DNA of 64,000 nt from Candidatus Bathyarchaeia archaeon (GTDB lineage: Archaea > Thermoproteota > Bathyarchaeia > Bathyarchaeales > Bathycorpusculaceae), in contig JBEKSS010000012.1 of the NCBI GenBank assembly GCA_049516875.1, positions 8,758 through 72,757 on the forward strand. The letters are read 5' to 3'. The notes under the pieces are model-generated. The model was not told where the DNA came from and did not search any database. It worked only from the letters and a program-made list of their open reading frames with translations. Shown here in pieces: positions 1 through 64,000 of this stretch; positions within the stretch are counted from its first letter, which is position 1, and every line of letters begins with the position of its first letter. Made by a program: the position numbers and the translations under genes.

Positions 1-236
1 TTTCTCTTTTTTTTGGGGTACAGATACGCGGAAACATCTGTTGCTGATTTCTTGCCCAGTATTTTTGCTATTTCTGTAGGAGTCAAGCCAACGGACTTTA
101 GCAAACGTGCTACATCACCTTCGTTGAGTTTCCCCTTTTTGTTAGGTTTGTTCATCTCTATAAAGAGTCTAATTAATGCATCAAGTCTTCTGACTACGGC
201 TTCATTCGTTGCAGCTTCATTTTGGTTTTTTGTCAT
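1..236 (-). CDS. Small HTH protein, runs off window edge
   Basis: Manual translation MTKNQNEAATNEAVVRRLDALIRLF...VGLTPTEIAKILGKKSATDVSAYLY; ATGA overlap with upstream stop. Confidence 0.7.
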   Translation of the reverse strand, partial: MTKNQNEAATNEAVVRRLDALIRLFIEMNKPNKKGKLNEGDVARLLKSVGLTPTEIAKILGKKSATDVSAYLYPKKKR

Positions 237-412
237 GGTTCTTCTGCCTTCGATTTCTTTATTAGTTTCATCGGAAACTTCCCTCTTATCGTCATTTCAG
301 GAATGCCTGTAGCTGTTTCGATTATTTCTGGGTCAACGCCCTCTTTCAAGAGTAAGATAATGAGGAGATTTTTTGTTGCTTCGCTATTTTCAACTTCTTT
401 TTTCTTTGACAT
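233..412 (-). CDS. Small HTH-like protein
   Basis: LLIILLLKEGVDPEIIETATGIPEMTIR helix-turn-helix pattern; ATG at 412. Confidence 0.65.
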   Translation of the reverse strand: MSKKKEVENSEATKNLLIILLLKEGVDPEIIETATGIPEMTIRGKFPMKLIKKSKAEEP

Positions 413-420
413 TTTGTTCA

Positions 421-669
421 CTATTGTCCCTGCTCATTCTTGCCCACTTCAGGTTCAATTTGCTGCACAGGTTCAGGCTCTATTTTCTTGTTTTTTGTTC
501 CTTTTATCTTGGAAACAGATATTAATCGCTCAATCGTTTTTTCGCTAACCTCCAAAGCTTCAGCAATTTCCTTTCTTGTTAAACCTGACCTTACAAGCAA
601 AATCACAGTTATGAGATCTAATCTTTTGACTATTTTGTCAAGTCTTTCGTTCAAGAACTTGTCGCTCAT
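421..669 (-). CDS. Small HTH protein
   Basis: GLTRKEIAEALEVSEKTIER HTH motif after an RLD helix. Confidence 0.75.
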   Translation of the reverse strand: MSDKFLNERLDKIVKRLDLITVILLVRSGLTRKEIAEALEVSEKTIERLISVSKIKGTKNKKIEPEPVQQIEPEVGKNEQGQ

Positions 670-694
670 TGTTTATCTTGCACTTCCTCATGCT

Positions 695-763
695 TTAGTT
701 CAGTTTTCTGAGCCCTTTAAGAATCTCTCTCAGAATCTTGATTTGTTCACTTTGCTGCTCCAT
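695..763 (-). pseudogene. 22-aa micro-ORF, probable truncated paralog of the 814..1179 N-terminus
   Basis: MEQQSEQIKILREILKGLRKLN resembles MSETEKLLNDIRAYLR. Confidence 0.35.
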
Positions 764-813
764 TTTTTCAGACCCCATTTATTTCGGATGAGTTTTTTGG
801 GCTCAGTTTTTAC

Positions 814-1179
814 TTATTCTGTGGTAGCAGGGCTTGGTTGTGCGCTAGGTTTAGAAGTCTTCGCGCGTTTTTTCAGAGTTCCAAATTCTATCCCGAGTTC
901 TTGTAACGTGAATAGTGCTCTATGAGAACTGTTATACTGGTCTGGCGGTGCAACAAATCCCGCTTGGATAAACCCAGTGAGCCAGGTACTAATAGTTGGT
1001 TGTGGAACCTTTGTCTCAGCTTCAATTTTGCTTTGAGTATTCTTCCCATCAAGCTTACTGTATACAAGTGCTTTCTCATAAGTATCCAAGACACTAATTG
1101 CATTGGCTCTCGAGACGGCCGCTACGGAGAGACGGAGATAAGCCCTTATATCGTTAAGAAGCTTTTCAGTTTCGCTCAA
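814..1179 (-). CDS. Winged-helix/HTH protein
   Basis: TQSKIEAETKVPQPTISTWL HTH motif. Confidence 0.7.
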   Translation of the reverse strand: MSETEKLLNDIRAYLRLSVAAVSRANAISVLDTYEKALVYSKLDGKNTQSKIEAETKVPQPTISTWLTGFIQAGFVAPPDQYNSSHRALFTLQELGIEFGTLKKRAKTSKPSAQPSPATTE

Positions 1180-1843
1180 TTTATTCTACTTCCTTTACCG
1201 ATTATAACAAGCTGGAACTTAAATTTTATGTTTGCGTCTGGAACTGAAGTATTTTACGAAGAAATGATCGTAAATAGTCATTCATTGAAAGCGTTTCGTT
1301 TGGTTTGGTAAATTTCCATCAATATCTTATACTACATCTCTCTCAGACCGACATCAAAGGGCAGAACGTGCGCCTTTTTTGAAGCCTTTCATATATTTGC
1401 ATAAACAAGTTTGACATATGGGAGGATTACAGACAAACCTATTTGAACTACGAATTATCAGTGACTCAGACAAGGTTAATCTCAGCCATTTCAAGTTCAA
1501 TGTTGAAGGATTTTCCCCAAAGCTTGCCTAAAGATATGGTGGTGCCAGCGTTTGCGGAACTCAGTGAGATTTTTGGAACTATTGCCCAGTGGCAGAAGCA
1601 AGTGTCTGAGAACAGAGATTCGCCTAGAAAAGAAGCTGAAAAAGGCAGACTTTTCGTATACTCGCGATTGGCCTCTTCAAAGTGAACATGAAAAAGCCGC
1701 CGAACTCAATTCCGCCTTTAAGATTTGCCAAAATCTCCGATGCTCCGTAGGCCACTTGTGAGAGCAAATATCACTTTAAAGGGTGAAGTATATATTTCTG
1801 TTTGGATACGCTAGAAATCTGCGTGTTAGATGGAGAGGCTTCG

Positions 1844-2392
1844 ATGGGTGAAGAGCAGAAGGAACCGCAGAAAGACGCTGAGCAAGTGGAGGCGCTGAAG
1901 GATGCTTTGGACGCGGAGAAGAAGCGTTCAGAAGAGTATCTGGCCAGGCTGAAGTACGCGCAGGCGGACATTGAGAACCTGAAGAAGAGATATGAAAGAC
2001 AGATGGAGGAAGTGAAGAAGTACTGCACGGAGCCTCTCATCATCGAGTTGCTGGATGTTGTTGACGAGTTGGAGTTAGCGGTCAAGTCTGGCCGTTCTTC
2101 CAACTCTGCAGAAGCGGTAGTTCAAGGAGTGGAGATGACCCTGAAGAAACTCAAAAAAGTGCTCGAAGATCAGGGCGTCTCTCCCATAGAGAGCGTGGGT
2201 AAACCCTTCGATCCCTCGAAACACAACGCTGTAGCCAAGACAGAAAAAGAAGGCGTGGATGGATGCACAATAGCTGAGGAAGTCCGAAAAGGTTATACCA
2301 TGAGAGAAAAGGTGATTAGACCGAGCGTCGTTAAGGTTGTGGTGAAACCTTCAAAATCACAAGAGGAGATGAATTCAAATGAGCAATGTTAA
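1844..2392 (+). CDS. grpE: Nucleotide exchange factor GrpE
   Basis: [32 protein letters not shown]; GGAGAGG before ATG 1844. Confidence 0.95.
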
Positions 2393-4244
2393 AGCCGGAG
2401 AAAAAATACTCGGCATAGATTTAGGAACGACAAACTCGGCCGCAGCGATTTATGAGAACGGACGAGCAACGGTGATACCCAGCGCCGAAGGACCCACGAT
2501 GGCAGGGAAAATGTTCCCCTCAGTTGTAGCCTTCACCAAAGACGGCCAACTGCTGGTCGGCGAATCGGCAAAGAGACAGGCAACCGCCAATCCCGAAGGA
2601 ACAGTGTACGAAATAAAAAGAAAGATGGGAACCGACTACAAAGTCAACATCTATGGAAAAGAGTACACTCCACAGCAGATATCCTCATTCATTCTGCAGA
2701 AGATAAAGAAAGACGCCGAAACCTACCTGGCAGTTCCAATAAGGAAAGCCGTTATCACGGTGCCTGCCCACTTCAACGACAACCAACGTCAAGCCACGAA
2801 GGATGCCGGAGAGATAGCAGGCTTCGAAGTTGCAAGGATAATAAACGAGCCCACGGCAGCCTGCCTCGCCTACGGAGTTGACAAGGTGGAAAAAGAGATG
2901 AAGATACTCGTCTTCAGCTTCGGCGGGGGCACTCACGACGTGACCGTGATGGATTTCGGCAAAGGAGTCTTCCAAGTACTGTCAACCAGCGGCGACACAC
3001 AAATCGGCGGCACAGACTTGGACAAGGCAATAATGGATTATCTGCTCGACGAATTCAAAAGACAGACAGGCGTCAACATGGCCGGAGACAAAAATGCCAT
3101 GGGAAGACTTAAGGAAGCTGCAGAGAAAGCAAAGATAGAACTGTCGACGTTGATGGCGACAGACATTGACCTGCCCTTCCTGTCCTCAGATGTTTCTGGA
3201 CCAAAACACTTGCACCTCACCCTGACCCGGGCAAAACTCGAGGGACTGGCCCAGCCGATAGTGCAGAAAACGGAGCACACGATGGTTAAGGCGCTCGAGG
3301 ATGCGAAGCTGACGCCCAAAGGCATAGACAAGATAATTCTCATAGGCGGCATGACCCGAATGCCTCTTGTCCAGAGGTTTGTGGAACAGATAATGGGCAA
3401 ACCAGCGGAGAGAGGCGTAGACCCGATGGAATGCGTTGCAGTCGGCGCAGCGATACAGGCGGCGGTGCTCACGGGAGAGGTGAAGGATCTGCTGCTGCTC
3501 GATGTTACACCATTGTCGCTCGGCGTTGAAACCCTCGGCCACATATCTACAAGAATACTTGAGAAGAACACCACTATTCCCACACGGAGAAGCCAGATAT
3601 TCACAACGGCGGCAGATTTCCAAACAGCCGTCACGATTCACGTGCTTCAAGGAGAACGGGCAATAGCGTCGGACAACGTGTCCCTCGGCATGTTCAACCT
3701 AGAAGGAATACCGCCATCTCCGAGAGGCGTTCCACAGATAGAAGTAACTTTTGACATGGACGCAAACGGAATACTCAACGTCACCGCCAAGGACCTAGGC
3801 ACGGGAAAAGAGGCAAAAATAACTATAACAGCCTCCACGAAGCTGTCGAAAGAAGAGAAAGAGAGACTCATCAAGGACTCTGAACAATACGCCGAACAAG
3901 ACAAGAGAAAACGCGAAGAGGCCGAGCTGAGAAACAACGCGGACAACCTCATGTACACGGCCGAAAAGACAAAGAAAGACCTTGGAGAGAAACTCGCACC
4001 GGATCAGAAGAGCAAGATAGACGCGGCCGTTTCTGCGCTGAGAGACGCGCTAGCCGGCAGCGATTTGGAGAGAATCAAGTCGACATCTGACGAACTCACC
4101 AAGGTGCTTCAAGAAGTCGGAACAGCCGTTTATCAACAAGCCGCAGCACAACAAGCGAAACAGCAAGCCCCCCCTCCAAGCGGAGAGGAACCTCCAACAG
4201 GCGACGGAAAAGTAGTTGACTCTGAGGATTACAAAGTGAAGTGA
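2379..4244 (+). CDS. dnaK: Chaperone DnaK (Hsp70)
   Basis: [42 protein letters not shown]. Confidence 0.98.
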
Positions 4245-4299
4245 GCGCTTCGGACGGCATCGTTTAGACTCTCGAAATCTTTAACCTGATGGTAGAACG

Positions 4300-5421
4300 A
4301 TGGCGAGCAAGAGAGATTACTACGAAGTCCTTGGCGTTCCGAGAACTGCCTCTGCCGACGAAATCAAGGATACCTACAGAAAACTGGCAATGCAATACCA
4401 TCCCGATCGGAACAAAGCACCCGAAGCCGAAGAGAAGTTCAAAGACATATCGGAAGCCTACGCCGTTCTGTCAGATTCTGAGAAACGAAGACAGTACGAC
4501 ACGCTGGGCCACGCGGGATTCGATCAACGCTACACGACCGAAGACATCTTCAGAGGCGCAGACTTCGAATCGATATTCAGAGACATCGGGTTCAACTTCG
4601 GATTCGGAGACCTATTCGGCACCATTTTCGGTCAACACAACTTCGAAGAAAGAGCCACGAGGGGCAGAGATCTCGGCTATGATTTGGAAATAACATTGGA
4701 AGAAGCAGCACACGGAACAGAAAAAGAAATCGAGTTCAGAAGAATCGAGAAGTGCGACGTCTGCGGCGGCACAGGAGCCGCTCCCGGCACTTCCCCACGA
4801 ACATGCCCCAACTGCAAGGGCGCCGGAAGGATTCAAAAAGTCAACAGGAGCAACTTTGGAACATTCGTCCAAGTTGTACCCTGCTCCACATGCAGAGGAC
4901 AAGGCAAAATCATCGATTCACAATGCCCAATGTGCCGCGGCACGGGCCTAATGCGAAAACAGAGAAAGATCACCGTGAAGGTCCCGCCCGGTATTGACGA
5001 AGGATACCAGCTCAGACTCCAAGGACAAGGAGAAATGGCGCCAGAAAGTGATACTCCAGGCGACCTCTACGCCCTGATTCACATTGCACCTCATTCGTAT
5101 TTCAAGAGAGACGAAGACGACCTCCTATACGACCTGCAAATAGGTTTTCCCCAAGCAGCCCTCGGAGCAAGAGTCTCCGTACCCACGCTTGACGGGAACA
5201 CTGATATGGATGTCCCTGCCGGAACCCAGCCAGGACAGATCATCAGACTGAGAGGCAGAGGTATGCCCAAGTTCAGAGGCTACGGAAGAGGCGACCTGCT
5301 ACTACGAATTGAAATCGTAGTGCCCGAAAAACTCACACAACAACAGAGAACCCTGCTCGAGGAATTGGCTAAAGAATTCGACCAGACCGTCCGGCCAAAA
5401 AGCCACAGATTAAGATTCTAG
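4300..5421 (+). CDS. dnaJ: Chaperone DnaJ
   Basis: J-domain HPD, G/F region, four CxxCxGxG repeats. Confidence 0.98.
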
Positions 5422-5454
5422 ACAAGCAGCTGACGGACGTATGATGCATCATTC

Positions 5455-5793
5455 TTACTCGGACGCTTTTTCGCGGTTCCTCAGCAGATAGAGCACGAGA
5501 AGCACTTCGACGATGATGTTGCCGACTGTGAAGACAGCTTCGGCCAAGACGCCTAGGGCGCTCGCGCGTGCCAGCTGAATCGAAAAAATGTAGAAGACAA
5601 GAAGACCAAGCAAAACAAACACGAATGCAAATTCCCTGCCCACATTTAAGGCACTGGCCTTTCTTCGCGTGTCCTCCTTGCGTCTCGACTTGCTGTCAAT
5701 GAAGAGATAGATGCTTACAAGAGTGAGGAATATGCTGCTGAAACTAATGCTCAGGGCCCACCAAGTGAACAGGTCAATTTCTGGCATATTCAT
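5455..5793 (-). CDS. Small membrane protein (about 3 TM) downstream of mgtA
   Basis: SD GGAGG before ATG 5793; hydrophobic helices. Confidence 0.7.
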   Translation of the reverse strand: MNMPEIDLFTWWALSISFSSIFLTLVSIYLFIDSKSRRKEDTRRKASALNVGREFAFVFVLLGLLVFYIFSIQLARASALGVLAEAVFTVGNIIVEVLLVLYLLRNREKASE

Positions 5794-5803
5794 TTGTCCT
5801 CCT

Positions 5804-8377
5804 TCAGTACTTGCATATTTTGTAGAAGAACACCTTACCAGCATCCACGAGAACAAGGTACGTCGCAACCATAAGCACCAGTAGCACCCAGTATTCAGGA
5901 GGAAGCGCTGCAAACCCCATAAAACTACCGAGAATGGTGAAGGGCAGTATGGTTCCGAAGGCCACGCATGAAAGCGTGAGCAAGGCAAGCCATTTTCCAG
6001 GACGACTCGTAAAGAAAGGTATTCGCCTGGTTCTAATCACGAACATGACTAATACTTCTGTCCAGAATGACTCTACGAACCATCCGGCTTGGAACACTGG
6101 CGCTGTAGCTTGTGTTTGGGCGTTGAATATGAAGAGCATTATGCCGTATGTTAGGAAGTCGTACAGTGAGCTGAACGGCCCGAAAAAGAGAGTGTATTTC
6201 CTGACGAAGCTCATGTCCCAACGCTTTGGCGACTTGACATATTCGTCATCAACATTGTCCGTTGGTAGTGTCATGTTCGAAACGTCGTAGAGCAAGTTCA
6301 TAAAGAGAATCTGTGATGCCAGCATAGGCTCGAACGGGAGAAAAACAGATGCAGCGGCGGCGCTGAACATGTTCCCGAAGTTTGAGCTGGTTCCCATCAG
6401 AATGTATTTCATGGTGTTGCCGAATATTTTTCGCCCCTCGTTTATGCCGTTAGCAAGTACGAGGAGATCCTTCTTGAGGAGCACGATGTCGGCTGCCTCT
6501 TTTGCCACGTCTACTGCCGTATCGACGGATATGCCCACGTCGGCCTCGTAAAGGGCTGGAGCATCGTTCACACCGTCTCCTAAGAAGCCTACGACGTTCT
6601 TGTCTGCCTTCAAGGCCTTGATTATGTCGAGTTTCTGTTCAGGTGTGACTCTCGCGAAAATCGTCGCTTCTTCCACGACTGACTTGATTTCGTTCCAGTT
6701 CATCTGCATTAAGTCTGAGCCTACCACTACTCTCTTGACCGGAATCTTGAGGTCCTCACAGACTGTTCTTGCAACGAGCTCATTGTCCCCTGTGAGTATT
6801 TTCACTGCGACTCCCATGTCATTCAACTTGTTAATGGCATCGTGGGCATCTTTCTTGGGAGGGTCTGTGAATATGAGAAAGCCCAAAAGAGTCAGATCTC
6901 TCTCGTCCTCAACCGAGTAAGAAGTCTTGCCTTGTATGCTTCTGGAGGCGACTGCGAGAAGGCGGTAACCAAGTTCTGAAAGACTGTAGAACTTATCGTT
7001 GATCGCCTTCTGAACATCAGCAATCAACTCGGTTTTTCCGCTAATGTCGGCATGCTTGCACTTGCTGAAAACAGATTCTGGGGCGCCTTTGCTGATGAGG
7101 GTGTATTCACCATTCTTCTTCACGACGACGGACATCATCCGCCGCTGATAATCGAAAGGAACTTCATCGACCTTGTTGTAAGGCTCAACATCCCTTTGTG
7201 CATCAATCTGTTTGGCATATTCCCATATTGCAACGTCCATCGGGTTTCCGACGATAGTCTCTCCTAGTACCGCAGCGTTGCAGAGCATCGAATAAGTCAG
7301 AAGCGTGTGGTCTTTTTCTTCGCCAAGCGGGTAAACATCCTTTAACGCTATCTTTCCCTCGGTAAGCGTGCCAGTCTTGTCAGTGCAGAGAACGTTCATG
7401 TTGCCGAAATCTTCAATCGAAACCAAACGTTTCACGACAACTTTCACTTTGGCCATTCTGCTCGCTCCCTGCGAAAGACTGATTGTCACGATTGCAGGCA
7501 TCAGCTCAGGCACCAACCCGACGGCGATTGCAAGAGAAAAAGTCAGAGACCAAACAAGGTCATGACCGATCGCCGCGTTTAACGAGAATATTGAGACTGC
7601 AAGAACGAGAGTAAAAGCAAGAAGCATGTTCCCGTAACTTTTCACTCCTTTCTGGAACTCGGTCTCAGGATGGGAGCGAGTCAAACTTCCTGATATCGAC
7701 CCCAACTTGCTATTCTTGCCAGTGGAGACTACAACGCCCTGAGCACTTCCATGAACCACTGCGGAGCCCATGAACAAGTAGTTCGTCAACTGTTGAGGTG
7801 TGGGATTCTGAATGTCAAGCTTGTCAGACGTTTTCTCAACTGGAAATGACTCCCCAGTAAATGTTGCTTCATTAGTCTCAAGATCCTTTGATTTCACGAT
7901 TCTCAAGTCTGCAGGCACAAGGTCACCGACGTAAACCGAGACCAGGTCTCCTGGAACCAGCAGTTTTGAATCTATCTGAGAGGATTTTCCGTCTCGGGTA
8001 ACCACAGCCTTAATCGACACCGCTCGCCGAAGACCCTGAACAGTCTTCTCTGCTTTGTACTCGTTGTAATACCCCAAGACAACGGCGATTCCTATCATTG
8101 CAGCTATTACTAGGGACTGGTCTGGCTCACCAAAGAAACCCGCAATAGCAGCGCATGCGACAAGAATGGCGAATATAGGGTTCTTGAACTGCCTGAAAAG
8201 CACCTGAGCCCGGCTGAAGGCGTGAACGGCCAACTCGTTGAAGCCGTGGACCTTGAGACGACGCTGAACTTCCTGTTCGGTTAGTCCCTGCTCGCCCGTC
8301 TCAAGGGATTTGTAAACATCCGTAGGAGGAATAGACCAATAATCCTTTTCGCTGTTTACGGTATGCTCCTTTGCCGT
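5804..8377 (-). CDS. mgtA: Mg2+-transporting P-type ATPase (P3B); probable ACG start
   Basis: TGES, GLVPELMP, DKTGT, GDGVND, SSNFGN; frame open upstream of TTG 8233 through the conserved GLTEQEVQRRL..HGFNEL motif to ACG 8377. Confidence 0.88.
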   Translation of the reverse strand, partial: TAKEHTVNSEKDYWSIPPTDVYKSLETGEQGLTEQEVQRRLKVHGFNELAVHAFSRAQVLFRQFKNPIFAILVACAAIAGFFGEPDQSLVIAAMIGIAVVLGYYNEYKAEKTVQGLRRAVSIKAVVTRDGKSSQIDSKLLVPGDLVSVYVGDLVPADLRIVKSKDLETNEATFTGESFPVEKTSDKLDIQNPTPQQLTNYLFMGSAVVHGSAQGVVVSTGKNSKLGSISGSLTRSHPETEFQKGVKSYGNMLLAFTLVLAVSIFSLNAAIGHDLVWSLTFSLAIAVGLVPELMPAIVTISLSQGASRMAKVKVVVKRLVSIEDFGNMNVLCTDKTGTLTEGKIALKDVYPLGEEKDHTLLTYSMLCNAAVLGETIVGNPMDVAIWEYAKQIDAQRDVEPYNKVDEVPFDYQRRMMSVVVKKNGEYTLISKGAPESVFSKCKHADISGKTELIADVQKAINDKFYSLSELGYRLLAVASRSIQGKTSYSVEDERDLTLLGFLIFTDPPKKDAHDAINKLNDMGVAVKILTGDNELVARTVCEDLKIPVKRVVVGSDLMQMNWNEIKSVVEEATIFARVTPEQKLDIIKALKADKNVVGFLGDGVNDAPALYEADVGISVDTAVDVAKEAADIVLLKKDLLVLANGINEGRKIFGNTMKYILMGTSSNFGNMFSAAAASVFLPFEPMLASQILFMNLLYDVSNMTLPTDNVDDEYVKSPKRWDMSFVRKYTLFFGPFSSLYDFLTYGIMLFIFNAQTQATAPVFQAGWFVESFWTEVLVMFVIRTRRIPFFTSRPGKWLALLTLSCVAFGTILPFTILGSFMGFAALPPEYWVLLVLMVATYLVLVDAGKVFFYKICKY

Positions 8378-8501
8378 ATTCTTGAATCCGCCTCAAGCAT
8401 GGTCCTCTTGACATTCACAAGGTTTTACTCCTAATACCATCGTGCGGTATTTAGGCGTTGCGTCACGTTTCCCATGTGCTAGGTTGAGCAGACATCCAGA
8501 C

Positions 8502-9272
8502 TCAGTCGGGTTCCTCGTGGATGTCGATTCTTGCTATCTTGGGATAGGCTTTCTTGATGTCGCTTTCAAGCTTGCTAGAAATCTCGTGTGCCTCTTTTAT
8601 GGTGAGTTTCGGGTCAAATCGACATTTGAGGACGACGTGAATAATGTCGCCGAACCTCCGAATCCTGATGTCGCTGACGCACTTGATTTCAGGGAACCTC
8701 TTTGCAACATCCTCAATGTATGCTTCAAGCTCAGTTTCGACCCCTGTCAATTCTTTTGAGATGCGATCCGACGCGGATTCCATGTGGACGGTCACCCCTG
8801 CCACGTCTGAGTTGATTGCCTTTATTCTTTTTTCAACCTCATCAGCCACATCATGCGCTTGCCTCACCGTCATGTTCGCGCTCACCTCAAGGTGCAGGTC
8901 TACATACAATTTTCCATCAACCGTTTGCACGTGAATGTTGTGAGCGCCCCTCGAACCGGGAGCTCCTTCAGCCGCGTCCTTGACTGCCTTCCATATACTC
9001 TCGCGCTCAGACTTGACCGGTTCAGTGTCAACGGAGATTCTGGCGTTAGGATACTGGGTTCGAACCGCCTTTTCAACGTCGAAGGCAATTCGATGCGTGT
9101 CTTCAGTGGAAAGGTTGCCGTCTAAGAAAACGTGAACATCCACATCGAGCCTCTTCGCACTGAGGCGCACCGTGATGTGGCGTATCCCCTTCACATCCTT
9201 TAAAGCTTCAACCTTCCGCCTTATTCTCTGCTCAATCTGATGCGGGGATCGATCAACCAGTGGAAGTGGCAA
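8502..9272 (-). CDS. Soluble protein of three tandem CDF C-terminal (ZT_dimer-like) domains
   Basis: Three repeats of H/D-I-x-V/I...VDxH...AH(E/D)..HxEP; no TM helices; SD GAGGTG before TTG 9272. Confidence 0.75.
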   Translation of the reverse strand: MPLPLVDRSPHQIEQRIRRKVEALKDVKGIRHITVRLSAKRLDVDVHVFLDGNLSTEDTHRIAFDVEKAVRTQYPNARISVDTEPVKSERESIWKAVKDAAEGAPGSRGAHNIHVQTVDGKLYVDLHLEVSANMTVRQAHDVADEVEKRIKAINSDVAGVTVHMESASDRISKELTGVETELEAYIEDVAKRFPEIKCVSDIRIRRFGDIIHVVLKCRFDPKLTIKEAHEISSKLESDIKKAYPKIARIDIHEEPD

Positions 9273-9492
9273 GGTCGACACCTCAGCTAATCTACCGCCC
9301 TTCGAGAATATATATCTGCACACGTTCCACTCGCCATCAAAACGTCAACGATTTAATGTCTCCCTACGCCGCCTGCCCCGATTCTTTTCAGACTCAAAAC
9401 CCGTAATAGCACGCACTTTTGTTCTCTCGCGTATAAGACGCACGCGCGCGCAGGGCGACTTCAACGAATGGACGCAGAATCGAGCACACTGT

Positions 9493-10119
9493 CTATTTCC
9501 GTACTCTGTAGCGCCAAGCCACGACCAAGGCCCAGAACATGGGGACAAGCGATACGACTATGATGACGTAGTTCAAGTTAGGACTGAGACCGCCTGAAAA
9601 TTGGAGAGTCAAGATGAATTCGCGGGCGAAAAACTCCCACAGAGCCAGATAAGAGATTGTTATGGACACGACAAGGGTCAAAAAGCTCAGCCTGCGGGCG
9701 TTCTTTATTTCTAGAACATCTATGTGAGCCTTCAATGTGTCCACGAAAACTGTCACGTGGTCAACGGACTCTTCTATCGCGTCCTGAATGAGAAATACAA
9801 GGTCGCTACTGAAACTGCCCAGCTTCTCCTTCAAGGGGCTCCATTCGTGCGACAGATCCAGTATCGTCAATCTCTCCTTCTGCAGTTCCTGATAGGTTTT
9901 CCAAAGCTCTGCCTCATCTTGTTCAAGCGCTTCATTACCTGCAGTTCGCTTAAGCTTGCGCCCAACCTCCATCAGAGCCTTAACAAGCCTAATGAGGTCG
10001 TTCTGAAAATCCTTATCAACCTTCTGGAGCTCCTGAACTTCCTTCAATATCTCGTCAAAATCAACGTGCACAGCAAAATCGCTCATCCCACCCATTTCTC
10101 CTGCTACTTCATTACTCAC
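9493..10119 (-). CDS. Membrane protein, coiled region plus two C-terminal TMs (CorA-like topology)
   Basis: Helical N-terminus, ARRLSFLTLVVS followed by a second TM. Confidence 0.55.
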   Translation of the reverse strand: MSNEVAGEMGGMSDFAVHVDFDEILKEVQELQKVDKDFQNDLIRLVKALMEVGRKLKRTAGNEALEQDEAELWKTYQELQKERLTILDLSHEWSPLKEKLGSFSSDLVFLIQDAIEESVDHVTVFVDTLKAHIDVLEIKNARRLSFLTLVVSITISYLALWEFFAREFILTLQFSGGLSPNLNYVIIVVSLVPMFWALVVAWRYRVRK

Positions 10120-10202
10120 AAAGATAAAGAACTCGATTAAAAACAGTGCGTGTCAGCGCACACCTGAAAGCGATGAAGCTGCCCTACGTGTTGATTTGTC
10201 TT

Positions 10203-10676
10203 TCAATTCCTTTTCATGTATGCAACTGTCTTTTCATACAGCTTTTGGAAGTGTTCTCCAAACGTTTCGTCGCCTTTCTCCTTTCTCATAGCCATGATCC
10301 AGGGTTCCAGTTTCTTCCAGTTTGAGACTATGTAGGCATTCAAACGGTCAGCTATGACGTCGATGTCAATGAATTTCTTTTCAATCAAGAAACCAACTTC
10401 CTCAAAGAAGGCGGTGACCTCGAAGGGATAGTCGCTCGCTTCGTAGTCACTCTCCACCTGTGCCTTGTATTCTTCATAATCTTCAAACTGGAATCTGTCT
10501 TCAACCCATCTGAAAGCCTTGTGAAGCCGGTCACTCTCTGCCCAATCGAACAGCTTCATTGAAATCTCGAGATCCCTGTGCTTGTCCATGTGCCTGAGCT
10601 GAAGTAAGATGAAAACCGTTGCAGAAACGCCAGCCACCGCCGAAAGGACGGCGGCCCACTCGGTCAGAGTGACCAA
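10203..10676 (-). CDS. DUF4760-like protein with N-terminal TM
   Basis: FFEEVGFLIEKKFID..WKKLEPWI..FQKLY pattern. Confidence 0.6.
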   Translation of the reverse strand: MVTLTEWAAVLSAVAGVSATVFILLQLRHMDKHRDLEISMKLFDWAESDRLHKAFRWVEDRFQFEDYEEYKAQVESDYEASDYPFEVTAFFEEVGFLIEKKFIDIDVIADRLNAYIVSNWKKLEPWIMAMRKEKGDETFGEHFQKLYEKTVAYMKRN

Positions 10677-10913
10677 TTCAAACCGAAACTCCCTGTAGAA
10701 TGTGGAAGGTTTACCGTTTTAAAACTTCGCGTTGAAGAATGCTCTCATCCCGTTGCAAACTGCGTACCTCGTTATGGAAGATATTCGAGGACAGCAGCGA
10801 CAACCCCGCGGAGCCCAGCATCTTTGCCCAGAGGTGTGACTTTTGTTTCTGGCAACCGTTTGGCTACACTTATTGGTAAAACCTATATTGCCAAGACTCG
10901 CTTCTAGTTTGAG

Positions 10914-11618
10914 ATGGGTTCGTTGGCTATGGAAAATGGCATTGGCTACATATTGAAAGTGTCGAATCTTAGTGTTAGGCTTCAGAATCAGACGATTTTG
11001 GACAACGTAAATTTCAAGGTCAAGACGGGAACGACCTTGGCTGTGCTTGGACCTAATGGTGCGGGCAAAACCGTGCTGTTCAGGGCATTGCTGAACCTTG
11101 TGCCCTATAATGGAAAGATTGAATGGGAAGGGAAAGTGAAGATAGGTTACGTGCCTCAAAACATCGCCGTGAGTGACATTCCAATTTCTGTGAAAGAGTT
11201 CTTGTCGTTCAGGAACGGGTTAGAAGTCGCGAGCTGCCTTGAGGCAGTCAGGCTTGACGAAAAAGAGGTGTCAGAAAAGAGATTAGGTATTCTTTCAGGT
11301 GGACAGCTGCGGAGGGTGTTGATTGCCTGGGCTCTAATCGACAACCCCAACGTGCTGCTTTTCGATGAGCCCACGACCGGCGTGGACATCGGTGGCGAAG
11401 AGCCTATTCTCGTTATGCTCAACGAGCTGAAAAAGAGCAAAAAGATGACGATACTCTTGATAACGCATGACGTGCACACCGTCAACGAGTACTCAGACTA
11501 TCTGTTGGCACTGAACAAATGTGTCACGTTTTTCGGAGAGTCAAAGGAAATAATGAACCCGACCGTTCAAAGAACGCTCTACGGCGAAACAGTGTGCGTT
11601 GGGGCACCACAAAGATAG
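10914..11618 (+). CDS. Zn/Mn ABC transporter ATPase (ZnuC-like)
   Basis: GPNGAGKT, GYVPQ, LSGGQ, DEPTTGVD, ITHD. Confidence 0.9.
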   Translation: MGSLAMENGIGYILKVSNLSVRLQNQTILDNVNFKVKTGTTLAVLGPNGAGKTVLFRALLNLVPYNGKIEWEGKVKIGYVPQNIAVSDIPISVKEFLSFRNGLEVASCLEAVRLDEKEVSEKRLGILSGGQLRRVLIAWALIDNPNVLLFDEPTTGVDIGGEEPILVMLNELKKSKKMTILLITHDVHTVNEYSDYLLALNKCVTFFGESKEIMNPTVQRTLYGETVCVGAPQR

Positions 11619-11621
11619 AAG

Positions 11622-12407
11622 GTGACGTTCACGCTGGAGACACTGATTTTTAGCTTATTCATAGGGGTTTCAGTGGGTGTTTCAGCAGGCTATTTAGGTT
11701 CCCTCATGGTCCTAAAGAAAATGGCACTTGTTGGCGATGCATTTTCGCACGTCGCGTTGCCCGGGCTCGCGCTGGGGCTTCTGTTCCATTTCCCCGTTTT
11801 CCTAGGGTCGTTTGCCGTCCTCTTCGTGGCGGCCGTGACTATTTGGTACTTGGGAAGGGTCACGAAATTATCTTTCGAATCCATCGTGGGAGCCACATTC
11901 ACGTTAGCTTTGGCAATAGGAATACTGATGATACCTGACCGATTTGATCTGCTGGAATCTCTTTTCGGCGACATAACCAACGTGACTCTACTGGACGCAA
12001 TAGCAGCAGTAACCATTTCTATTGCAGCGATTCTTCTTACGAAGATGATTTACAAGAAACTCGTCTTAGGTATGATTTCGGAAGAACTGGCAGTCTCGAA
12101 AGGCATTAACGTTTCCAGGACAGATCTTTTGTATCTTCTGCTAGTCTCCCTCGTAGTAGCCACGGGCATAAAAATCGTTGGAAGCCTTTTGGTCGGTTTC
12201 TTAGTCGCGGTTCCCGCGGCATCCGCGAAGAACATAAGTTCCAACCTACTCAAATACGCAGTGATGAGCTCAGCCTTTGGGGCCATCAGCGCCTCCTCAG
12301 GGGTCTTGCTATCAAACTATCTGAACGTGCAATCAGGGCCCATGGTGGTTATCTCTGGAATCACGGTTTTCGCAGTAACAATAGTGCTAAGATGGAAGAC
12401 AAAGTGA
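11622..12407 (+). CDS. Zn/Mn ABC transporter permease (ZnuB-like, ABC-3)
   Basis: GDAFSHVALPG, LFGDI. Confidence 0.9.
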   Translation: MTFTLETLIFSLFIGVSVGVSAGYLGSLMVLKKMALVGDAFSHVALPGLALGLLFHFPVFLGSFAVLFVAAVTIWYLGRVTKLSFESIVGATFTLALAIGILMIPDRFDLLESLFGDITNVTLLDAIAAVTISIAAILLTKMIYKKLVLGMISEELAVSKGINVSRTDLLYLLLVSLVVATGIKIVGSLLVGFLVAVPAASAKNISSNLLKYAVMSSAFGAISASSGVLLSNYLNVQSGPMVVISGITVFAVTIVLRWKTK

Positions 12408-12438
12408 CGCGCACAGTCATTGACTTTTACATTCATTT

Positions 12439-14877
12439 CTACTTCGGATTCCGTTTAAACATCAGGAGCTTCGCAATTTCTCGCCACCCGATAGTGAGAA
12501 GAGCTAAGGCGAAGATCAAGCCAATCTGGCTGGCCGTGAGTGTTGAAAGCTTAAGTTGGACGCCCACAGAAGGCACGGCGACTGCTACGAGCAGGAAGGA
12601 GAAGGCAAGAACGGCCCAGACATCCATCACCCTATTTGACAAGGGACCCACGATGTAAAGCGGTTCGTTCTCTGAACGCATGACGAAGGCAAGGATTATG
12701 TGTCCCATTATCCAAGCGGAGAAGGCGAAAGTCTGTGTTTCAACGTTTGAAAAGCCTTGCCAACGTGCATAAAAGTATGCAAGCATCACGGCTGCGAAGA
12801 GACTTGCCGCAGATATTGCAAGGTCGATTATCATTTTTGAATCAGGGAACTTTGCTTTGGGGTCTCTTGGCTTTCGGTTGTAAATCGTTCTTTCTGCGGG
12901 CTCCGTGACGAATCCAGCAGACGCGGCGAGGTCCATGAATAGTTCGAGAACGATTATTTGTATTGGGGCAAAGGGCAAAGGCACGCCCAGAGCTAGGGGC
13001 AAAAGGAAGATTGAGATTAATGCAGCTTTGACGGCCAGATAGTACTTAAGTCCTTTTCTGAGGTTGTCAAATAACGCGCGGCCTTCAAAGACTGCGTGCC
13101 CGATGGTTACAAAATTGTCGTCAGTCAACACCACATCCGCCGCTTCTTTAGCCGCATCAGTGCCTTTCACGCCCATCGCGATGCCGACATCTGCCCCTTT
13201 TAGGGCCAGCGTGTCGTTGACGCCGTCGCCTGTTACCGCGACAACTTCGTTGTTGGCGTGCAGCGCTTTCACGAGCCGATACTTGTCCTCGGGCGTGGTC
13301 CTTGCAAAAACGGAAACCTCCTTCACGGTTTTCTGCAGTTCCCCATCAGAAAGCTCGTGAAGCTCCTCTCCTGTTAGAACCTTCTCCGAGGGGATGCTGA
13401 CGCTTTCTGCAATGTAGGCGGCGGTTTGTGGGTGATCGCCAGTGACCATGATCGTCCTGATCCCTGCTTTGTTAATGGCCTCTATGGTTTCCTTGACGCC
13501 TTGGCGCGGGGGATCTTCAATCGAGACCAGACCGACGAAGTCCCAGTTTCTCTCCAACTCTGAAAAGGGCATGTCTACTTCTTCAGCGGATATGGCTTTT
13601 TCTGCAACGGCGATTACTCTTCTCCCTTTCGCTGTTTCTTCTTTGAGCTCTTCGTCAAGAGGCCCGTTGCTGCTTGGTGAGCCTAATATTCCCTCAGGCG
13701 CTCCAACAGTCGAGAGCCAGTGCCCCCCATTTCCCGCGCGCAAGACGGATTTGGTCCGTTTGTTGATGTCAAAACCGCGTTCGCGTAGAATTCTTCCCAG
13801 GCTCGTTTTGACTCCGAGTTCGCGGATTTTTTCCAGAACTGCCTTGTCAGTTGGGGACAGTGACATTTCAGTTAAGGCAGCCGCAGCTGCTCCAAGCGTT
13901 CTGGCCTCTTCTTTCCGCGGATAGACCTGAGCAACTTGCATCTTGTTCTCAGTGATTGTTCCTGTCTTGTCAGTAACTATGACGGTTGCGTCGCCAAGAA
14001 CTTCTGCAGCTTTAAGCTTCTTAACCAAGAAACCTTTCTGCGAAAGCCTGTAAGAGCCTAATCCCAAAATCATCGTGATTATGATTGGCAATTCTTCAGG
14101 GATGGCTGCAAACGCAAGGGCAAGCCCTGTCAAGACCAGCTGGGCAAGATTCTGCGAACCGAAGCGCAAGACGCCTATGAGCGGTATGATCACACTGAAG
14201 AATATGGCAACGTAAGCAAGGGTTTTCGAGAGTGCCTTCATCGCCAATTGTAATGGTGTCTTGGGAGGTTTGATCATCTGGGCCATGGCGGAAATCTTGC
14301 CGAATCTAGTGTTTCTGCCGGTGGCGTGTGCTTCTCCTTTTCCTTCGCCCGAAACTATCAGAGTTCCGGCATAAACGTCGTCTCCGACCTTTTTCTCTTG
14401 AGGAAGGGACTCGCCTGTCAGAACTGACTCATCAACTTGCACGTCATAGCCCACGTCAAGTTTGCAGTCAGCGGCGATCCGTGTGCCCTCAGTGAAAACC
14501 AGAACGTCGCCGGGAACCACTTTCTCAGTCTCAACCTCAACTATCGTGCCGTCCCGCGCAACTCTGGTTTTCGGGGCAGCCAGCTCAGAAAGCGCGGATA
14601 TGGCTTTCTTGGCGCGGTATTCGTTCCAGATTTCAACAAAAACCAGCACGAAGATAACGCTGAAGATTGTCAGAGCATCTTGCAAGCTTCCCAAGACCGT
14701 GTAGACTACACCCACAAAAAGCAACAGCAGTATCATAGGTTCGGCGACTTCTTCTTTAGCGATGCCGAGGAAACTTGTCTTCTGAGGTTCAGAAAGCTGG
14801 TTTGGCCCTGCCTGCTCAAGCCTCCTCGCAGCTTCGACTTGAGAAAGTCCCTTTGACTCTCCGCCAGAGCTTTCCAT
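12439..14877 (-). CDS. Cation-transporting P-type ATPase (type II)
   Basis: TGES, IPEELP, DKTGT, TGD, GDGVND. Confidence 0.92.
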   Translation of the reverse strand: MESSGGESKGLSQVEAARRLEQAGPNQLSEPQKTSFLGIAKEEVAEPMILLLLFVGVVYTVLGSLQDALTIFSVIFVLVFVEIWNEYRAKKAISALSELAAPKTRVARDGTIVEVETEKVVPGDVLVFTEGTRIAADCKLDVGYDVQVDESVLTGESLPQEKKVGDDVYAGTLIVSGEGKGEAHATGRNTRFGKISAMAQMIKPPKTPLQLAMKALSKTLAYVAIFFSVIIPLIGVLRFGSQNLAQLVLTGLALAFAAIPEELPIIITMILGLGSYRLSQKGFLVKKLKAAEVLGDATVIVTDKTGTITENKMQVAQVYPRKEEARTLGAAAAALTEMSLSPTDKAVLEKIRELGVKTSLGRILRERGFDINKRTKSVLRAGNGGHWLSTVGAPEGILGSPSSNGPLDEELKEETAKGRRVIAVAEKAISAEEVDMPFSELERNWDFVGLVSIEDPPRQGVKETIEAINKAGIRTIMVTGDHPQTAAYIAESVSIPSEKVLTGEELHELSDGELQKTVKEVSVFARTTPEDKYRLVKALHANNEVVAVTGDGVNDTLALKGADVGIAMGVKGTDAAKEAADVVLTDDNFVTIGHAVFEGRALFDNLRKGLKYYLAVKAALISIFLLPLALGVPLPFAPIQIIVLELFMDLAASAGFVTEPAERTIYNRKPRDPKAKFPDSKMIIDLAISAASLFAAVMLAYFYARWQGFSNVETQTFAFSAWIMGHIILAFVMRSENEPLYIVGPLSNRVMDVWAVLAFSFLLVAVAVPSVGVQLKLSTLTASQIGLIFALALLTIGWREIAKLLMFKRNPK

Positions 14878-14937
14878 AATTCGCTTTAAGCCAGTTCCAA
14901 TTTTTAAGAGTTTGTACCTTAAAGCGCGCTAAGTCAC

Positions 14938-15000
14938 TTGTTACAATTGACGCACTTTCCAACATTGCCTTAAGGAGCTTCAAGTTACAATTTGTTACAA
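14938..15000. promoter_or_regulatory. Candidate operator: GTTACAA x3 upstream of the P-type ATPase
   Basis: TTGTTACAA at 14938 and 14992, GTTACAA at 14984. Confidence 0.3.
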
Positions 15001-15190
15001 AAACGTCGTCGTCAAAAAAAATAGTTTGTCCTCAGAGCCTTCATTGCAGCTCTTGGACTTCTTATTCTCTCGGTTTCTGAGAGCCTTTTGTTACAGGTCG
15101 GCAATCACGCGCGCGAGTTCCGTGTCAGTCCTCGATTTCTTCGCAGTGTCCGCCCTTCTCAAACTGGCATCGGCGTGCAAGGCCGGATTT

Positions 15191-15220
15191 AAACCATTTT
15201 TAACCATTTTTAACCATTTT
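15191..15220. repeat. 10-bp tandem repeat x3
   Basis: AAACCATTTT TAACCATTTT TAACCATTTT. Confidence 0.85.
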
Positions 15221-15323
15221 AGAAACACGCATGCGCGCTGATTTCTTTCCCTTTCTTGTCCTGATTGAAATTGATTTATAAGTATTCAGGGTTACAGAAA
15301 AAGAGAAATGAGGGTGATAAAAC

Positions 15324-15602
15324 GTGAAAATACAAATCGAGTTTGAAGATAAATGGGCTGTAATTTTGATCATGTTTCTGACGATAGTGGGTTGGATAGT
15401 CTCGTTTAGTCTAATCTATACTACCTATTATTTATCCACTGGTCAAGACCCGCTTAGCTGGACTGCGGGTTGGATGCCGCCTTGGGTTCATGATATTATA
15501 GCATATGTGGGCAAAAATGGTGGCTATTTTTCTGTTATAGGCAGCACAATTGTTGGCACAATCATAGCCGTGATTATTTGGAGAGGTCATAAAGGAAGAT
15601 AA
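15324..15602 (+). CDS. AT-rich small membrane protein
   Basis: SD GAGGGTGA before GTG; two TM segments. Confidence 0.65.
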   Translation: MKIQIEFEDKWAVILIMFLTIVGWIVSFSLIYTTYYLSTGQDPLSWTAGWMPPWVHDIIAYVGKNGGYFSVIGSTIVGTIIAVIIWRGHKGR

Positions 15603-15823
15603 AAACAGTGACGCCTTAACACGCCCAAACCTGAACCAACTGCAATTGCTTTTTCATGATACTGAAAGTTTAACTTAGCTTGATGAAAATACTGACAGAA
15701 CGAATTCATATGCCGGTTGAAATTGAGATAGTCGGGGTCGATAAGCTTTTTCATTATGCGCGCGCTTGAACAATGGGGAGTCTTGAGTCCCTCCGATAGT
15801 TCGTTGAAAACAAGAATGAGTGT

Positions 15824-16675
15824 TTACTCAACTCTTTTTCGCTTCAGGCTCGTAACTGCCGCTGAAAACTTCTCTTCCACATCCTCGAATGAACTGCCCA
15901 GGATCTTTATATTCTCTAGGTTGCCTTCTCCGAGACCTCTTTTCACAGCCTCGTGCAGCACCGGCATCTTTTCAGGTTTCAAGCCTGCTAGAACTGCTCC
16001 AACCGTTTCCACTGCAATCGCGTCTCTGCCAACCAGAAGAGTGTTCATCTTCACCCGGTATTTTGCACGCTCTGATGCAGCAGGCGGCCTGGCGCCTGGT
16101 CCTCTGTAAAGGAATGTGCCGTCAATTACCGCCAAGTCTATTCCGCCTATCGCTTCGTAGATGTCGGGCAGAAGCTTGTCCAGTTTCTTGTGGAACTTTG
16201 CCTTCTTCGGGTCTGGAACCAAGCCGAAAAGGTTCTTCAAAACGCTTCCTCTTTCGAACCCTCGCAGCACGTGGGAGCTCACGAAAACGTTGGGTTTGAA
16301 GAGTATGTGCGAAAGACGCATTTCTTCATCCGCCAGTTTGACTTTCTTCGTCTCCGTATCATCTGACAGGTTGAAGGGCACGACGCGTTCCGAGAAGAGC
16401 TCCTTCCAGATTTGAAGCCTTTCAGAACCCTTTCCCCTGTAGTTGTCTGATTCGGCCAAGAAAATCTGCGGAGCCTTGCTGAAACCCCTGATGATAGCAT
16501 CAACCACGCTGACAGTCGTGTGATTCTCATCTTCAGGATCGAAGACCCCGACCTTAATGACCACAGAACGCTTAGACGTGTTCAGATCATCTATTCTTCC
16601 TATGAGCTCAAGCGCCCGCTCAAAGGATTTCTGAACACTCCCTTCAAACTCTACTACCGCAACTTTGGACCCCAT
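15824..16675 (-). CDS. DUF362 family protein
   Basis: VVIK..TT..VV.A..ES, LKNLFG, DG, D.IAVE; SD GGAGGG before ATG 16675. Confidence 0.75.
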   Translation of the reverse strand: MGSKVAVVEFEGSVQKSFERALELIGRIDDLNTSKRSVVIKVGVFDPEDENHTTVSVVDAIIRGFSKAPQIFLAESDNYRGKGSERLQIWKELFSERVVPFNLSDDTETKKVKLADEEMRLSHILFKPNVFVSSHVLRGFERGSVLKNLFGLVPDPKKAKFHKKLDKLLPDIYEAIGGIDLAVIDGTFLYRGPGARPPAASERAKYRVKMNTLLVGRDAIAVETVGAVLAGLKPEKMPVLHEAVKRGLGEGNLENIKILGSSFEDVEEKFSAAVTSLKRKRVE

Positions 16676-16865
16676 AAACGTGCCCTCCTCCTCTCTCTCA
16701 CGAACGTTGGAAGATAACTCTTTCCGAATCCTAGAACAAAAATGTGTTCCCACGGGCAACTCTAGTTACCGAAAGGAAAAATCCTTGCTCAGAAAGTAGT
16801 CCACAATGTTCCACAGTTCGCACGCGCAAAATTGCATGTTTCTCTTTGATCGTTAGTCTGCGACG

Positions 16866-18296
16866 CTAGGTGATGCTACGGAGGTTTCCTACGATTCCGC
16901 CTAGGCGGGTAAGGTTGTTCACGACGGTTCTGACGCGATAGGGACTTTTGATCAGTCTCGCCATTTGCTTTGAAACAAAGCTTGGCCGTCGGGCAAAGTG
17001 GTAGAAGCCATCATGAACCATCCACCTTATTTCGTTGTAAGGCACTGCTGTAGGGCATATCTCTGAGACTGCAATTCCTGTCTCCCAGTAATCGCCGCCT
17101 TTCAGAAGGCCCTTGGCTTCGAACTCGTCCCAAATCTCCGTTCCAGGGTAAACTCCGAGAATGTTGAACTGCGGTATATCTATCGGAATTCTGCTTGCAA
17201 ACTCTATTGTGTTCCGAATTTCTTCCCTAGTCTCATCGGGCGCACCGACGATGAAAGATCCGACTATCACGTCAGCTCCCGCCTTTCTGGCTGTTCTTAC
17301 AGCAGTTCGGGACTGTTCAGGCGTTATCCGCTTGTTGTAGTAGTCCAGAATTCTCTGATTGGCACTTTCGATGCCAAAATAAAGGATCTTGCAGCCTGCT
17401 CTAGCGGTTTCCCAGAACATCTCGTAAGAGCCACTGTCGACTCTTCCTTCGCATATCCACTCCATGTCCAGCTTTTCCCTTCTCATCTCCCTGCAAAGCC
17501 TTATCACGTTCTTCGGGTTGCCAGTGAAATTGTCATCAACAAAGATGAACTGCTTGTACCCCTCCGAAGCAAGAAAAAGGAGTTCTTCCATAGTGTTCTT
17601 GACGGATCTGGGTCTCCACCTGTTGTGGGCGAACTGTGTGCAGCAACAGAACCGACAACGGTAAACGCAGCCGCGTGAAGAAACAATACTGGTGAACTTT
17701 CTCGGCGCCACGTTGGCTCCTGCCATCACGGAATGATAGTCTTCACTAACAAGTGAACGATCCGGGAAAGGAAGACTGTCCAAATCCTTTATCAGAGGAC
17801 TGTCGGCTGTGGAGGCCAATCCACTTTCATTCCTGAAGTTGATTCCGAGAACGTCCTTCAGTCTTCCCTTGTGCTTGACACAATCGACCAAGTCGATGAC
17901 CGTTCGTTCTCCTTCGCCGCGCACGATGATGTCAACTGAAAGATACTTTCTCAGAACTCTTTCTGGATTAAATGTGGCGTAATAATTCCCCAAAACCACG
18001 GTAATATTCGGGTTCTCCTTTTTGACCTCACGACTTATCAGCGCGGCTGTACGGCCGGAAGTTGCAAATGTTGAAAACCCCAGAATATCCGGGTTCTCAG
18101 CCTTCACCCATTTTACCGTTTCTCTAATCGTGAGACCTTTCGCCGCCTGATCCAGTACAGAGACCTCGACGCCCTTATCCTCCAGTACCGCAGCCAAATA
18201 CAGGATCCCCAGAGGAGGCCATGCGCCAACGGACTTTTTCCCTTCACGCTCATCAAGATCCGAGTTTGGACCAGCATTGACGAAAGAGAATTTCAT
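16866..18296 (-). CDS. B12-binding radical SAM protein
   Basis: PPLGILYLAA, RGEGE, SRGCVYRCRFC, GIES. Confidence 0.93.
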   Translation of the reverse strand: MKFSFVNAGPNSDLDEREGKKSVGAWPPLGILYLAAVLEDKGVEVSVLDQAAKGLTIRETVKWVKAENPDILGFSTFATSGRTAALISREVKKENPNITVVLGNYYATFNPERVLRKYLSVDIIVRGEGERTVIDLVDCVKHKGRLKDVLGINFRNESGLASTADSPLIKDLDSLPFPDRSLVSEDYHSVMAGANVAPRKFTSIVSSRGCVYRCRFCCCTQFAHNRWRPRSVKNTMEELLFLASEGYKQFIFVDDNFTGNPKNVIRLCREMRREKLDMEWICEGRVDSGSYEMFWETARAGCKILYFGIESANQRILDYYNKRITPEQSRTAVRTARKAGADVIVGSFIVGAPDETREEIRNTIEFASRIPIDIPQFNILGVYPGTEIWDEFEAKGLLKGGDYWETGIAVSEICPTAVPYNEIRWMVHDGFYHFARRPSFVSKQMARLIKSPYRVRTVVNNLTRLGGIVGNLRSIT

Positions 18297-18417
18297 GCCT
18301 CGACCTCACTCCGCCTAAATCTTCATTGAATAATACTATTATTGCTTTCGATAATCAACGTTTTGAGCTTGCGCAGGCGACCCAACTGAGCTGCATCTTC
18401 TTGATAACAGGCGCTGT

Positions 18418-19275
18418 TTATCTCAGACTTTCCATTAGCGCCTGCAAGCCGCTTGATGCAAGAACCAACAGCTCCAACGTTTTGTACGCTTCCGCCATGC
18501 CTTTGGCTGTGTACTCGACCCTTAATCCGTCGATTCTTCTGATGCTGGGCAACAGTTCGGCAGCATCCGCATACTGGCTTGCCAAGAAGGTTATCCCCAT
18601 TTTCACGGGTTTCTTGGCTACCAACAGTTCGAGTTTGCCCTTTTTCTGCGCAGCTACTGCCCTTCTGACAGCTACTCGCAGTTCCTTCTCGATACTAACC
18701 ATGCTTGCGCTCTTTGCTGAAAGCCGACTCAGAGAGGTTTTCAAGGCCACGGTCTCAGCCCACGGCGCGTATCTCCTGACATCATCCTCCAGAAGCTGAG
18801 CCTCACCGGCAACCAAAGCAACGGGAACGCCTAGCTCTCCGGCAACGTACGCGTTGAGTAGGAATTCGCTGGCGGCTACTCCGTTTACTTCCACGAGGTT
18901 TATGCTCGCACTGCTGTAAGTGTGGTCAAAGGTTGATTTTGCGGTCCCGAATTTCGCGTGGTACCCGAGGAACATCGCTGTTTTGCAGCCTTCAATCCCT
19001 GAGACCATGCTTAATGGACGAGGAAAACCTCTCACGATTTCCACGTACTCGGGCAAGTCTTCGACTAGAAGATTAACCATGGGCCCGTGACTATCGGCAA
19101 TTACGATTTTTTCGAAACCGTTTTTGTTCAGCTCCTCTGCCGCAATCAACGTGATCTTGGTGGCGATTCTTCTTGCCTCATCATACAATGAACCCTTCAA
19201 GTTCAAGTGACCCGGGATGACAATGTAAGGCATGCCCTCGAGATCAACTGAAATGAAAGCCTTCATAAAACTCAC
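18418..19275 (-). CDS. dppA: Peptidase M55 D-aminopeptidase
   Basis: ISVDLEG, DSHG, GYHA, HTY. Confidence 0.88.
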   Translation of the reverse strand: MSFMKAFISVDLEGMPYIVIPGHLNLKGSLYDEARRIATKITLIAAEELNKNGFEKIVIADSHGPMVNLLVEDLPEYVEIVRGFPRPLSMVSGIEGCKTAMFLGYHAKFGTAKSTFDHTYSSASINLVEVNGVAASEFLLNAYVAGELGVPVALVAGEAQLLEDDVRRYAPWAETVALKTSLSRLSAKSASMVSIEKELRVAVRRAVAAQKKGKLELLVAKKPVKMGITFLASQYADAAELLPSIRRIDGLRVEYTAKGMAEAYKTLELLVLASSGLQALMESLR

Positions 19276-19461
19276 TCAATACAGTTGCATGAGAATGCGA
19301 TTTAAGAATTACTATTTCTCCGACAGCCAATGTGATTGCGCACCTTTGCAGACTCAAACTCAAGAGGCAATGTTGCCTAGACCTATGCTGATTTTTCAAA
19401 GATTCTTTTTTATACAAGCAGTGTGCGTAATAGATTCGGAGTGTGCTGTGAAGGGATTTCG

Positions 19462-19890
19462 ATGGCAGGGATGTTGACGGTTAGAGAGGTAATGACGCGC
19501 GATGTGAAGGTCGTCAGAGAAGACACAAGCATGCAAGAAGTGGTTGCCACAATGATAAAATTCGACATAAGCAGCGTGATTGTTGTTCAGAAGGAGAGAC
19601 CTATTGGACTGATAACTCACAAGGACATTTTGACCAAAGTGCTTCAACCGGAATTTGTTCCCGCTACACTGACCGCGAGGAACATCATGTCCACGAACCT
19701 CACCACAATAGGAGAAGAGGCCAGTTTGGAAGAGGCAGCGAAACTTATGGCCAAGAAGAGATTCAAAAAACTGCCAGTAGTGCGAGACGGCAAGGTCATC
19801 GGCATAATCACAAGCACGGACATTGCCAGGGAAGAGCCTAGACTAACAAAGCTTTTTGAGGATCTTCTGAAATATTGCCCTAAACGCTGA
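19462..19890 (+). CDS. CBS-pair protein
   Basis: VREVMT, GLITHKD, LPVV..GIITSTD. Confidence 0.9.
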   Translation: MAGMLTVREVMTRDVKVVREDTSMQEVVATMIKFDISSVIVVQKERPIGLITHKDILTKVLQPEFVPATLTARNIMSTNLTTIGEEASLEEAAKLMAKKRFKKLPVVRDGKVIGIITSTDIAREEPRLTKLFEDLLKYCPKR

Positions 19891-19907
19891 AAAGGCGCGC
19901 GTTAACA

Positions 19908-21356
19908 CTACTCCATAGGAAGGTTGTAGTGTTCTTCTATCATGTGATGGTACTGGTCCACCGGCATGCGAGAGGCGAACGCTCTTTGCACAACTTCGCT
20001 CAGGGCGGGGTGAATGTGCATTCCTTCGATTATTGGCTCTGCGCTTTGGGTAGGAGTGTACATGAGGGTTATTATCTCTTGGATGAGGATGGATGCGTAT
20101 GGTCCGATGATGTGTGCACCCAGGATCTTCGTTGTAGTCGACTCGACTATAACCTTGGCGAAGTAGTCTTTTACGCTCATGGCCAATCCTTTGGCGGTGT
20201 CTTCATATCTTTGGATTCCGATTAGGAGGTTGCTCTTGCCGTATTTCTCTGCTGCTTCTCTTTCTTTGAGTCCGACGCTGGCAATCTCTGGATAGGTGAA
20301 AACGGCGTGCGGCACGGCGTGATAGTCGACTTTGATGCCTCTTTTCTGCACAGCGTTGTAATACACTAACATTGCTTCGTAGTTGGCCACGTGTTTGAAG
20401 AGGTATTTGCCGTCGGCATCCCCTAAGGCCCAAACGTTTGGCTGCGACGTTTCCAAATATTCATTGGCAACTATCCATCCGTTTTCATCCGTTCGAATTC
20501 CAGCTCTTTCTGGGTGAAGTATGTCCGTGTTCGGGCCTCTTCCTGACGCGACCAGTATTTCTTCTGCGGTTATCTCTGCTTCTTTTCCGGTCTCTCTGTT
20601 AACAGCAACCAGTTTTTTCTTACCGGCTGAAGTGTTCTCGACGCTGCGCACTTCGTGGTTCGTGATTATCGTGATGTGCTTCTGCAACTCTCTTCTTGCG
20701 AGCGCCGACACCTCGGGCTCTTCTTCAGGAATGAACTGGGGATTCCTGCCGACGACAGTGACCTTTGATCCCATGGCGGAAAAGAAGTAGCCGTACTCTG
20801 CTGCGATGTATCCTCCGCCGATGATGGCGATGCTTTTTGGCAACTGATCCATCTTGAGGACGGTGTCGCTGGTGTGATATCTGACGTTTTCCAAGCCTTT
20901 TATTGCTGGGATTACGGGTTTTGATCCTGTGCACAGGATAATCATCTTTGACTTTACCGTTTCTTTGCCGACCTTCAAGGTGTATGGAGCAACGAATTCG
21001 GCTACGGTGTTGTAGTAGTCCAAGTTTTTGGTATGAGTGAGTCCTCGTCGCATTCCGTTTATGTCTGCATAAATGAGCGTTCTCATTCTCTCCATGACTG
21101 CTCGAAAATCAACGTTTTTCATCTCAACGGATATTCCAAACTCCCCTGCCCTTTCAATCGTCCTCACCAACTCGGCAGGGTACAGCAGGATCTTGGAAGG
21201 AATGCAACCGCGGGTCAGGCATATTCCACCAGGCTCGTCTTTATCTATCACCGCAACCTTCATGTCAGGGTTATCTTGTTCCATGGCGTTCACTATTTCC
21301 ATGGCAGAGCCTGAACCTATTACGATGAGGTCGTAGTCTTTCGTACTAAACACCAT
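19908..21356 (-). CDS. Dihydrolipoamide dehydrogenase/mycothione reductase-family flavoprotein
   Basis: GSGS, GGICLTRGCIPSK, GGGYI, HIHPALSE. Confidence 0.9.
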   Translation of the reverse strand: MVFSTKDYDLIVIGSGSAMEIVNAMEQDNPDMKVAVIDKDEPGGICLTRGCIPSKILLYPAELVRTIERAGEFGISVEMKNVDFRAVMERMRTLIYADINGMRRGLTHTKNLDYYNTVAEFVAPYTLKVGKETVKSKMIILCTGSKPVIPAIKGLENVRYHTSDTVLKMDQLPKSIAIIGGGYIAAEYGYFFSAMGSKVTVVGRNPQFIPEEEPEVSALARRELQKHITIITNHEVRSVENTSAGKKKLVAVNRETGKEAEITAEEILVASGRGPNTDILHPERAGIRTDENGWIVANEYLETSQPNVWALGDADGKYLFKHVANYEAMLVYYNAVQKRGIKVDYHAVPHAVFTYPEIASVGLKEREAAEKYGKSNLLIGIQRYEDTAKGLAMSVKDYFAKVIVESTTTKILGAHIIGPYASILIQEIITLMYTPTQSAEPIIEGMHIHPALSEVVQRAFASRMPVDQYHHMIEEHYNLPME

Positions 21357-21845
21357 CCGCGCGCGTAGCTTGCCAGAGATTAGGAAGGAAAATGTAATAA
21401 GTCTAACCTTTGAGTGCGAGTTTTGATGGCGAAACGCTGGCAGAGTCTAGTTGTTTCGTGAGTATTTTCCAAATTTCGATGCTAAATTGTTTATTCGGCA
21501 AAGAGGCTCTTGGTGGGGCCGTGTTGGCTTGGACTCGCGTCCAAATCTTGCAATGGCGGTTTACAGAAAAATGATAAGCCGTTTGGTAAGAAATCGCGTG
21601 CGGACTTTAACCTGTATGGGTGTAGGGACCATACGAGCCTGGTTCCATAGAGTTTTAGACCCCCTCGTGTTAAGAAAAGGCAAGAAGCTCAACGATGACT
21701 GCGTTCATTGGAATGAAGCGAAAGATATTAAGAAGGCGTTCCGCAAATGCTGTGATGGCCACCATAGCAAGCCTTAAAAGGTTTTAGAGCAACTTGATTT
21801 ATCGAATCCAAAGACAGATTCGACTGACAAAATGAAAAAGAGAGG

Positions 21846-22265
21846 ATGTTTATGACAGGAAAACCAGTGATCATGAAGATAGACAAGCCTCACTTTGTTG
21901 TTAAACTTCACGAAGATGTGCTCGAAGTGGATTTGAAGGAAGGAGCCAAGAAACATCTTGAAGATGTGGTTGAAGCAAATCCGATACTCAGGGAGAGCTT
22001 GGGGGTCCTATTCCAAACCATAATTCCGCTGGACGTCGCATTGAAGGACATAAAATCCGTGAAAGTAGACAACAAAGGCCGACTGCAAATAGTCATGCCT
22101 CTAAGAAGAGATCTGCACATTCCACTGGAGAGTGAAGAATCAGAAAGGCTCGCTGAAAAGTTGAATGAATTGATACCGTTGGCAAAACTGAAGGATGCAC
22201 AGCGGATGAGCAGACTGAGTGGAGCAGAGGAAGGGCGAACAAGAGTATCACGCGTCGATGAGTAA
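21846..22265 (+). CDS. Hypothetical protein
   Basis: 139-aa ORF with SD AGAGG and coding-like composition. Confidence 0.65.
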   Translation: MFMTGKPVIMKIDKPHFVVKLHEDVLEVDLKEGAKKHLEDVVEANPILRESLGVLFQTIIPLDVALKDIKSVKVDNKGRLQIVMPLRRDLHIPLESEESERLAEKLNELIPLAKLKDAQRMSRLSGAEEGRTRVSRVDE

Positions 22266-22279
22266 GATACGCAAGTTAT

Positions 22280-22482
22280 CATTCCTACCGCTCAAGTTAC
22301 CAATCTCCTTATCAACCCTCGATTCCAAGTAGCGCTAGCGCGCGCTTTCATGACGAATTGACCTCTTGACTTTCGATCACGTCACAAGGCGTGACTTGGC
22401 AGATAAACCGACTTAAAAGGCCCGAGTTATTCACGAAGGCAGGGATGGAATGAAAGCCCTCTATTCACTGGGGGAAGCCTAA
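22280..22482 (+). pseudogene. Winged-helix regulator remnant
   Basis: Frames join as NLLINP..HDELTS*LSITSQGVTWQINRLK..VIHEGRDGMKALYSL; frameshift at the CG tract 22330-22346. Confidence 0.55.
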
Positions 22483-22616
22483 ACTATGCTGGTGCAATCT
22501 GATTTCGGGAACTGGCGCGCTCTGTGTTTTTGCTGATTTAGCTTTTTTGTGCAAGATTTATTACTTCAATCATGAGTAACCATTAAACCGTTGGCGGTTT
22601 GCAGGAAGGTATACAC

Positions 22617-23909
22617 ATGCGTACTTGTGTTCATCGTCTGCCCGGCATCCTGTTGACTGATCATGAATTCAACGTACCACTGGATCACACACAACCCAAT
22701 GGCGAGAGAATAAGTGTCTTCGGGCGCGAGGTGGTTGCAAGCGACAAGGAAAAAAACGATCTGCCGTGGCTTCTCTTCTTTCAGGGCGGTCCCGGCATGG
22801 AAGCCCCACGTCCCGAAAACAACAGCGGCTGGTTGAAGAGGGCGCTGCAAGAATACCGCGTGTTGCTTCTCGATCAACGCGGCACAGGTCGCAGCACGCC
22901 CATCAACCATCAAACGTTGGCGGGCTTCGCCACGCCAAGAGAGCAAGCCGATTACCTGAAGAACTTTCGCGCCGATTCAATCGTGCGGGACGCTGAATTG
23001 ATTCGTCGTGAACTCCTCGGCGAGGGAAGAAGCTGGAGCGTGCTGGGGCAGAGCTACGGGGGGTTCTGCATAACGCACTATCTGTCCGTCGCGCCGAGCA
23101 GTCTAAAAGAAGCAATAATAACGGGCGGACTGCCGCCACTGAACCGGCCGCCCGACGACGTTTACCGTGCAACTTATCGGCGTGTCATCGACAAGAACAG
23201 ACTCTACTACGAGCGTTACCCCGATGACGTCGAACGCGCAAAAGACATCGCTGCCCACCTAAAATCTCATGATGCAAACTTGCCAGGGGGCGATCGATTG
23301 TCACCACGACGGTTTCAACAACTCGGCTTGGCCTTCGGTATGGGCAACGGATTTGAACGAGTCCACTACTTGCTTGAAGAAGCGTTCCTGAGAGGCGTAG
23401 CCGATCGAGAGATCGCTTACACTTTTCTGCGCGGCTTCGAGAATTCCCACTGGTTTGAAACCAATCCCATCTACGCGATTCTGCACGAATCAATCTACTG
23501 CGAAGACACCGCCTCCAACTGGTCAGCCGAGCGTGTCCGATCAGAATATCCTGAATTCGAAATCACTCGCGATAAGCCCGTGTTCTTCACTGGCGAAATG
23601 GTGTACCCATGGATGTTTGAGGAGTACAAGTATCTGCGACCACTGAAAGAGGCTGCAGAGATTTTGGCCACATACGAGGGCTGGCCGCGTCTCTACAACA
23701 AATCAGTGTTACAATCGAACACCGTTCCATGCGCAGCCGTTATCTACTACAACGACATGTACGTTGAGCGAACGCTCTCAGAGGAAACTGCCAGGAACAT
23801 CCGCGGCATCAAGCTATGGGTCACCAGCGAACACGAGCACGACGGCCTACGCGTCAATGGCGAGAAGGTGCTTGGACGCCTGTTGGGCATGCTCCACGGA
23901 GAAACCTGA
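22617..23909 (+). CDS. pip: Proline iminopeptidase (alpha/beta hydrolase, S33)
   Basis: QGGPG, DQRGTGRS, GQSYGG, DMYV, HEHDGLR. Confidence 0.88.
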   Translation: MRTCVHRLPGILLTDHEFNVPLDHTQPNGERISVFGREVVASDKEKNDLPWLLFFQGGPGMEAPRPENNSGWLKRALQEYRVLLLDQRGTGRSTPINHQTLAGFATPREQADYLKNFRADSIVRDAELIRRELLGEGRSWSVLGQSYGGFCITHYLSVAPSSLKEAIITGGLPPLNRPPDDVYRATYRRVIDKNRLYYERYPDDVERAKDIAAHLKSHDANLPGGDRLSPRRFQQLGLAFGMGNGFERVHYLLEEAFLRGVADREIAYTFLRGFENSHWFETNPIYAILHESIYCEDTASNWSAERVRSEYPEFEITRDKPVFFTGEMVYPWMFEEYKYLRPLKEAAEILATYEGWPRLYNKSVLQSNTVPCAAVIYYNDMYVERTLSEETARNIRGIKLWVTSEHEHDGLRVNGEKVLGRLLGMLHGET

Positions 23910-23948
23910 TGGGGCCAGGGCCGCGCACGCGTTCGGTGTTTGTGGCAA

Positions 23949-24887
23949 TCATGTTTTGTTTTTGACGTACAAGCAGGCTTGGGCGGCCACTGTGGTGCCA
24001 TCGCCGATGCACGAAGGAATGATGTCCTTGGTTGTGAGGGCACAGCTTCCAGCGGCAAAGACTCCTTCTATGTTTGTCCTGCCGAACATATCTGCTTCAA
24101 TACAACTGGCTCGGTGTGTTGCGATTCCAGCCTTTTGCAGGACGGAAACAAAAGGCACTGGTGGACTAACCACGCAAAGAATGCTTGCCGTAAGCTTCTT
24201 GGTTCCATGATTTTTCATCGATCTCAGAACAAGCTGCACGTGTGGTGGTTTGCCTTTGATAGCCTCTCCAACAAAATCTTTTACCAGTTCCACCCCGTTC
24301 CTTCGCAATTCATCTTTCTCTCTTGTTCCTGTGGACACCGTGTTAGCATGATTAACAAGAAGCAAGTGGCTGGCAATCTTGCTCAGGCAAATCGTTTCAT
24401 CCACCATCCTCCTCGCATTTCCTATGACAATAATGTCCCGTCCGTCGATCATCGTTGCATTACATTCTGAGCAGTAACTGATTCCATCGCCAAACCATGT
24501 TTCACCCTCTAAACCCAGACCTTTCATTCCCGCACCAGTAGCGAGTATCAAAGCCTTTGAACGATAAACATCCCGACTTGTTTCAACACGCACTTCATTC
24601 TTACAGGAGAGATTGACAACCTCTTCAGACGTGTGTACCTGTGCACCAGCATCTTCTGCTTGGCGTGCCATCCTGCTTGCCAACTCCCGCCCGGTAATTT
24701 TCTCTGGAAAACCAGGATAATTGACTATTTTTCGCGCCATAAGCATCCTTCCACCAGCCTGTTTTCCAGACTCAAGAACCAGTGTGTCCACACCGAAAAA
24801 GGCTGAATAAATCCCTGCAGCCAGTCCAGCCGGGCCAGCACCGACTATTATGACATCGAACAAGTTTCTCACGCCACGTTCATTCAA
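23949..24887 (-). CDS. Thioredoxin reductase-like flavoprotein
   Basis: GAGPAG, NYPG, LATG, SYCSEC. Confidence 0.8.
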   Translation of the reverse strand: MNERGVRNLFDVIIVGAGPAGLAAGIYSAFFGVDTLVLESGKQAGGRMLMARKIVNYPGFPEKITGRELASRMARQAEDAGAQVHTSEEVVNLSCKNEVRVETSRDVYRSKALILATGAGMKGLGLEGETWFGDGISYCSECNATMIDGRDIIVIGNARRMVDETICLSKIASHLLLVNHANTVSTGTREKDELRRNGVELVKDFVGEAIKGKPPHVQLVLRSMKNHGTKKLTASILCVVSPPVPFVSVLQKAGIATHRASCIEADMFGRTNIEGVFAAGSCALTTKDIIPSCIGDGTTVAAQACLYVKNKT

Positions 24888-24982
24888 GCGATTTTTCTTA
24901 TTTGCTTTGCTCTGGTTGAATTAGCGCCCATGGAGTAAACTTAGAATAGCCCAAGGACTCTATTAGAAATGGTGATCTCAAA

Positions 24983-25222
24983 TTGGGTGCGCTCAAAACG
25001 ATAATTGCAAAGATAGAGTCAGACGTGCTGCAAGTTCCAGAAGAGGTGAGAGAAATACTCGGCCATGACATGAAAATCGTCGTCGGCACAGCCGCAATCG
25101 TCGCGTTTTCAGCGGGCACTTCCTACGCAGATGTCCTCAGAAGCCTAGAATTGATACAGGATGATCTACAACTTCGCCTATCCAAAGAAAAGTCAGAAGA
25201 ATCACAAACAAGAAAAAACTAA
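24983..25222 (+). CDS. Small AbrB-like hypothetical protein
   Basis: LQVPEEVREILG motif; SD GGTGA. Confidence 0.5.
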   Translation: MGALKTIIAKIESDVLQVPEEVREILGHDMKIVVGTAAIVAFSAGTSYADVLRSLELIQDDLQLRLSKEKSEESQTRKN

Positions 25223-25333
25223 CACGGCGCTAGGATCTCATTGATCCACACGTCATATGACTGTAGAATGCTTATCTCGCTGGTTACAATCATTCAAAAT
25301 GCGAAGTCGATAGAAAAGGAGGCGGAAAGAATA

Positions 25334-25681
25334 ATGTCTGAAATGATTGCCTATTGTGGGCTGGACTGCAACGAGTGTAGAGCCTTTGAAGCGACTCAAG
25401 CGAAGGACTTTGAACGGAAAAAGCAGATAGCCAAACAGTGGACTGAAGGACTCAAGGTTGAGTTTAAACCAGAAGACATTGACTGTCGCGGATGCAAGTC
25501 TGATACGCTTTCTGGTTGGTGCCGGAAAATCTGCAAGATAAGACCGTGCGCTGAAGAGAAGAAAGTCAAGACATGTGCCCACTGTGACGATTATCCCTGC
25601 GGTATATTGAAAGAATTCTTGGCAAACGAGCCCGTCGCCACAGAGAATCTTGAGAAGATTCGGAAAGCACTCCCAGTCTAG
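25334..25681 (+). CDS. DUF3795 Cys-rich protein
   Basis: IAYCGLDCNEC, CRGC, CKIRPC, CAHCDDYPC. Confidence 0.85.
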   Translation: MSEMIAYCGLDCNECRAFEATQAKDFERKKQIAKQWTEGLKVEFKPEDIDCRGCKSDTLSGWCRKICKIRPCAEEKKVKTCAHCDDYPCGILKEFLANEPVATENLEKIRKALPV

Positions 25682-25697
25682 CAGGAAGTGCCGGACC

Positions 25698-26441
25698 ATG
25701 ACGTTGACCCAAGATCTGAAGAAGGAAGCAAAGAAAGCTGGTTTCGTTGCAGTAGGCGTCTCAAATCTTAATATGCTCCGCGAGTTGCCGTATGGGAAGA
25801 TCAAGTATGTCGGTGTTCTGAAAAGGCCAGAGGAGGAGCTACCAGAAGTCAGATCAGTCATATTGATGGGCATCCACGCTTGGGACCCGGTCTTCAATGT
25901 CGTCGCCCTCTCCTCTAATCTACACTTCAACAGAGAACAGAAACCGAGGGTGCCTTCAGAGAGCTACCAGTTGTACTCCCAAATCGCGAGAAGCAAAGCT
26001 TGGAGAATTGCCTATTATCTGATGAAAAGAGGGTATGATTCGATTCCCTCGCTCGGCATTCCCCTCAAGACCGCCGCGGTCAAATGCGGTCTCGGCTGCC
26101 AAGGCAAGAACACGTTGCTGGTGACTCCGACCTACGGGCCTAGGGTCAGACTGGTCTCAGTCCTCACAACCGCAGAGTTGGACATCGATGAGCCCTACAG
26201 AGAAGATCTGTGCAAGAACTGCGAAAAATGCGTGCTCGCTTGTCCAGCCAAAGCAATTGAACCGTACAAGCTCAAAGTCAACAAGTGCATGGTATACGCG
26301 TCTGAAAACCCACGCTCAAAGCACGTCTCTGATGAGACAAGGGAGCTGGAGAAGAGACTCGTCAAGCGACCCACTCCCAACAGTTTCATAGACTGCACCA
26401 CATGCCTAGAAGCTTGCCCAATAGGAAAAGCCGTTGGTTAA
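25698..26441 (+). CDS. Epoxyqueuosine reductase-like Fe-S protein
   Basis: KTAAVKCGLG.QGKN, GPRVRL, CKNCEKCVLACP, CTTCLEACP. Confidence 0.8.
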   Translation: MTLTQDLKKEAKKAGFVAVGVSNLNMLRELPYGKIKYVGVLKRPEEELPEVRSVILMGIHAWDPVFNVVALSSNLHFNREQKPRVPSESYQLYSQIARSKAWRIAYYLMKRGYDSIPSLGIPLKTAAVKCGLGCQGKNTLLVTPTYGPRVRLVSVLTTAELDIDEPYREDLCKNCEKCVLACPAKAIEPYKLKVNKCMVYASENPRSKHVSDETRELEKRLVKRPTPNSFIDCTTCLEACPIGKAVG

Positions 26442-26469
26442 GGACCTTCCATCTGCCGTGTTTCCTTTT

Positions 26470-27204
26470 CTATTCTTCCAAAGGAGCCGCACGCAACGTC
26501 CCTGCATTGTTTCTCTTTTCCGGTGCCACGCGCCTGAACAGTTGAACGTACGGAACTAGAGAGGCGACAAGCTTGTTTTCGGCTTTTTTGAGGTGCTCTT
26601 GATAGGTGGTTCTGGAAACCCTTTTTTTGTGTGCAATGTCCTGAACGTTGGCCTTTCTCGGCAAACTGTAGTATCCATTGCTGTACGCAGCCAACAATGC
26701 GTCCATCTGCTTCTCAGTCAAGCCAGAAAACAGCGCGTCCGCAGTCAAAGTCAGTGAACTTGCTATGCATCCATCAAAATCAACTTTGCGCAGAATCTCA
26801 TACTTGAGCCTTCTCTCTTCGAATCTTTGCATGAGTCCCTTCAGCTCTTTGTGTCCAAACGCGATGACGCGATAGTATTCCCAGCCGTGGCGATAGATTA
26901 TCGGCGGGATTTGGAGAAGATCGAATTCGTCAATGATTCTGGTCACCGAATCCTCGGTTTTGCAGAAGCATTTCTTTACGAAGAAATGGGCGTTGTGATG
27001 GTCGGATGACTTTTCAATCATTCCTTTTATCCGGGATATTTCGTCTACCACGATAGAATATTCTTCCGGTTTGTCCACTATGAGTTCGATCACGTCGTGT
27101 TCTCTGTTGCACCAATCGAACATTTTCAGGCGTGGATATTTCTTTGAAATGTTGCAATAGGGGCAGTCGTGTGTTAATTTGAATGCGACCTCAAACAGCG
27201 TCAT
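26470..27204 (-). CDS. Bacterio-opsin activator-type (HTH_10) regulator
   Basis: H.CP N-terminus; LTEKQ..AYSNGYY..PRK..HLKKAENKL. Confidence 0.88.
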   Translation of the reverse strand: MTLFEVAFKLTHDCPYCNISKKYPRLKMFDWCNREHDVIELIVDKPEEYSIVVDEISRIKGMIEKSSDHHNAHFFVKKCFCKTEDSVTRIIDEFDLLQIPPIIYRHGWEYYRVIAFGHKELKGLMQRFEERRLKYEILRKVDFDGCIASSLTLTADALFSGLTEKQMDALLAAYSNGYYSLPRKANVQDIAHKKRVSRTTYQEHLKKAENKLVASLVPYVQLFRRVAPEKRNNAGTLRAAPLEE

Positions 27205-27329
27205 AATAGAAACTTGCGCATTCTCCTATTTAGCGGTTGAGACGTCACATGACGGCACCATGATTCAGTCCGACTCCACCCACAAACGCGATGAATAGCA
27301 CCCGCAGTTATTTTAGTAAAAAAAGGCTT

Positions 27330-27506
27330 TGGTGGGGCCGGCCGGATTTGAACCGACGACCTACGGGTTTCTCCGTGGTATGAGTATGACCGTTCCAGAA
27401 TTTCGTCATTCCCTTTCTGGGTCGGCTCTAAGTACCTAGACTCCATGTCTAGTGTATGTTGTGCCATTCTGGAGCCCGTCGTCATACCTGCCTAGACTAC
27501 GACCCC
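27330..27506 (-). tRNA. tRNA-Trp(CCA) with a 100-nt intron at 37/38 (27369-27468), CCA end encoded
   Basis: GGGGTCG/CGGCCCC acceptor stem, ACGGG-CTCCAG|A-CCCGT anticodon arm, GTTCAAATC T-loop, BHB with CTCC/GGAG central helix. Confidence 0.95.
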
Positions 27507-27637
27507 TGAGAATTCCTTAAGGGACTTTGGATATATGCGTTATTCTTTCACTGACCAGATTTGTAAACGAATAGCATCTGGTACGAAGTTCAAACCTGAA
27601 GCGATAAGCTTATGAGTGCAGAACTAACGTGTATGTT

Positions 27638-27763
27638 GGGGTTTGCCGGTCATAGGGCGTGGGTTCCACCTGATCCCATACCGAACTCAGAAGTTAAACC
27701 ACGTTCCGTTTCCGGTTGTAGTGTGGTCTTCGGCCATGTGAACCCGGGAAAGCTGGTAACCCC
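27638..27763 (+). rRNA. rrf: 5S rRNA, unlinked from 16S/23S
   Basis: GGTCATAG, CCTGATCCCATACCGAACTCAGAAGTTAA, terminal GGGGTT/AACCCC stem. Confidence 0.95.
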
Positions 27764-27846
27764 ACCTAAACAACCTGCTGATTTGGAGGAGAATTAGCTA
27801 AGATTTATAACTAAGCGCTGATAGTCTTTTTCCGAAAGGTGAGTTT

Positions 27847-28986
27847 ATGAATTTAATCGCAGCACTGATAGGTACTCAGACCAAGCTTGCACAGTTTGGA
27901 AATACAGATTTAACCTGGATTCTGAACATTCTTTTTTACGTCATTTTTATCGTTTTTATATTCTATGGGCAGAAAATTCAGATGTACGTGATGCTCAGGG
28001 AAGTGGAAGTGTCACTCTACAAGCTGAAATTCATAAAGGAAGAGGGACGAAAAATCGCGGTCGAAACCATAAAGGAGATTGGAAAGGCGCAGACAGACCC
28101 AACCGACAGAGTTGACAGATTCTTGGAGTACTTCACAATAGGGCCGCAGAATCTTGACCCGGCAGGAGTAGTTTGGAAGCTTGAACACATACTCGACGTC
28201 AGAGACACACGTTTCAAGGACGAAGTAAAGGCGATGGCGCCAGCATCGGATGAAATCCAAGTGAACAACTTGGAGAACACTCTTGAAGCGGCCAGCGCGC
28301 TTAACTTCATCTACAAGGTCATTCGCCATTATTACCTGCTCGGCAAGAAAACCCTGAGCCTCTACGTTATAATGCAGATACAGATGATTCTGCCGCTCGT
28401 CATGAAGGAAGCAGAGGCTTATGCGAGCGCGTTGAAGGCATTTGCGTACGGACAACCGATAGGCGATGGAGCAGGCGCACTCGTTGCAGCAAAACTCATG
28501 CACGGACAAGAAACAAGGAAAATAGCAAAAGACTGTGTTGTCGCCACTGTTCCCTTTGAAGGACGCACTGCGTTCGTGATAAAGGCTGAAGGACCAGGAG
28601 GAAACGTGGGTAAACCTGGAGACGCGATAAAAGCGGTCATTGAAGAAAACGAAGGAAAAATCGCCACCGTAATCATGATAGACGCTGCCTTGAAGCTTGA
28701 AGGGGAAGGACTGGGAGAAGTGGCTGAAGGAGTAGGCGCAGCAATCGGCGGACCCGGCGTTGATCAGTACAAGATTGAAGATTCATTGTTGAAATATCAC
28801 ATTTCAATAAACGCCGTGGTGATAAAAGAGGACGTGGGCGATGCAGTGTCGCCTCTTCGCAAGGAACTGTTTGATTCGGCTGACAAGGTTCTTGAAAGGG
28901 TGAAACAGGTCGTTCTTGATAAGACGAAGGAAGGAGACAAGGTGATAATTGCCGGAATTGGAAACACCATCGGCATTGGACAGTAG
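27847..28986 (+). CDS. DUF1512 family protein
   Basis: LDPAG, PIGDGAG, KAEGPG, IDAALKLEGE, GIGNTIGIGQ. Confidence 0.88.
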   Translation: MNLIAALIGTQTKLAQFGNTDLTWILNILFYVIFIVFIFYGQKIQMYVMLREVEVSLYKLKFIKEEGRKIAVETIKEIGKAQTDPTDRVDRFLEYFTIGPQNLDPAGVVWKLEHILDVRDTRFKDEVKAMAPASDEIQVNNLENTLEAASALNFIYKVIRHYYLLGKKTLSLYVIMQIQMILPLVMKEAEAYASALKAFAYGQPIGDGAGALVAAKLMHGQETRKIAKDCVVATVPFEGRTAFVIKAEGPGGNVGKPGDAIKAVIEENEGKIATVIMIDAALKLEGEGLGEVAEGVGAAIGGPGVDQYKIEDSLLKYHISINAVVIKEDVGDAVSPLRKELFDSADKVLERVKQVVLDKTKEGDKVIIAGIGNTIGIGQ

Positions 28987-28998
28987 GAGAGGAATTAA

Positions 28999-29415
28999 AT
29001 GAGTGAAACTTCAGCATCATCAACAACGACGACCAGAATCTCGTCATTCGTGCTTCTGGTAGTGTTCATAACCCTGGCATTGTCACTGTTGGCACTGATT
29101 TTCTCCGTGACAATTATCGGAGAGAACAGTGACGCCGCATGGATCATGCTGGTGCTAGGCCTCCTCGGAGTAGCCATATCCACGTACGTGCTCGTTGAGA
29201 CGAGAAGAAGACTGTCAAGGCTGAAGATTGTGGTTCCACCCGTGACGACCACCATTGAATGCAAGAAATGCGGGATCAAGAACGTCAGAGAATTCCAGCG
29301 TGGCGACTACATATTCAAGGAAACTGAACCCTGCCAAAAATGCAGCGACAAGATGTTGATAACGGCAATCTACAGGGAAGTCAAGGAAAAGGAAAAGGAA
29401 CGATTCCCGTTCTAG
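28999..29415 (+). CDS. Membrane protein with C-terminal Zn ribbon
   Basis: Two TMs; CKKC..REFQRGDYI..CQKC. Confidence 0.8.
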   Translation: MSETSASSTTTTRISSFVLLVVFITLALSLLALIFSVTIIGENSDAAWIMLVLGLLGVAISTYVLVETRRRLSRLKIVVPPVTTTIECKKCGIKNVREFQRGDYIFKETEPCQKCSDKMLITAIYREVKEKEKERFPF

Positions 29416-30317
29416 GTCAGGACGACGCACCCGTCCTCAACTATCATAACCGTGTGCTCGGCCTGAGCTACCGTTTTTCGGCTTGTCTCGATGAAAACTG
29501 GGTAATACATGAGAGCCTTGGACGTCAGAAGTTCGTGGAACGCCTCTCGGTGATGCTCTTTGGGCAGTACGCCTTGCAGCCAGCGCTCAGCAAATGGCAA
29601 GGTCCTGAAGTTGTCTTCAATGAACCTTAGAAGCTGTTTGGCATGCGGATTTTCCAGCGATCTGGACTTCACGAACCGAAAAATCGTAGACTCGTCCCCG
29701 TCTTCAACTCTTCCAGCCGCATCCGGCGACGTCACGAACGGTTCGATCGCGTAAACTCCGCCAAGCTTGATTTTCGTCAAAGACAACTGCGACACGTTCG
29801 GTATCGAAGTGCCGGTGTGCACTATATACCGCCCAACCTGATGCCCACAAAGATTTGATATGGGCTTGAACCCGCGGGCCTTTATGGTGTTCTCGATCAG
29901 TGCGCCGAGCTTCGACGCTGACATCCCAGGTCTGATGCTTTCAACAGCGGCCTTCAACGCGCGTTCCGCCGTTCCCACAAGATCTTCATGTTCGTGGCTG
30001 AAACAGACAGTCACCGCAGTGTCAGTGACATAGCCGTCCACGTGAGCACCAATATCCACCTTGACCACAGAGTTTTCAGGAACCCGCTTTTTGTCATTCG
30101 GCGGAGACGTGTAGTGCGCGGCCACTTCGTTGATCGAGACGTTACATGGAAACGCTGGTTTTGCACCTTTCTTCTTTATTAGATCCTCCGCTTTCTCGCA
30201 GATGTCGATTATCATCATGCCTTCACGAACAAAACCTTTAATCTCCTCCCGGGCTTCGCGAAGAATCCTGCCCGAAAGCTTGAACTTCTCACAAGCTTCC
30301 TCGTCATATTCACTCAT
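29412..30317 (-). CDS. map: Methionine aminopeptidase type II
   Basis: AFPCN..AAHY, DIGAHVDGY.TD, GH, AIEPF, QAEHT. Confidence 0.95.
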   Translation of the reverse strand: MSEYDEEACEKFKLSGRILREAREEIKGFVREGMMIIDICEKAEDLIKKKGAKPAFPCNVSINEVAAHYTSPPNDKKRVPENSVVKVDIGAHVDGYVTDTAVTVCFSHEHEDLVGTAERALKAAVESIRPGMSASKLGALIENTIKARGFKPISNLCGHQVGRYIVHTGTSIPNVSQLSLTKIKLGGVYAIEPFVTSPDAAGRVEDGDESTIFRFVKSRSLENPHAKQLLRFIEDNFRTLPFAERWLQGVLPKEHHREAFHELLTSKALMYYPVFIETSRKTVAQAEHTVMIVEDGCVVLT

Positions 30318-30474
30318 CAAACTCACAACCTACAACGGCAAACCGAGACTGGAATCCATCCATAATGCCCCTTTTCTATACATCAGTCGCTTAAATGTTT
30401 AATCCGCAACGAGTAGAATATACGAGGCCAAAAAACATCCAGACATGCTCCCCTTTAAATCGATTGCTTGCCGC

Positions 30475-30556
30475 GGTTCTGTTAATTCTTCGGCGCTTTT
30501 GGTTTTTGCTGAGAGGTCTGTTAACTGTCGGCGCTTTTTGATTCAGCCTTGAGAGG
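30475..30556. repeat. Two imperfect tandem units of about 40 bp starting with an IS6-like end
   Basis: TCTGTTAA..TCGGCGCTTTT..TGAGAGG at 30478 and 30517; GGTTCTGTT matches the start of IS6-family TIRs. Confidence 0.55.
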
Positions 30557-30604
30557 GGTTCGGTTGATGAGAGGCGCCTAAAAGTTTATCCGTCAGGTTC
30601 GCCA

Positions 30605-31024
30605 ATGGTAGAAGTGATGGTTATGGGAAAGAAAGTTACTGTATTGGTAACAGTGTGCTTCATGATTATAGTTGCCGTCTTTTTCGAGTTCTTCGTGTTC
30701 AGGACTCCAGTGCAGCAGACAATCTCAGTGGACGAAATTGCGAGTAGCCCTTCTGCATGGTTGAATAGGACAGTCCTAGTTGAAGGTAACATGAGTGGCC
30801 CCTCTCTCTTTTTACAACCAGAGATGTTTTCACCGTGGCAATACAACCTCACTTCTGCCAGTGCCCACATAGGAGTTTTTTGGAGCACAGGTGTTGCACT
30901 GAACGGCTCTGTGCCAGTGAAGGTTTACGGAGTTATCAAGGAGGTAACAGTCTTTTCCTCTTTACAGCCACCAGTATCTTCAATCGTTTACTACGTCAAT
31001 GCCGAAAAAGTCGAACTGGTTTGA
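30605..31024 (+). CDS. Membrane-anchored OB-fold-like hypothetical protein
   Basis: N-terminal TM; V..I..P..W.N..V.VEG and V.VYG pattern. Confidence 0.6.
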   Translation: MVEVMVMGKKVTVLVTVCFMIIVAVFFEFFVFRTPVQQTISVDEIASSPSAWLNRTVLVEGNMSGPSLFLQPEMFSPWQYNLTSASAHIGVFWSTGVALNGSVPVKVYGVIKEVTVFSSLQPPVSSIVYYVNAEKVELV

Positions 31025-31048
31025 AACATACAAGAATTTAGCTGGTCC

Positions 31049-31687
31049 TTAAGAACTTGTCTCAAACCTCTGATGTTGACTTGCCTTCTTGATTAGAGAC
31101 ATCCATTTTGCTTCATCAGATTCGATATTCGCCTTTTGTGCAGGCGTTTTTCCGTTGAATGCTGTGTGCGGTCTTATGAAATTATAGTATAGTCTCAGGC
31201 CATCCATCATCGTCTGTGCGGTTTCTTCATCATCGAGTCCGCGCATGACCTTGTTTCTCTGCCTAATCATGCCATGCAACCTTTCGACCATGTTGTTGTT
31301 TGAACGGTCTCTAATGTTCGGTATCCTGACGTGCTGTGTCCTCGGCCCCTTCAAAGTGTAAAACTCCTTGGGTATCGCGTCTTGACAGGCTCTTAATCCG
31401 TCTGTCACTATCGCCATCGGTCTTGTCTTTGAAAGTGTCGAAGTTTGAGCCAACACTTTTCGAGCATCAGCAATTTCCCTTTTCTCCGTTATCTGACCAG
31501 CGAGCCAGAGACGACTTTCGTTGTCGATTACGTTCCAAGCCCATCTCAAGTTTTCGTGGTTGTCCAAATCCTTTATGTTCAAAGTCATTTCGTCACTGTG
31601 CCAGATTCCGCTTACTCTAGGCACTTGCTGATCGCAATATGTCTTCATCATCGAAACGTACTTACGAATCCACTTGTAAATCGCCAT
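31049..31687 (-). mobile_element. IS6-family DDE transposase, 5'-truncated
   Basis: IYKWIRKY, WHSDE, VTDG, NNMVERLH, YYNFIRPH..GKTPA; begins at the upstream GNAT stop codon. Confidence 0.8.
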
Positions 31688-32550
31688 CAGCCTTTCATAG
31701 CGCCGCCAATCGCGAATATGCAGCTCAGCCTTTCATTTCCAAGATTCTTTCCGAAACGCATTCGGATGCTTTTTGAATACTGTTCGAAACCGAACTCTTG
31801 AAGGATTTCGATAGTGCTTTTGTTCACAGCTGGAACCCCTAAATAGATACTCGTTTTTGAACCAAGTTTTTGCATGCATTTTGCCAAGAGGTCCCGCGCA
31901 GTCTGCGACTCTTCAGGATCGCAAACAAAGGGTCCCACATTGTACCCCTTTTCTGCTTTTCGACACATTATGTAACCAGTAATTTCGGAACCGTTGTATG
32001 ATGCAAAGCATAGGTTCGGATTTTCTTGGCAGAGGCTCGTCAGAACTCGAGTTCTGTTAGCTCCGAAGCATGCAGCATCAAACTCGGCGATTTCATCGAT
32101 CCTCTCCTTCTCTATAGGAGTTGCAGAATCGCTTTGAAGTGAAATAGTTGCTCTGCTTTTTCCCATGAATCTTAAAGAGTCAATTTCATCGAGGAACCCC
32201 AGTTTTCGATAAAGATCCGCTATTTCGGGAACAGCTTCCAGCTTGACTGTTTCGACTCCGCAATGCACGAGATAGTCGATTGCCTTCTGGGTCAGCAGGG
32301 TTGCTATTCCCTTTTTTCTGTATTCGGCTTTGACGATGAGTAGGCCTATCCATCCTAGATTTCCATAGTTGACGGAGAACACGTGAGCCGCTCGTAAGCC
32401 TTTTACTTCAGCGATGAAACAGCCGTTTGGTTCATAATTGAACATGCATTTGATGTCAGATTTGCTGACGTTCCACTGCTCTCTCACCGTCATTTTATGC
32501 GCGAAATCTGTGTCCCTCTCCCTCAAGAGGCGAATCGAGAGATATTCCAT
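31687..32550 (-). CDS. Tandem GNAT acetyltransferase
   Basis: EYRKKGIA, LYRKLGF, FGANR, VGP. Confidence 0.85.
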   Translation of the reverse strand: MEYLSIRLLRERDTDFAHKMTVREQWNVSKSDIKCMFNYEPNGCFIAEVKGLRAAHVFSVNYGNLGWIGLLIVKAEYRKKGIATLLTQKAIDYLVHCGVETVKLEAVPEIADLYRKLGFLDEIDSLRFMGKSRATISLQSDSATPIEKERIDEIAEFDAACFGANRTRVLTSLCQENPNLCFASYNGSEITGYIMCRKAEKGYNVGPFVCDPEESQTARDLLAKCMQKLGSKTSIYLGVPAVNKSTIEILQEFGFEQYSKSIRMRFGKNLGNERLSCIFAIGGAMKG

Positions 32551-32644
32551 GTTAGCCGTCAAAAGGGAACTGAAAAGCGCATATAAGCCTTGTTCCAAAC
32601 GTTGACTTCGACTTTCTCTTTCTCAGACATGTACAGCGTGTATC

Positions 32645-33775
32645 TTAGCGTTTGATGTGGTACTTCTCTATCGTGTTTCTGGCTTTTTCCCTTTTCTTCT
32701 GGTGTTCAGCAAGAAATCTGTTGATTCGTTCTGTCAATTCCTTCTTGCATTCGCCGCACAATATTCCGCCAGTCCTGCATTGTTTCTCTCTTTCTGCAAG
32801 CTTCTTGTCGTCTTCTTCGAACAGGTAGAGGAAGTACTGGTAGACCGAGCAGATATCTGGGTTCGCGCCTTCCTTTCTCTGTTCTGCTACAGTTCCTTTT
32901 CCGCCTGTGAAAGCGTTCCAGACTTTTCTCTTCACAACATCAGGTGGGTCAATGGTGAATATCGCTGTGTCCGGTTCTGAAGCGCTCATTTTTCCTCCTA
33001 TTCCCAGCCCAGGTAAGAAGCGATTGTGAATTTGCGCTGGCTTGAAGTAGCCGAGTTTTGAAGCAATGTCGCGGGTGATTCGCCAGAAGGGATCTTGATC
33101 TATGGCCGCGGGGATTAGAGCCGGAACGTTTTCTCCTGTCAGTTTCTTATGTATGAAGCATGGAGCCGCCTGCACAGCCGGCCAGAAAACCCATCCGAGG
33201 TTCGTGCTCTCCTGAAATCCGAAAGTGGCTTTGGCCGTTGAGTAGGTTATTCGCTTGGCAACTTCCAACGCAATGTCGTAGAGCAGGTCAATGTCTTGAA
33301 CGTCGTAGATTATGAACGTGTTCTCCGGCTTAAAACCTAGCGCAACCAGGTCCAAGGCGTTATCGTAACCCATTTCTGTGGTTTCTGCAAGCTTGCGTTC
33401 ATCATCTACGACGAATTTCTCGTCATCAGTCATCTGAAAATAAAGCCTAGTGTCAAACGCGTCCTGCAAATGTTTCGTAAAAATCCACGGAACAAGATGC
33501 CCTATGTGAACCGGACCCGATGGACCTCGGCCAGTGTACAACACAAACTTGGTCCCTTTCTCATACAAGTCTAAGACAACATCCAAGTCACGGTGGGAAA
33601 AGAACAGTTCTCTCCGCAGTTGGAAATGAACCCCACCCGTGTATTTTGCCAGTCTCCGCAACAATTCGTTGGTCAAAGGCTGAGTTCCGAACTCACGTAT
33701 CAAACGCTCATAGTCGACTTTTCCCCGAACTTCCCACGGAGTGACGATCATCTCGTTTTTTTCTTCATCAGTCAA
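32645..33775 (-). CDS. trpS: Tryptophanyl-tRNA synthetase
   Basis: YTGRGPS, HIGH, IDQDP, KMSAS. Confidence 0.97.
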   Translation of the reverse strand: MTDEEKNEMIVTPWEVRGKVDYERLIREFGTQPLTNELLRRLAKYTGGVHFQLRRELFFSHRDLDVVLDLYEKGTKFVLYTGRGPSGPVHIGHLVPWIFTKHLQDAFDTRLYFQMTDDEKFVVDDERKLAETTEMGYDNALDLVALGFKPENTFIIYDVQDIDLLYDIALEVAKRITYSTAKATFGFQESTNLGWVFWPAVQAAPCFIHKKLTGENVPALIPAAIDQDPFWRITRDIASKLGYFKPAQIHNRFLPGLGIGGKMSASEPDTAIFTIDPPDVVKRKVWNAFTGGKGTVAEQRKEGANPDICSVYQYFLYLFEEDDKKLAEREKQCRTGGILCGECKKELTERINRFLAEHQKKREKARNTIEKYHIKR

Positions 33776-34123
33776 ACCTAAACCGCCTAGTCAGTCATGG
33801 CTCCCTATACAATTCAACGAAAGCATATTAAATCTTGTGCGCACATGCGCTTCTCAAAAGGCACATTCGCGCCATACATCAACGCCATACATCAAACAAG
33901 ACAGCCATCACAATTGCAGTCTGCTGTTCGTGGAACAGAACAAGATATAAATACAGTTTCCACGTTTTTGATTGCGGAAGGTCAAGTGATGCCCTGCCAA
34001 TTTACCTAGAATGTCAAGCTCTTTCTGCCCAAAAGTTATCGGAGAACACGCATACTTTTATTGAAACACCAACAACTACATTACGAAAAGTCCAGTCTAT
34101 CATGTTTGTGAAGGGGAAACATC

Positions 34124-35635
34124 ATGGTTGAATTGAGGGAAAACGAACGTCGAACGCTTTCAACGCTGGACACACTCGGCGGAGACGCGACCGCAGAGCG
34201 ACTCATGAAGGAGAGCGGATTGTCGGACGCAGCAATAATGCGTGCCGCCATCACTTTGCAAGAAAAGGGATTTGTGAAAATTCACGAACAGAAAGAGTCT
34301 CTTCTAAAGCTCAATGCAGAAGGGAGACTTCACGCAAGAAAAGGCCTGCCGGAACGGCGCCTCATAAACGCTCTGGAAAGTCTCGGCGGAAAGGCTCCAC
34401 GCCAAAGCGCCTTTGAAAAAGCAGGCTTGGAAAAGCAATTTATTCCCATAGCGCTCGGCTGGGCCCAGAGAAAAAAATGGACAACACTGGACACGAGAGC
34501 AGACACGTTGCAGTCAATCATGAAGCCTGAAGCAGGCAACGATGAAAGATTGCTGCAACTCCTGAACACAGAAGAAAAGGCGACAGTTGAAAAACTGAAC
34601 CCTGAACTTCAAGAAACGGTGCAAGTCCTCAAAGGCAGAAAACTCCTTGACGTAGAAGTAAGGACAAAACGCATCATTGAGTTGACACCTGCCGGCAGGG
34701 AAACATTGAAAAAAGGAACAAAGGAAACACCTGAACTAACCCAGTTGACGCAGGAACTTATTGTCAGCGGAAAATGGAAGAGGGCGAAGCTTCAAAAATA
34801 CAACATAGAAGCACCAGTGGCCAGGACTTGGCCAGGCAAGAAGCATCCCTACCTGCAATTCCTCGAAGAAGTAAGAGATAAGCTTGTCACTTTAGGGTTC
34901 AAGGAGATGGTTGGCACTGCTGTTGAAACGTCCTTCTTCAACTTCGACGCCCTTTACACGCCTCAAGATCACCCAGCTCGCGAAGCATCAGGCATATACT
35001 TTGTCAAGTCGCCAAAGGAAGGGAGCATAAACGCTCCAAAGAAAATCCTTGCCAACGTGAGGGAGACTCATGAAAACGGCTGGAAAACAGGCTCCACGGG
35101 CTGGAAGTACAAGTACTCTTTGAACGAGGCCAAGCGCTTGATTCTGCGAGGACACGGAACGTGCCTCAGCGCCAGAACGCTGTTGAGCAAGGACCTGCAG
35201 GTTCCGAGCAGATACTTCTCAATCGTTCGATGCTACAGGCCGGAGATAGTGGACAAGACGCATCTGACAGAGTTCAATCAGGTTGAAGGCATAATCATCG
35301 ACAAGGATCTGACATTGCGCGATTTGCTGGGTGTGCTTGGAAAATTCGCCACTGAAATGGCTGGTGCGGACAAGGTCAAATTCAGGCCGGACTACTTTCC
35401 CTTCACCGAGCCAAGTGTCGAACTGGCAGCATACAGGAAGGGTTACGGGTGGATAGAGTTTGGCGGTTCGGGAATCTTCAGACCTGAGGTTACAATGCCC
35501 TTTGGCATTAAGGAACCCGTTATCGCCTGGGGTTTAGGCATTGACCGTCTGTTCATGATGAGGGCCAGGATAGAGGAGATACGTTACATTTTCACTCAAG
35601 ACTTGGACTGGATAAGGAAGAAAGCGGTGGTCTAG
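34124..35635 (+). CDS. pheS: Phenylalanyl-tRNA synthetase alpha subunit
   Basis: NFDAL..PQDHPAR, EFNQVEG, FPFTEPS, AWGLGIDR. Confidence 0.97.
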   Translation: MVELRENERRTLSTLDTLGGDATAERLMKESGLSDAAIMRAAITLQEKGFVKIHEQKESLLKLNAEGRLHARKGLPERRLINALESLGGKAPRQSAFEKAGLEKQFIPIALGWAQRKKWTTLDTRADTLQSIMKPEAGNDERLLQLLNTEEKATVEKLNPELQETVQVLKGRKLLDVEVRTKRIIELTPAGRETLKKGTKETPELTQLTQELIVSGKWKRAKLQKYNIEAPVARTWPGKKHPYLQFLEEVRDKLVTLGFKEMVGTAVETSFFNFDALYTPQDHPAREASGIYFVKSPKEGSINAPKKILANVRETHENGWKTGSTGWKYKYSLNEAKRLILRGHGTCLSARTLLSKDLQVPSRYFSIVRCYRPEIVDKTHLTEFNQVEGIIIDKDLTLRDLLGVLGKFATEMAGADKVKFRPDYFPFTEPSVELAAYRKGYGWIEFGGSGIFRPEVTMPFGIKEPVIAWGLGIDRLFMMRARIEEIRYIFTQDLDWIRKKAVV

Positions 35636-37333
35636 ATGCCGACAATAGACATAGACTATGCAGAGTTTGAAAAACTGCTTGGAATCGAATTGCACAAAGA
35701 CTTGGACAAAATCAATGACGTACTGGCTTTTGTCAAGGGAGAAGCGAAGCTCTTCGACGAAAAAGAAGGCACGATGAGCGTTGAAATAAAGGACACGAAT
35801 CGGCCGGACATCTGGAACGTTGAGGGCTTGGTCAGAGCTTTGCGAGGGTTCCTAGGCATTCAAGAAGGCTTAAAGGAGTACACGGTTGGCAAGAAGTCAG
35901 GCGAGGTTCACGTTGGCCAAAGACTGGAAAACATACGTCCTTACATCGGCTGTTCAATAGTCAAGAATCTGAAGTTGACGGACAGCATAATTCGCGGCTT
36001 CATGCACATGCAGGACAAGCTTGATCAGACTTACGGAAGAAACAGACGACGAACATCAATTGGACTTTACAACCTAGACTTGATCAAACTGCCACTGCAG
36101 TACACCGTCGCAAAGCCAAACGAAGTCAGCTTCGTGCCACTAGGCTTCACAGAAGAGATGAGTCTAAAAGAAATACTCGCTCGTCATCCGAGGGGTCTTG
36201 AGTACGGGCACATAGTGCGCAAACACCAGGTATACCCCATTCTTCTAGATGCAGAGGATAAGCCTCTCTCGTTCCCGCCAATAATCAACTCGAACGATCT
36301 CGGAAGAGTTACAGAGGATACAAAGAACATTCTCGTCGAAGTTACTGGGACAATGGATGAAGCTGTGCTCAATACCCTGAAAATCGTCACTCTGTCCCTA
36401 ATCGACCGTGGAGGCGAAGCCTACGCCGCCAAAATCCACTATCCGCACAGGCACGTGGATACAATGACGCCCAATTTCGACACCAGCAAGATGGATCTGA
36501 ATGTTGCCTATACTAACAGGGTGCTAGGTTTGCAGCTTAAGCCCAAACAGATTGCACAAATGCTTCGCAGGGCAGGTCATGGTACTGAAGAAACGAAGAA
36601 AAACGAAGTGCACGTGCAGATTCCCTGTTACAGAATCGACGTCATGCATCCCATAGACCTCGTCGAAGACGTAGCAATAGCCTACGATTACAACAACATC
36701 AAACCATTGTGGCGTGAAATGCCCACAACCGGCCGAGTAAGGCCTGAACAAGGATTAATTGATGTTGCGAGAGAGCTGATGGTTGGACTTGGATTTCAAG
36801 AGGTGCTAAGCTACACTCTTACGAACCCTGAAAACCTGTTCAAAAAAATGAACTGCAAGAAAGAGAGAATAGTTGAGGTATCCAACCCTAAAGTCATAAC
36901 GCTAACTTGCCTGAGAAACTGGCTGTTACCAAGCCTCATTGAATTTGTAAGCAACAACCTGCATGTTGAATGCCCACAGAAACTCTTCGAACTCGGCAAA
37001 GTCACCCTTCTAGATGAGAAGAAGGAAACGAGAACTAGGGACGAAGATAGGCTTGCCGCAATCATCTACGATGCAAACGCCAGCTTCACCCAAGCAAAAT
37101 CAACCCTGGAAGCCTTCATGATGAACTTCGGGTTGGAATGGCAAATAAAAGAAACAGAACATCCAAGCTTCATAAACGGCAGAGCAGGCAAGGCAATCGT
37201 TAAAGGAACAGAAGTTGGAATCCTAGGCGAAATCAACCCAAAAGTCTTGGAAACATGGAAACTGGAAAACCCCGCAGCGGCTTTCGAGCTAGACGTTGAA
37301 AAGATGATCAAGATCAAGCAAAAAGAACAGTAA
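35636..37333 (+). CDS. pheT: Phenylalanyl-tRNA synthetase beta subunit
   Basis: MPTI, NRPD, SFPPIINS, R.DVMHPIDLVED. Confidence 0.97.
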   Translation: MPTIDIDYAEFEKLLGIELHKDLDKINDVLAFVKGEAKLFDEKEGTMSVEIKDTNRPDIWNVEGLVRALRGFLGIQEGLKEYTVGKKSGEVHVGQRLENIRPYIGCSIVKNLKLTDSIIRGFMHMQDKLDQTYGRNRRRTSIGLYNLDLIKLPLQYTVAKPNEVSFVPLGFTEEMSLKEILARHPRGLEYGHIVRKHQVYPILLDAEDKPLSFPPIINSNDLGRVTEDTKNILVEVTGTMDEAVLNTLKIVTLSLIDRGGEAYAAKIHYPHRHVDTMTPNFDTSKMDLNVAYTNRVLGLQLKPKQIAQMLRRAGHGTEETKKNEVHVQIPCYRIDVMHPIDLVEDVAIAYDYNNIKPLWREMPTTGRVRPEQGLIDVARELMVGLGFQEVLSYTLTNPENLFKKMNCKKERIVEVSNPKVITLTCLRNWLLPSLIEFVSNNLHVECPQKLFELGKVTLLDEKKETRTRDEDRLAAIIYDANASFTQAKSTLEAFMMNFGLEWQIKETEHPSFINGRAGKAIVKGTEVGILGEINPKVLETWKLENPAAAFELDVEKMIKIKQKEQ

Positions 37334-37393
37334 TGTTGCTCTTTCGAAACTCACATTTCTCCGGTGTTTGAAACAAGACGTATCTTAGCGTCT

Positions 37394-37981
37394 TCAGAGT
37401 ACGTATCTCATCACAGGCCGAGTTTTTGACCGGCGAGCGACCTCCACAAACCCAGCCTTGCGGAAAGCTGAGACGAGGCCAGTGTAGACGAAAGGATCTG
37501 GAGGTGTCCAATCTTTCTTGGGTTCAACTGGATATCCTTCAACGATATCGCCACCTTGTTTTTTCACATAATCAACAGCCGCGGTCAACAGTCTCACGCT
37601 CATTCCCTTTCGTCTGAATGGTTTTGCAACAAAGAAGCACACAACTGACCATGCAGGCTTATTATCAATCCGGCTGAGTATCTTGGACCGCTCCAATCTT
37701 GGGAAAGTCTCTCGTAGCGCAACGGCACACCATCCTATCGGCTGGCCTTCTGCATAGGCGAGGATTCCGGGAACCTTGTCGGAATCCACCAGGTTTTTCA
37801 AAGCTTTCCTGTTCATTTCACCTCGCTGCCGCATGAAATCTGAGCGGGCTAATCTCCAATACATGCACCAACAACCTCCACATGCCCCGCGCTGACCGAA
37901 CAACTTCTCAAGATCAACCCATCTCTCTTGTGTCAACGGATGAAACTCCAGACCTGAAACCTCTCTTTCCTTTGATAACAC
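37394..37981 (-). CDS. GNAT acetyltransferase
   Basis: GACGGCWC, CFFV..FRRKG, EGYP, GF.EV. Confidence 0.85.
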   Translation of the reverse strand: MLSKEREVSGLEFHPLTQERWVDLEKLFGQRGACGGCWCMYWRLARSDFMRQRGEMNRKALKNLVDSDKVPGILAYAEGQPIGWCAVALRETFPRLERSKILSRIDNKPAWSVVCFFVAKPFRRKGMSVRLLTAAVDYVKKQGGDIVEGYPVEPKKDWTPPDPFVYTGLVSAFRKAGFVEVARRSKTRPVMRYVL

Positions 37982-38146
37982 TTTATATCCCCAATTGCCC
38001 GTTAGATGCTGAATCATTTGAGACTAATGAATCACACATTCCAGTTTTTATGGCTTATGCAGGAGCTCGGGACCCTATCTGTTTAGACAAATCATGCAAG
38101 AATGAGGTTATCTCCCGCAAATCCCTTTTTTTACTGTTTGGAGAGT

Positions 38147-40930
38147 TTAGAGATCCGTGCGCGACGCACGCGATAGTTTACGTGTCAGCATTTTTCTTAG
38201 CTCCTCCAGCAGAAGAGCCGCGGGGGCTAGCAGAAGAAGGAAGAGTAGGTCCAACGGAAGTAGTGGGGCTGTGCCGAACAACGGCTGAAGGAACGGTACG
38301 TATACGATCGTTGCCATTATAGCGAATTGACCCAGTATCCCTAGGAAAATCCATCTGTTTCTGAACGGACTTAGCCGAAATGCTGATAGTGAACTCGTTC
38401 GTGCGGAAAAGAGGTTCCCAAGCTGACCCATCATTATCCCTGCCATGACTATCGTCGTACCTCTCGCATATACCATGGCATCGCTCACGGTGCTCTGGCC
38501 CAAAACCCATCCTCCAATCCCCCAAACGTGGAAGGCCCAGCAGATCGCACCAGCCGATACAGCCACGCCTACATAGAGGCCTTTGAGTAATGTCGAAACA
38601 TTGATCAGTCTGGTGCCAGTCTTTCTGGGGGGCTTCATCATAACGTCGGGCTCGGGAGGCTCCATTATCAGGGCAAGGGAAGGAAGGACGTCCATCCCCA
38701 GGTCTATCGCGAGCACCTGGATAACAAGCAGCGGAAGCGGGGTCTGGAGTAGTACAAAGACGACGAACGCGACTAGTTCAGCCCAGTTATGCGTGTAGAC
38801 ATAGTAAACGAATTTCCTTAGGTTGTCAAAAGTTGATCTTCCCAGCTTGACCCCTTCGATAATCGATGTGAAATCATTGTCCAGAAGCACCATATCAGCG
38901 GATTCTCGTGCCACATCGGTTCCACCTGCCCCCATGGCTATGCCCACATTTGCTTCAGTAAGCGCGGGGGAGTCATTCACGCCATCCCCAGTCACTGCCA
39001 CTACTTCACCCATGGATTTCAGGATGTGAACTATCCTTAGCTTCTGTTCTGGCGCTATCCTCGCAAACACGGACTCGCCTCTGACGAGGATGTCTGTTAG
39101 GTCTTTGTCACTCATCTGGCCTAGTTCTTTTCCAGTGTAGACTTCCTGATCCTCTGACGTTATGATGCCCACTTTTTTTGCTATGGAATATGCAGTAAGT
39201 TCGTGATCTCCCGTCAGCATAATGACTCGAATGCCCGCGCTCTTGGCTTCCTGAACAGCAGCCTCTACCTTTGGTCTCGGCGGATCGAGTAACGCTGCCA
39301 AACCCAGAAAGGTCATGTTTTCTTCGACACCTTGGGATAGATTTTCAGGTTCGTTTGGGAGAGCTCTTGTTGCCATTGCGAGAACTCGAAAGCCTTCTGA
39401 AGCAAAATCATTCATTTGTTTTGTTACGGCTTTTTTGATCTCGTCTGTGAGAAGGATGCATTTTTTGTCATAGAAAACATTAGTGCATCGTCTAAGCACT
39501 TCCAAGCCGGCTCCCTTGGTAAAAGCGGTTATCTTTCCCTCTGGACCCCTGTGAACACTCGTCATCATTCGCCTCTTAGAATCAAATGGAATCAGGCCAA
39601 TTCTCTGATTTCCCGCGAGAGCTTTACTGACGTTGAAATCCCCCTTTCCAGCGAAGACGAGAAACGCCCCATCAGTGGGATCTCCCAAAACCGTCCATCT
39701 GCCAATTCTGTCCGACGGTGGGTTCAGTTTGGCATTGTTGCAGAAAGCACCAACCTCCAAAAGCTTAGAGACGGCGGGGTCCTCACTACGACCGATTCTT
39801 CTGCCATTGAAGGTGATATGGCCATCTGGACTGTATCCGTCACCAGTGACTTCAAAAATCTCGTCTGCAGCCCAAAGTTTCTTCACCATCATCTCTCCAC
39901 TCGTAATCGTGCCCGTCTTGTCCACACATAACACAGTCATTGACCCAGCCGTTTCAACAGAGGAAAGTCGTTTTACGACAACATTTCTCTCAGCCATCCT
40001 ACGAGCAGTCAGAGCTAGCGAAAGAGAGACAGTCAGCTGGAAGCCCTCTGGTACTAGACATATCATCACGCCAATTGCGAATAGTATACTCGTGGCGAGG
40101 TTCAGTTTAACAAACAACAAAGCTGCCGAAAAGAAGATTAGACTCACACCAATCGCCAACAGGAAATTCAGTCTAGCGGTGTAGTCAATATCCCTCTCAA
40201 GTGGGCTCATAGGTTCATGCACTTCGCCGGATAAGGAAACAATTCTCCCGAACTCTGTATCCTTTGCTGTTGACAACACAACACCTCTGGCGACTCCTGA
40301 AACCAGAGTGGTTCCAGCAAAGAGAATGTTGTGCACATCATAAGGAGTGTTTGTCTCCATCTCCGGAGACATCGTAGCAAATCGCCTTTGAGGGTCAGAC
40401 TCTCCTGTCAATATCGAGTTGTCAACAGAAACCTCAAATGCACTGATTAACCGCAGGTCAGCTGGCACTCTATCTCCCTCCTCGAAAGCCAAAATATCTC
40501 CAGGAACAACATCGGTCACGTCAATTTCCCTCATTTGACCGTCTCTGATGGCCTTCGTCTTGGTGGGGATTAGGCTTCTTATCACCTGCACAGCCTTCTC
40601 GGCCCTATACTCTTGAAAAAGGCTGAAGATTGTGTTTAAAACAACTACGAAAAATATTGCAAGACCCATCTGAACTGAGGTTGGATCATTGGAGGTGAAG
40701 CCGCTTAGAAACGAGAGGAATGAAGCGACCAGCAGAAGGATGTTGAACATGTTCTTGAATTGTGAAATAATCTTCCTAGCCAAGCTGGTCTTCTTGCCCC
40801 TAGGAAGGACGTTCAAACCGGTCTTCAGAAGGCGGCGTTTCGCCTCTTCATCCGAAAGACCCTCAGGTCCAGTTTGAAGTTCTTTGAAGAGATCTTCGAT
40901 CTTGGCTAGAGCAGCTCTCCCATACGACAT
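38147..40930 (-). CDS. Cation-transporting P-type ATPase (type II)
   Basis: TGES, VPEG, DKTGT, GDPTD, GDGVND. Confidence 0.93.
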   Translation of the reverse strand: MSYGRAALAKIEDLFKELQTGPEGLSDEEAKRRLLKTGLNVLPRGKKTSLARKIISQFKNMFNILLLVASFLSFLSGFTSNDPTSVQMGLAIFFVVVLNTIFSLFQEYRAEKAVQVIRSLIPTKTKAIRDGQMREIDVTDVVPGDILAFEEGDRVPADLRLISAFEVSVDNSILTGESDPQRRFATMSPEMETNTPYDVHNILFAGTTLVSGVARGVVLSTAKDTEFGRIVSLSGEVHEPMSPLERDIDYTARLNFLLAIGVSLIFFSAALLFVKLNLATSILFAIGVMICLVPEGFQLTVSLSLALTARRMAERNVVVKRLSSVETAGSMTVLCVDKTGTITSGEMMVKKLWAADEIFEVTGDGYSPDGHITFNGRRIGRSEDPAVSKLLEVGAFCNNAKLNPPSDRIGRWTVLGDPTDGAFLVFAGKGDFNVSKALAGNQRIGLIPFDSKRRMMTSVHRGPEGKITAFTKGAGLEVLRRCTNVFYDKKCILLTDEIKKAVTKQMNDFASEGFRVLAMATRALPNEPENLSQGVEENMTFLGLAALLDPPRPKVEAAVQEAKSAGIRVIMLTGDHELTAYSIAKKVGIITSEDQEVYTGKELGQMSDKDLTDILVRGESVFARIAPEQKLRIVHILKSMGEVVAVTGDGVNDSPALTEANVGIAMGAGGTDVARESADMVLLDNDFTSIIEGVKLGRSTFDNLRKFVYYVYTHNWAELVAFVVFVLLQTPLPLLVIQVLAIDLGMDVLPSLALIMEPPEPDVMMKPPRKTGTRLINVSTLLKGLYVGVAVSAGAICWAFHVWGIGGWVLGQSTVSDAMVYARGTTIVMAGIMMGQLGNLFSARTSSLSAFRLSPFRNRWIFLGILGQFAIMATIVYVPFLQPLFGTAPLLPLDLLFLLLLAPAALLLEELRKMLTRKLSRASRTDL

Positions 40931-41152
40931 AAAGTTACCTCTTAAGAAAGGTATTATTAGATTGGAGGGAGACCAAGGAGAGACATACGCTTAGCCTTAT
41001 CACATTACTTTAGCCACAGCCATTCGCAAAAAGGGCTTATTAATCTTTCCGAAGTGTACCCAAGAAAGAGGTCTAGTAAACTGAGTATTCAAAAACCCAT
41101 AGGTTGCACGTGCGTGTGTGTACTCGGACCAGCCCTCGTATTATTCAAGACC

Positions 41153-41197
41153 CTGGTGGGTTTAAACCCGAGACAAATGGAGACATCTCCCGAAAAA
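41153..41197. repeat. Degenerate tRNA 3'-end-like direct repeat, copy 1
   Basis: GGGTTTAAACCCGAGACAAATGGAGACATCTCCCGAAAA, matches 42030-42068. Confidence 0.6.
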
Positions 41198-41310
41198 TCC
41201 CCCTTTTTCATAGCTTTAGAAATATAATGCATTACACGAGTGCATTGAAAGAGATGTCTTCGGCAAGCTCTTCTTGCTTATTGCATAAGACCAATGGGCA
41301 CTTTGCAGAT

Positions 41311-41859
41311 TCAAGAACGGATTTCTGTATCTTCTGTTGACTGCTTTTGACAGTAAGATCTGAATAGATTGTATCTCTGCAGGCGTGGCCAACCAGTCTT
41401 TGCGTAAATTAGTTTTTCTGGATTTCTCTTCAGCCAGTTCATCATGTGGAAGAAGCTCTTTGCTTTTTTCTCGTCTCTCTCTTTTATAGGCTCATAACCC
41501 AAGTTTCTGATTTCGTCAAGGTATGCTATTTCCGTAAGCCTCTGCGGTTCGCCGGTGACTGTGATTCTGTCGATTTGATTGTCGCCATACATCTCTCTTA
41601 GACCTTTTACCGCTTCGTCGAAGATGTAGCCTCTGCAGATTTGAATTCGTTCGTCTTTCTTGAGTCCGAGTTTACTCAATAGTTGAAACACGACTGTCGA
41701 AGCCTGCTTCAGGTACTCTTTTGATCGGAATCGCGGGTATCTGAAGTATTTGACATCCAAGACGTCGTATCTAAATTCCTGAGTCTCGCAGCGATAGGCA
41801 CCTATGACCACGCCAAAAAGCAGGTCGCCTATGCCAGCATCATCGACGATTATTGTCAG
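41311..41859 (-). CDS. RNase HII-fold-like hypothetical protein; probable CTG start
   Basis: Frame extends to LTIIVDDAGIGDLLFGVVIG, similar to the RNase HII D-E-A-G motif. Confidence 0.6.
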   Translation of the reverse strand: MTIIVDDAGIGDLLFGVVIGAYRCETQEFRYDVLDVKYFRYPRFRSKEYLKQASTVVFQLLSKLGLKKDERIQICRGYIFDEAVKGLREMYGDNQIDRITVTGEPQRLTEIAYLDEIRNLGYEPIKERDEKKAKSFFHMMNWLKRNPEKLIYAKTGWPRLQRYNLFRSYCQKQSTEDTEIRS

Positions 41860-42017
41860 TTAACGCCATCCCCTTCTGTAAGAGATAAATGAACTATACA
41901 CGCATCTATAAAAATGCCCCATATGTGTCTTATATCGTTTATTTCTCGGATTTCTTATCGCTCATACATGTGATGTCTATTCTCCCAAAAAGATCGGATT
42001 GTCCAGATGATGATGCA

Positions 42018-42068
42018 GTGGGATCGCTGGGATTTGAACTCAGGACAAATGGAGATATCTCCCGAAAA
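42018..42068 (-). repeat. tRNA 3'-half remnant (att-like), copy 2
   Basis: Reverse complement CCTGAGTTCAAATCCCAGCGATCCCAC is a T-arm plus acceptor 3' strand, with no 5' half. Confidence 0.7.
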
Positions 42069-42457
42069 CTCGCTTTAGACTCGACATTTTAGATATCTCC
42101 GATATACCATGAGCAACCAGACGCTTAGAAACAATATGCCGAAAGTGTAGCACAAGAATACAACTGGAAACGATAGTGCAAAAAGTTAAGGTGTGGGAGA
42201 TTTCTCCAGCACAATCCCTTTTTTCTCTTCGTTTTTGCCCTTTTTGAGTTTTCTTCTGAGAATCAACGGGTCAAACATACTTTACAAAGACGCAGAGAAC
42301 AATCTTCCACTATGAATTTCAGCAACTTTGTAAAGAAGAACTGGTTAGGCTTGCAGATTAGAGTGCGTCAATAGGCAATGCACCAAAACCAATAGAAGAT
42401 TTCTCCATAAGCTTTATCCTGTTCGTTGAACTAAACTGCAGCAGGAGAAGGGAGAAT

Positions 42458-45058
42458 ACGAAGAGAGTACTAGCGGTAACAGCGATGCTAGTAGTTGTTT
42501 TTTCCATGTTTTCAGTCTTCACACAGGTGAAGGCTCAAGGTGCAAGTAGTCTTAACGCGAGTAGTACTCAGTCTTCACCAGAGACTTATCCAATTTCAAA
42601 TTTCACTGATTTCCAAAATGGAACGACGTTGACGGTCGTCGACTTTGGAAATGGGACATTGGATGAAACTTTCGAGACCCTAGTCAACAAAACCGCAACT
42701 CTTAACGTTCTGAATGACGCGTCGAATCAGTCTATCTCCTTGTTCACTTCTGAACAGGAACATACGAGTTACAAAAACTCAACCCAAACAGCAATGATGG
42801 AGCAGCAGCTGCTCATGGGTTTCACATATGAAATCGCCAAATACCGTATGCAATGGGATTGGAGCACAAATCTATGGTTACTGCAGGCTTATGTTGAGGT
42901 AGGAATCAATGTAGACATTGAATTTGGGCTGAGATTACCTGTAAACATAACTGTTGAATATCCCGAACAAATGACCATTGGTCGTAATTACACCTTCTAC
43001 GCGACCATTACACCCATTGACAAACCCAATTTCAATGAGGGTCTATGCGTGTTCCAAGCGTATGTATGGGCGGAAGCTGGAGTTTGGACACCTTTTACAG
43101 GTTGGGTGGTGTATCGTGCACAGTATGGGCCTGACTATGATCTTTCACAGAGTTTTCAAACGCCTCTTGGTCACGCTATAGCGTTTCCAATTAGCCCAAT
43201 ATATGCGAAAGTGTTTGAGGCAGATTGGGTTTGTCCTTTTGATTTTCTCGATATTTATTTGGGAGGTCAACCCGGATTCGGCTCAGACAGAGTTACTGCC
43301 GTGGCCAACGTAACAGGAGACGGCCAAGTAGTGGCTGGATCCAACATAACATGGACAGCACCTGGCCAGCGTCTACCATTCACAGTGCTTGCCAACAACT
43401 TGGATCCGACGACTAGTTACGCAAATATCAGCATTTCAAATTTCAGGTACTACTTCACCAACTTCTATATGCGGTTCTGGCTGAAATTCGATTTTAATTC
43501 ATGGATAGACTGGCTTACAGGCGACCCAGAGATACCTATCTACACTCTAGATCTTAGCTGGCTTGTCAGAAACCTCAATGGATATGTGGGGACGCATCTT
43601 GGATATCCAAACAGCGTCAACGTGGATCTATTCGTCAAGAACTATGGTGTTCAAATAATACAGATTAACCCCTCAGTCGCGAGTATAGAAGCCACTGAAT
43701 CAGCTTTATTCGAAGTTTCAATAATGAACACAGGCAGTGTTAACGATACATTTGAATTGTCTCTTCAAGGAGTTCCAAGTGATTGGCAATATAGCTTTTC
43801 TGAGAACGATCTTAATGTGACGCCAGGAAATATGATGAAATCGCACTTTTCGATAAAACCGCCTGGAAACGTCAGTCAGGGGCATTTCTCTTACAACGTT
43901 ACAGTCTCCAGCATGATGGCGCCTTTAGACGGCTTGGTCGCAACTGATCTGAGGACTTTTGCGATTGATGTCTCGCCACGGGCTCCTCCTCAAATCCAAG
44001 TTCTTATTCCCCAAAACACAACATATGCCACCAATACCATTGCGCTCAACTTCACGATCAACAAACCTAGCGTTTGGATCGGATACAACCTTGACAACAC
44101 TGGGAATATCACAGTTCTCGGAAACACAACCCTTATCGGCTTGCTCGATGGTTCTCATAACGTCGTCGTTTTCGCGAATGATAGCTTGGGGGATATGGGC
44201 TCATCCGATCTCGTCTATTTCTCAGTCCGAATTCCAATTCATGATGTCGCCGTGATTGACGTCGTATCCTCCGCTGCTCAAGTGTTTCAAGGTGCCGTGG
44301 TGAATGTCGACGTCACCGTCAAAAACAACGGAACAGAACCAGAAACATTCACTGTCAAAGCATACTATAACACTACAGCAATAGGCACGATTAATAACGT
44401 GTTTCTCAACCCAGCCGATACTCAGATCCTTACGTTTGCCTGGAATACTTCAACTGTTACTCCTGGAGTTTATACCCTGAAAGGGGAGGCTGGCCAAGTT
44501 CCTAATGAGGTCAACACAGCTAATAACGTGAAAGTCGATGGAACTGTGTCGATTCAAGCGCAAGCTGAAGAAAAGTTCTACGTCACAGTCAATGTGACTG
44601 ACAACAAGGGAAATCCAATATCAAATGCTGCCGTTTACACCAACCTAGAATCGAAACTGACGGACGGCGGATTTGTAGTGTTCACGTTCACAAAGGGCAA
44701 CTATACGATAAACGCCTATAAACAAGGTTATCAGTCTGGATCAGCCAACGTTTACGTGGACCAGAACATGACCCTCGTCCTTGTTCTATCACCGATACCG
44801 ATTCCTTCAGTAGTCGGGGGCTACTCCGTTTCTATGAAAGGACATAGCACAACAACACCAACTTCATTCTATCTCACTATGGCAATAATGCTGTCCGCTC
44901 TCTTCACAGCAATTAGACGCAAAACACGGAAAGAAAAAACAACTAGTATTTTAGGAGAACGCGTTCCTTCCATCGATAGACAATGTACTTCGCAAGGTTC
45001 AGTTGTCTGTTCTTCTCTGTTTTGTCCAAACTGTAAGGCAAGAAGGAAAGCGCAGTAA
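42458..45058 (+). CDS. Secreted surface protein with Ig-like/CARDB domains and C-terminal TM; probable ACG start
   Basis: Signal peptide (M)KRVLAVTAMLVVVFS..VKA; HDVAV..V.VKNNG.EPETF; VVGGYS before the TM. Confidence 0.8.
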   Translation, partial: TKRVLAVTAMLVVVFSMFSVFTQVKAQGASSLNASSTQSSPETYPISNFTDFQNGTTLTVVDFGNGTLDETFETLVNKTATLNVLNDASNQSISLFTSEQEHTSYKNSTQTAMMEQQLLMGFTYEIAKYRMQWDWSTNLWLLQAYVEVGINVDIEFGLRLPVNITVEYPEQMTIGRNYTFYATITPIDKPNFNEGLCVFQAYVWAEAGVWTPFTGWVVYRAQYGPDYDLSQSFQTPLGHAIAFPISPIYAKVFEADWVCPFDFLDIYLGGQPGFGSDRVTAVANVTGDGQVVAGSNITWTAPGQRLPFTVLANNLDPTTSYANISISNFRYYFTNFYMRFWLKFDFNSWIDWLTGDPEIPIYTLDLSWLVRNLNGYVGTHLGYPNSVNVDLFVKNYGVQIIQINPSVASIEATESALFEVSIMNTGSVNDTFELSLQGVPSDWQYSFSENDLNVTPGNMMKSHFSIKPPGNVSQGHFSYNVTVSSMMAPLDGLVATDLRTFAIDVSPRAPPQIQVLIPQNTTYATNTIALNFTINKPSVWIGYNLDNTGNITVLGNTTLIGLLDGSHNVVVFANDSLGDMGSSDLVYFSVRIPIHDVAVIDVVSSAAQVFQGAVVNVDVTVKNNGTEPETFTVKAYYNTTAIGTINNVFLNPADTQILTFAWNTSTVTPGVYTLKGEAGQVPNEVNTANNVKVDGTVSIQAQAEEKFYVTVNVTDNKGNPISNAAVYTNLESKLTDGGFVVFTFTKGNYTINAYKQGYQSGSANVYVDQNMTLVLVLSPIPIPSVVGGYSVSMKGHSTTTPTSFYLTMAIMLSALFTAIRRKTRKEKTTSILGERVPSIDRQCTSQGSVVCSSLFCPNCKARRKAQ

Positions 45059-45439
45059 TTAGAAGACTGTGTTTGACTACAATCTTTGAAAACCACCCAC
45101 CAAAACGTTAGGGCTAGGGTCGTTTAGATACCATGACGCTTCAAGACCCCTGAGCGTGCCATTTTTGCATGCCTTGGTTATACTGATGGCGTGAGATATG
45201 GTTGAACTTGATGTTTGGCATTGATGGTAGTTCGGGATTGCCTCTGATATCTCCCTAGTCTTGATGGTATTTCAGAAAGTGTTAACAGAACAAGATTGTT
45301 GTATCTGATAGTCTAACTATTAGAAGAATGACAAATGCACATACGGCACATACCGAGCCTTGACCTTGACTCTCAATTATCGGCTAGAATCGCAGTTTTC
45401 TCGGATTATTGAGAGCGCGCGCTCGAACCCGCGACGTGT

Positions 45440-45724
45440 GGAGCGGGAGACAGTAACCCTTAACTTTTCAGCCACTCCATTCTTCCTTGGCGATGACAAG
45501 AAATCGAGCCCTTCACAATCCCGCCGATACATCCACGCAGACGGACTCAACGGAAGAGGGCAAGCCTCAGGCTTGCCGGTTCTTGTGATGGCGAGTTTAC
45601 CCAAGCATGGGACACGGCGGGCGCGGGCCAAAAACCCTACGACGGAGAGAGCTTAACCTAGAAGGGCGCAACGCCCCACAGTGAAGTTAAGTGTTAGGTT
45701 ACGTAGGAAACAAGCAGGCCCGCG
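45440..45724 (+). ncRNA. Unidentified structured RNA candidate
   Basis: Several perfect 6-8 bp helices in a GC-rich intergenic segment; strand inferred from A-rich loops. Confidence 0.5.
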
Positions 45725-45790
45725 AAAAACAACTCTTAAGTTTGTCATATGCATACAGATAGGTAAAACCTGAAGCAGGCAGAGCAGAAT

Positions 45791-46879
45791 TTGGACATAG
45801 AAACAAAAATCGAGCTCGTGTGCAGACCGCCAACGGAAGAAGTCATAACCCCGGAAGACTTGCGGAAGCTTTTGGAAACCGAGCAGCATCCCATAGCCTA
45901 CAACGGCTGGGAACCATCGGGCCTGGTGCATCTTGGAACCGGGTTGGTTTGCGCGTACAAGATGAAGGATTTCATAGAAGCAGGAATACGGTATAAAGCC
46001 TATCTTTCTACGTGGCATGCTTGGCTCAACAATAAGATGGGCGGCGACCTGAAACTCATCAGAAAAGCCGCAGATCTCTTCAAACACTCATGGATAGCCC
46101 TGGGTGTTCCAGAAGACAAAGTCGAATTCATCTACTCAGACGAACTCTACGATGACTTGAAGTACTGGGAAAAAATGGTACTGATAGCAAAAAACCTTTC
46201 AATAGCCAGAGTAACCCGCACACTCGAGATCGCGGGAAGACAGGAATCTGAAGCCAAACACGTTTCAGACTACCTGTACACGCCCATGCAGGTAGCCGAC
46301 ATATTCCACATGGAAGTTAAAATCTGCCAACTCGGCATAGACCAACGCAAAGCCAACGTCGTAGCACGTGAACTGGGCGAAAAACTCGGATGCTGGAAAC
46401 CCGTGTGCGTCCATCACAGCCAGCTCCAAGGCCTCGCCAAACCGCCCGTCTGGCCCATTCCGAAAGAGAAAGAAAGAGAAATATTATCATCAATAAAGAT
46501 GTCAAAAAGCAAACCAGAAACCTGCATCTTCATCTATGACCACCCTGAGGAAATCAAACAGAAAATCTCACAGGCCTTCTGCCCCGAAAAAACCGTGGAG
46601 TACAACCCAATCCTAGAAATATGCAAATTCATAATCTTCAGAGAAAACAAAACCTTCACCATACAAAGACCAGACAAGTTCGGCGGCCCAATCACCTTCG
46701 ACAACCTCAAAGAACTTCAGAAAGCCTATGCAGAGGGAAAACTGCACCCGCAAGACCTCAAGAACGCTGTCGCAGAGGAACTCGCAAGAATCCTCGAACC
46801 CGTCAGAAAATACTTTGAAAACAACAAAGAAGCAAAAGAATGCCTCAACACCGTGAAAAACGTTAAGGTAACAAGGTAA
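45791..46879 (+). CDS. tyrS: Tyrosyl-tRNA synthetase
   Basis: YNGWEPSG, HLG, YTPMQVAD, DQRK, KMSKS, LHPQDLK. Confidence 0.96.
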   Translation: MDIETKIELVCRPPTEEVITPEDLRKLLETEQHPIAYNGWEPSGLVHLGTGLVCAYKMKDFIEAGIRYKAYLSTWHAWLNNKMGGDLKLIRKAADLFKHSWIALGVPEDKVEFIYSDELYDDLKYWEKMVLIAKNLSIARVTRTLEIAGRQESEAKHVSDYLYTPMQVADIFHMEVKICQLGIDQRKANVVARELGEKLGCWKPVCVHHSQLQGLAKPPVWPIPKEKEREILSSIKMSKSKPETCIFIYDHPEEIKQKISQAFCPEKTVEYNPILEICKFIIFRENKTFTIQRPDKFGGPITFDNLKELQKAYAEGKLHPQDLKNAVAEELARILEPVRKYFENNKEAKECLNTVKNVKVTR

Positions 46880-46884
46880 AAACC

Positions 46885-47247
46885 TTGTCGGCACATCTCA
46901 GGGAAAGACAAGAAAAAATCCAGCAAATTCTAGAATGCCTAGCAGAAGAATCAGCCAGAGGAACACCCATAATAGTTGAAGGAAAAAAAGACGTAGAGAC
47001 CCTGAGAACGCTGGGAGTGCAAGGGCAAATAGTGACTGCAAAAACCGGCGGAAAATCCCGTTTAGACCTCATCTCTGAAATAGAGACAACCGGAAACCGA
47101 GAAGTCATTCTGCTCCTGGATTTTGACAGACGAGGAAAAGAATGGACAGCAATCTTGAGAGAAAACCTGGAAAAAGCAAGGATAAAAACCAACATCACAT
47201 TCCGGAAAGAACTGCAAACGTTGAGTAGAAAACTCGGCGAAACATGA
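46885..47247 (+). CDS. Small TOPRIM domain protein
   Basis: IIVEGKKD, LLDFDRRG. Confidence 0.85.
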   Translation: MSAHLRERQEKIQQILECLAEESARGTPIIVEGKKDVETLRTLGVQGQIVTAKTGGKSRLDLISEIETTGNREVILLLDFDRRGKEWTAILRENLEKARIKTNITFRKELQTLSRKLGET

Positions 47248-47439
47248 AACCTGACCTGCTTCCAGTCGGTCCACACCACATCCATCACCCGATCCTCTCA
47301 GCACGATAGCACTCAAGGCTTCGCCGCAGAAACACTCGTCGGCAAATGAACCTTTGACAAAACCTAGAGAAGAATAAGAGGTTCTGTGTAGTCTTTGTCG
47401 AATTAGGGGTTCATGCGAAAAATCGTCGGATGACTAATC

Positions 47440-47904
47440 TTAGACTAATGTTAATTCTACTTTCTTTTTATCAACATAAACTTGGAACTTTGCAAGGACT
47501 TCCATTCCCAGTACACTTGGACAGTATCTAAGCATTTTTTCTCTCTCCACCTCTGTTGCGTCTGCAGGAATGCCGATTATTTGAAAACCGCCACCGTATG
47601 TAATCTTGTGTTCTTCTTTTGGAGACTTGAATGTCAAAATGACTGAGCGATTTATTATCTTGTTCCTGAACGTCCCACCGAATCCTATCGCTCCCTTTTT
47701 AGCTTCTGGCAGAAGCGCAAACTCAAGTCCAAGAAGGTTAGCTTCTTTTTCAGTTATTGCAGAATACGTGGAACCAGTATCAACAAGAAAATTAATGATT
47801 CTACCACAATGAAAAGCAGGTACCTCAAATAAAACAGGGATTATCGGACGATTGTTGTTAATAGTTAACCCAGTAAACTTGAAAAGTTTTCCCTCACAAT
47901 GGGC
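47440..47904 (-). CDS. Retropepsin-like (clan AA) aspartyl protease; start unresolved
   Basis: Open frame from 47904 with FLVDTGSTYS, GFGG, SVLGMEVL; no ATG/GTG/TTG before the DTG motif. Confidence 0.75.
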   Translation of the reverse strand, partial: AHCEGKLFKFTGLTINNNRPIIPVLFEVPAFHCGRIINFLVDTGSTYSAITEKEANLLGLEFALLPEAKKGAIGFGGTFRNKIINRSVILTFKSPKEEHKITYGGGFQIIGIPADATEVEREKMLRYCPSVLGMEVLAKFQVYVDKKKVELTLV

Positions 47905-48141
47905 CTAGAAGAACATAGCCAATTGCTTTGAATCTATGAACTCTACTATCGCAGCTTTTTTGTCTGCTTTCTTGAGCATATTGGTTATATTTTCGTATGT
48001 GCTACCCTTTGCAATTATTTTCTTGTTTTGTATTACAATCCATTGATTGTTATAATCTCTCCTTATATTTTTATAATTCTCCTTAAACCATTCCAAATTT
48101 TCTCTTGAAAGCTTGAACAATTCATCCTTTTCTGTTGGCAT
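47905..48141 (-). CDS. DUF5678-like small protein
   Basis: NLEWFKENY..Y.NQWIVI..KIIA.G. Confidence 0.7.
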   Translation of the reverse strand: MPTEKDELFKLSRENLEWFKENYKNIRRDYNNQWIVIQNKKIIAKGSTYENITNMLKKADKKAAIVEFIDSKQLAMFF

Positions 48142-48607
48142 GTTTTCTCTCTCCCATTAGCCAATATCAACATGAAACAGTTATTTAATTGTTGTTCTAA
48201 CAACAAGTCTGAAACATTATATGATTTATGAAGCTTTCATACACTTTACAGCTTCAAGCAACAATGTTATGGCTGAGATTACGCAGATAAACACTCCATC
48301 GTTTTACCCAATAGCTTGAGATACAATTCTCTCATAAACAAGGCTCAAACATTAATTGAGGAGATAATCACTCAAGATACGCCCTTGTTTCTGCAACACC
48401 GAAAGCTATCCGACGAATTTTCACAGAGAAAACCATCCGACGAAGACTACACAGAACCAAATAAGAAAACCTTAAAGAGCATGATCAATAATTCATAAAC
48501 GTAATATATAGTGAACGTTAAGATACAGTCTCGTGATTCGAAAACAAATAATCTCGAGTCACGCGATTAACGCTAACCCTTAACAAATCACTCGGAGGTG
48601 CATTAAT

Positions 48608-49768
48608 ACGGGTTCATCCCAAACGTTTACCATAAAGTATGTTATACACGCGCAATTCGAAATAGAAGGAGTAGTTGAAAAACCGGACGTGATAGGCGCA
48701 GTTTTCGGGCAGACAGAAGGCCTTTTTGGACCAGAGCTTGACCTGAGGGAACTGCAAAAATCGGGCAGAATCGGAAGAATAGAAATAGAGTTACACTCAA
48801 AAAACGATAAGACAACTGGCACGATAACCGTTCCAACAAGCCTAGACAGGGTTTCCACAGCGTTGATTGCCGCGAGCATCGAAAGCATAAACAGGGTAGG
48901 CCCATGCGCTTCAAAGGTAACCCTTGAAAAGGTCGAGGATGTCAGAGAAGCCCGAAGAAAGGTAATCATTGACAGAGCCAAAGACATCCTTCACAAGTGG
49001 ACAATCGAGTCGATGCCTTCAGTGGACGAAGTGTTCAAGGAAGTGTCTGAAACACTCAAAATGGGCAAAGTTGGAAAATACGGCACGGAAGAACTGCCTT
49101 CAGGCCCTGGACTTGAAATTGCAAAAGAAATAATCATTGTTGAAGGAAGAGCAGACATCATAAACCTCATGCGCTGCGGGCTGATGAACACTGTGGCTCT
49201 GGAAGGTGCAAAGGTTCCAGAGGCGATAAAGACGCTGTGCAAGGAAAAGGAAGCAACAGCCCTCCTCGACGGAGACAGAGGCGGAGACCTGATCTTCAAA
49301 GAACTCTTACAGGTCACCGACATAAAATACATTGCCAGAGCACCAAGAGGAAAAGAAGTTGAGGAACTAAACTGCAAGGAAATATTCGAAGCCCTCGAGG
49401 CAAAAATCTCCATCCAAGAACCAACCAAACTGGAAGCGCCGAAACCGCCGAAACGGGAAAAGCAGAAAATAGAGGTTCCAAAAGAAATCGTTGAAACAAT
49501 GAAATCATTAGAAGGCACGTTGGAAGCCGTGCTTCTGAACGAAAAATCGGAACAGATGGAACGGTTGCCGGTGAGCCAACTTGCCGAAAAACTCCAAAAG
49601 GCTGAAGGCGTGGACACCATAGTCTTCGACGGCATCATAACACAGCGAATCGTCGACGTGTCAAGCGAGAAGAATATAAAAAGAATAATCGCTTCACGCG
49701 TCTCGGACGCTGTTAGACCGTCATTAACGGTGCAGCTCATGACCTTTGCAGAAGTCACCGAGGGCTAA
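48608..49768 (+). CDS. dnaG: Archaeal DnaG (primase-like, exosome-associated); probable ACG start
   Basis: KYVIHA.FEIEGVVEKPDVIGAVFGQTEGL, VEGRAD, DGDRGG. Confidence 0.95.
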   Translation, partial: TGSSQTFTIKYVIHAQFEIEGVVEKPDVIGAVFGQTEGLFGPELDLRELQKSGRIGRIEIELHSKNDKTTGTITVPTSLDRVSTALIAASIESINRVGPCASKVTLEKVEDVREARRKVIIDRAKDILHKWTIESMPSVDEVFKEVSETLKMGKVGKYGTEELPSGPGLEIAKEIIIVEGRADIINLMRCGLMNTVALEGAKVPEAIKTLCKEKEATALLDGDRGGDLIFKELLQVTDIKYIARAPRGKEVEELNCKEIFEALEAKISIQEPTKLEAPKPPKREKQKIEVPKEIVETMKSLEGTLEAVLLNEKSEQMERLPVSQLAEKLQKAEGVDTIVFDGIITQRIVDVSSEKNIKRIIASRVSDAVRPSLTVQLMTFAEVTEG

Positions 49769-52155
49769 CCGCCAAAAAAATCTGTGAGTTTCCTGGTTTC
49801 TTTCCCACCAGTCCTAGACTCCAACAGTTGCTCCTCAGCCACCCCGAAGCTTTCAAGAATTCTGGCCGCCGCGGGCACAATTTGCTTAGACACGTAGTAC
49901 TCTATGTCAACGTCATCGTAAGAAGCCAGCACGTAGGGCTTAACCCTTTCATACAAGCGGCCTGTGCCACCGACCACCACGTAGCCTATTTTATCCCCCA
50001 CTGCCAGTTCCCAGCCCTTCGCCCTCAGCATCTTTGCAGCTTCAACATGCGAGGCTCTAACCTCATACTGCTCAGCAGGCTTACTCAGCGTTTTCCAGAT
50101 GACAAGATCATGGTATGGAACGCGCTTTTGCTGAAGCTCATAGATGAACTGATGCACAAAATCCACAGCCTTCCTAGGCGATTGCTCCTTCAAAACTATT
50201 TCCAGAACCTTCTCTTGAACCGTTTTGGCAATGGTCGCCCAGTCTCCCCGTACAACCTCCATGCCCACGATGTCAAGCCGACCATCAGGCAGAAGTCCAG
50301 CATACCGCTTCTTGGCCTCTGTGAAAAAGATTCTCACATAAACCTTGTCGAGCTTGATTTCCAATCCCAACTTTTTCCCGATGTCCTTCGCAAGTTTCTC
50401 AATTCTGCCAGGCTGATTCTCTATGAATATGCTGTCTGTGTCGCCGTAAACGACCTTCAACCCGTCCTTCTCAGCCATGTCAATCGCTGTGAGTATGGTG
50501 TGTCTTCCCCAAGCGGCCGCTGCCTCAGCCACGGGCTTAACGTACCACCTTGCACCCGTCCACCCAGCATAGCCGTAAGACGCGTTAGTGATAACCTTCA
50601 GGGCCTTTTGCCGCGCGTCCAGAACACGATACTCAACGCTTTTCGGCTGAAGCTCCTTCATTTTTAGACGGATTTCATCCCGTACGCTGATGAGATAGGA
50701 CAGGACTTCCTTGTAGAAGCCGGGAGGTTCTTTGCGAAACTTGTGCTTGACTTCTGGGGTCACGTAAACTCCGCCAGGCGGTTCAGGTTCTTTCGGCGTT
50801 ACGTAAGTGTCTGGAGAGAGGTTGTAGGTGATCATGATGTTAGGGTACATAGACTTGAAGTCGAGGACAGCGATGTTTTCGTGCAATCCCGGCTTTGGCT
50901 GAAGCACAAGGCCACCAGCGTACGGTCTGTAAGGCTGCTCGATTCTCCTAGGCACAAGCTCACCGAGTTTGTGAGTGTGCCTTATCAGAAACCATTCAAC
51001 CCGAAAGCCTGCTGCTGCCGTGCCGACATGATCCAACGGCAGACCTACAAGGTTAGAGAGTTGCATGGCAAAATCCAAGATTGCATCAGTTATTCCCATG
51101 ACACAACAAGTGTTGTCCATGGAAAACTGTTTCAGGATTCCGCGTTTCTCTTTGTTGTCCCAGTAGTCTGCGAAGTTTATGTCCTCGACGATTTCGCGGT
51201 TTTCAATCTTCATGACGCCAAGATAGTCGGCCAAATTAGCCAGAGTCTTCACTTTAACTTCTGGAAACTCTTCCGCATAATCGACCAAATCCAGATTAAC
51301 CCTGCCATTAAGCGAGATATGACCGTAAACACTCGTGTGCGGTTCCGTTTTCGCTCGGTCAATGCGCAGATGCATACCAAGCTTCTTGCACCTTTCAGTG
51401 AGGTACGGCCATTCCTGCCCATTCACACCATAGCCAACGATAATGTCAGGATTAACGCTTTCAACATAATTCATGAAGGCCTCCAGGACTGGCTTGTCGC
51501 TTCTGCTTTCGTCCGCCAAGAATTGCTTTTGTTCGCCACGGTTCGTCGCAGCCGAAATGATGACAACGGGGTTTCTGTCGGGTTTAGGAGAGCCTTCTCG
51601 GCTATAGTATATTGTAGAAAAGCCCAGCACGCGCAGCGGCGGACCCTCAGCTTTTTCAACCGGTTTTGGGAACGATTTTGCCAGGTAAACCTTGTCTATT
51701 CGGACGCCCAGCCTGTTTGCTTCCTCAACTGCCTCTATTTCATGCCATCCACACGGAACAACATCGTTGTCAATAAGGTAACGCATGGCAACACGAACGT
51801 CATCTTCGAAACACTCTCTCACGCCTTCGAACTCTCGAACCTGCTTTGCACACCTCGCTATTCCTTCAGCATTCTTGCAGTAAACCCTGACTGCTTTCAC
51901 AGGTTTTCCAAAAAACTTGCGCTCAACAACCTCAGGCTTCGCCGCCAAAACGCAATGGCTCGCGACAATTTCTTCAACAACCTTTCCAGGATCCGCATCA
52001 TCTGCAACTACCGCATAGAAGTACGGAACAAAACTCCTGTCGACGATAAGCACTCTCTCGCCCGCGCTGCTTATGCCCCAGACCCAAATTTCCGACAACT
52101 CATCCTTGGCCTCATAGTTAATATCGAGAAGCCAAAAAGTGACCTTCATGGCCAA
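49765..52155 (-). CDS. polB: Family B DNA polymerase (B3-like) with degenerate exonuclease motifs
   Basis: DFKSMYP, KVITNASYGY, YGDTDS, KKRY intact. Confidence 0.95.
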   Translation of the reverse strand: MAMKVTFWLLDINYEAKDELSEIWVWGISSAGERVLIVDRSFVPYFYAVVADDADPGKVVEEIVASHCVLAAKPEVVERKFFGKPVKAVRVYCKNAEGIARCAKQVREFEGVRECFEDDVRVAMRYLIDNDVVPCGWHEIEAVEEANRLGVRIDKVYLAKSFPKPVEKAEGPPLRVLGFSTIYYSREGSPKPDRNPVVIISAATNRGEQKQFLADESRSDKPVLEAFMNYVESVNPDIIVGYGVNGQEWPYLTERCKKLGMHLRIDRAKTEPHTSVYGHISLNGRVNLDLVDYAEEFPEVKVKTLANLADYLGVMKIENREIVEDINFADYWDNKEKRGILKQFSMDNTCCVMGITDAILDFAMQLSNLVGLPLDHVGTAAAGFRVEWFLIRHTHKLGELVPRRIEQPYRPYAGGLVLQPKPGLHENIAVLDFKSMYPNIMITYNLSPDTYVTPKEPEPPGGVYVTPEVKHKFRKEPPGFYKEVLSYLISVRDEIRLKMKELQPKSVEYRVLDARQKALKVITNASYGYAGWTGARWYVKPVAEAAAAWGRHTILTAIDMAEKDGLKVVYGDTDSIFIENQPGRIEKLAKDIGKKLGLEIKLDKVYVRIFFTEAKKRYAGLLPDGRLDIVGMEVVRGDWATIAKTVQEKVLEIVLKEQSPRKAVDFVHQFIYELQQKRVPYHDLVIWKTLSKPAEQYEVRASHVEAAKMLRAKGWELAVGDKIGYVVVGGTGRLYERVKPYVLASYDDVDIEYYVSKQIVPAAARILESFGVAEEQLLESRTGGKETRKLTDFFGG

Positions 52156-52555
52156 CCCCCCATCTCAAATAACCAATACTGAGCAAAAGCCACTCTTAAA
52201 CACTTCACGCATGAAAAGCAAGAAAAAAGAATCGAACACAAAACAAAAGATTCGTACCCCCACTCGACGGTTTGAGCCTCAAAAAAACCACGGTTTAGTC
52301 ACAAATTAGAATCACTTTTCGACGCGCGCGCGCGCGTGATTTATGACGATTTCATCATGGCCAAAATCACAAACGGTCGGAATCCCCGTCTATGGTGGGA
52401 AGAAGAGGGAGAAGAATCGGCTATTTTCCTTCGGTTTCTAAAATGACATGGAGACATGAGTCAGTTATGATATATGGCAAATCTCAAGACCGATACAGAG
52501 ACCTTAAGACGGGTCGTTTCATCAAGAAGCCTTAGAAAAACAGAAGCGCGCGCTT

Positions 52556-52790
52556 GCTGAGTGTTGTTTACGAAGTTATTGTGGAATATCACGTTATCCG
52601 AAGAGGACCAGAGGGAGATGCCGTAACCACTGTTTGCTATTATGTTGTTTTCCAAAATGGTGTTGTTTGAAGAGGAGAGGAGGCACATGCCGTAGCTGCT
52701 GCTTGATGATGCGTTGTTTCCAGAAATGATGTTGTAGTTTGAAGAGGAGGAGAGCACGATACCTGTCCAGTTGTTTGCCATTACGTCGTT
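52556..52790 (-). pseudogene. NosD/right-handed beta-helix protein fragment
   Basis: GI.L.SSS.N.I..N repeats ending at IFHNNFVNNTQQ; both ends abut CG palindromes. Confidence 0.8.
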
Positions 52791-53035
52791 TTAGCGCGGC
52801 CGCGCCAAACGGGTTCAAGTCCCCTTTCAAATAGCGACCACGATAAGATCGATAGAACCTGTATTGTGTGCATAATAACCCCAAGCTACCGATGTTTTCT
52901 TCTGTATATCGTGGTAGCGCGCGCCTGGCAGTCAAGCTATATAAGTGATGTTGAGAATACTGAGATGCACGTTCTAGATCTATTATTTTAGTGATGGATT
53001 TGCGCGTCAAAAACAACAGAGTGGAAACAAGTTAG

Positions 53036-53701
53036 ATGGCGAAACATATTTGGAGAGGTAGAGGCAGGCCTCTTAAGAGGATGCATTCACACAAAGATGG
53101 AAGGGTTCTGGAGAACCTTGCCAGAATCGCGGTGTTGCATAAGGTTGATGCAAGTGAATTTTTCAATCGCATTGTGGAAGCTTGGAATCACGAGGGGTCA
53201 GAATGTGAGCAGGTGATTATAGAATGTCGCAAGAGGACGAAGAATTCAGCGATTTTTCTCTTTACCACCGATCGAGAGGTTGTAGCTCAATTTCCAATAT
53301 CGATTACCATCCTGCAAGGAAAGAATCAGCTCGAAAGCTACACGAAAACCATTTTTGCCAGAATTTCTTCAGTCAAGAATTTCGAAGGTGTAAACTCTAA
53401 GATTGGGGACTTGAAAGTTGGAATGAAAAAGGTCAGCCTCAAAGCAGAGGTGCTTGAGATTCCAAAATCCAAAATCGTCTACACGAGATACGGAACAACG
53501 GCTTGTGTATCAAACGCACTCATCAGAGACGAAACTGGTTCAATGAAAATGAGTTTATGGAACCAGCAGATCAACACGGTGCATAAGGGCGACGTAATTG
53601 ACGTCAAAAATGGTACAGTAACTTGGTTCAGCGGTGAAAGGCAGTTGCGACTGGGGAGAAGCGGAAGCTTAAGCGTCATCGAATGCGTGCTCGCACCATA
53701 G
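53036..53701 (+). CDS. OB-fold ssDNA-binding (RPA/SSB-like) protein with N-terminal extension
   Basis: KIGDLK.G, DETGS..SLW, GD.I..KNG, GERQLRLG. Confidence 0.8.
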   Translation: MAKHIWRGRGRPLKRMHSHKDGRVLENLARIAVLHKVDASEFFNRIVEAWNHEGSECEQVIIECRKRTKNSAIFLFTTDREVVAQFPISITILQGKNQLESYTKTIFARISSVKNFEGVNSKIGDLKVGMKKVSLKAEVLEIPKSKIVYTRYGTTACVSNALIRDETGSMKMSLWNQQINTVHKGDVIDVKNGTVTWFSGERQLRLGRSGSLSVIECVLAP

Positions 53702-53714
53702 GAAGTGGTTTTTA

Positions 53715-53837
53715 ATGCCGAAGACTAAAGCCATAATAAACATTCAAAACGTCGTTGCCGCTGCCACCTTGAACCAAAAAGTTGACTTAAACGCTGTCGT
53801 GAAGAGTTTTCCAGGAGTTCAGTATCGCCCAGAACAA
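53715..53837 (+). pseudogene. tbp: TATA-binding protein N-terminal fragment (41 aa)
   Basis: INIQNVVA..LNQKVDL..YRPEQ, then similarity stops before the expected FPGL. Confidence 0.8.
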
Positions 53838-53981
53838 GAACAGAATCCCCGCAGAAAACCTATCAATAGCGCTCGACGTGATAGAGCTAAGGCCATCAAA
53901 CGAGAAGAGCTCGTGGTGGAAAGAAGCAGAAGAGAAGATGATAGCCCAATTTTGTCTTTTCACCTCCAAAAGTAACTCTTT

Positions 53982-55160
53982 ATGAGTGCTTCAGAAGAGC
54001 TTGAGAAGAATGCAACCAACTACGCGTTGGAAGCAGTGCGCTTGGACAAGCAAGGGTCAAGAGGCATGGCAATAACCATGTATCAGAAATCCATAGAAAG
54101 CCTGCTTCAACTTGTTCAACTCTATCCTGAATACGGCTTGAACAAAGTCTACGTGCAAAAAGCGATCGCCTACCAAGAACGCATAAAGGCGATACAAGGC
54201 GCCGTAGGTGTGCCGCGCGAACAACCTCACGCAGAAGTTAGAAACGGCGGGTGTGAGGGTGAAACCAAAAAGAGTGAAGGCAGCAAGTCCAGTTACGAAG
54301 AACTGATAGTCACAGAGAAGCTCAACGTGAAATGGGAGGAAGTCGTTGGACTGGACCCCGCAAAGAAGGCGGTGAAGGAGGCAATAATCTATCCTGTTCA
54401 GAGACCCGACCTGTTTCCATTAGGATGGCCACGGGGAATATTGCTCTTCGGGCCGCCAGGTTGCGGGAAAACATTGCTGGCAGCAGCCGTCGCTACGGAA
54501 ATAGACGCTACTTTCGTCTCAATTGACGCGGCTTCGATAATGTCAAAATGGCTGGGTGAAGCTGAACAGAATGTCGCACGCCTGTTCGGTCAAGTAAGAA
54601 AATCATCGTTGGAAGGAAAGCCTGCAATAGTCTTCGTCGATGAGCTTGACTCTTTGATGGGAAAACACGCAAATGAAGTAGGCGGCGAAATCCGTGTTCG
54701 CAACCAGTTCTTGAAAGAGATGGACGGTATCGTAGACAAGGGCAAGAACCTTCACGTGTACGTGATTGGAGCGACGAACAAGCCTTGGGACTTGGACTGG
54801 GCTTTCATAAGAAGATTTCAGAAAAGAATTCTGGTCCCACTGCCTGACCACCATACACGATTGATGATGTTCAAGCTCTACACTGCCAGTCTTCAACTTG
54901 CTCCAGATGTCGAGCTGCAGGAGCTCGCGAGACTCTCAGAGGGATTCTCAGGAAGCGACATAAGAGATTTCAACCAGTCGGCACAGCTGAAACTCATCGG
55001 CGAATTCTTTGAGTCAGGTAAGGCAAGCGACAGAATGGCCAAGCCACGACCGTTGACCATGGAGGATTTCAGGCAGATACTCGAGGAAAGAAAGCCCAGT
55101 GTATCCCTTGACATGCTGACGCTTTACAACAGATGGTTTGAAGCATTTAAGGCTCTCTAG
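53982..55160 (+). CDS. cdvC: Vps4/CdvC AAA+ ATPase with MIT domain
   Basis: AVRLD..YQERI MIT domain; [34 protein letters not shown]. Confidence 0.9.
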   Translation: MSASEELEKNATNYALEAVRLDKQGSRGMAITMYQKSIESLLQLVQLYPEYGLNKVYVQKAIAYQERIKAIQGAVGVPREQPHAEVRNGGCEGETKKSEGSKSSYEELIVTEKLNVKWEEVVGLDPAKKAVKEAIIYPVQRPDLFPLGWPRGILLFGPPGCGKTLLAAAVATEIDATFVSIDAASIMSKWLGEAEQNVARLFGQVRKSSLEGKPAIVFVDELDSLMGKHANEVGGEIRVRNQFLKEMDGIVDKGKNLHVYVIGATNKPWDLDWAFIRRFQKRILVPLPDHHTRLMMFKLYTASLQLAPDVELQELARLSEGFSGSDIRDFNQSAQLKLIGEFFESGKASDRMAKPRPLTMEDFRQILEERKPSVSLDMLTLYNRWFEAFKAL

Positions 55161-55208
55161 AAGGAGGATGATGCAACAAGAGTGTGTTGAAGCGTTGGGT
55201 GGATAGGT

Positions 55209-55336
55209 TTAGCCTTTCTCCGTTTCCTCTAAAGTTTCTTCTGGCAATTCCTGCTCTTGCACAGCAAAACAACGTGTTATGTATCCAGCAATCAGGTTCC
55301 GAACCTTTGGCGTTCCACCAGTCACTAAACTGTCAT
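55209..55336 (-). pseudogene. rps17e: Ribosomal protein S17e C-terminal fragment
   Basis: TPKVRNLIAGYITR plus acidic tail; N-terminal half absent. Confidence 0.7.
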
Positions 55337-55732
55337 ATCTGAACTATATTAGACCCATGATTCATTATAAGCTACAATAACCTCTCATAAAGCGTGCGCT
55401 TCACGATGTTTTGTTCAGAAATCATTTCCTCACCACACGTGCTACGAACTCAATCGACTTGAAAACCTTCCTTTAAATTGCTGCTAAACAGTTTAGCGCG
55501 CGCGCTAGCCACCATATAAGCACACAATACGCGCGAGCTTGACTTTATGCTAAGCTTATATCCACTTGTGCTACTAAGGTCGCTGAATCGCCGTCATACA
55601 CGTTCCAATAGTAACCCTAGAAGCCCTAGCGCGTTTGCCCGGCTAGAAAAGAAGGAATTCACCAGGTGAAACGCTAAACTGCCAACAATATAGCCTTCTG
55701 AAAACTTTCATCTCCATCTGTTGCTTCTGGGA

Positions 55733-57901
55733 TTACACTACAAGAGGCGTAGGCTTCTGCACCCTTCGAACCTGCTTCATGAAGCTCCTGTACCAATTCT
55801 CAATTTCTGGCGATATGCTTGGCGGAACCTTCTCCATAGCTTTCTCAAAATCGCTGAAGGTAACCTCTTTTGCGTTGATGTCTCTTCTCAAGGCCTTCAT
55901 GGCGGCCTCTCTGCACACAGATGATATATCGGCGCCGGAGTAACCTTTCGTTATGCGATGCTCCTTGATGTCCACATCCTTTGATAGTGGCATGTTCTTC
56001 GTGTGAATCTTAAAGATTTCAAGCCGGGCAGCTTCGTCAGGTTCTGGAACATAGATCAGCCGATCAAATCTGCCCGGCCTCAATACAGCTGGGTCGACGA
56101 TGTCGGGCCTATTTGTCGCAGCTATAACTATGATGTCTTCTAAGCGTATCATTCCATCCATTTCTGTTAGAAGCTGGCTGATGACCCGTTCAGTTACGCC
56201 GCTGTCGCCGTAACCCAGCCTCCTCCTTGGAGCAAGAGAGTCAACCTCATCGAAGAATATTACGGCTGGCGAAGCCATTCTAGCCTTCCTGAAGACCTCT
56301 CGAATAGCCCTTTCAGACTCGCCAACCCACTTAGAGAAGACCTCCGGACCCTTAATCGAGATGAAGTTTGCCTCGCTCTCAGTTGCAACAGCCTTGGCCA
56401 GCATCGTCTTCCCACACCCTGGCGGGCCTATTAACAGTATACCTTTAGGCGGCTGAATCCCCAATCTCTTGAAGACTTCAGGATTCTTCAGCGGCCACTC
56501 AACAGCCTCCTTTAACTCCTCTTTAACCTCCTCCAAGCCTCCCACTTCATCCCAATGAACAACCGGGACTTCCACAGCAACCTCCCTCATGACTGTAGGC
56601 GTAATCTCCTTGAAGGCGTTCATGAAATCATCCATCCGAACCTCCATCTTCTCCAGGAAGCTGGAAGGTATTCGCTCTTCCTCCAGATTTATCTCGGGAA
56701 GATACCTACGTAGAGCTTTCATGGCTGTCTCTCTACACAGGGCGGCCAAGTCGGCACCCGTGTAACCGTGCGTCCGCTCACCAAACACCTTTAAGTCAAC
56801 GTCACCGGCTAAGGGCATACCTCTGCTATGAATCAACAATATTTCATGACGCCCCCGCTTGTCCGGGATCCCTATCTCCATCTCGCGGTCAAACCTCCCA
56901 GGCCTCCTGAGAGCTGGATCCAAGGCATTCGGCCTGTTCGTTGCACCTATTACTATGACATTTCCTCTACCAGACAATCCGTCCATGAGAGCTAGAAGCT
57001 GAGCGACAACCCTTCTCTCCACTTCACCCGTAACCTCCTCACGTTTAGGCGCTATGGAGTCCAGCTCGTCTATGAGTATGATGCTCGGAGCGTTCTGTTG
57101 AGCCTGTTGAAATATCTCTCGAAGTCTCGCCTCCGACTCCCCATAGAACTTACTTATTATCTCAGGCCCGTTTATTGAGAAGAAGTTTGCATCCGACTCA
57201 TTTGCTACTGCTCTAGCTAGGAGTGTCTTTCCGCAGCCGGGTGGACCGAGCAGTAGAACTCCTTTCGGAGGATCTATTCCAAGCCTCTGGAAAATCTCGG
57301 GATGCCGCATTGGAAGTTCAACCATCTCCCTTATCCGTTGAATCTCCTCCTCCAACCCTCCTAAGTCCTCATAGGTGGTACGTGGTACACCTTCAGCTTC
57401 CGCAACAGGTTCAGTCAATATCTGCAATCTAGTATCGTGAGTCATCTTGACTATTCCGTGGGGCTGCATCTTCGCAACAGTGAACTGAACAGAATGACCA
57501 AGCATCATAACGAGCGTCGTGTCTCCCTCAACAAACGTCCTATCCATAAGTCTGTTCTTCACAAAATTTGCAAAGTCTTCGTCAAAGTTAAATCGCATAT
57601 CCACTGGAGCAAGCACTATGCTCATAGCATTTTTAACTTCAGCCTTGCGAACTACAACGTACTCGTTTATTGATACGCCGGCATTTTTACGTAAGAACCC
57701 ATCGATTCGCATAATGCTTGGATCCTGGTCTTCAGAGTACGCTGGCCAGGCGATCGCCGATGTCTTTTTCTTCCCTGAGAACTCTATTACGTCTCCAGAT
57801 GAAACCCCTAACTTTTGCATTGTGGTCTGGTCTATTCTAGCGATTCCTCTTGCCACATCTTTCTGTCTGGAATCCAGAACTCTCAGCTGAACTTCGCTCA
57901 A
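55733..57901 (-). CDS. cdc48: CDC48/VCP AAA+ ATPase
   Basis: N-domain plus two AAA modules (GPPGCGKT x2, RPGRFD x2). Confidence 0.96.
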
Positions 57902-58058
57902 TCTTCAACGCTCCACTAAATATATTTCTGATAGAAGCACTAAACCCTTTCTCCCAATATAAGTAAAGGACCATTAAAGTGACCCTGGAACTTCAATACA
58001 AATAGGGCATGTGCTGACATGACATACAAGGTCCACGCAGCTCCGCGCGCGCACGCGC

Positions 58059-58432
58059 GTTTACGATTTTTCCATTTCTGTGGATGCGGACGGAAGGCCC
58101 AGGATAAGGGAGTTTGGTAATGTGCAAAAGTGTCACTACGGCCCGCGCGCGCTCAAATCAGGAAGCAAAGCGAACCGCTAGTGGATGTGTTAGATGAGGA
58201 AGAGGTTGTAGTGGTGGCCGAGCTTTCAGGCGTGGAAAAGGAGGACATAAGTCTTTACGCGTCCAAAGATGGACTTACTATCAGCGTGGACACCCCGCAA
58301 CGAAAATATCAAAAGGAGCTACCACTGCCAGAGGAAGTGGATCCTAAACCAGTGAAGGCCTCCTACAAAAATGGCGTCCTCGCGATACGATTCAAAAAGA
58401 AGAGCAAAAGAGAAAAGATCCGCATTCAGTAG
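58059..58432 (+). pseudogene. Archaeal Hsp20, 5'-truncated and frameshifted
   Basis: VYDFSISVDADGRPRIREFGNV in one frame, EPLVDV..AEL.GVEKEDI..ASYKNGVL in another. Confidence 0.85.
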
Positions 58433-58574
58433 CTGAACCGCGCTAGAAAAAATGCGTCTCCTCTCGCTTTTAGATCTCATGATTTCTCTCTCTATGATAG
58501 CCCATGAACATTTGAGAAATCCAAAGAAAGATAAATCTTTAGTACAGCTTAAATGAAATAAGAGGTGATGGAAG

Positions 58575-58703
58575 ATGGGGAAAGTATATCGATGCCCAAA
58601 TTGTAATAGAACAGAAATCATATGGGATGCAGGACTTAGAAAAGCTGTATGCCCAAAAGATAAAACACCGGTAAACAACTACAAAACGGAAAATAATGCT
58701 TGA
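58575..58703 (+). CDS. 42-aa Zn-ribbon microprotein
   Basis: SD GAGGTGA; YRCPNC..VCPKD. Confidence 0.6.
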   Translation: MGKVYRCPNCNRTEIIWDAGLRKAVCPKDKTPVNNYKTENNA

Positions 58704-58921
58704 AAATATCTTTGACGTTCGCGCGCTAGCCTTTTCCTCTGAATCTCTGTCTTGCTTGAAATAGATCTAACCCGGACATAATTTGTTGCATAATATAGAG
58801 CGCATTGTAGCCCATCTCTTGTTCAATGCTGAAAGTCGATCTTAGCTATCGGCAAAGCCAGAAAACGACAAAAGATGCAAGTTTAGCTTATAAGCCCTAG
58901 TTCATAACTTTGCACGCACGC

Positions 58922-59089
58922 TTACGGCGTCTCTTCTTCTGTTTCGAATTTTGTGGTCCGTGTGGCACTTACTAGGTGGGTTACGTAGCCGGCTATCCTG
59001 TTTGTCAGTTTTGGGGAGGAGGTTTTGACGAGGCTTTTAGTGAGTTCTTTGTTTGTCCTCTTCACTCGCTCCGGCCGCACCTTACCCAA
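58922..59089 (-). pseudogene. rps17e: S17e paralog with an in-frame internal deletion (55 aa)
   Basis: MGKVRPERVKR..NRIAGYVTHL; lacks the central F..DF.N segment. Confidence 0.75.
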
Positions 59090-59137
59090 GATTTAACGCC
59101 CCTTAACCCCCCGCTCCTTTGCCTCCATCCACACATA

Positions 59138-59312
59138 GCGCGCTAGGGCGTTGCTAAATTCAGATTTTAATAGTTTTTATTCGGTTTCATGAGTAGTTGG
59201 CAGTTTTTGGTTGAACAATCCTCCCATCAGAAGCACCCAAACACGCACCGAGAAAAAAGCTAACACCTATTAAAATCCATTTTTGTCCGAATTTAGCAAC
59301 AGCCTAGCGCGC
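59138..59312. repeat. 175-bp element with nested inverted repeats
   Basis: 24-bp terminal IR 22/24 identical (59138-59161 and 59289-59312); perfect 11-bp inner IR (59163-59173 and 59267-59277). Confidence 0.75.
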
Positions 59313-59353
59313 GCAAACTTTACTCCTGCACGTTTCCTCAAAAGGAAAGAGAG

Positions 59354-59448
59354 GGGTTTCCAACGATTCAACCCTGTAGCAAACTGACAGGCACCAGTTG
59401 CATTTGTTGGATTGAACCGGGAAACCCATCCAAGACTGAAGGGTGCCT
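59354..59448 (+). ncRNA. Candidate pseudoknotted RNA
   Basis: GGGTTTCC/GGAAACCC stem; loop AGGCAC complementary to downstream GTGCCT. Confidence 0.3.
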
Positions 59449-59746
59449 AAATAAAAGTGTTAGCGCGCGCTAATGGTATTTTATGGTTACACTAATGGGA
59501 TTGTCTTGTTTAATGTAGGTGGTTAGGTGGGGTTATGTGTTTGCCTGTGCACTTGTAGTGTCTGGTCTACTTGAATACTACCTGTTTTTGATGTTGTTTT
59601 GGGTGTTTGTGAGGTGTTCGTGTGGGGTTTGTTTCGTTCATGGAAATAGCTTGTGTCAACCCTTTGGTAGTAGCGCGCTAAATTGAAAAGGTCACAAAAC
59701 TTCTTTATATATTAGGTATCTGAGCTTGAACTAGCGGAGATCGAAT

Positions 59747-59971
59747 ATGAAACCTGAACATTATAAACCGATAAGGAAAGAAAAGCCCAAACGAAAAGGC
59801 AAGATTAGTGCGCGCAAAAGTCGAATGCTTGCAGTGGCTCAAGAATGGAAACCCATTACTTCTCCACAATTGCGTGAAGCTTACTCTACTAAAATAGAAT
59901 GGGCAAGGAAGCTGATTCCCAAATTGAAAAAAGAAGCAGAAGGGCCGGAAGAAAAAGAAGAGCTTAGATAA
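59747..59971 (+). CDS. Basic 74-aa hypothetical protein
   Basis: SD GGAG before ATG; upstream TTTATATA box. Confidence 0.5.
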   Translation: MKPEHYKPIRKEKPKRKGKISARKSRMLAVAQEWKPITSPQLREAYSTKIEWARKLIPKLKKEAEGPEEKEELR

Positions 59972-60590
59972 GCGCACGCACAAATTCTGATGGGCTTGTT
60001 TTGGCTGTTCCCTGACAAAAGAAGCATTTTTCAACCATAAAACCACACAAAAGAACCGCCAAAAACGAATACCAAACAAGGCAAGTGTAGTAAATGATAA
60101 AAAAACTAAAATTTAAGGCGCGCGCTTGAAAACGGCAATAGACCACGTTATGCTGGAACCATGCCTCACTGTAAACGGTTAGGACGCGCGCTGCCTTGTC
60201 CCGAAATTATGTGTTGAAGTAGGTTGGTGAGACTGCATTGTCGGTTCTCCCAATGTTTTCTGCTGCTTCTCTTGTTAGGACTAGACCAAGTATGTTATAG
60301 TGAGAATAAAGGCGCCAGACGTTGTAAGGACGCTGCCTCCAGCAATAAACAGTCCGCTTGATTATCTCTCCCATCTTGACGCGTGTGGGCCACTCATATC
60401 CAAAGAGTGTCATAAGACCCCTTTAATCTCAGGGCGATCTCATCCAGCTTCTCACGCAATATACGGTTCCAATCTAATAAGGGATGCATCCTCGTATATA
60501 GTGTTTTTAAGGAGGATGTTTGACTATCAACACGCTTATTAATAGCGCCATAGACTTGACCTAAGAGCGCTAATTTTGGAGCACAACACT

Positions 60591-60650
60591 ATGAGCGAAG
60601 AGGAAGAGGAAGAGGAAGAAGAAGAGGAACTAAGGGATGAAGGAGAGTAA
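60591..60650 (+). CDS. 19-aa poly-Glu micro-ORF
   Basis: MSEEEEEEEEEEELRDEGE; GGAG upstream; mixed GAA/GAG codons. Confidence 0.35.
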   Translation: MSEEEEEEEEEEELRDEGE

Positions 60651-60764
60651 TAGGGCATTAAGTGTGGAACCAAGCTCTACGGAGCCCTATAGACGCGGAA
60701 ACAACGCCTTGTTTTCAATACCCTATTTTTTAATCTTAAAACCTTTGAAGGAGGTGACAGACAA

Positions 60765-60902
60765 ATGGCCAAGTGTCCGACCTGTGGAAAAGAAGTTGAA
60801 ACGCCGATAAAGGAGTGGAATATGGGCAGGAACAAAAAGATACATGTTAAGCAGTACGAGTGTTGCGGGAAAAAATTCCGTGAATACGGAAAGAAGGTTT
60901 AG
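60765..60902 (+). CDS. 45-aa Cren7-like Zn-binding microprotein
   Basis: SD GGAGGTGA; MAKCPTCGKEVETPIKEWNMG..HVKQYECCGKKFREY. Confidence 0.7.
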   Translation: MAKCPTCGKEVETPIKEWNMGRNKKIHVKQYECCGKKFREYGKKV

Positions 60903-60991
60903 GAGCTGTGTATGCTTTTCAGGAGTATCTCCTTCAACTCTACCAGAAGTTTTGAGCGCGCGCGCAAAAACCCATTGACGGTCTGCAACTA

Positions 60992-61216
60992 TTAAGTCTC
61001 AGGGATGGGTGGTAGGTAATCGTTTGGTTTGGTTGGGGGTAAAGTTTTATCTTTCCCCTGATTTTTGTTTCTTACTTTGTAACGGAGCAGGTGTCCGCAT
61101 TTCCAGTCTATCGGGCGGCCTAGACTGTCATGTTTTTCCTGTCCTTTAGGAACTTTGCGTCCACAGAACGCGCACCAGTAATCACAGTTGAAATCTATGT
61201 ATCCTCTTGACGTCAT
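60992..61216 (-). CDS. Zn-finger microprotein
   Basis: SD GGAGG; YWCAFCG..KCGHLLR. Confidence 0.6.
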   Translation of the reverse strand: MTSRGYIDFNCDYWCAFCGRKVPKGQEKHDSLGRPIDWKCGHLLRYKVRNKNQGKDKTLPPTKPNDYLPPIPET

Positions 61217-61290
61217 TTGCCATCCTCCAGTTCAACTAGTTTTTTCAGGAACTCTGCCGGGGTAATGCCTTATCCAACCAGCGACGTTGC

Positions 61291-61452
61291 CTATTGAGGT
61301 CTTGGCGGTGGTCGTGGAGGCGAGTGGGTAGCTTCCCGTCTGGCAAAACTCCTCCGATAAAAAACAAAGGCTAGAACCGCCAGAACTATGCCTATTACCA
61401 GAACAATGCCTACCAAGACCAAAGGGTCAATACCCAAGATAGTCTTCCCCAA
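61291..61452 (-). CDS. 53-aa single-TM microprotein with Pro-rich tail
   Basis: MGKTILGIDPLVLVGIVLVIGIVLAVLAFVFYRR..PPRPPPRPQ. Confidence 0.5.
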   Translation of the reverse strand: MGKTILGIDPLVLVGIVLVIGIVLAVLAFVFYRRSFARREATHSPPRPPPRPQ

Positions 61453-61610
61453 GGATAGCTCTGCCGCCCGCCTCTAATAAGACTATCTCAGTCAATAATA
61501 TTCAGATTTGGGTTGGTTTGGGGTAAAGTTTTATCCGCCATCCCAAGAACTTCGCTAAATAATTTACATCTCAAATCTGCGGATGGAGTAATTCTATAAC
61601 ATTTCAACGT

Positions 61611-62108
61611 TTACAAAACTTTTATATGTTCAATTTTTCGGGTTAGGATCTCAATGATACGGTCGTTGTTGAGGTGCATCATTGGTTTGTTGCAGGCGGG
61701 GCATTTAAAGAGCAGCTCCAATGCCTCTTCGAAGGGGTGTAGCTTGCAGCTTGGCGTTTGGCAGCTGTAGAACTCGTGGCTTTTCTCGTATTCAAGTCGG
61801 GTTTCCAGTTTTTCTAGAACACGTCGTTTTTGGTTTAGGATAAAGCCTTCCAGTTGGTCTGGTTGGAGTCTCCAGTTGAAGATAAACCAGCCTGTTTCTT
61901 TATCGCGGCATCGCCTGAGAGCCACGATAGAGTGGTCATAGAGCCTGTAGACTGCCTTGCGAATCAGGTTGAGGCGTATTTGGGTTTTATCCGCTATCTC
62001 ATTATCACTAATCTCGTGAACCCCTTTGAGGACCTCAACTACTCTCACAGCCTCCTCTCCGAACAACGCAGCAACCTTCTTTAGCGTCTCGTTATCCACG
62101 AGGAACAG
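61611..62108 (-). CDS. tfe: Transcription factor E alpha; probable CTG start
   Basis: Winged helix with D.EIA, R..VY.L, RD.ETGW..F.W; Zn ribbon C..C, FEEA..F.CP.C; SD GGAGGTG 8 nt before CTG. Confidence 0.9.
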   Translation of the reverse strand: MFLVDNETLKKVAALFGEEAVRVVEVLKGVHEISDNEIADKTQIRLNLIRKAVYRLYDHSIVALRRCRDKETGWFIFNWRLQPDQLEGFILNQKRRVLEKLETRLEYEKSHEFYSCQTPSCKLHPFEEALELLFKCPACNKPMMHLNNDRIIEILTRKIEHIKVL

Positions 62109-62678
62109 TTTTGAAACACCTCCGCTTAGACAACGCGCAGACGAGCTCCGCCAGAAGAGAATATCAGAAACATCCACTCTCGAATTTCCATTCGCTAGCC
62201 TCTGCTTCCCCGTATATCACCCTAATGAATGTTGACTCTTCAAGCCCTTTTTTCGAAGCTCTTTTGCTCCCTTACTTAGTAGCGCTCAAGGCGATTAACC
62301 CTTTCCATCAAGAAAGCTATGAGAATACACGCGCTAAAGCCAAAAATCTTGGGCAAACGGTCAAAACTCTTAAATTCTGCAAATTTTGACTTCGTTCTCG
62401 CAAAAATACCCAGCTTTTAAAGGCGCAGGTTTGAAAAGGCATATACGAGTTTTCTGCACCTGATTATAACCCATCACTTAAATGCGAAGTGAATACTGCG
62501 CCTAAAACCGGAATCTGGGACAAGGGAGCCGCACGAAAATATCCTCACGATGCTCTGTTGTTTAATCGGTTTATAAGGAGGTTTGCGCATTATGGGGCAG
62601 TAGCGTTCTGTTGTTGAAGGACGAGAAGAACACAGCAACGTTACACGTTACAATCAATGATGAAAAGAGTGATGGAAA

Positions 62679-62966
62679 ATGTCGGAAAAATCGGGAATCG
62701 TTTTCATTGGAAGCAAAACACCGATGGACTATGTTCTAGCAGTTATCACAAGACTATCGGCGAGCAATGCTAAGGAAGTAATTTTGAAAGCACGAGGACA
62801 AGCAATAACTACAGCTGTTGACGTAGCTGAAATAACCAGAAATCGCTTCCTAAAGGACCTAAAAATAAGCAGAATCACTATCGGGACAGAGGAGATGCCC
62901 GCAAGAGAAGGCGAAAATAGATCACGGATGGTTTCGACAATGGAAATAACGCTTGCAAAAGAGTAG
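62679..62966 (+). CDS. albA: DNA/RNA-binding protein Alba
   Basis: IGSK..MDYVLA, KARG.AI..AVDVAE, VS.MEI.L. Confidence 0.95.
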   Translation: MSEKSGIVFIGSKTPMDYVLAVITRLSASNAKEVILKARGQAITTAVDVAEITRNRFLKDLKISRITIGTEEMPAREGENRSRMVSTMEITLAKE

Positions 62967-63041
62967 GAAAACCTTGCGAAACACGTGCGCGAGCGCAATA
63001 ACAGTAAGGTACTATTAAGAAACGGGCAACGATGAGAAACA

Positions 63042-64000
63042 GTGAAGCTTGCTGTTCTGGTCTACGAGTATCCCCCAAAGATCGTCGGTGGCTTGGGAAC
63101 CTACTCGGCTGAAATAACTCGCCAGTTTGTTCTCATGGACAATGACGTTACAGTTTTCACCATGAATGATGATGCAAGTAGCCTACCGACGCGTCAGATT
63201 TGGCGCGGTATCGAAATCCACCGGCCGCAACACATCGACATTTCTCACTCGTTGCCCGATGTAGTTGCAGAAGACATAAAGAAATGGGGTAGTGGGATAC
63301 AGTGGTTCTCAAAAATCCTCGTGTACAATTATCTGAGCGCTGCAAAACTCGTTAATGAGTTGATAAGAAAAGAAGGCGTCAAGTTCGACCTTATCGTTGC
63401 CCATGACTGGCTTTCAGCTATAGGGGGAATGACTGTTAAGAAAGAGGCAGGGTTGCCTTTTGCGTTCCACGTTCACTCGACAGAGAAAGGAAGAACGTTT
63501 GGAAACGGCTCGGTTACGGTGAGCAACATTGAACTCCACGCGGCCATGGCGGCTGACCTTATCGTGACAGTTTCTTATGCTATGAAGGATGAGCTGGTAG
63601 GCCTCGGATTTCCGAAAGAGAAAATCCAAGTTGCCTACAACGGGGTCGACCCAAAGAAATACGATCCAGCAACAGTGACTCCTGAGCAGATCAAGAAAGT
63701 CAGAGCGATGTATGATATCAAAGACGATGACTACATGATTCTTTTCATAGGCAGACTCGTTGGCGTCAAAGGCGTTGACAAGCTTATCATGGCGTTGCCC
63801 CACATTCTGCCGAAAAATCCAAAGGCGAAGCTTGTAATTGTGGGTCAAGGCGACTTGCAAGAATACCTGATGAATTTGGTCAAAGCCACGAAAATGAGCG
63901 ATTTTGTGAAGTTCCGTTTCGAGTTCATCCCAGAAGAGGAACGTATCCTTCACTACGCAGCATGCGACGTCGCAGTTTTCCCAAGCTTCTATGAACCCTT
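63042..64000 (+). CDS. GT4 glycosyltransferase, partial (runs off window)
   Basis: MKLAVLVYEYPPKIVGGLG, AHDW, HVHSTE.GR, GRL...KG, PS.YEP. Confidence 0.9.
   Translation, partial: MKLAVLVYEYPPKIVGGLGTYSAEITRQFVLMDNDVTVFTMNDDASSLPTRQIWRGIEIHRPQHIDISHSLPDVVAEDIKKWGSGIQWFSKILVYNYLSAAKLVNELIRKEGVKFDLIVAHDWLSAIGGMTVKKEAGLPFAFHVHSTEKGRTFGNGSVTVSNIELHAAMAADLIVTVSYAMKDELVGLGFPKEKIQVAYNGVDPKKYDPATVTPEQIKKVRAMYDIKDDDYMILFIGRLVGVKGVDKLIMALPHILPKNPKAKLVIVGQGDLQEYLMNLVKATKMSDFVKFRFEFIPEEERILHYAACDVAVFPSFYEP

Follow-up and report, generated by a model that had tools for sequence, protein, structure and literature searches.

Initiation at codons other than AUG is best described in eukaryotes and their viruses, where ACG and CUG are among the favoured near-cognates and are read by Met-tRNAi, for example in the capsid and Rep genes of AAV and in the C' protein of paramyxoviruses. 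Eukaryotic ACG starts work by pairing of Met-tRNAi with a mismatch at the middle base. In bacteria, the AUU start of infC is used for autoregulation, and low-level initiation has been measured from many codons in E. coli; to our knowledge, NCBI table 11 does not list ACG as a start. A genomic ACG may also be turned into AUG before translation, as in plant chloroplasts and mitochondria, where this start editing requires PPR-DYW-type factors. The known archaeal case of C-to-U change is that of C8 in Methanopyrus tRNA, and we know of no C-to-U mRNA editing of this kind in archaea. A review of start-codon selection gives AUG, GUG and UUG as the archaeal start codons and describes discrimination against AUU by aIF1 (PMC4705826), and a review of archaeal recoding refers to non-canonical starts only as being discriminated against (PMC8211752). 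The matches listed in a search of the non-subscription literature contained no report of ACG initiation in archaea or bacteria, being eukaryotic, viral or organellar only. ACG starts in archaea are not established.

The present analysis concerns a 64-kb stretch of DNA (contig C12, 8758-72757; hereafter the window) of a 2.43-Mb genome in 20 contigs, G000. The relatives of this genome are Bathyarchaeia MAGs, many of them from peat, and the runs that contain the stretch are peat, wetland and sediment metagenomes. As judged from comparisons of genomic sequence, translation of dnaG and of several ordinary genes very probably starts at ACG in this uncultured archaeon from peat and in most of its relatives (Table 1). 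The proposed starts resemble those of eukaryotes and viruses in their one-base mismatch to AUG, in the preference for ACG and CUG, in their restriction to particular genes and in the presence of eukaryotic-type factors (aIF1). They differ in that the archaeal codon is placed by a Shine-Dalgarno (SD) site, whereas the others are placed by scanning and Kozak context, and in that ACG would be the sole start of archaeal housekeeping genes rather than an alternative start for an isoform. With the rare bacterial starts typified by infC they share an SD-driven weak codon that is conserved in a specific gene and is thought to limit or regulate expression, but a feedback factor is not evident in the Bathyarchaeia case. 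Near-cognate initiation itself is known; the new element is ACG as the sole, SD-driven start of archaeal housekeeping genes.

Table 1 Features of the window that bear on the proposed ACG starts. Positions are counted from the first nucleotide of the window.
Feature	Position	Strand	Remarks
In-frame stop TAA closing the dnaG frame upstream	48581..48583	+	In frame with ACG 48608-48610 and GTG 48689-48691
SD-like GGAGGTG	48594..48600	+	7-nt spacer 48601-48607; GGAGG core ends 9 nt before ACG
Out-of-frame GTG-CAT-TAA mini-frame in and behind the dnaG SD	48598..48606	+	Conservation confined to the genus; not taken as functional
ACG, proposed dnaG initiation codon	48608..48610	+	ACG/ATG column in relatives; identical letters in independent assemblies
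dnaG CDS as proposed, 386 aa plus stop	48608..49768	+	Archaeal DnaG family match, Toprim domain
GTG, first canonical in-frame dnaG codon	48689..48691	+	Encodes the conserved Val of EKPDVIGAVFGQTEG; not the start
In-frame TGA closing the mgtA frame upstream	8393..8395	-	Ortholog comparison
ACG, proposed start of mgtA-like (Mg-type P-type ATPase) gene	8375..8377	-	ACG in 4/4 orthologs; preceded by AAT
mgtA-like CDS as proposed, 857 aa plus stop	5804..8377	-	TIGR01524, 795 bits; Cation_ATPase_N at residues 13-78
ACG, possible surface-protein start	42458..42460	+	AAT ACG AAG 42455-42463; AGGAG 42443-42447
Surface-protein CDS if ACG is the start, 866 aa plus stop	42458..45058	+	Otherwise from ATG 42485, the first canonical codon

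A first-pass annotation of the window had described dnaG as lacking a canonical start upstream of its conserved N-terminus, with an in-frame TAA followed by GGAGGTG, a 7-nt spacer and ACG. This description was borne out in full, and between the TAA at 48581 and the GTG at 48689 the frame contains zero ATG, GTG or TTG codons. Archaeal DnaG is a Toprim protein and a partner of the archaeal exosome. The protein encoded in the window matches the NCBIfam equivalog for archaeal DnaG (NF003108) over its full length with a score well above the cut-off (465.8 bits against 300), and a Toprim domain was also found; the difference from the described family lies in the start codon only. Read from ACG 48608, the peptide is TGSSQTFTIKYVIHAQFEIEGVVEKPDV; TGSSQTFTIKYVIHAQFEIEGVVEKPDVIGAVFGQTEG. 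The best stretch of the profile match aligns DnaG residues 10-277 with profile positions 1-268, so that profile position 1 corresponds to residue 10.

One alternative start would be GTG 48689, the first canonical codon of the frame, which would yield a truncated protein. It encodes a conserved internal Val, however, and because NF003108 begins at residue 10, initiation at GTG 48689 (residue 28) would delete profile positions 1-18. Moreover, the peptide that follows the ACG, including GSSQTFTIKY, is conserved with synonymous variation and hence is translated. Two further candidates, ATT 48602 and ATA 48632, are of the kind that NCBI table 11 accepts as rare prokaryotic starts. The ATT is not conserved, being replaced by ACT, CCC, ACG or ATA in relatives, and lies only 1 nt behind the SD; the ATA alternates with GTA, ATT and ATC, as expected of an Ile/Val codon. 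Initiation of dnaG at any of these three codons is unlikely.

Comparison of dnaG across relatives points to ACG 48608 itself. The gene was found in 37 of 41 related genomes, and a scan of one genome per species added 80 loci; the combined set comprises 110 loci, of which 98 are distinct. An N-terminus of the form x-G-S-S-Q is common to 89 of the distinct loci, and in these the start column is occupied by ACG in 80 and by ATG in nine, with no other codon. One additional ACG locus (L094, with TGSAQ) lies outside the 89 as it was missed by the N-terminus pattern, and in the eight loci that are most distant (50-58% identity) the N-terminus is of another kind, ATG or TTG lying one or two codons farther upstream. 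The frame lacks any canonical codon back to the upstream in-frame stop in 56 of the 80 ACG loci, and in six a canonical codon occurs only far upstream. The other 18 have an in-frame canonical codon no more than 12 codons upstream, mostly a GTG within the SD where the spacer is 6 nt rather than 7 nt; the start in those species is ambiguous, and the upstream codon could serve.

The remaining threonine codons, ACA, ACC and ACT, never occur at the start column of the 89 loci. Two Thr codons nearby take all four forms: the one located five positions downstream is ACG in 36 loci, ACA in 29, ACC in 10 and ACT in one, and the one located seven positions downstream is ACC in 35, ACG in 27, ACT in 15 and ACA in 11. 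Thus, bases 2 and 3 of the start column are constrained in a manner unlike that of a sense Thr codon. In a quick maximum-likelihood tree, ACG clades enclose the ATG forms (G003, which belongs to the same genus as G000; L008/L105; L097), and the ATG state corresponds to six changes, at least three of which are forced by supported branches. ATG and ACG have swapped repeatedly at the dnaG start. The locus counts overstate the number of events because related genomes are not independent. The recurrence of ACG at this column is more than chance.

The ribosome-binding site was calibrated on 141 G000 genes whose ATG start is fixed by ortholog alignment. An SD match of at least 5 nt precedes 43 of these confident starts, and the start codon most often follows the end of the GGAGG core at a distance of 9 (12 of the 43). 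The same distance separates core and ACG in dnaG, both in the window and in most of the related loci. In a search for the anti-SD sequence, no 16S gene was found in the MAG, and a 16S motif had no match in G000 or in the examined parts of G003 and of G012, a member of another genus. A crude genome-wide count of ACG behind SD sites gave a small enrichment (28/580 against a background of 4.0%). In the stretches of coding-frame ORFs that lie ahead of the first canonical codon, 5 of 83 ACG codons in G000 have an SD before them, as compared with 130 of 6080 for all codons (2.1%); the analogous values in G003 are 5/85 for ACG and 8/92 for CTG against 184/6393 for all codons.

The mgtA-like gene presents a similar arrangement. 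Its first canonical codon, TTG 8233, corresponds to residue 49 and falls within the Cation_ATPase_N domain. Orthologs at 75% identity or higher (G000, G004, G002 and G021; two partial matches were left out, G024 with no locus and G020 cut by a contig end) all read TGA GGC GGA TTC AAG AxY ACG. The 15 nt before the ACG are invariant save for the -1 codon (AAT, AAC or ACT), and synonymous and conservative changes begin right after the ACG. For the surface protein, an ACG start would add the basic M-K-R n-region of a signal peptide ahead of the hydrophobic core, and an AGGAG lies at the usual spacing. Profile searches returned zero family matches for this protein, and the 41 genomes yielded no orthologs, only matches to its repeat domains and none to the N-terminus. 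As there are no orthologs to compare, the ACG start of the surface protein is plausible only. The first-pass annotation had drawn attention to a shared AAT-ACG-R context at the three sites. AAT does precede ACG in all three, but it is not conserved in the relatives of dnaG, where the -1 codon is AAC, AGC, ATT, TTT, CTT or CTC, or in those of mgtA; the common AAT is probably a coincidence.

To look beyond the window, all stop-to-stop frames of G000 were compared with the 1.44-Mb contig C1 of G003, which gave 899 coding-frame pairs, and with 1.06 Mb of G012 (688 pairs; positions 800001-1200000 of its contig C1 left out). About ten further genes carry ACG or CTG at the inferred start. ACG is present in both G000 and G003 in rpoK (contig C1 of G000), in hflX (behind GGAGGA in G000) and in a gene at C1:194593. 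It is likewise present in both G000 (behind GAGGTG) and G012 (behind AGGTG) in a gene at C2:153658, at a point 44 codons before the first canonical codon. For an ABC ATPase the codon is ACG in G000 but ATG in G003, and a membrane protein at C7:161320 has ACG in G000, ATC in G003 and ATG in G012. The candidates with CTG in G000 are a cooC-like ATPase (CTG in G003, GTG in G012), rpo7 (CTG in G003), a gene at C1:102708 (GTG in G003) and a gene at C7:139903 (ATG in G003). The hflX and C2:153658 proteins were found in a search of 40 relatives, their starts being compared with G003 or G012 alone.

The rpoK gene was sampled more widely. Among 30 relatives from 12 families, 27 have ACG ahead of the GPPK motif by 7-10 codons, in most cases three bases past the stop of a preceding gene that ends in GEY, and 23 of these 27 loci have no canonical codon back to the stop. 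At the corresponding place, one relative has ATG and one has GTG.

The overall frequency of such starts appears to be low. A strict ortholog start test with G012 as the partner covered 333 genes, of which 244 have a canonical codon in the same column, 73 have one close by and 16 have a non-canonical codon (ACG in one, CTG in two, ATA in two, ATC in one, AGG in two and others in eight). With G003 as the partner, the numbers for 364 genes are 277, 61 and 26, respectively. The test is blind to genes with ACG in both genomes, and part of the remainder is alignment noise. Wrong-frame ORFs and conserved 5' leaders dominated the first lists of ORF pairs, which is why no firm count of ACG-started genes is given. 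The survey of SD-spaced codons and ortholog-aligned starts suggested by the first-pass annotation returned a weak signal for ACG behind an SD and a single ACG among 333 genes. On these alignments, ACG starts are rare, belonging to particular genes that make up a few percent at most and not the bulk. The first-pass annotation had offered routine near-cognate initiation as one of two explanations; the near-cognate part fits dnaG, mgtA, rpoK and others, but "routine" is too strong in view of the 16 non-canonical codons among 333 genes, a single one of which is ACG.

The other explanation offered was C-to-U mRNA editing of the kind found in plant organelles; by such editing ACG would become AUG, and CUG would become UUG, ahead of translation. 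The likeness to the organellar systems is a genomic ACG at the start position of conserved genes, here exactly where relatives carry ATG, and a single C-to-U change would make either of the two commonest non-canonical candidates, ACG and CTG, canonical. The difference lies in the machinery. DYW-type deaminases were not found, in a search that must be regarded as weak since the control genomes were also silent, and the deaminase candidates comprise only two small zinc deaminase frames (PF00383), which are 164 and 145 aa long and lack extra domains. Moreover, C-to-U conversion cannot make a canonical start of the ATC seen at one aligned G003 start column, or of the two ATA codons and one ATC among the G000 start-column codons, and the frequent exchange of ACG and ATG in either direction requires no editing machinery. 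Editing is not supported by these observations and is judged improbable. If true, it would represent the first system of mRNA editing in archaea, and both of the commonest non-canonical starts would become canonical.

The possibility that the ACG is an artefact, with T read as C in sequencing or assembly, or that dnaG is a decaying pseudogene with a lost start, deserves mention as the source is a MAG and at least one other gene, top6B on contig C1, apparently differs from its G003 and G012 counterparts by a 1-nt indel. Outside the likely source study, contigs nevertheless show zero other letters across 48608 (X3 record 6, 47213-48683; X4 record 12, 47213-48642) and across 42458 (X3 record 1, X4 record 9 and X5 record 16). 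Because the ACG recurs in independent assemblies from peat and wetland, a sequencing error in dnaG is discounted, and the view of the first-pass annotation on this point is upheld for the two sites compared, 48608 and 42458. An X8 contig of a related organism joins at 48608, and its upstream letters, ...CAGAGGTGTACGCTC, correspond to the SD-plus-7 arrangement of locus L086. The recurrence of ACG in 80 distinct related loci from many projects, the intact full-length frame with its strong family match and the presence of dnaG in 37 of the 41 related genomes likewise argue against error or decay, which is highly unlikely. A systematic T-to-C error bound to the sequence motif was considered and rejected, as k-mer counts show that AATATG is not depleted (609/590, as compared with 474/442 for AATACG).

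Initiation at an out-of-frame codon followed by a programmed frameshift is very improbable as well. A GTG at 48598, inside the SD, and an out-of-frame ATG upstream of mgtA do exist, but the GTG runs straight into CAT TAA and is absent in some relatives (GGAGGTAT, AGGAGTTG), the upstream ATG of mgtA is in different frames in G000 and G021, and a conserved slippery site was not seen at these loci. In addition, the frame relation of the dnaG GTG and ACG varies, because the spacer measures 6 nt or 7 nt depending on the relative. Very little credence can be given to a special initiator-type tRNA whose anticodon is CGU, since of the three tRNA-Thr(CGU) that ARAGORN lists when introns are allowed only one is a clean call (C17:6095), an ordinary elongator with a G1:C72 stem, the other two being doubtful readings of intron-bearing genes, and the only A1:U72 tRNA found in a narrow pattern search has CAU.

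The best explanation is that the normal initiator tRNA reads ACG as a near-cognate start in at most a few percent of the genes; this reading is given a probability of roughly 0.75. It is preferred because no canonical codon is available, the SD lies at the modal distance, orthologs have ATG in the same column, ACG is kept against its synonymous ACN codons and other genes behave alike. The strong GGAGGTG would position the 30S subunit at dnaG ACG 48608, and in the P site the ordinary Met-tRNAi (CAU) would pair with this codon despite a C·A mismatch at its middle base. The DnaG product would presumably begin Met-Gly-Ser-Ser-Gln. The ACG would be a weak start kept by selection, which most likely would restrain the output of dnaG, rpoK, the mgtA-like ATPase, hflX and a few others. 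We infer the reading of ACG by Met-tRNAi, the Met-first product and the throttling of expression as its purpose.

A single initiator-type tRNA is located at C1:469775-469871, with A1:U72, a GGG/CCC anticodon stem and, after removal of a 21-nt intron at the canonical site, the anticodon CAU. ARAGORN mis-reads this intron-bearing gene. Of the initiation factors, aIF1 is present in 39 of the 41 genomes and has therefore not been lost.

A translation start at ACG has practical consequences, since gene finders would shorten the proteins concerned. Callers limited to ATG, GTG and TTG remove 27 residues from DnaG and 48 from the Mg-ATPase; RpoK, a universal marker of 85 residues, is shortened or overlooked. 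Such annotation losses would affect an entire order of archaea that are abundant in peat and sediment. ACG and CUG are best explained as regular, selected start codons throughout this order of Bathyarchaeia, a new reading. The long retention of ACG in dnaG, rpoK, hflX and the Mg transporter suggests a built-in translational throttle. As SD-led mRNAs are handled by eukaryote-type factors in archaeal initiation, conserved ACG and CUG starts would bear on the evolution of start stringency between archaea and eukaryotes.

Contigs from two independent sequencing runs, X3 and X5, skip a stretch lying just upstream of dnaG and join position 47371 of the window directly to 48459. The skipped stretch, which includes small ORFs, may be a segment that some strains have and others lack, through insertion or deletion. 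Closer to the gene, the dnaG Shine-Dalgarno sequence contains the beginning of a two-codon frame that is also present in the related genomes G002 and G004, as GTG CAC TAA or TAG, and is absent from other genera.

Typical Bathyarchaeia dnaG genes, including the ACG start, were also found on three contigs (L088, L126 and L139) inside MAGs labelled as bacterial (Acidiferrales, Limnocylindrales and Acidoferrum), probably as a result of binning contamination. An Rfam RF01959 search of the whole source MAG (G000), which has a marker-gene completeness of 97%, found no 16S rRNA gene. ARAGORN, run with introns allowed, reported only 38 tRNAs in G000, some of them doubtful. The intron-bearing initiator tRNA(CAU) is read by ARAGORN as tRNA-???(ataa) or tRNA-Ser(cga).

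Non-canonical codons at inferred starts also occur outside the window, and four CTG cases are listed in the table. One membrane-protein gene carries, at the same start position, ACG in G000, ATC in its congener G003 and ATG in G012, a member of another genus. The G000 frame of topoisomerase VI subunit B opens just four codons upstream of the conserved FFYRNRD motif; G003 and G012 remain open in frame further upstream. The pattern resembles a 1-nt indel close to the 5' end of the G000 gene, which could be an artefact of assembly or a genuine frameshift.

Features in the window and on G000 contigs C1, C3 and C7, which lie outside it
Feature	Location	Strand	Remark
14-codon frame from out-of-frame ATG	window 8354-8398	-	overlaps mgtA ACG
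Skipped stretch	window 47372-48458		1087 bases
Small ORF (example)	window 47905-48141	-	inside skipped stretch
GTG-CAT-TAA frame	window 48598-48606		stops 1 nt short of dnaG ACG
Initiator tRNA(CAU)	C1:469775-469871	+	21-nt intron in anticodon loop
Topoisomerase VI subunit B	C1, ~150.7-152.3 kb	-
Further gene, CTG	C1:102712	+	GTG in G003
rpo7, CTG	C3:149665	+
cooC-like ATPase, CTG	C7:41324	+	GTG in G012
Further gene, CTG	C7, offset 139903	reverse	ATG in G003; offset counted along reverse strand (script coordinates)

A short frame opens from an out-of-frame ATG upstream of the mgtA ACG; in the related genome G021 the frame of this upstream ATG differs from that in G000. The block TGAGGCGGATTCAAGA that precedes the mgtA ACG shows no differences among four orthologs from two genera, and this identity suggests that it serves as a conserved leader or regulatory element.

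Follow-up and report, generated by a model that had tools for sequence, protein, structure and literature searches.

In end joining (Ku-LigD NHEJ, or joining of the microhomology or polymerase-theta type), the known fillers at joints are either variable in sequence or copied from nearby DNA. A second basis for comparison is provided by the footprint chemistry of the eukaryotic Tc1/mariner and P elements. The cyanobacterial motif HIP1 (GCGATCGC) was first spotted at deletion borders, and is said to spread through substitution. Two published accounts present HIP1 as conserved, plentiful in genes and linked to two cognate methylases (PMC5861425, PMC4390886).

The short alternating-CG tracts described here lie in a 64-kb stretch of DNA (the window) from a 2.43-Mb genome, G000, which is among five genomes of a genus of peat Bathyarchaeia. 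The tracts are placed where related genomes differ by deletion, insertion or rearrangement, and therefore resemble scars of DNA breakage and rejoining, a reading supported by the comparisons below. Like HIP1, they form a GC-rich 8-bp palindrome that is over-represented tens to hundreds of fold and is patchy among lineages; unlike HIP1, they are mainly intergenic, turn over rapidly, lie at indel joints, and occur in a genus in which no C5 methylase was found. With the footprints and retained target-site duplications of Tc1/mariner and P elements they share the character of short palindromic leftovers, two half-sites and TA-type flanks, and the same genome houses an element whose ends match; they depart from excision footprints in that a series of filled sites and footprints was not found (0 of 16 elements, then 0 of 9), and in that some tract-rich genomes lack the transposase of that element. 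As with end-joining filler, the additional nucleotides stand precisely at the joints of deletions and insertions, and captured foreign segments carry filler at each end; in contrast to such filler, the tract is one fixed self-complementary unit, and Ku does not covary with it. The resident element itself resembles the IS5 family in its DDE_Tnp_1 transposase, its single 328-aa ORF, its length of 1.08 kb, its inverted ends of approximately 26 bp and its MITE derivatives, and differs from that family in its outermost 6 nt, GCGCGC, which are either the end proper or a duplicated GCGC target.

Abundance, form and flanks of the tracts

The enrichment of the tracts is established both in the window and across the genome. 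The window has 45 copies of GCGCGC; 100 dinucleotide-preserving shuffles averaged 11.6 and peaked at 23 (0 of 100 reached 45). Genome-wide, GCGCGCGC was observed 447 times against 24.6 expected. Runs in the genome number 503 at 6 nt, 240 at 8 nt, 56 at 10 nt, and one each at 12 and 14 nt, so that the distribution drops off at approximately 10 nt. The tract positions given in the preliminary description (52322-52337, 55494, 59461, 45413, and near 9443, 14924, 15108, 15758, 19895 and 21358) are all correct, as is its statement that tracts are mostly intergenic: 68% of 8-nt runs fall in intergenic DNA, which, as delimited by crude ORF calls, makes up 15% of the genome.

Ordinary microsatellite slippage, or an artefact of assembly, is an extremely improbable source of the tracts. 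In approximately 4 of the 16 listed indel cases, tracts of sister genomes differ in length by 2 nt, as slippage would produce; CG, however, is the sole dinucleotide repeat enriched genome-wide, and the cut-off in length is contrary to such a process. Against an artefact, the region is present in 19 metagenome runs from at least 14 studies, and the tracts are unaltered in contigs assembled in other studies (X2 over 51826-52839, with 0 differences, and X3 over 52491-53740 and 57891-58649).

The majority of tracts are G-first, with A and T as their flanking bases. Among 416 runs of at least 8 nt, 212 are GCGCGCGC and 28 are CGCGCGCG. The 212 GCGCGCGC runs are preceded by A in 152 cases and trailed by T in 136, and the two occur together in 98, as compared to 97.5 expected if the sides were independent; this established independence of the A and T flanks implies that each half is set separately. 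The flank pairs are A..T (98), A..C (25), G..T (20) and G..C (5).

Tracts at junctions between and within genomes

The location of tracts at junctions was established by alignment of two sister genomes, G004 and G002, over 435,768 bp at 94.4% identity. When tracts were defined as runs of at least 6 nt, 65 of 217 block ends had one within 3 bp in either genome (44 in G004, 36 in G002 and 15 in both), while shifted controls gave 3.5-5.5. Within G000, 173 of 3328 repeat-block ends (5.2%) have a tract within 3 bp, against approximately 1.1% once the ends were displaced by 30-200 bp. Hand reading of 62 collinear G004/G002 junctions assigned approximately 24 to a class with a tract at the joint and approximately 6 to a class with a degenerate tract; approximately 12 had no tract, as did 7 classical insertions bearing flanking target-site duplications.

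Most tracts cannot be polarised because they are located in DNA that does not align; polarity was examined in 14 cases, with G000 as the outgroup. The long allele is ancestral in 2 of them, both junctions being spanned in G000; in 3 further cases at least one long-allele junction is continuous in G000 (one has both, on separate contigs), and in 1 further case the long-allele content is present there. In the polarised cases the tract lies in the derived, deleted allele and the matching ends of the ancestral allele are free of tracts, which establishes the derived state. Inside aligned blocks, complete 10-nt tracts are further seen as clean indels (2 of the 4 ten-nt indels there are AGCGCGCGCG), and a 284-bp module and a 6.9-kb segment each have a tract at either end in new contexts.

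Turnover is likewise established as rapid. At 83% identity, 21 of 416 runs of at least 8 nt lie in alignable blocks and 2 of those 21 are identical; at 94% identity, 18 tracts are identical, 14 substituted and 11 altered by indels. In gap-free alignment, certain tracts are matched in relatives by equally long sequences of the GCGTGTGC type, and therefore arose or decayed by substitution rather than by insertion, while multi-base clustered changes produce tracts in coding genes with the frame kept. These latter observations, together with the lineage-specific hyper-abundance of an 8-bp palindrome, are what would be expected of a selected functional motif similar to HIP1 (for example, one bound by a protein of chromatin, segregation or recombination) that spreads via biased substitution. 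That explanation is nevertheless very unlikely: tract positions are not conserved between species, tract density does not differ among divergent, convergent and tandem spacers, the five genomes of the genus yielded no C5 methylase, and both whole-tract indels and placement at junctions would be left unexplained.

Proposed joining of ends that carry GCGC

The best explanation, which we hold tentatively, is that tracts are the joints of two ends, each bearing a self-complementary GCGC; we infer that the ends bore GCGC prior to joining. The tracts would then be short self-complementary GC units remaining at deletions, at insertions of foreign segments and at small clean insertions. Two ends with the 4-nt palindrome GCGC, joined without overlap, would give A-GCGC|GCGC-T; an overlap of 2 nt would give a 6-nt tract, and one additional base per end a 10-nt tract. 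A second doubled 4-nt palindrome, that of the tract-rich genome G080 (below), has the same form and speaks in favour of this reading as well. The GCGC could come from a filled-in, 4-nt staggered cut or from a short GCGC tail. Scars would survive only in dispensable DNA, which would explain their intergenic bias and their high density in a decaying, mosaic region, and they would decay through CpG-to-TpG changes and 2-nt slippage. Existing tracts may be re-used as joints or targets, including by the IS5-family IS/MITE group, which always sits between two GCGCGC. No enzyme that gives ends a GCGC was identified. A Ku-LigD operon is present in G000, while Ku was not found in G001 and G003; across the class, it occurs in 6 of 23 tract-rich genomes as compared to 70 of 251 overall, and does not covary with the tracts.

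The preliminary description had regarded the tracts as junction scars, and in this respect it is supported by their coincidence with breakpoints far above shifted controls, by the derived deletion alleles, and by deletion variants joined via a tract in independent metagenome contigs; nothing in the results supports its further proposal that they are filler made by template-independent or snap-back synthesis. Its alternative, that tracts provoke breaks, draws partial support from the 15 of 217 block ends with a tract in both genomes, which fit pre-existing hot spots as well as scars, and from a single tract that adjoins different indels in three genomes.

Those same two observations would also follow from a rather unlikely process in which a resident nuclease (of restriction type, or otherwise site-specific) makes a 4-nt staggered cut at a 6-bp palindrome. 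Cleavage at A^GCGCT, fill-in and rejoining would generate AGCGC|GCGCT, and the breaks would seed deletions and insertions, such that tracts mark fragile sites already in place (an earlier suggestion of Z-DNA-prone sites may be grouped here). AGCGCT falls short of expectation (431 observed, 620 expected) while AGCGCGCT (82 against 34 expected) and AGCGCGCGCT (98 copies) are enriched, and the flank pairs agree with an RGCGCY-type site. Moreover, the tract-rich genome G080, where the cut would be G^CTAGC, contains a second motif, GCTAGCTAGC, in 77 copies against 3 for its control; this is a 4-nt palindrome doubled within a 6-bp palindrome, the same form as in the GC tracts. Patchiness among lineages is also typical of restriction-modification systems. 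However, GCGC is absent from the ancestral ends at sites of derived junction tracts and of clean 10-nt insertions, and recutting of the products predicts growth in length, contrary to the observed limit. No nuclease was identified; C5 methylases exceeded the family cut-off in none of the five genomes of the genus (G002 has one sub-threshold match), and PF01555 methylases, present in 168 of 251 genomes, are absent from several that are tract-rich.

Distribution across the class and an IS5-family element

The tracts are a lineage feature of the peat Bathyarchaeia genus, patchy over the class: a survey of 251 genomes found 23 that are tract-rich, including G080 (one contig, 94 motifs) and G089 (131 motifs). 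They are a genome-wide and lineage-wide intergenic feature with no tie to pseudogenes or to the region 52322-60965.

An IS5-family element of 1082 bp encodes a transposase with DDE_Tnp_1 and DUF772 domains and has ends of the form GCGCGCATGCGTGTTCCTAAA; the sole full copy in the genome lies at C7:36804-37906, and G000 also contains 14 paired MITEs of approximately 184 bp, flanked mostly by TA. Some of the tracts are the invariable outer termini of this IS/MITE group. Tracts might be excision footprints or minimal remnants of the group, whose inverted ends start with GCGCGC; what stayed behind would be 4 nt per end or else a 4-bp GCGC target duplication in both its copies, and the deletions and captured segments would represent IS-mediated rearrangements. 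In keeping with that origin, 91 of 94 inverted-end cores follow a C; all five genomes of the genus contain the end pattern (39, 7, 29, 4 and 70 matches), as does 1 of 26 other relatives, a distribution matching that of the tracts; among 415 solo tracts of at least 8 nt, 102 have TA on their left side and 92 on their right, over a background of 4.2%; and the G-first phase and a limit near 2x6 nt agree with two joined ends. We regard it as unlikely, since inverted ends lie between the members of only 20 of 1116 tract pairs (40 of 1123 tracts), the end pattern is absent from 15 of the 23 tract-rich genomes, and none of the elements examined gave a set of alleles with the site empty, filled and bearing a footprint. 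Furthermore, G080 and G089 have neither a transposase homologue nor any PF01609 match, while G196, G178, G135 and G184 have 4-18 ends and yet are not tract-rich (the first three carry Ku), and resection that deletes flanks ought to erase the leftover end nucleotides as well.

Tracts in the window

Of the 36 runs of at least 6 nt in the window, 18 fall within 52322-60965, which is 13.5% of its length; the claim that tracts are densest in this decaying region holds for the window, but the feature is genome-wide and not special to the region. The region begins with A(CG)7T (52322..52337), the sole 14-nt run in the genome, 94 bp past the last base syntenic with sister genomes (52228). In the NosD/beta-helix gene fragment (52461..52781, minus strand), the Pfam match covers residues 3-79 of the ORF, and NosD homology therefore stops at the tract 52546-52553. 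Of the two tracts thought to bracket this fragment, that one does mark the end of homology (52546-52553), while the other, GCGCGGCCGCGC at 52794-52805, 13 nt upstream of the ORF, is a GC palindrome rather than an alternating tract. Homology to G004 and G002 starts directly after GCGCGCGC at 52917..52924, where G003 has GCGTGTGC of equal length. As a counter-example, a TBP gene fragment (53715..53836, plus strand) is joined at 53836/53837, without a tract, to DNA that matches the end of contig C6 at 99% identity. A (GC)5 run (55496..55505, within TAGCGCGCGCGCTA at 55494) is intergenic, with Vps4-like and Cdc48-like genes on either side.

A double tract, CGCGCGCGC-A-CGCGCG (58044..58059), marks the exact point at which an hsp20 remnant (58059..58432, plus strand) loses its N-terminal 75 or so codons. 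The remnant occupies two frames that switch at the tract 58144-58152, and its copy in G004 is 97% identical with the same structure. The proposed 5' cut is thus exact, and removal of 8 nt does restore the frame, although removal of 2, 5 or 11 nt would do so too. For the frameshift proposed at 22330-22346, the sequence is as quoted, but a winged-helix remnant was not detected there.

A MITE of approximately 177 bp (59138..59314) has the form GCGCGC-TAGGGCGTTGCTAAATTC...GAATTTAGCAACAGCCTA-GCGCGCGC, its inverted ends being bounded by tracts. Three homology blocks common to G004 and G001 terminate at GCGCGCGC (59463..59470, inside TAGCGCGCGCTA at 59461), and GCGCGC at 59673..59678 opens a block common to G001 at 94% identity. 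A solo end of the IS5-family element, CGCGCGC-TGCCTTGTCCCGAAATT... (60185..60304, plus strand), matches the end of the full copy at 85% identity.

Elsewhere in the window, a two-copy element of approximately 195 bp (14920..15115), bounded by tracts at 14924 and 15108, sits inside a 4.4-kb segment (12413-16865) that is absent from sister genomes, in which two tracts flank the empty site. The tract at 19895..19901 marks a deletion of approximately 200 bp relative to G004 and G002, and also adjoins a 4.7-kb indel in G002. At GCGCGC (22515..22520) homology to G004, which has GGCGTGTGCTCT, restarts. Finally, GCGCGCGC at 45415..45422 (inside GAGCGCGCGCTC at 45413) lies within a window-specific, 7.4-kb segment (38042-45437) that encodes a P-type ATPase, 16 bp from the right end of that segment.

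Metagenome contigs from another study add deletion variants of the region. Two joints in run X15, each represented by one contig with 30-35 nt on its shorter side, lack 60110..60957 (from just ahead of the tract 60118-60125 into the tract 60956-60965) and replace 513 bp (61030..61542; joint 61029>61543) with AGCGCGCGCG; GCGC was looked for at the ends of the latter window segment and is absent at both. Contigs from runs X3 and X12 diverge at the solo end 60185..60304; the points of contig divergence at 60186, 61699 and 52710 lie beside tracts.

Enrichment and placement of the tracts

Each of the alternating-CG tracts quoted in the preliminary description was located at its position in the window (positions 8758-72757 of contig C12), which contains 36 alternating-CG runs of at least 6 nucleotides (18 of them within 52322-60965). 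GCGCGC was counted 45 times in the window, where 11.6 would be expected, and none of 100 shuffles reached that count. Such runs are a genome-wide feature of the source genome (G000; 2.43 Mb, 47% G+C), where 1123 were counted and where the motif GCGCGCGC was found at 447 sites, compared with an expectation of 24.6. The lengths of these runs (503 of 6 nt, 204 of 7, 240 of 8, 112 of 9, 56 of 10, 5 of 11, and single runs of 12, 13 and 14) fall away abruptly after 10 nt instead of tapering smoothly, and CG is the one dinucleotide unit whose repeats are enriched in G000; both observations speak against a microsatellite generated by slippage. Among the 416 runs of at least 8 nt, 212 correspond to GCGCGCGC and 28 to CGCGCGCG. 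The former are preceded by A in 152 of 212 cases and followed by T in 136, with both found together on 98 runs against 97.5 expected, so that the two sides behave independently; beyond these immediate flanks, no conservation was found.

The description of the tracts as mostly intergenic was upheld, in that 68% of 8-nt runs were found in spacers (by crude ORF calls) though 85% of the genome is coding. Their density within spacers (0.70-0.82 per kb) is equal in the divergent, convergent and tandem orientations, and a role as promoter or terminator elements was therefore ruled out.

Tracts at the junctions of rearranged DNA

The inference that a tract marks a point where DNA was broken and then rejoined, and that it often originates in the same event, is upheld. 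Within G000, 173 of 3328 repeat-block ends (5.2%) have a tract no more than 3 bp away, as compared to approximately 1.1% of ends that were shifted by 30-200 bp. The enrichment at breakpoints that would be expected of repair scars was likewise found in a comparison of two sister genomes from the same peat genus, G004 and G002 (0.865 Mb of the former and 1.585 of 2.327 Mb of the latter; 435,768 bp aligned at 94.4% identity), in which 65 of 217 homology-block ends had a run of at least 6 nt no more than 3 bp away in either genome (44 in G004, 36 in G002 and 15 in both), against 3.5-5.5 in shifted controls. With runs of at least 8 nt, the corresponding number for G004 block ends was 28, against 2-3 in controls.

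A hand reading of 62 collinear junctions between the same two genomes placed a tract at the joint in approximately 24, and a degenerate GCACGCGC-type sequence in approximately six; seven others, which had no tract, were classical insertions flanked by direct repeats of 7-14 bp, and the remaining junctions also lacked a tract. In several cases the tract stands in place of a segment carried by the sister: 146 bp of G002 correspond to GCGCGCGC in G004, and between the two genomes 1312 bp give way to CGCGCGCG, 313 bp to CGCGCGC (a frame-preserving difference of 306 nt), and 279 bp within a zinc-ribbon ORF to a stretch containing GCGCGCGCG. Inserts with a tract at each end were also found (a 6.9-kb segment and a 284-bp module), and in some cases the empty site harbors one tract, sometimes degenerate, and the insert is flanked by two. 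The seven tract-free insertions, which range from 0.3 to 11 kb and possess exact terminal direct repeats (one, of 1483 bp, also has long inverted ends), are ordinary IS or integrative elements that coexist with the tract-type junctions.

The polarity of 14 sister differences was examined using G000 as an outgroup. Both junctions of the long allele (that is, the allele with the segment) are spanned by G000 in two cases; in three more at least one of them is continuous in that genome (in one of these both are, on separate contigs); in one the content of the long allele is present; in two G000 displays its own different, shorter allele; and six were uninformative. Judged from these alignments, the tract is assigned to the derived, shorter allele wherever polarity can be read.

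A generic scar model is ranked first among the readings of these junctions, and is favored tentatively. Within that model, the commonest arrangements, AGCGC/GCGCT in G000 and GCTAG/CTAGC in G080 (a tract-rich Bathyarchaeia genome outside the genus), each consist of a 6-bp palindrome in which the 4-nt palindromic core is present twice, as would result from filling in a 4-nt stagger or from joining two GCGC-tailed ends.

Lesions and a mosaic island within the window

The hsp20 remnant, which had been described as starting at a tract, does so: approximately 75 N-terminal codons are missing, and the truncation falls exactly at 58044-58059. Its two halves, between which the frame changes at 58144-58152, share one frame in an intact paralogue on contig C1 of G000; removal of the proposed 8 nt does restore the frame, but removal of 2, 5 or 11 nt is equally good. 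A copy in G004 (97% identity) has the same structure as in the window. The bracketing of the NosD fragment by tracts held on one side, where the Pfam match stops at the tract at 52546-52553, but not on the other, where 52794-52805 (GCGCGGCCGCGC) is a palindrome that is not alternating. The wHTH remnant thought to be frameshifted at 22330 could not be detected, that stretch giving no Pfam match. At 53836/53837 a TBP fragment is fused, at a junction without a tract, to DNA that matches the final 133 bp of contig C6 at 99% identity, a fusion that is either a recent rearrangement or a contig link.

Synteny with G004 and G002 extends from 1.7 to 52.2 kb of the window at 82-89% identity, and pieces of the interval from 52 to 62.5 kb match scattered places and contig ends of the sister genomes at 90-98% identity; boundaries of such pieces coincide with tracts at 52917-52924, 59463-59470 and 59673-59678. 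The interval 52230-62500 forms a mosaic island of extra or partial copies of information-processing genes, including an OB-fold Ssb-like gene, the TBP fragment, a Vps4/CdvC-like ATPase, a TFB-type zinc ribbon, TFE, and a Cdc48 paralogue 71% identical to the copy on C1. With its pieces at 90-98% identity, versus 82-89% for core genes of the sisters, the island looks to have been horizontally exchanged.

Turnover of tracts and their recovery in independent assemblies

Alignable blocks between G000 and G002 (83% identity, 40% of the genome) contain 21 of the 416 runs of at least 8 nt, and among alignable runs away from block ends two of 15 are identical. Inside blocks at 94% identity, 18 runs of at least 8 nt were identical, 14 substituted and 11 altered by an indel, with C>T or G>A accounting for 65 of 99 substitutions. 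Four 10-nt indels were found in the alignments, two of which consist of AGCGCGCGCG, set in otherwise colinear DNA. Equal-length pairs were also observed; for example, GCGCGCGC at 52917 of the window corresponds to GCGTGTGC in G003 (another genome of the genus), and the tract at 22515 corresponds to GGCGTGTGC in G004.

The region is present in 19 metagenome runs, from at least 14 studies of peat, wetland and freshwater sediment, and the window was compared with contigs from four runs (X2, X3, X12 and X15) other than the one that may be its source. Tracts are unchanged in contigs of X2 (51826-52839, with no differences) and X3 (52491-53740 and 57891-58649). In X15, a single contig with 30-35 nt on its shorter side joins 61029 to 61543 via AGCGCGCGCG, and another, likewise single and with 30-35 nt on its shorter side, is missing 60110-60957, a segment bounded by the tracts at 60118 and 60956. 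Contigs also diverge from the window at 60186/60188, at 61699 (where the loose letters begin with CGCGCGCGC) and at 52710.

At the window's ends of the 61029-61543 segment no GCGC was found, and a direct repeat of approximately 25 bp is present. An origin of the tracts as cleavage sites or hot spots would fit their flanks and the depletion of AGCGCT in G000 (431 observed versus 620 expected), but fails at joints that had no prior GCGC, and is considered improbable. The direct repeat itself (61025-61050 and 61511-61535; GGTTTGG..GGGTAAAGTTTTATC) lies on either side of the 513 bp that the X15 variant has lost, and words of that repeat recur near tracts in G002.

An IS5-family element with tract-like ends

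A family of MITEs of approximately 184 bp, with the structure TA/GCGCGCATGCNTGTTCCTAAA.../TA, is present in G000 as 14 paired copies, and related ends, such as GCGCGC-TGGCTTGTCCC, are found in the same genome. Its parent element, 1082 bp in length, contains a single 328-aa ORF between inverted ends, which encodes a DDE_Tnp_1 plus DUF772 transposase (PF01609, E 1.2e-23, plus PF05598); this domain pair places the element in the IS5 family. The protein also displays a Y-x2-R-x3-E-x6-K stretch, which we take to be the signature of that family. A relative with 43% identity is present in one copy at C7:36804-37906; a solo end of its type lies at 60185-60304 of the window, and a MITE of the IS5-type group at 59138-59314. 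The base before the core of the inverted ends is C in 91 of 94 cases. The end pattern was found, among 31 relatives, in all five genomes of the genus and once elsewhere, and the distribution of AGCGCGCGCT (29-115 per genome within the genus, 0-9 elsewhere) runs parallel to it.

IS and MITE termini beginning with GCGCGC thus provide, in the same genome as the tracts, an element whose ends match them, as a transposon excision footprint would have it. Only 40 of the 1123 tracts bracket inverted ends, none of the long multi-copy IS elements of G000 ends in tracts, and orthologous empty sites or footprint alleles were found in 0 of 16 and 0 of 9 cases, the flanks lying in lineage-specific DNA. The flanks are mostly TA, and the palindromic GCGCGC could be either the element end or a target duplication.

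Distribution across the class

Among 251 Bathyarchaeia genomes sampled, 23, in at least six families, were tract-rich (at least 10 motifs and at least fivefold over control). The IS5-type end pattern was found in eight of those 23 versus 28 of 251 overall, and four genomes with 4-18 such ends were not tract-rich. Derivation of the tracts from the IS5-family transposon fits this genus but fails class-wide, and is considered unlikely; as a universal source the transposase was ruled out by G080 (one contig, 94 motifs) and G089 (131 motifs), in which, unlike the genus, tracts occur with no transposase homologue and no PF01609 match. Across 400 kb of G080 the tracts are located in spacers, as in G000, and a scan of 60 kb revealed no MITE-like inverted ends adjacent to them. 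Whole-genome pattern counts in G080 indicated a second iterated self-complementary motif, GCTAGCTAGC (77 versus 3 in the control), along with AGCTAGCTAGCT (33 versus 2); these are specific to one lineage, and number 0-4 in G000, G002, G004 and G089.

End joining, methylation and the origin of the tracts

A complete, split Ku-LigD operon was found outside the window at C9:90149-93943, comprising Ku, a LigD polymerase, and a ligase that forms one protein with the phosphoesterase; TIGR02778, TIGR02772, TIGR02779 and TIGR02777 all exceed their cut-offs at C9:90883-93943. Although G000 therefore encodes each component required for scars of Ku-LigD joining, the tracts do not co-distribute with that system: Ku was found in six of the 23 tract-rich genomes versus 70 of 251 overall, and was not found in G001 and G003, of the same genus. 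Ku-LigD was accordingly rejected as the maker of the tracts. Its presence in 70 of 251 sampled genomes indicates that bacterial-type NHEJ is common in the class.

Repair synthesis as the source of the tracts fits all of the junction data; it does not track Ku, and we know of no enzyme that creates GCGC joints by such synthesis. A more specific proposal, which is unlikely, is that some Bathyarchaeia join broken DNA independently of Ku, by an undescribed route that employs short self-complementary tails, leaves one A(GC)4T scar per event, and generates scars that are fragile and re-used. The tails would be GCGC in G000 and a GCTA-type unit in the other lineage, such that any two ends could anneal; scars that are both fragile and re-used would then act as a ratchet by which genes are lost and foreign DNA is captured.

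The many-fold, genome-wide over-representation of GCGCGCGC resembles that of a HIP1-type palindrome. HIP1, however, has a cognate orphan cytosine methylase, whereas no C5 methylase match (PF00145) exceeded the cut-off in any of the five genomes of the genus; furthermore, HIP1 is conserved and frequent in genes, whereas the tracts are mainly intergenic and rarely identical between relatives. N4 and N6 methylases are present and uninformative, and PF01555 lacks the power to discriminate tract-rich genomes. Spread driven by methylation was rejected on these grounds.

In the literature searched, no description of tracts of this kind was found; by term search, neither GCGCGC nor archaea was found in PMC4390886, and neither footprint nor Bathyarchaea in PMC13343696. 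If the tracts are repair scars, they allow the history of illegitimate recombination in an uncultured class of archaea to be read across whole genomes, each tract marking the site of a past deletion, insertion or transfer; with approximately 30% of sister-species block ends carrying one, gene gain and loss in Bathyarchaeia would be directly countable. Scars of this kind would also suggest either a joining activity that is as yet unknown, or a transposon or nuclease that leaves an unusual footprint. In metagenome-assembled genomes the tracts are of practical use as indicators of mosaic, horizontally exchanged regions and of pseudogene breakpoints.

Other features of the window

A tRNA attachment site at 45423 was ruled out, as the window contains no tRNA; the sole Rfam match is a 5S rRNA gene at 27642-27761. 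A segment of 1087 bp (47372-48458), the ends of which carry no tract, is present in the window and skipped by G004, G002, and contigs of X2, X12 and X15. At 55333/55334, contigs of X2, X3 and X15 contain 125 additional letters, corresponding to an insertion polymorphism.
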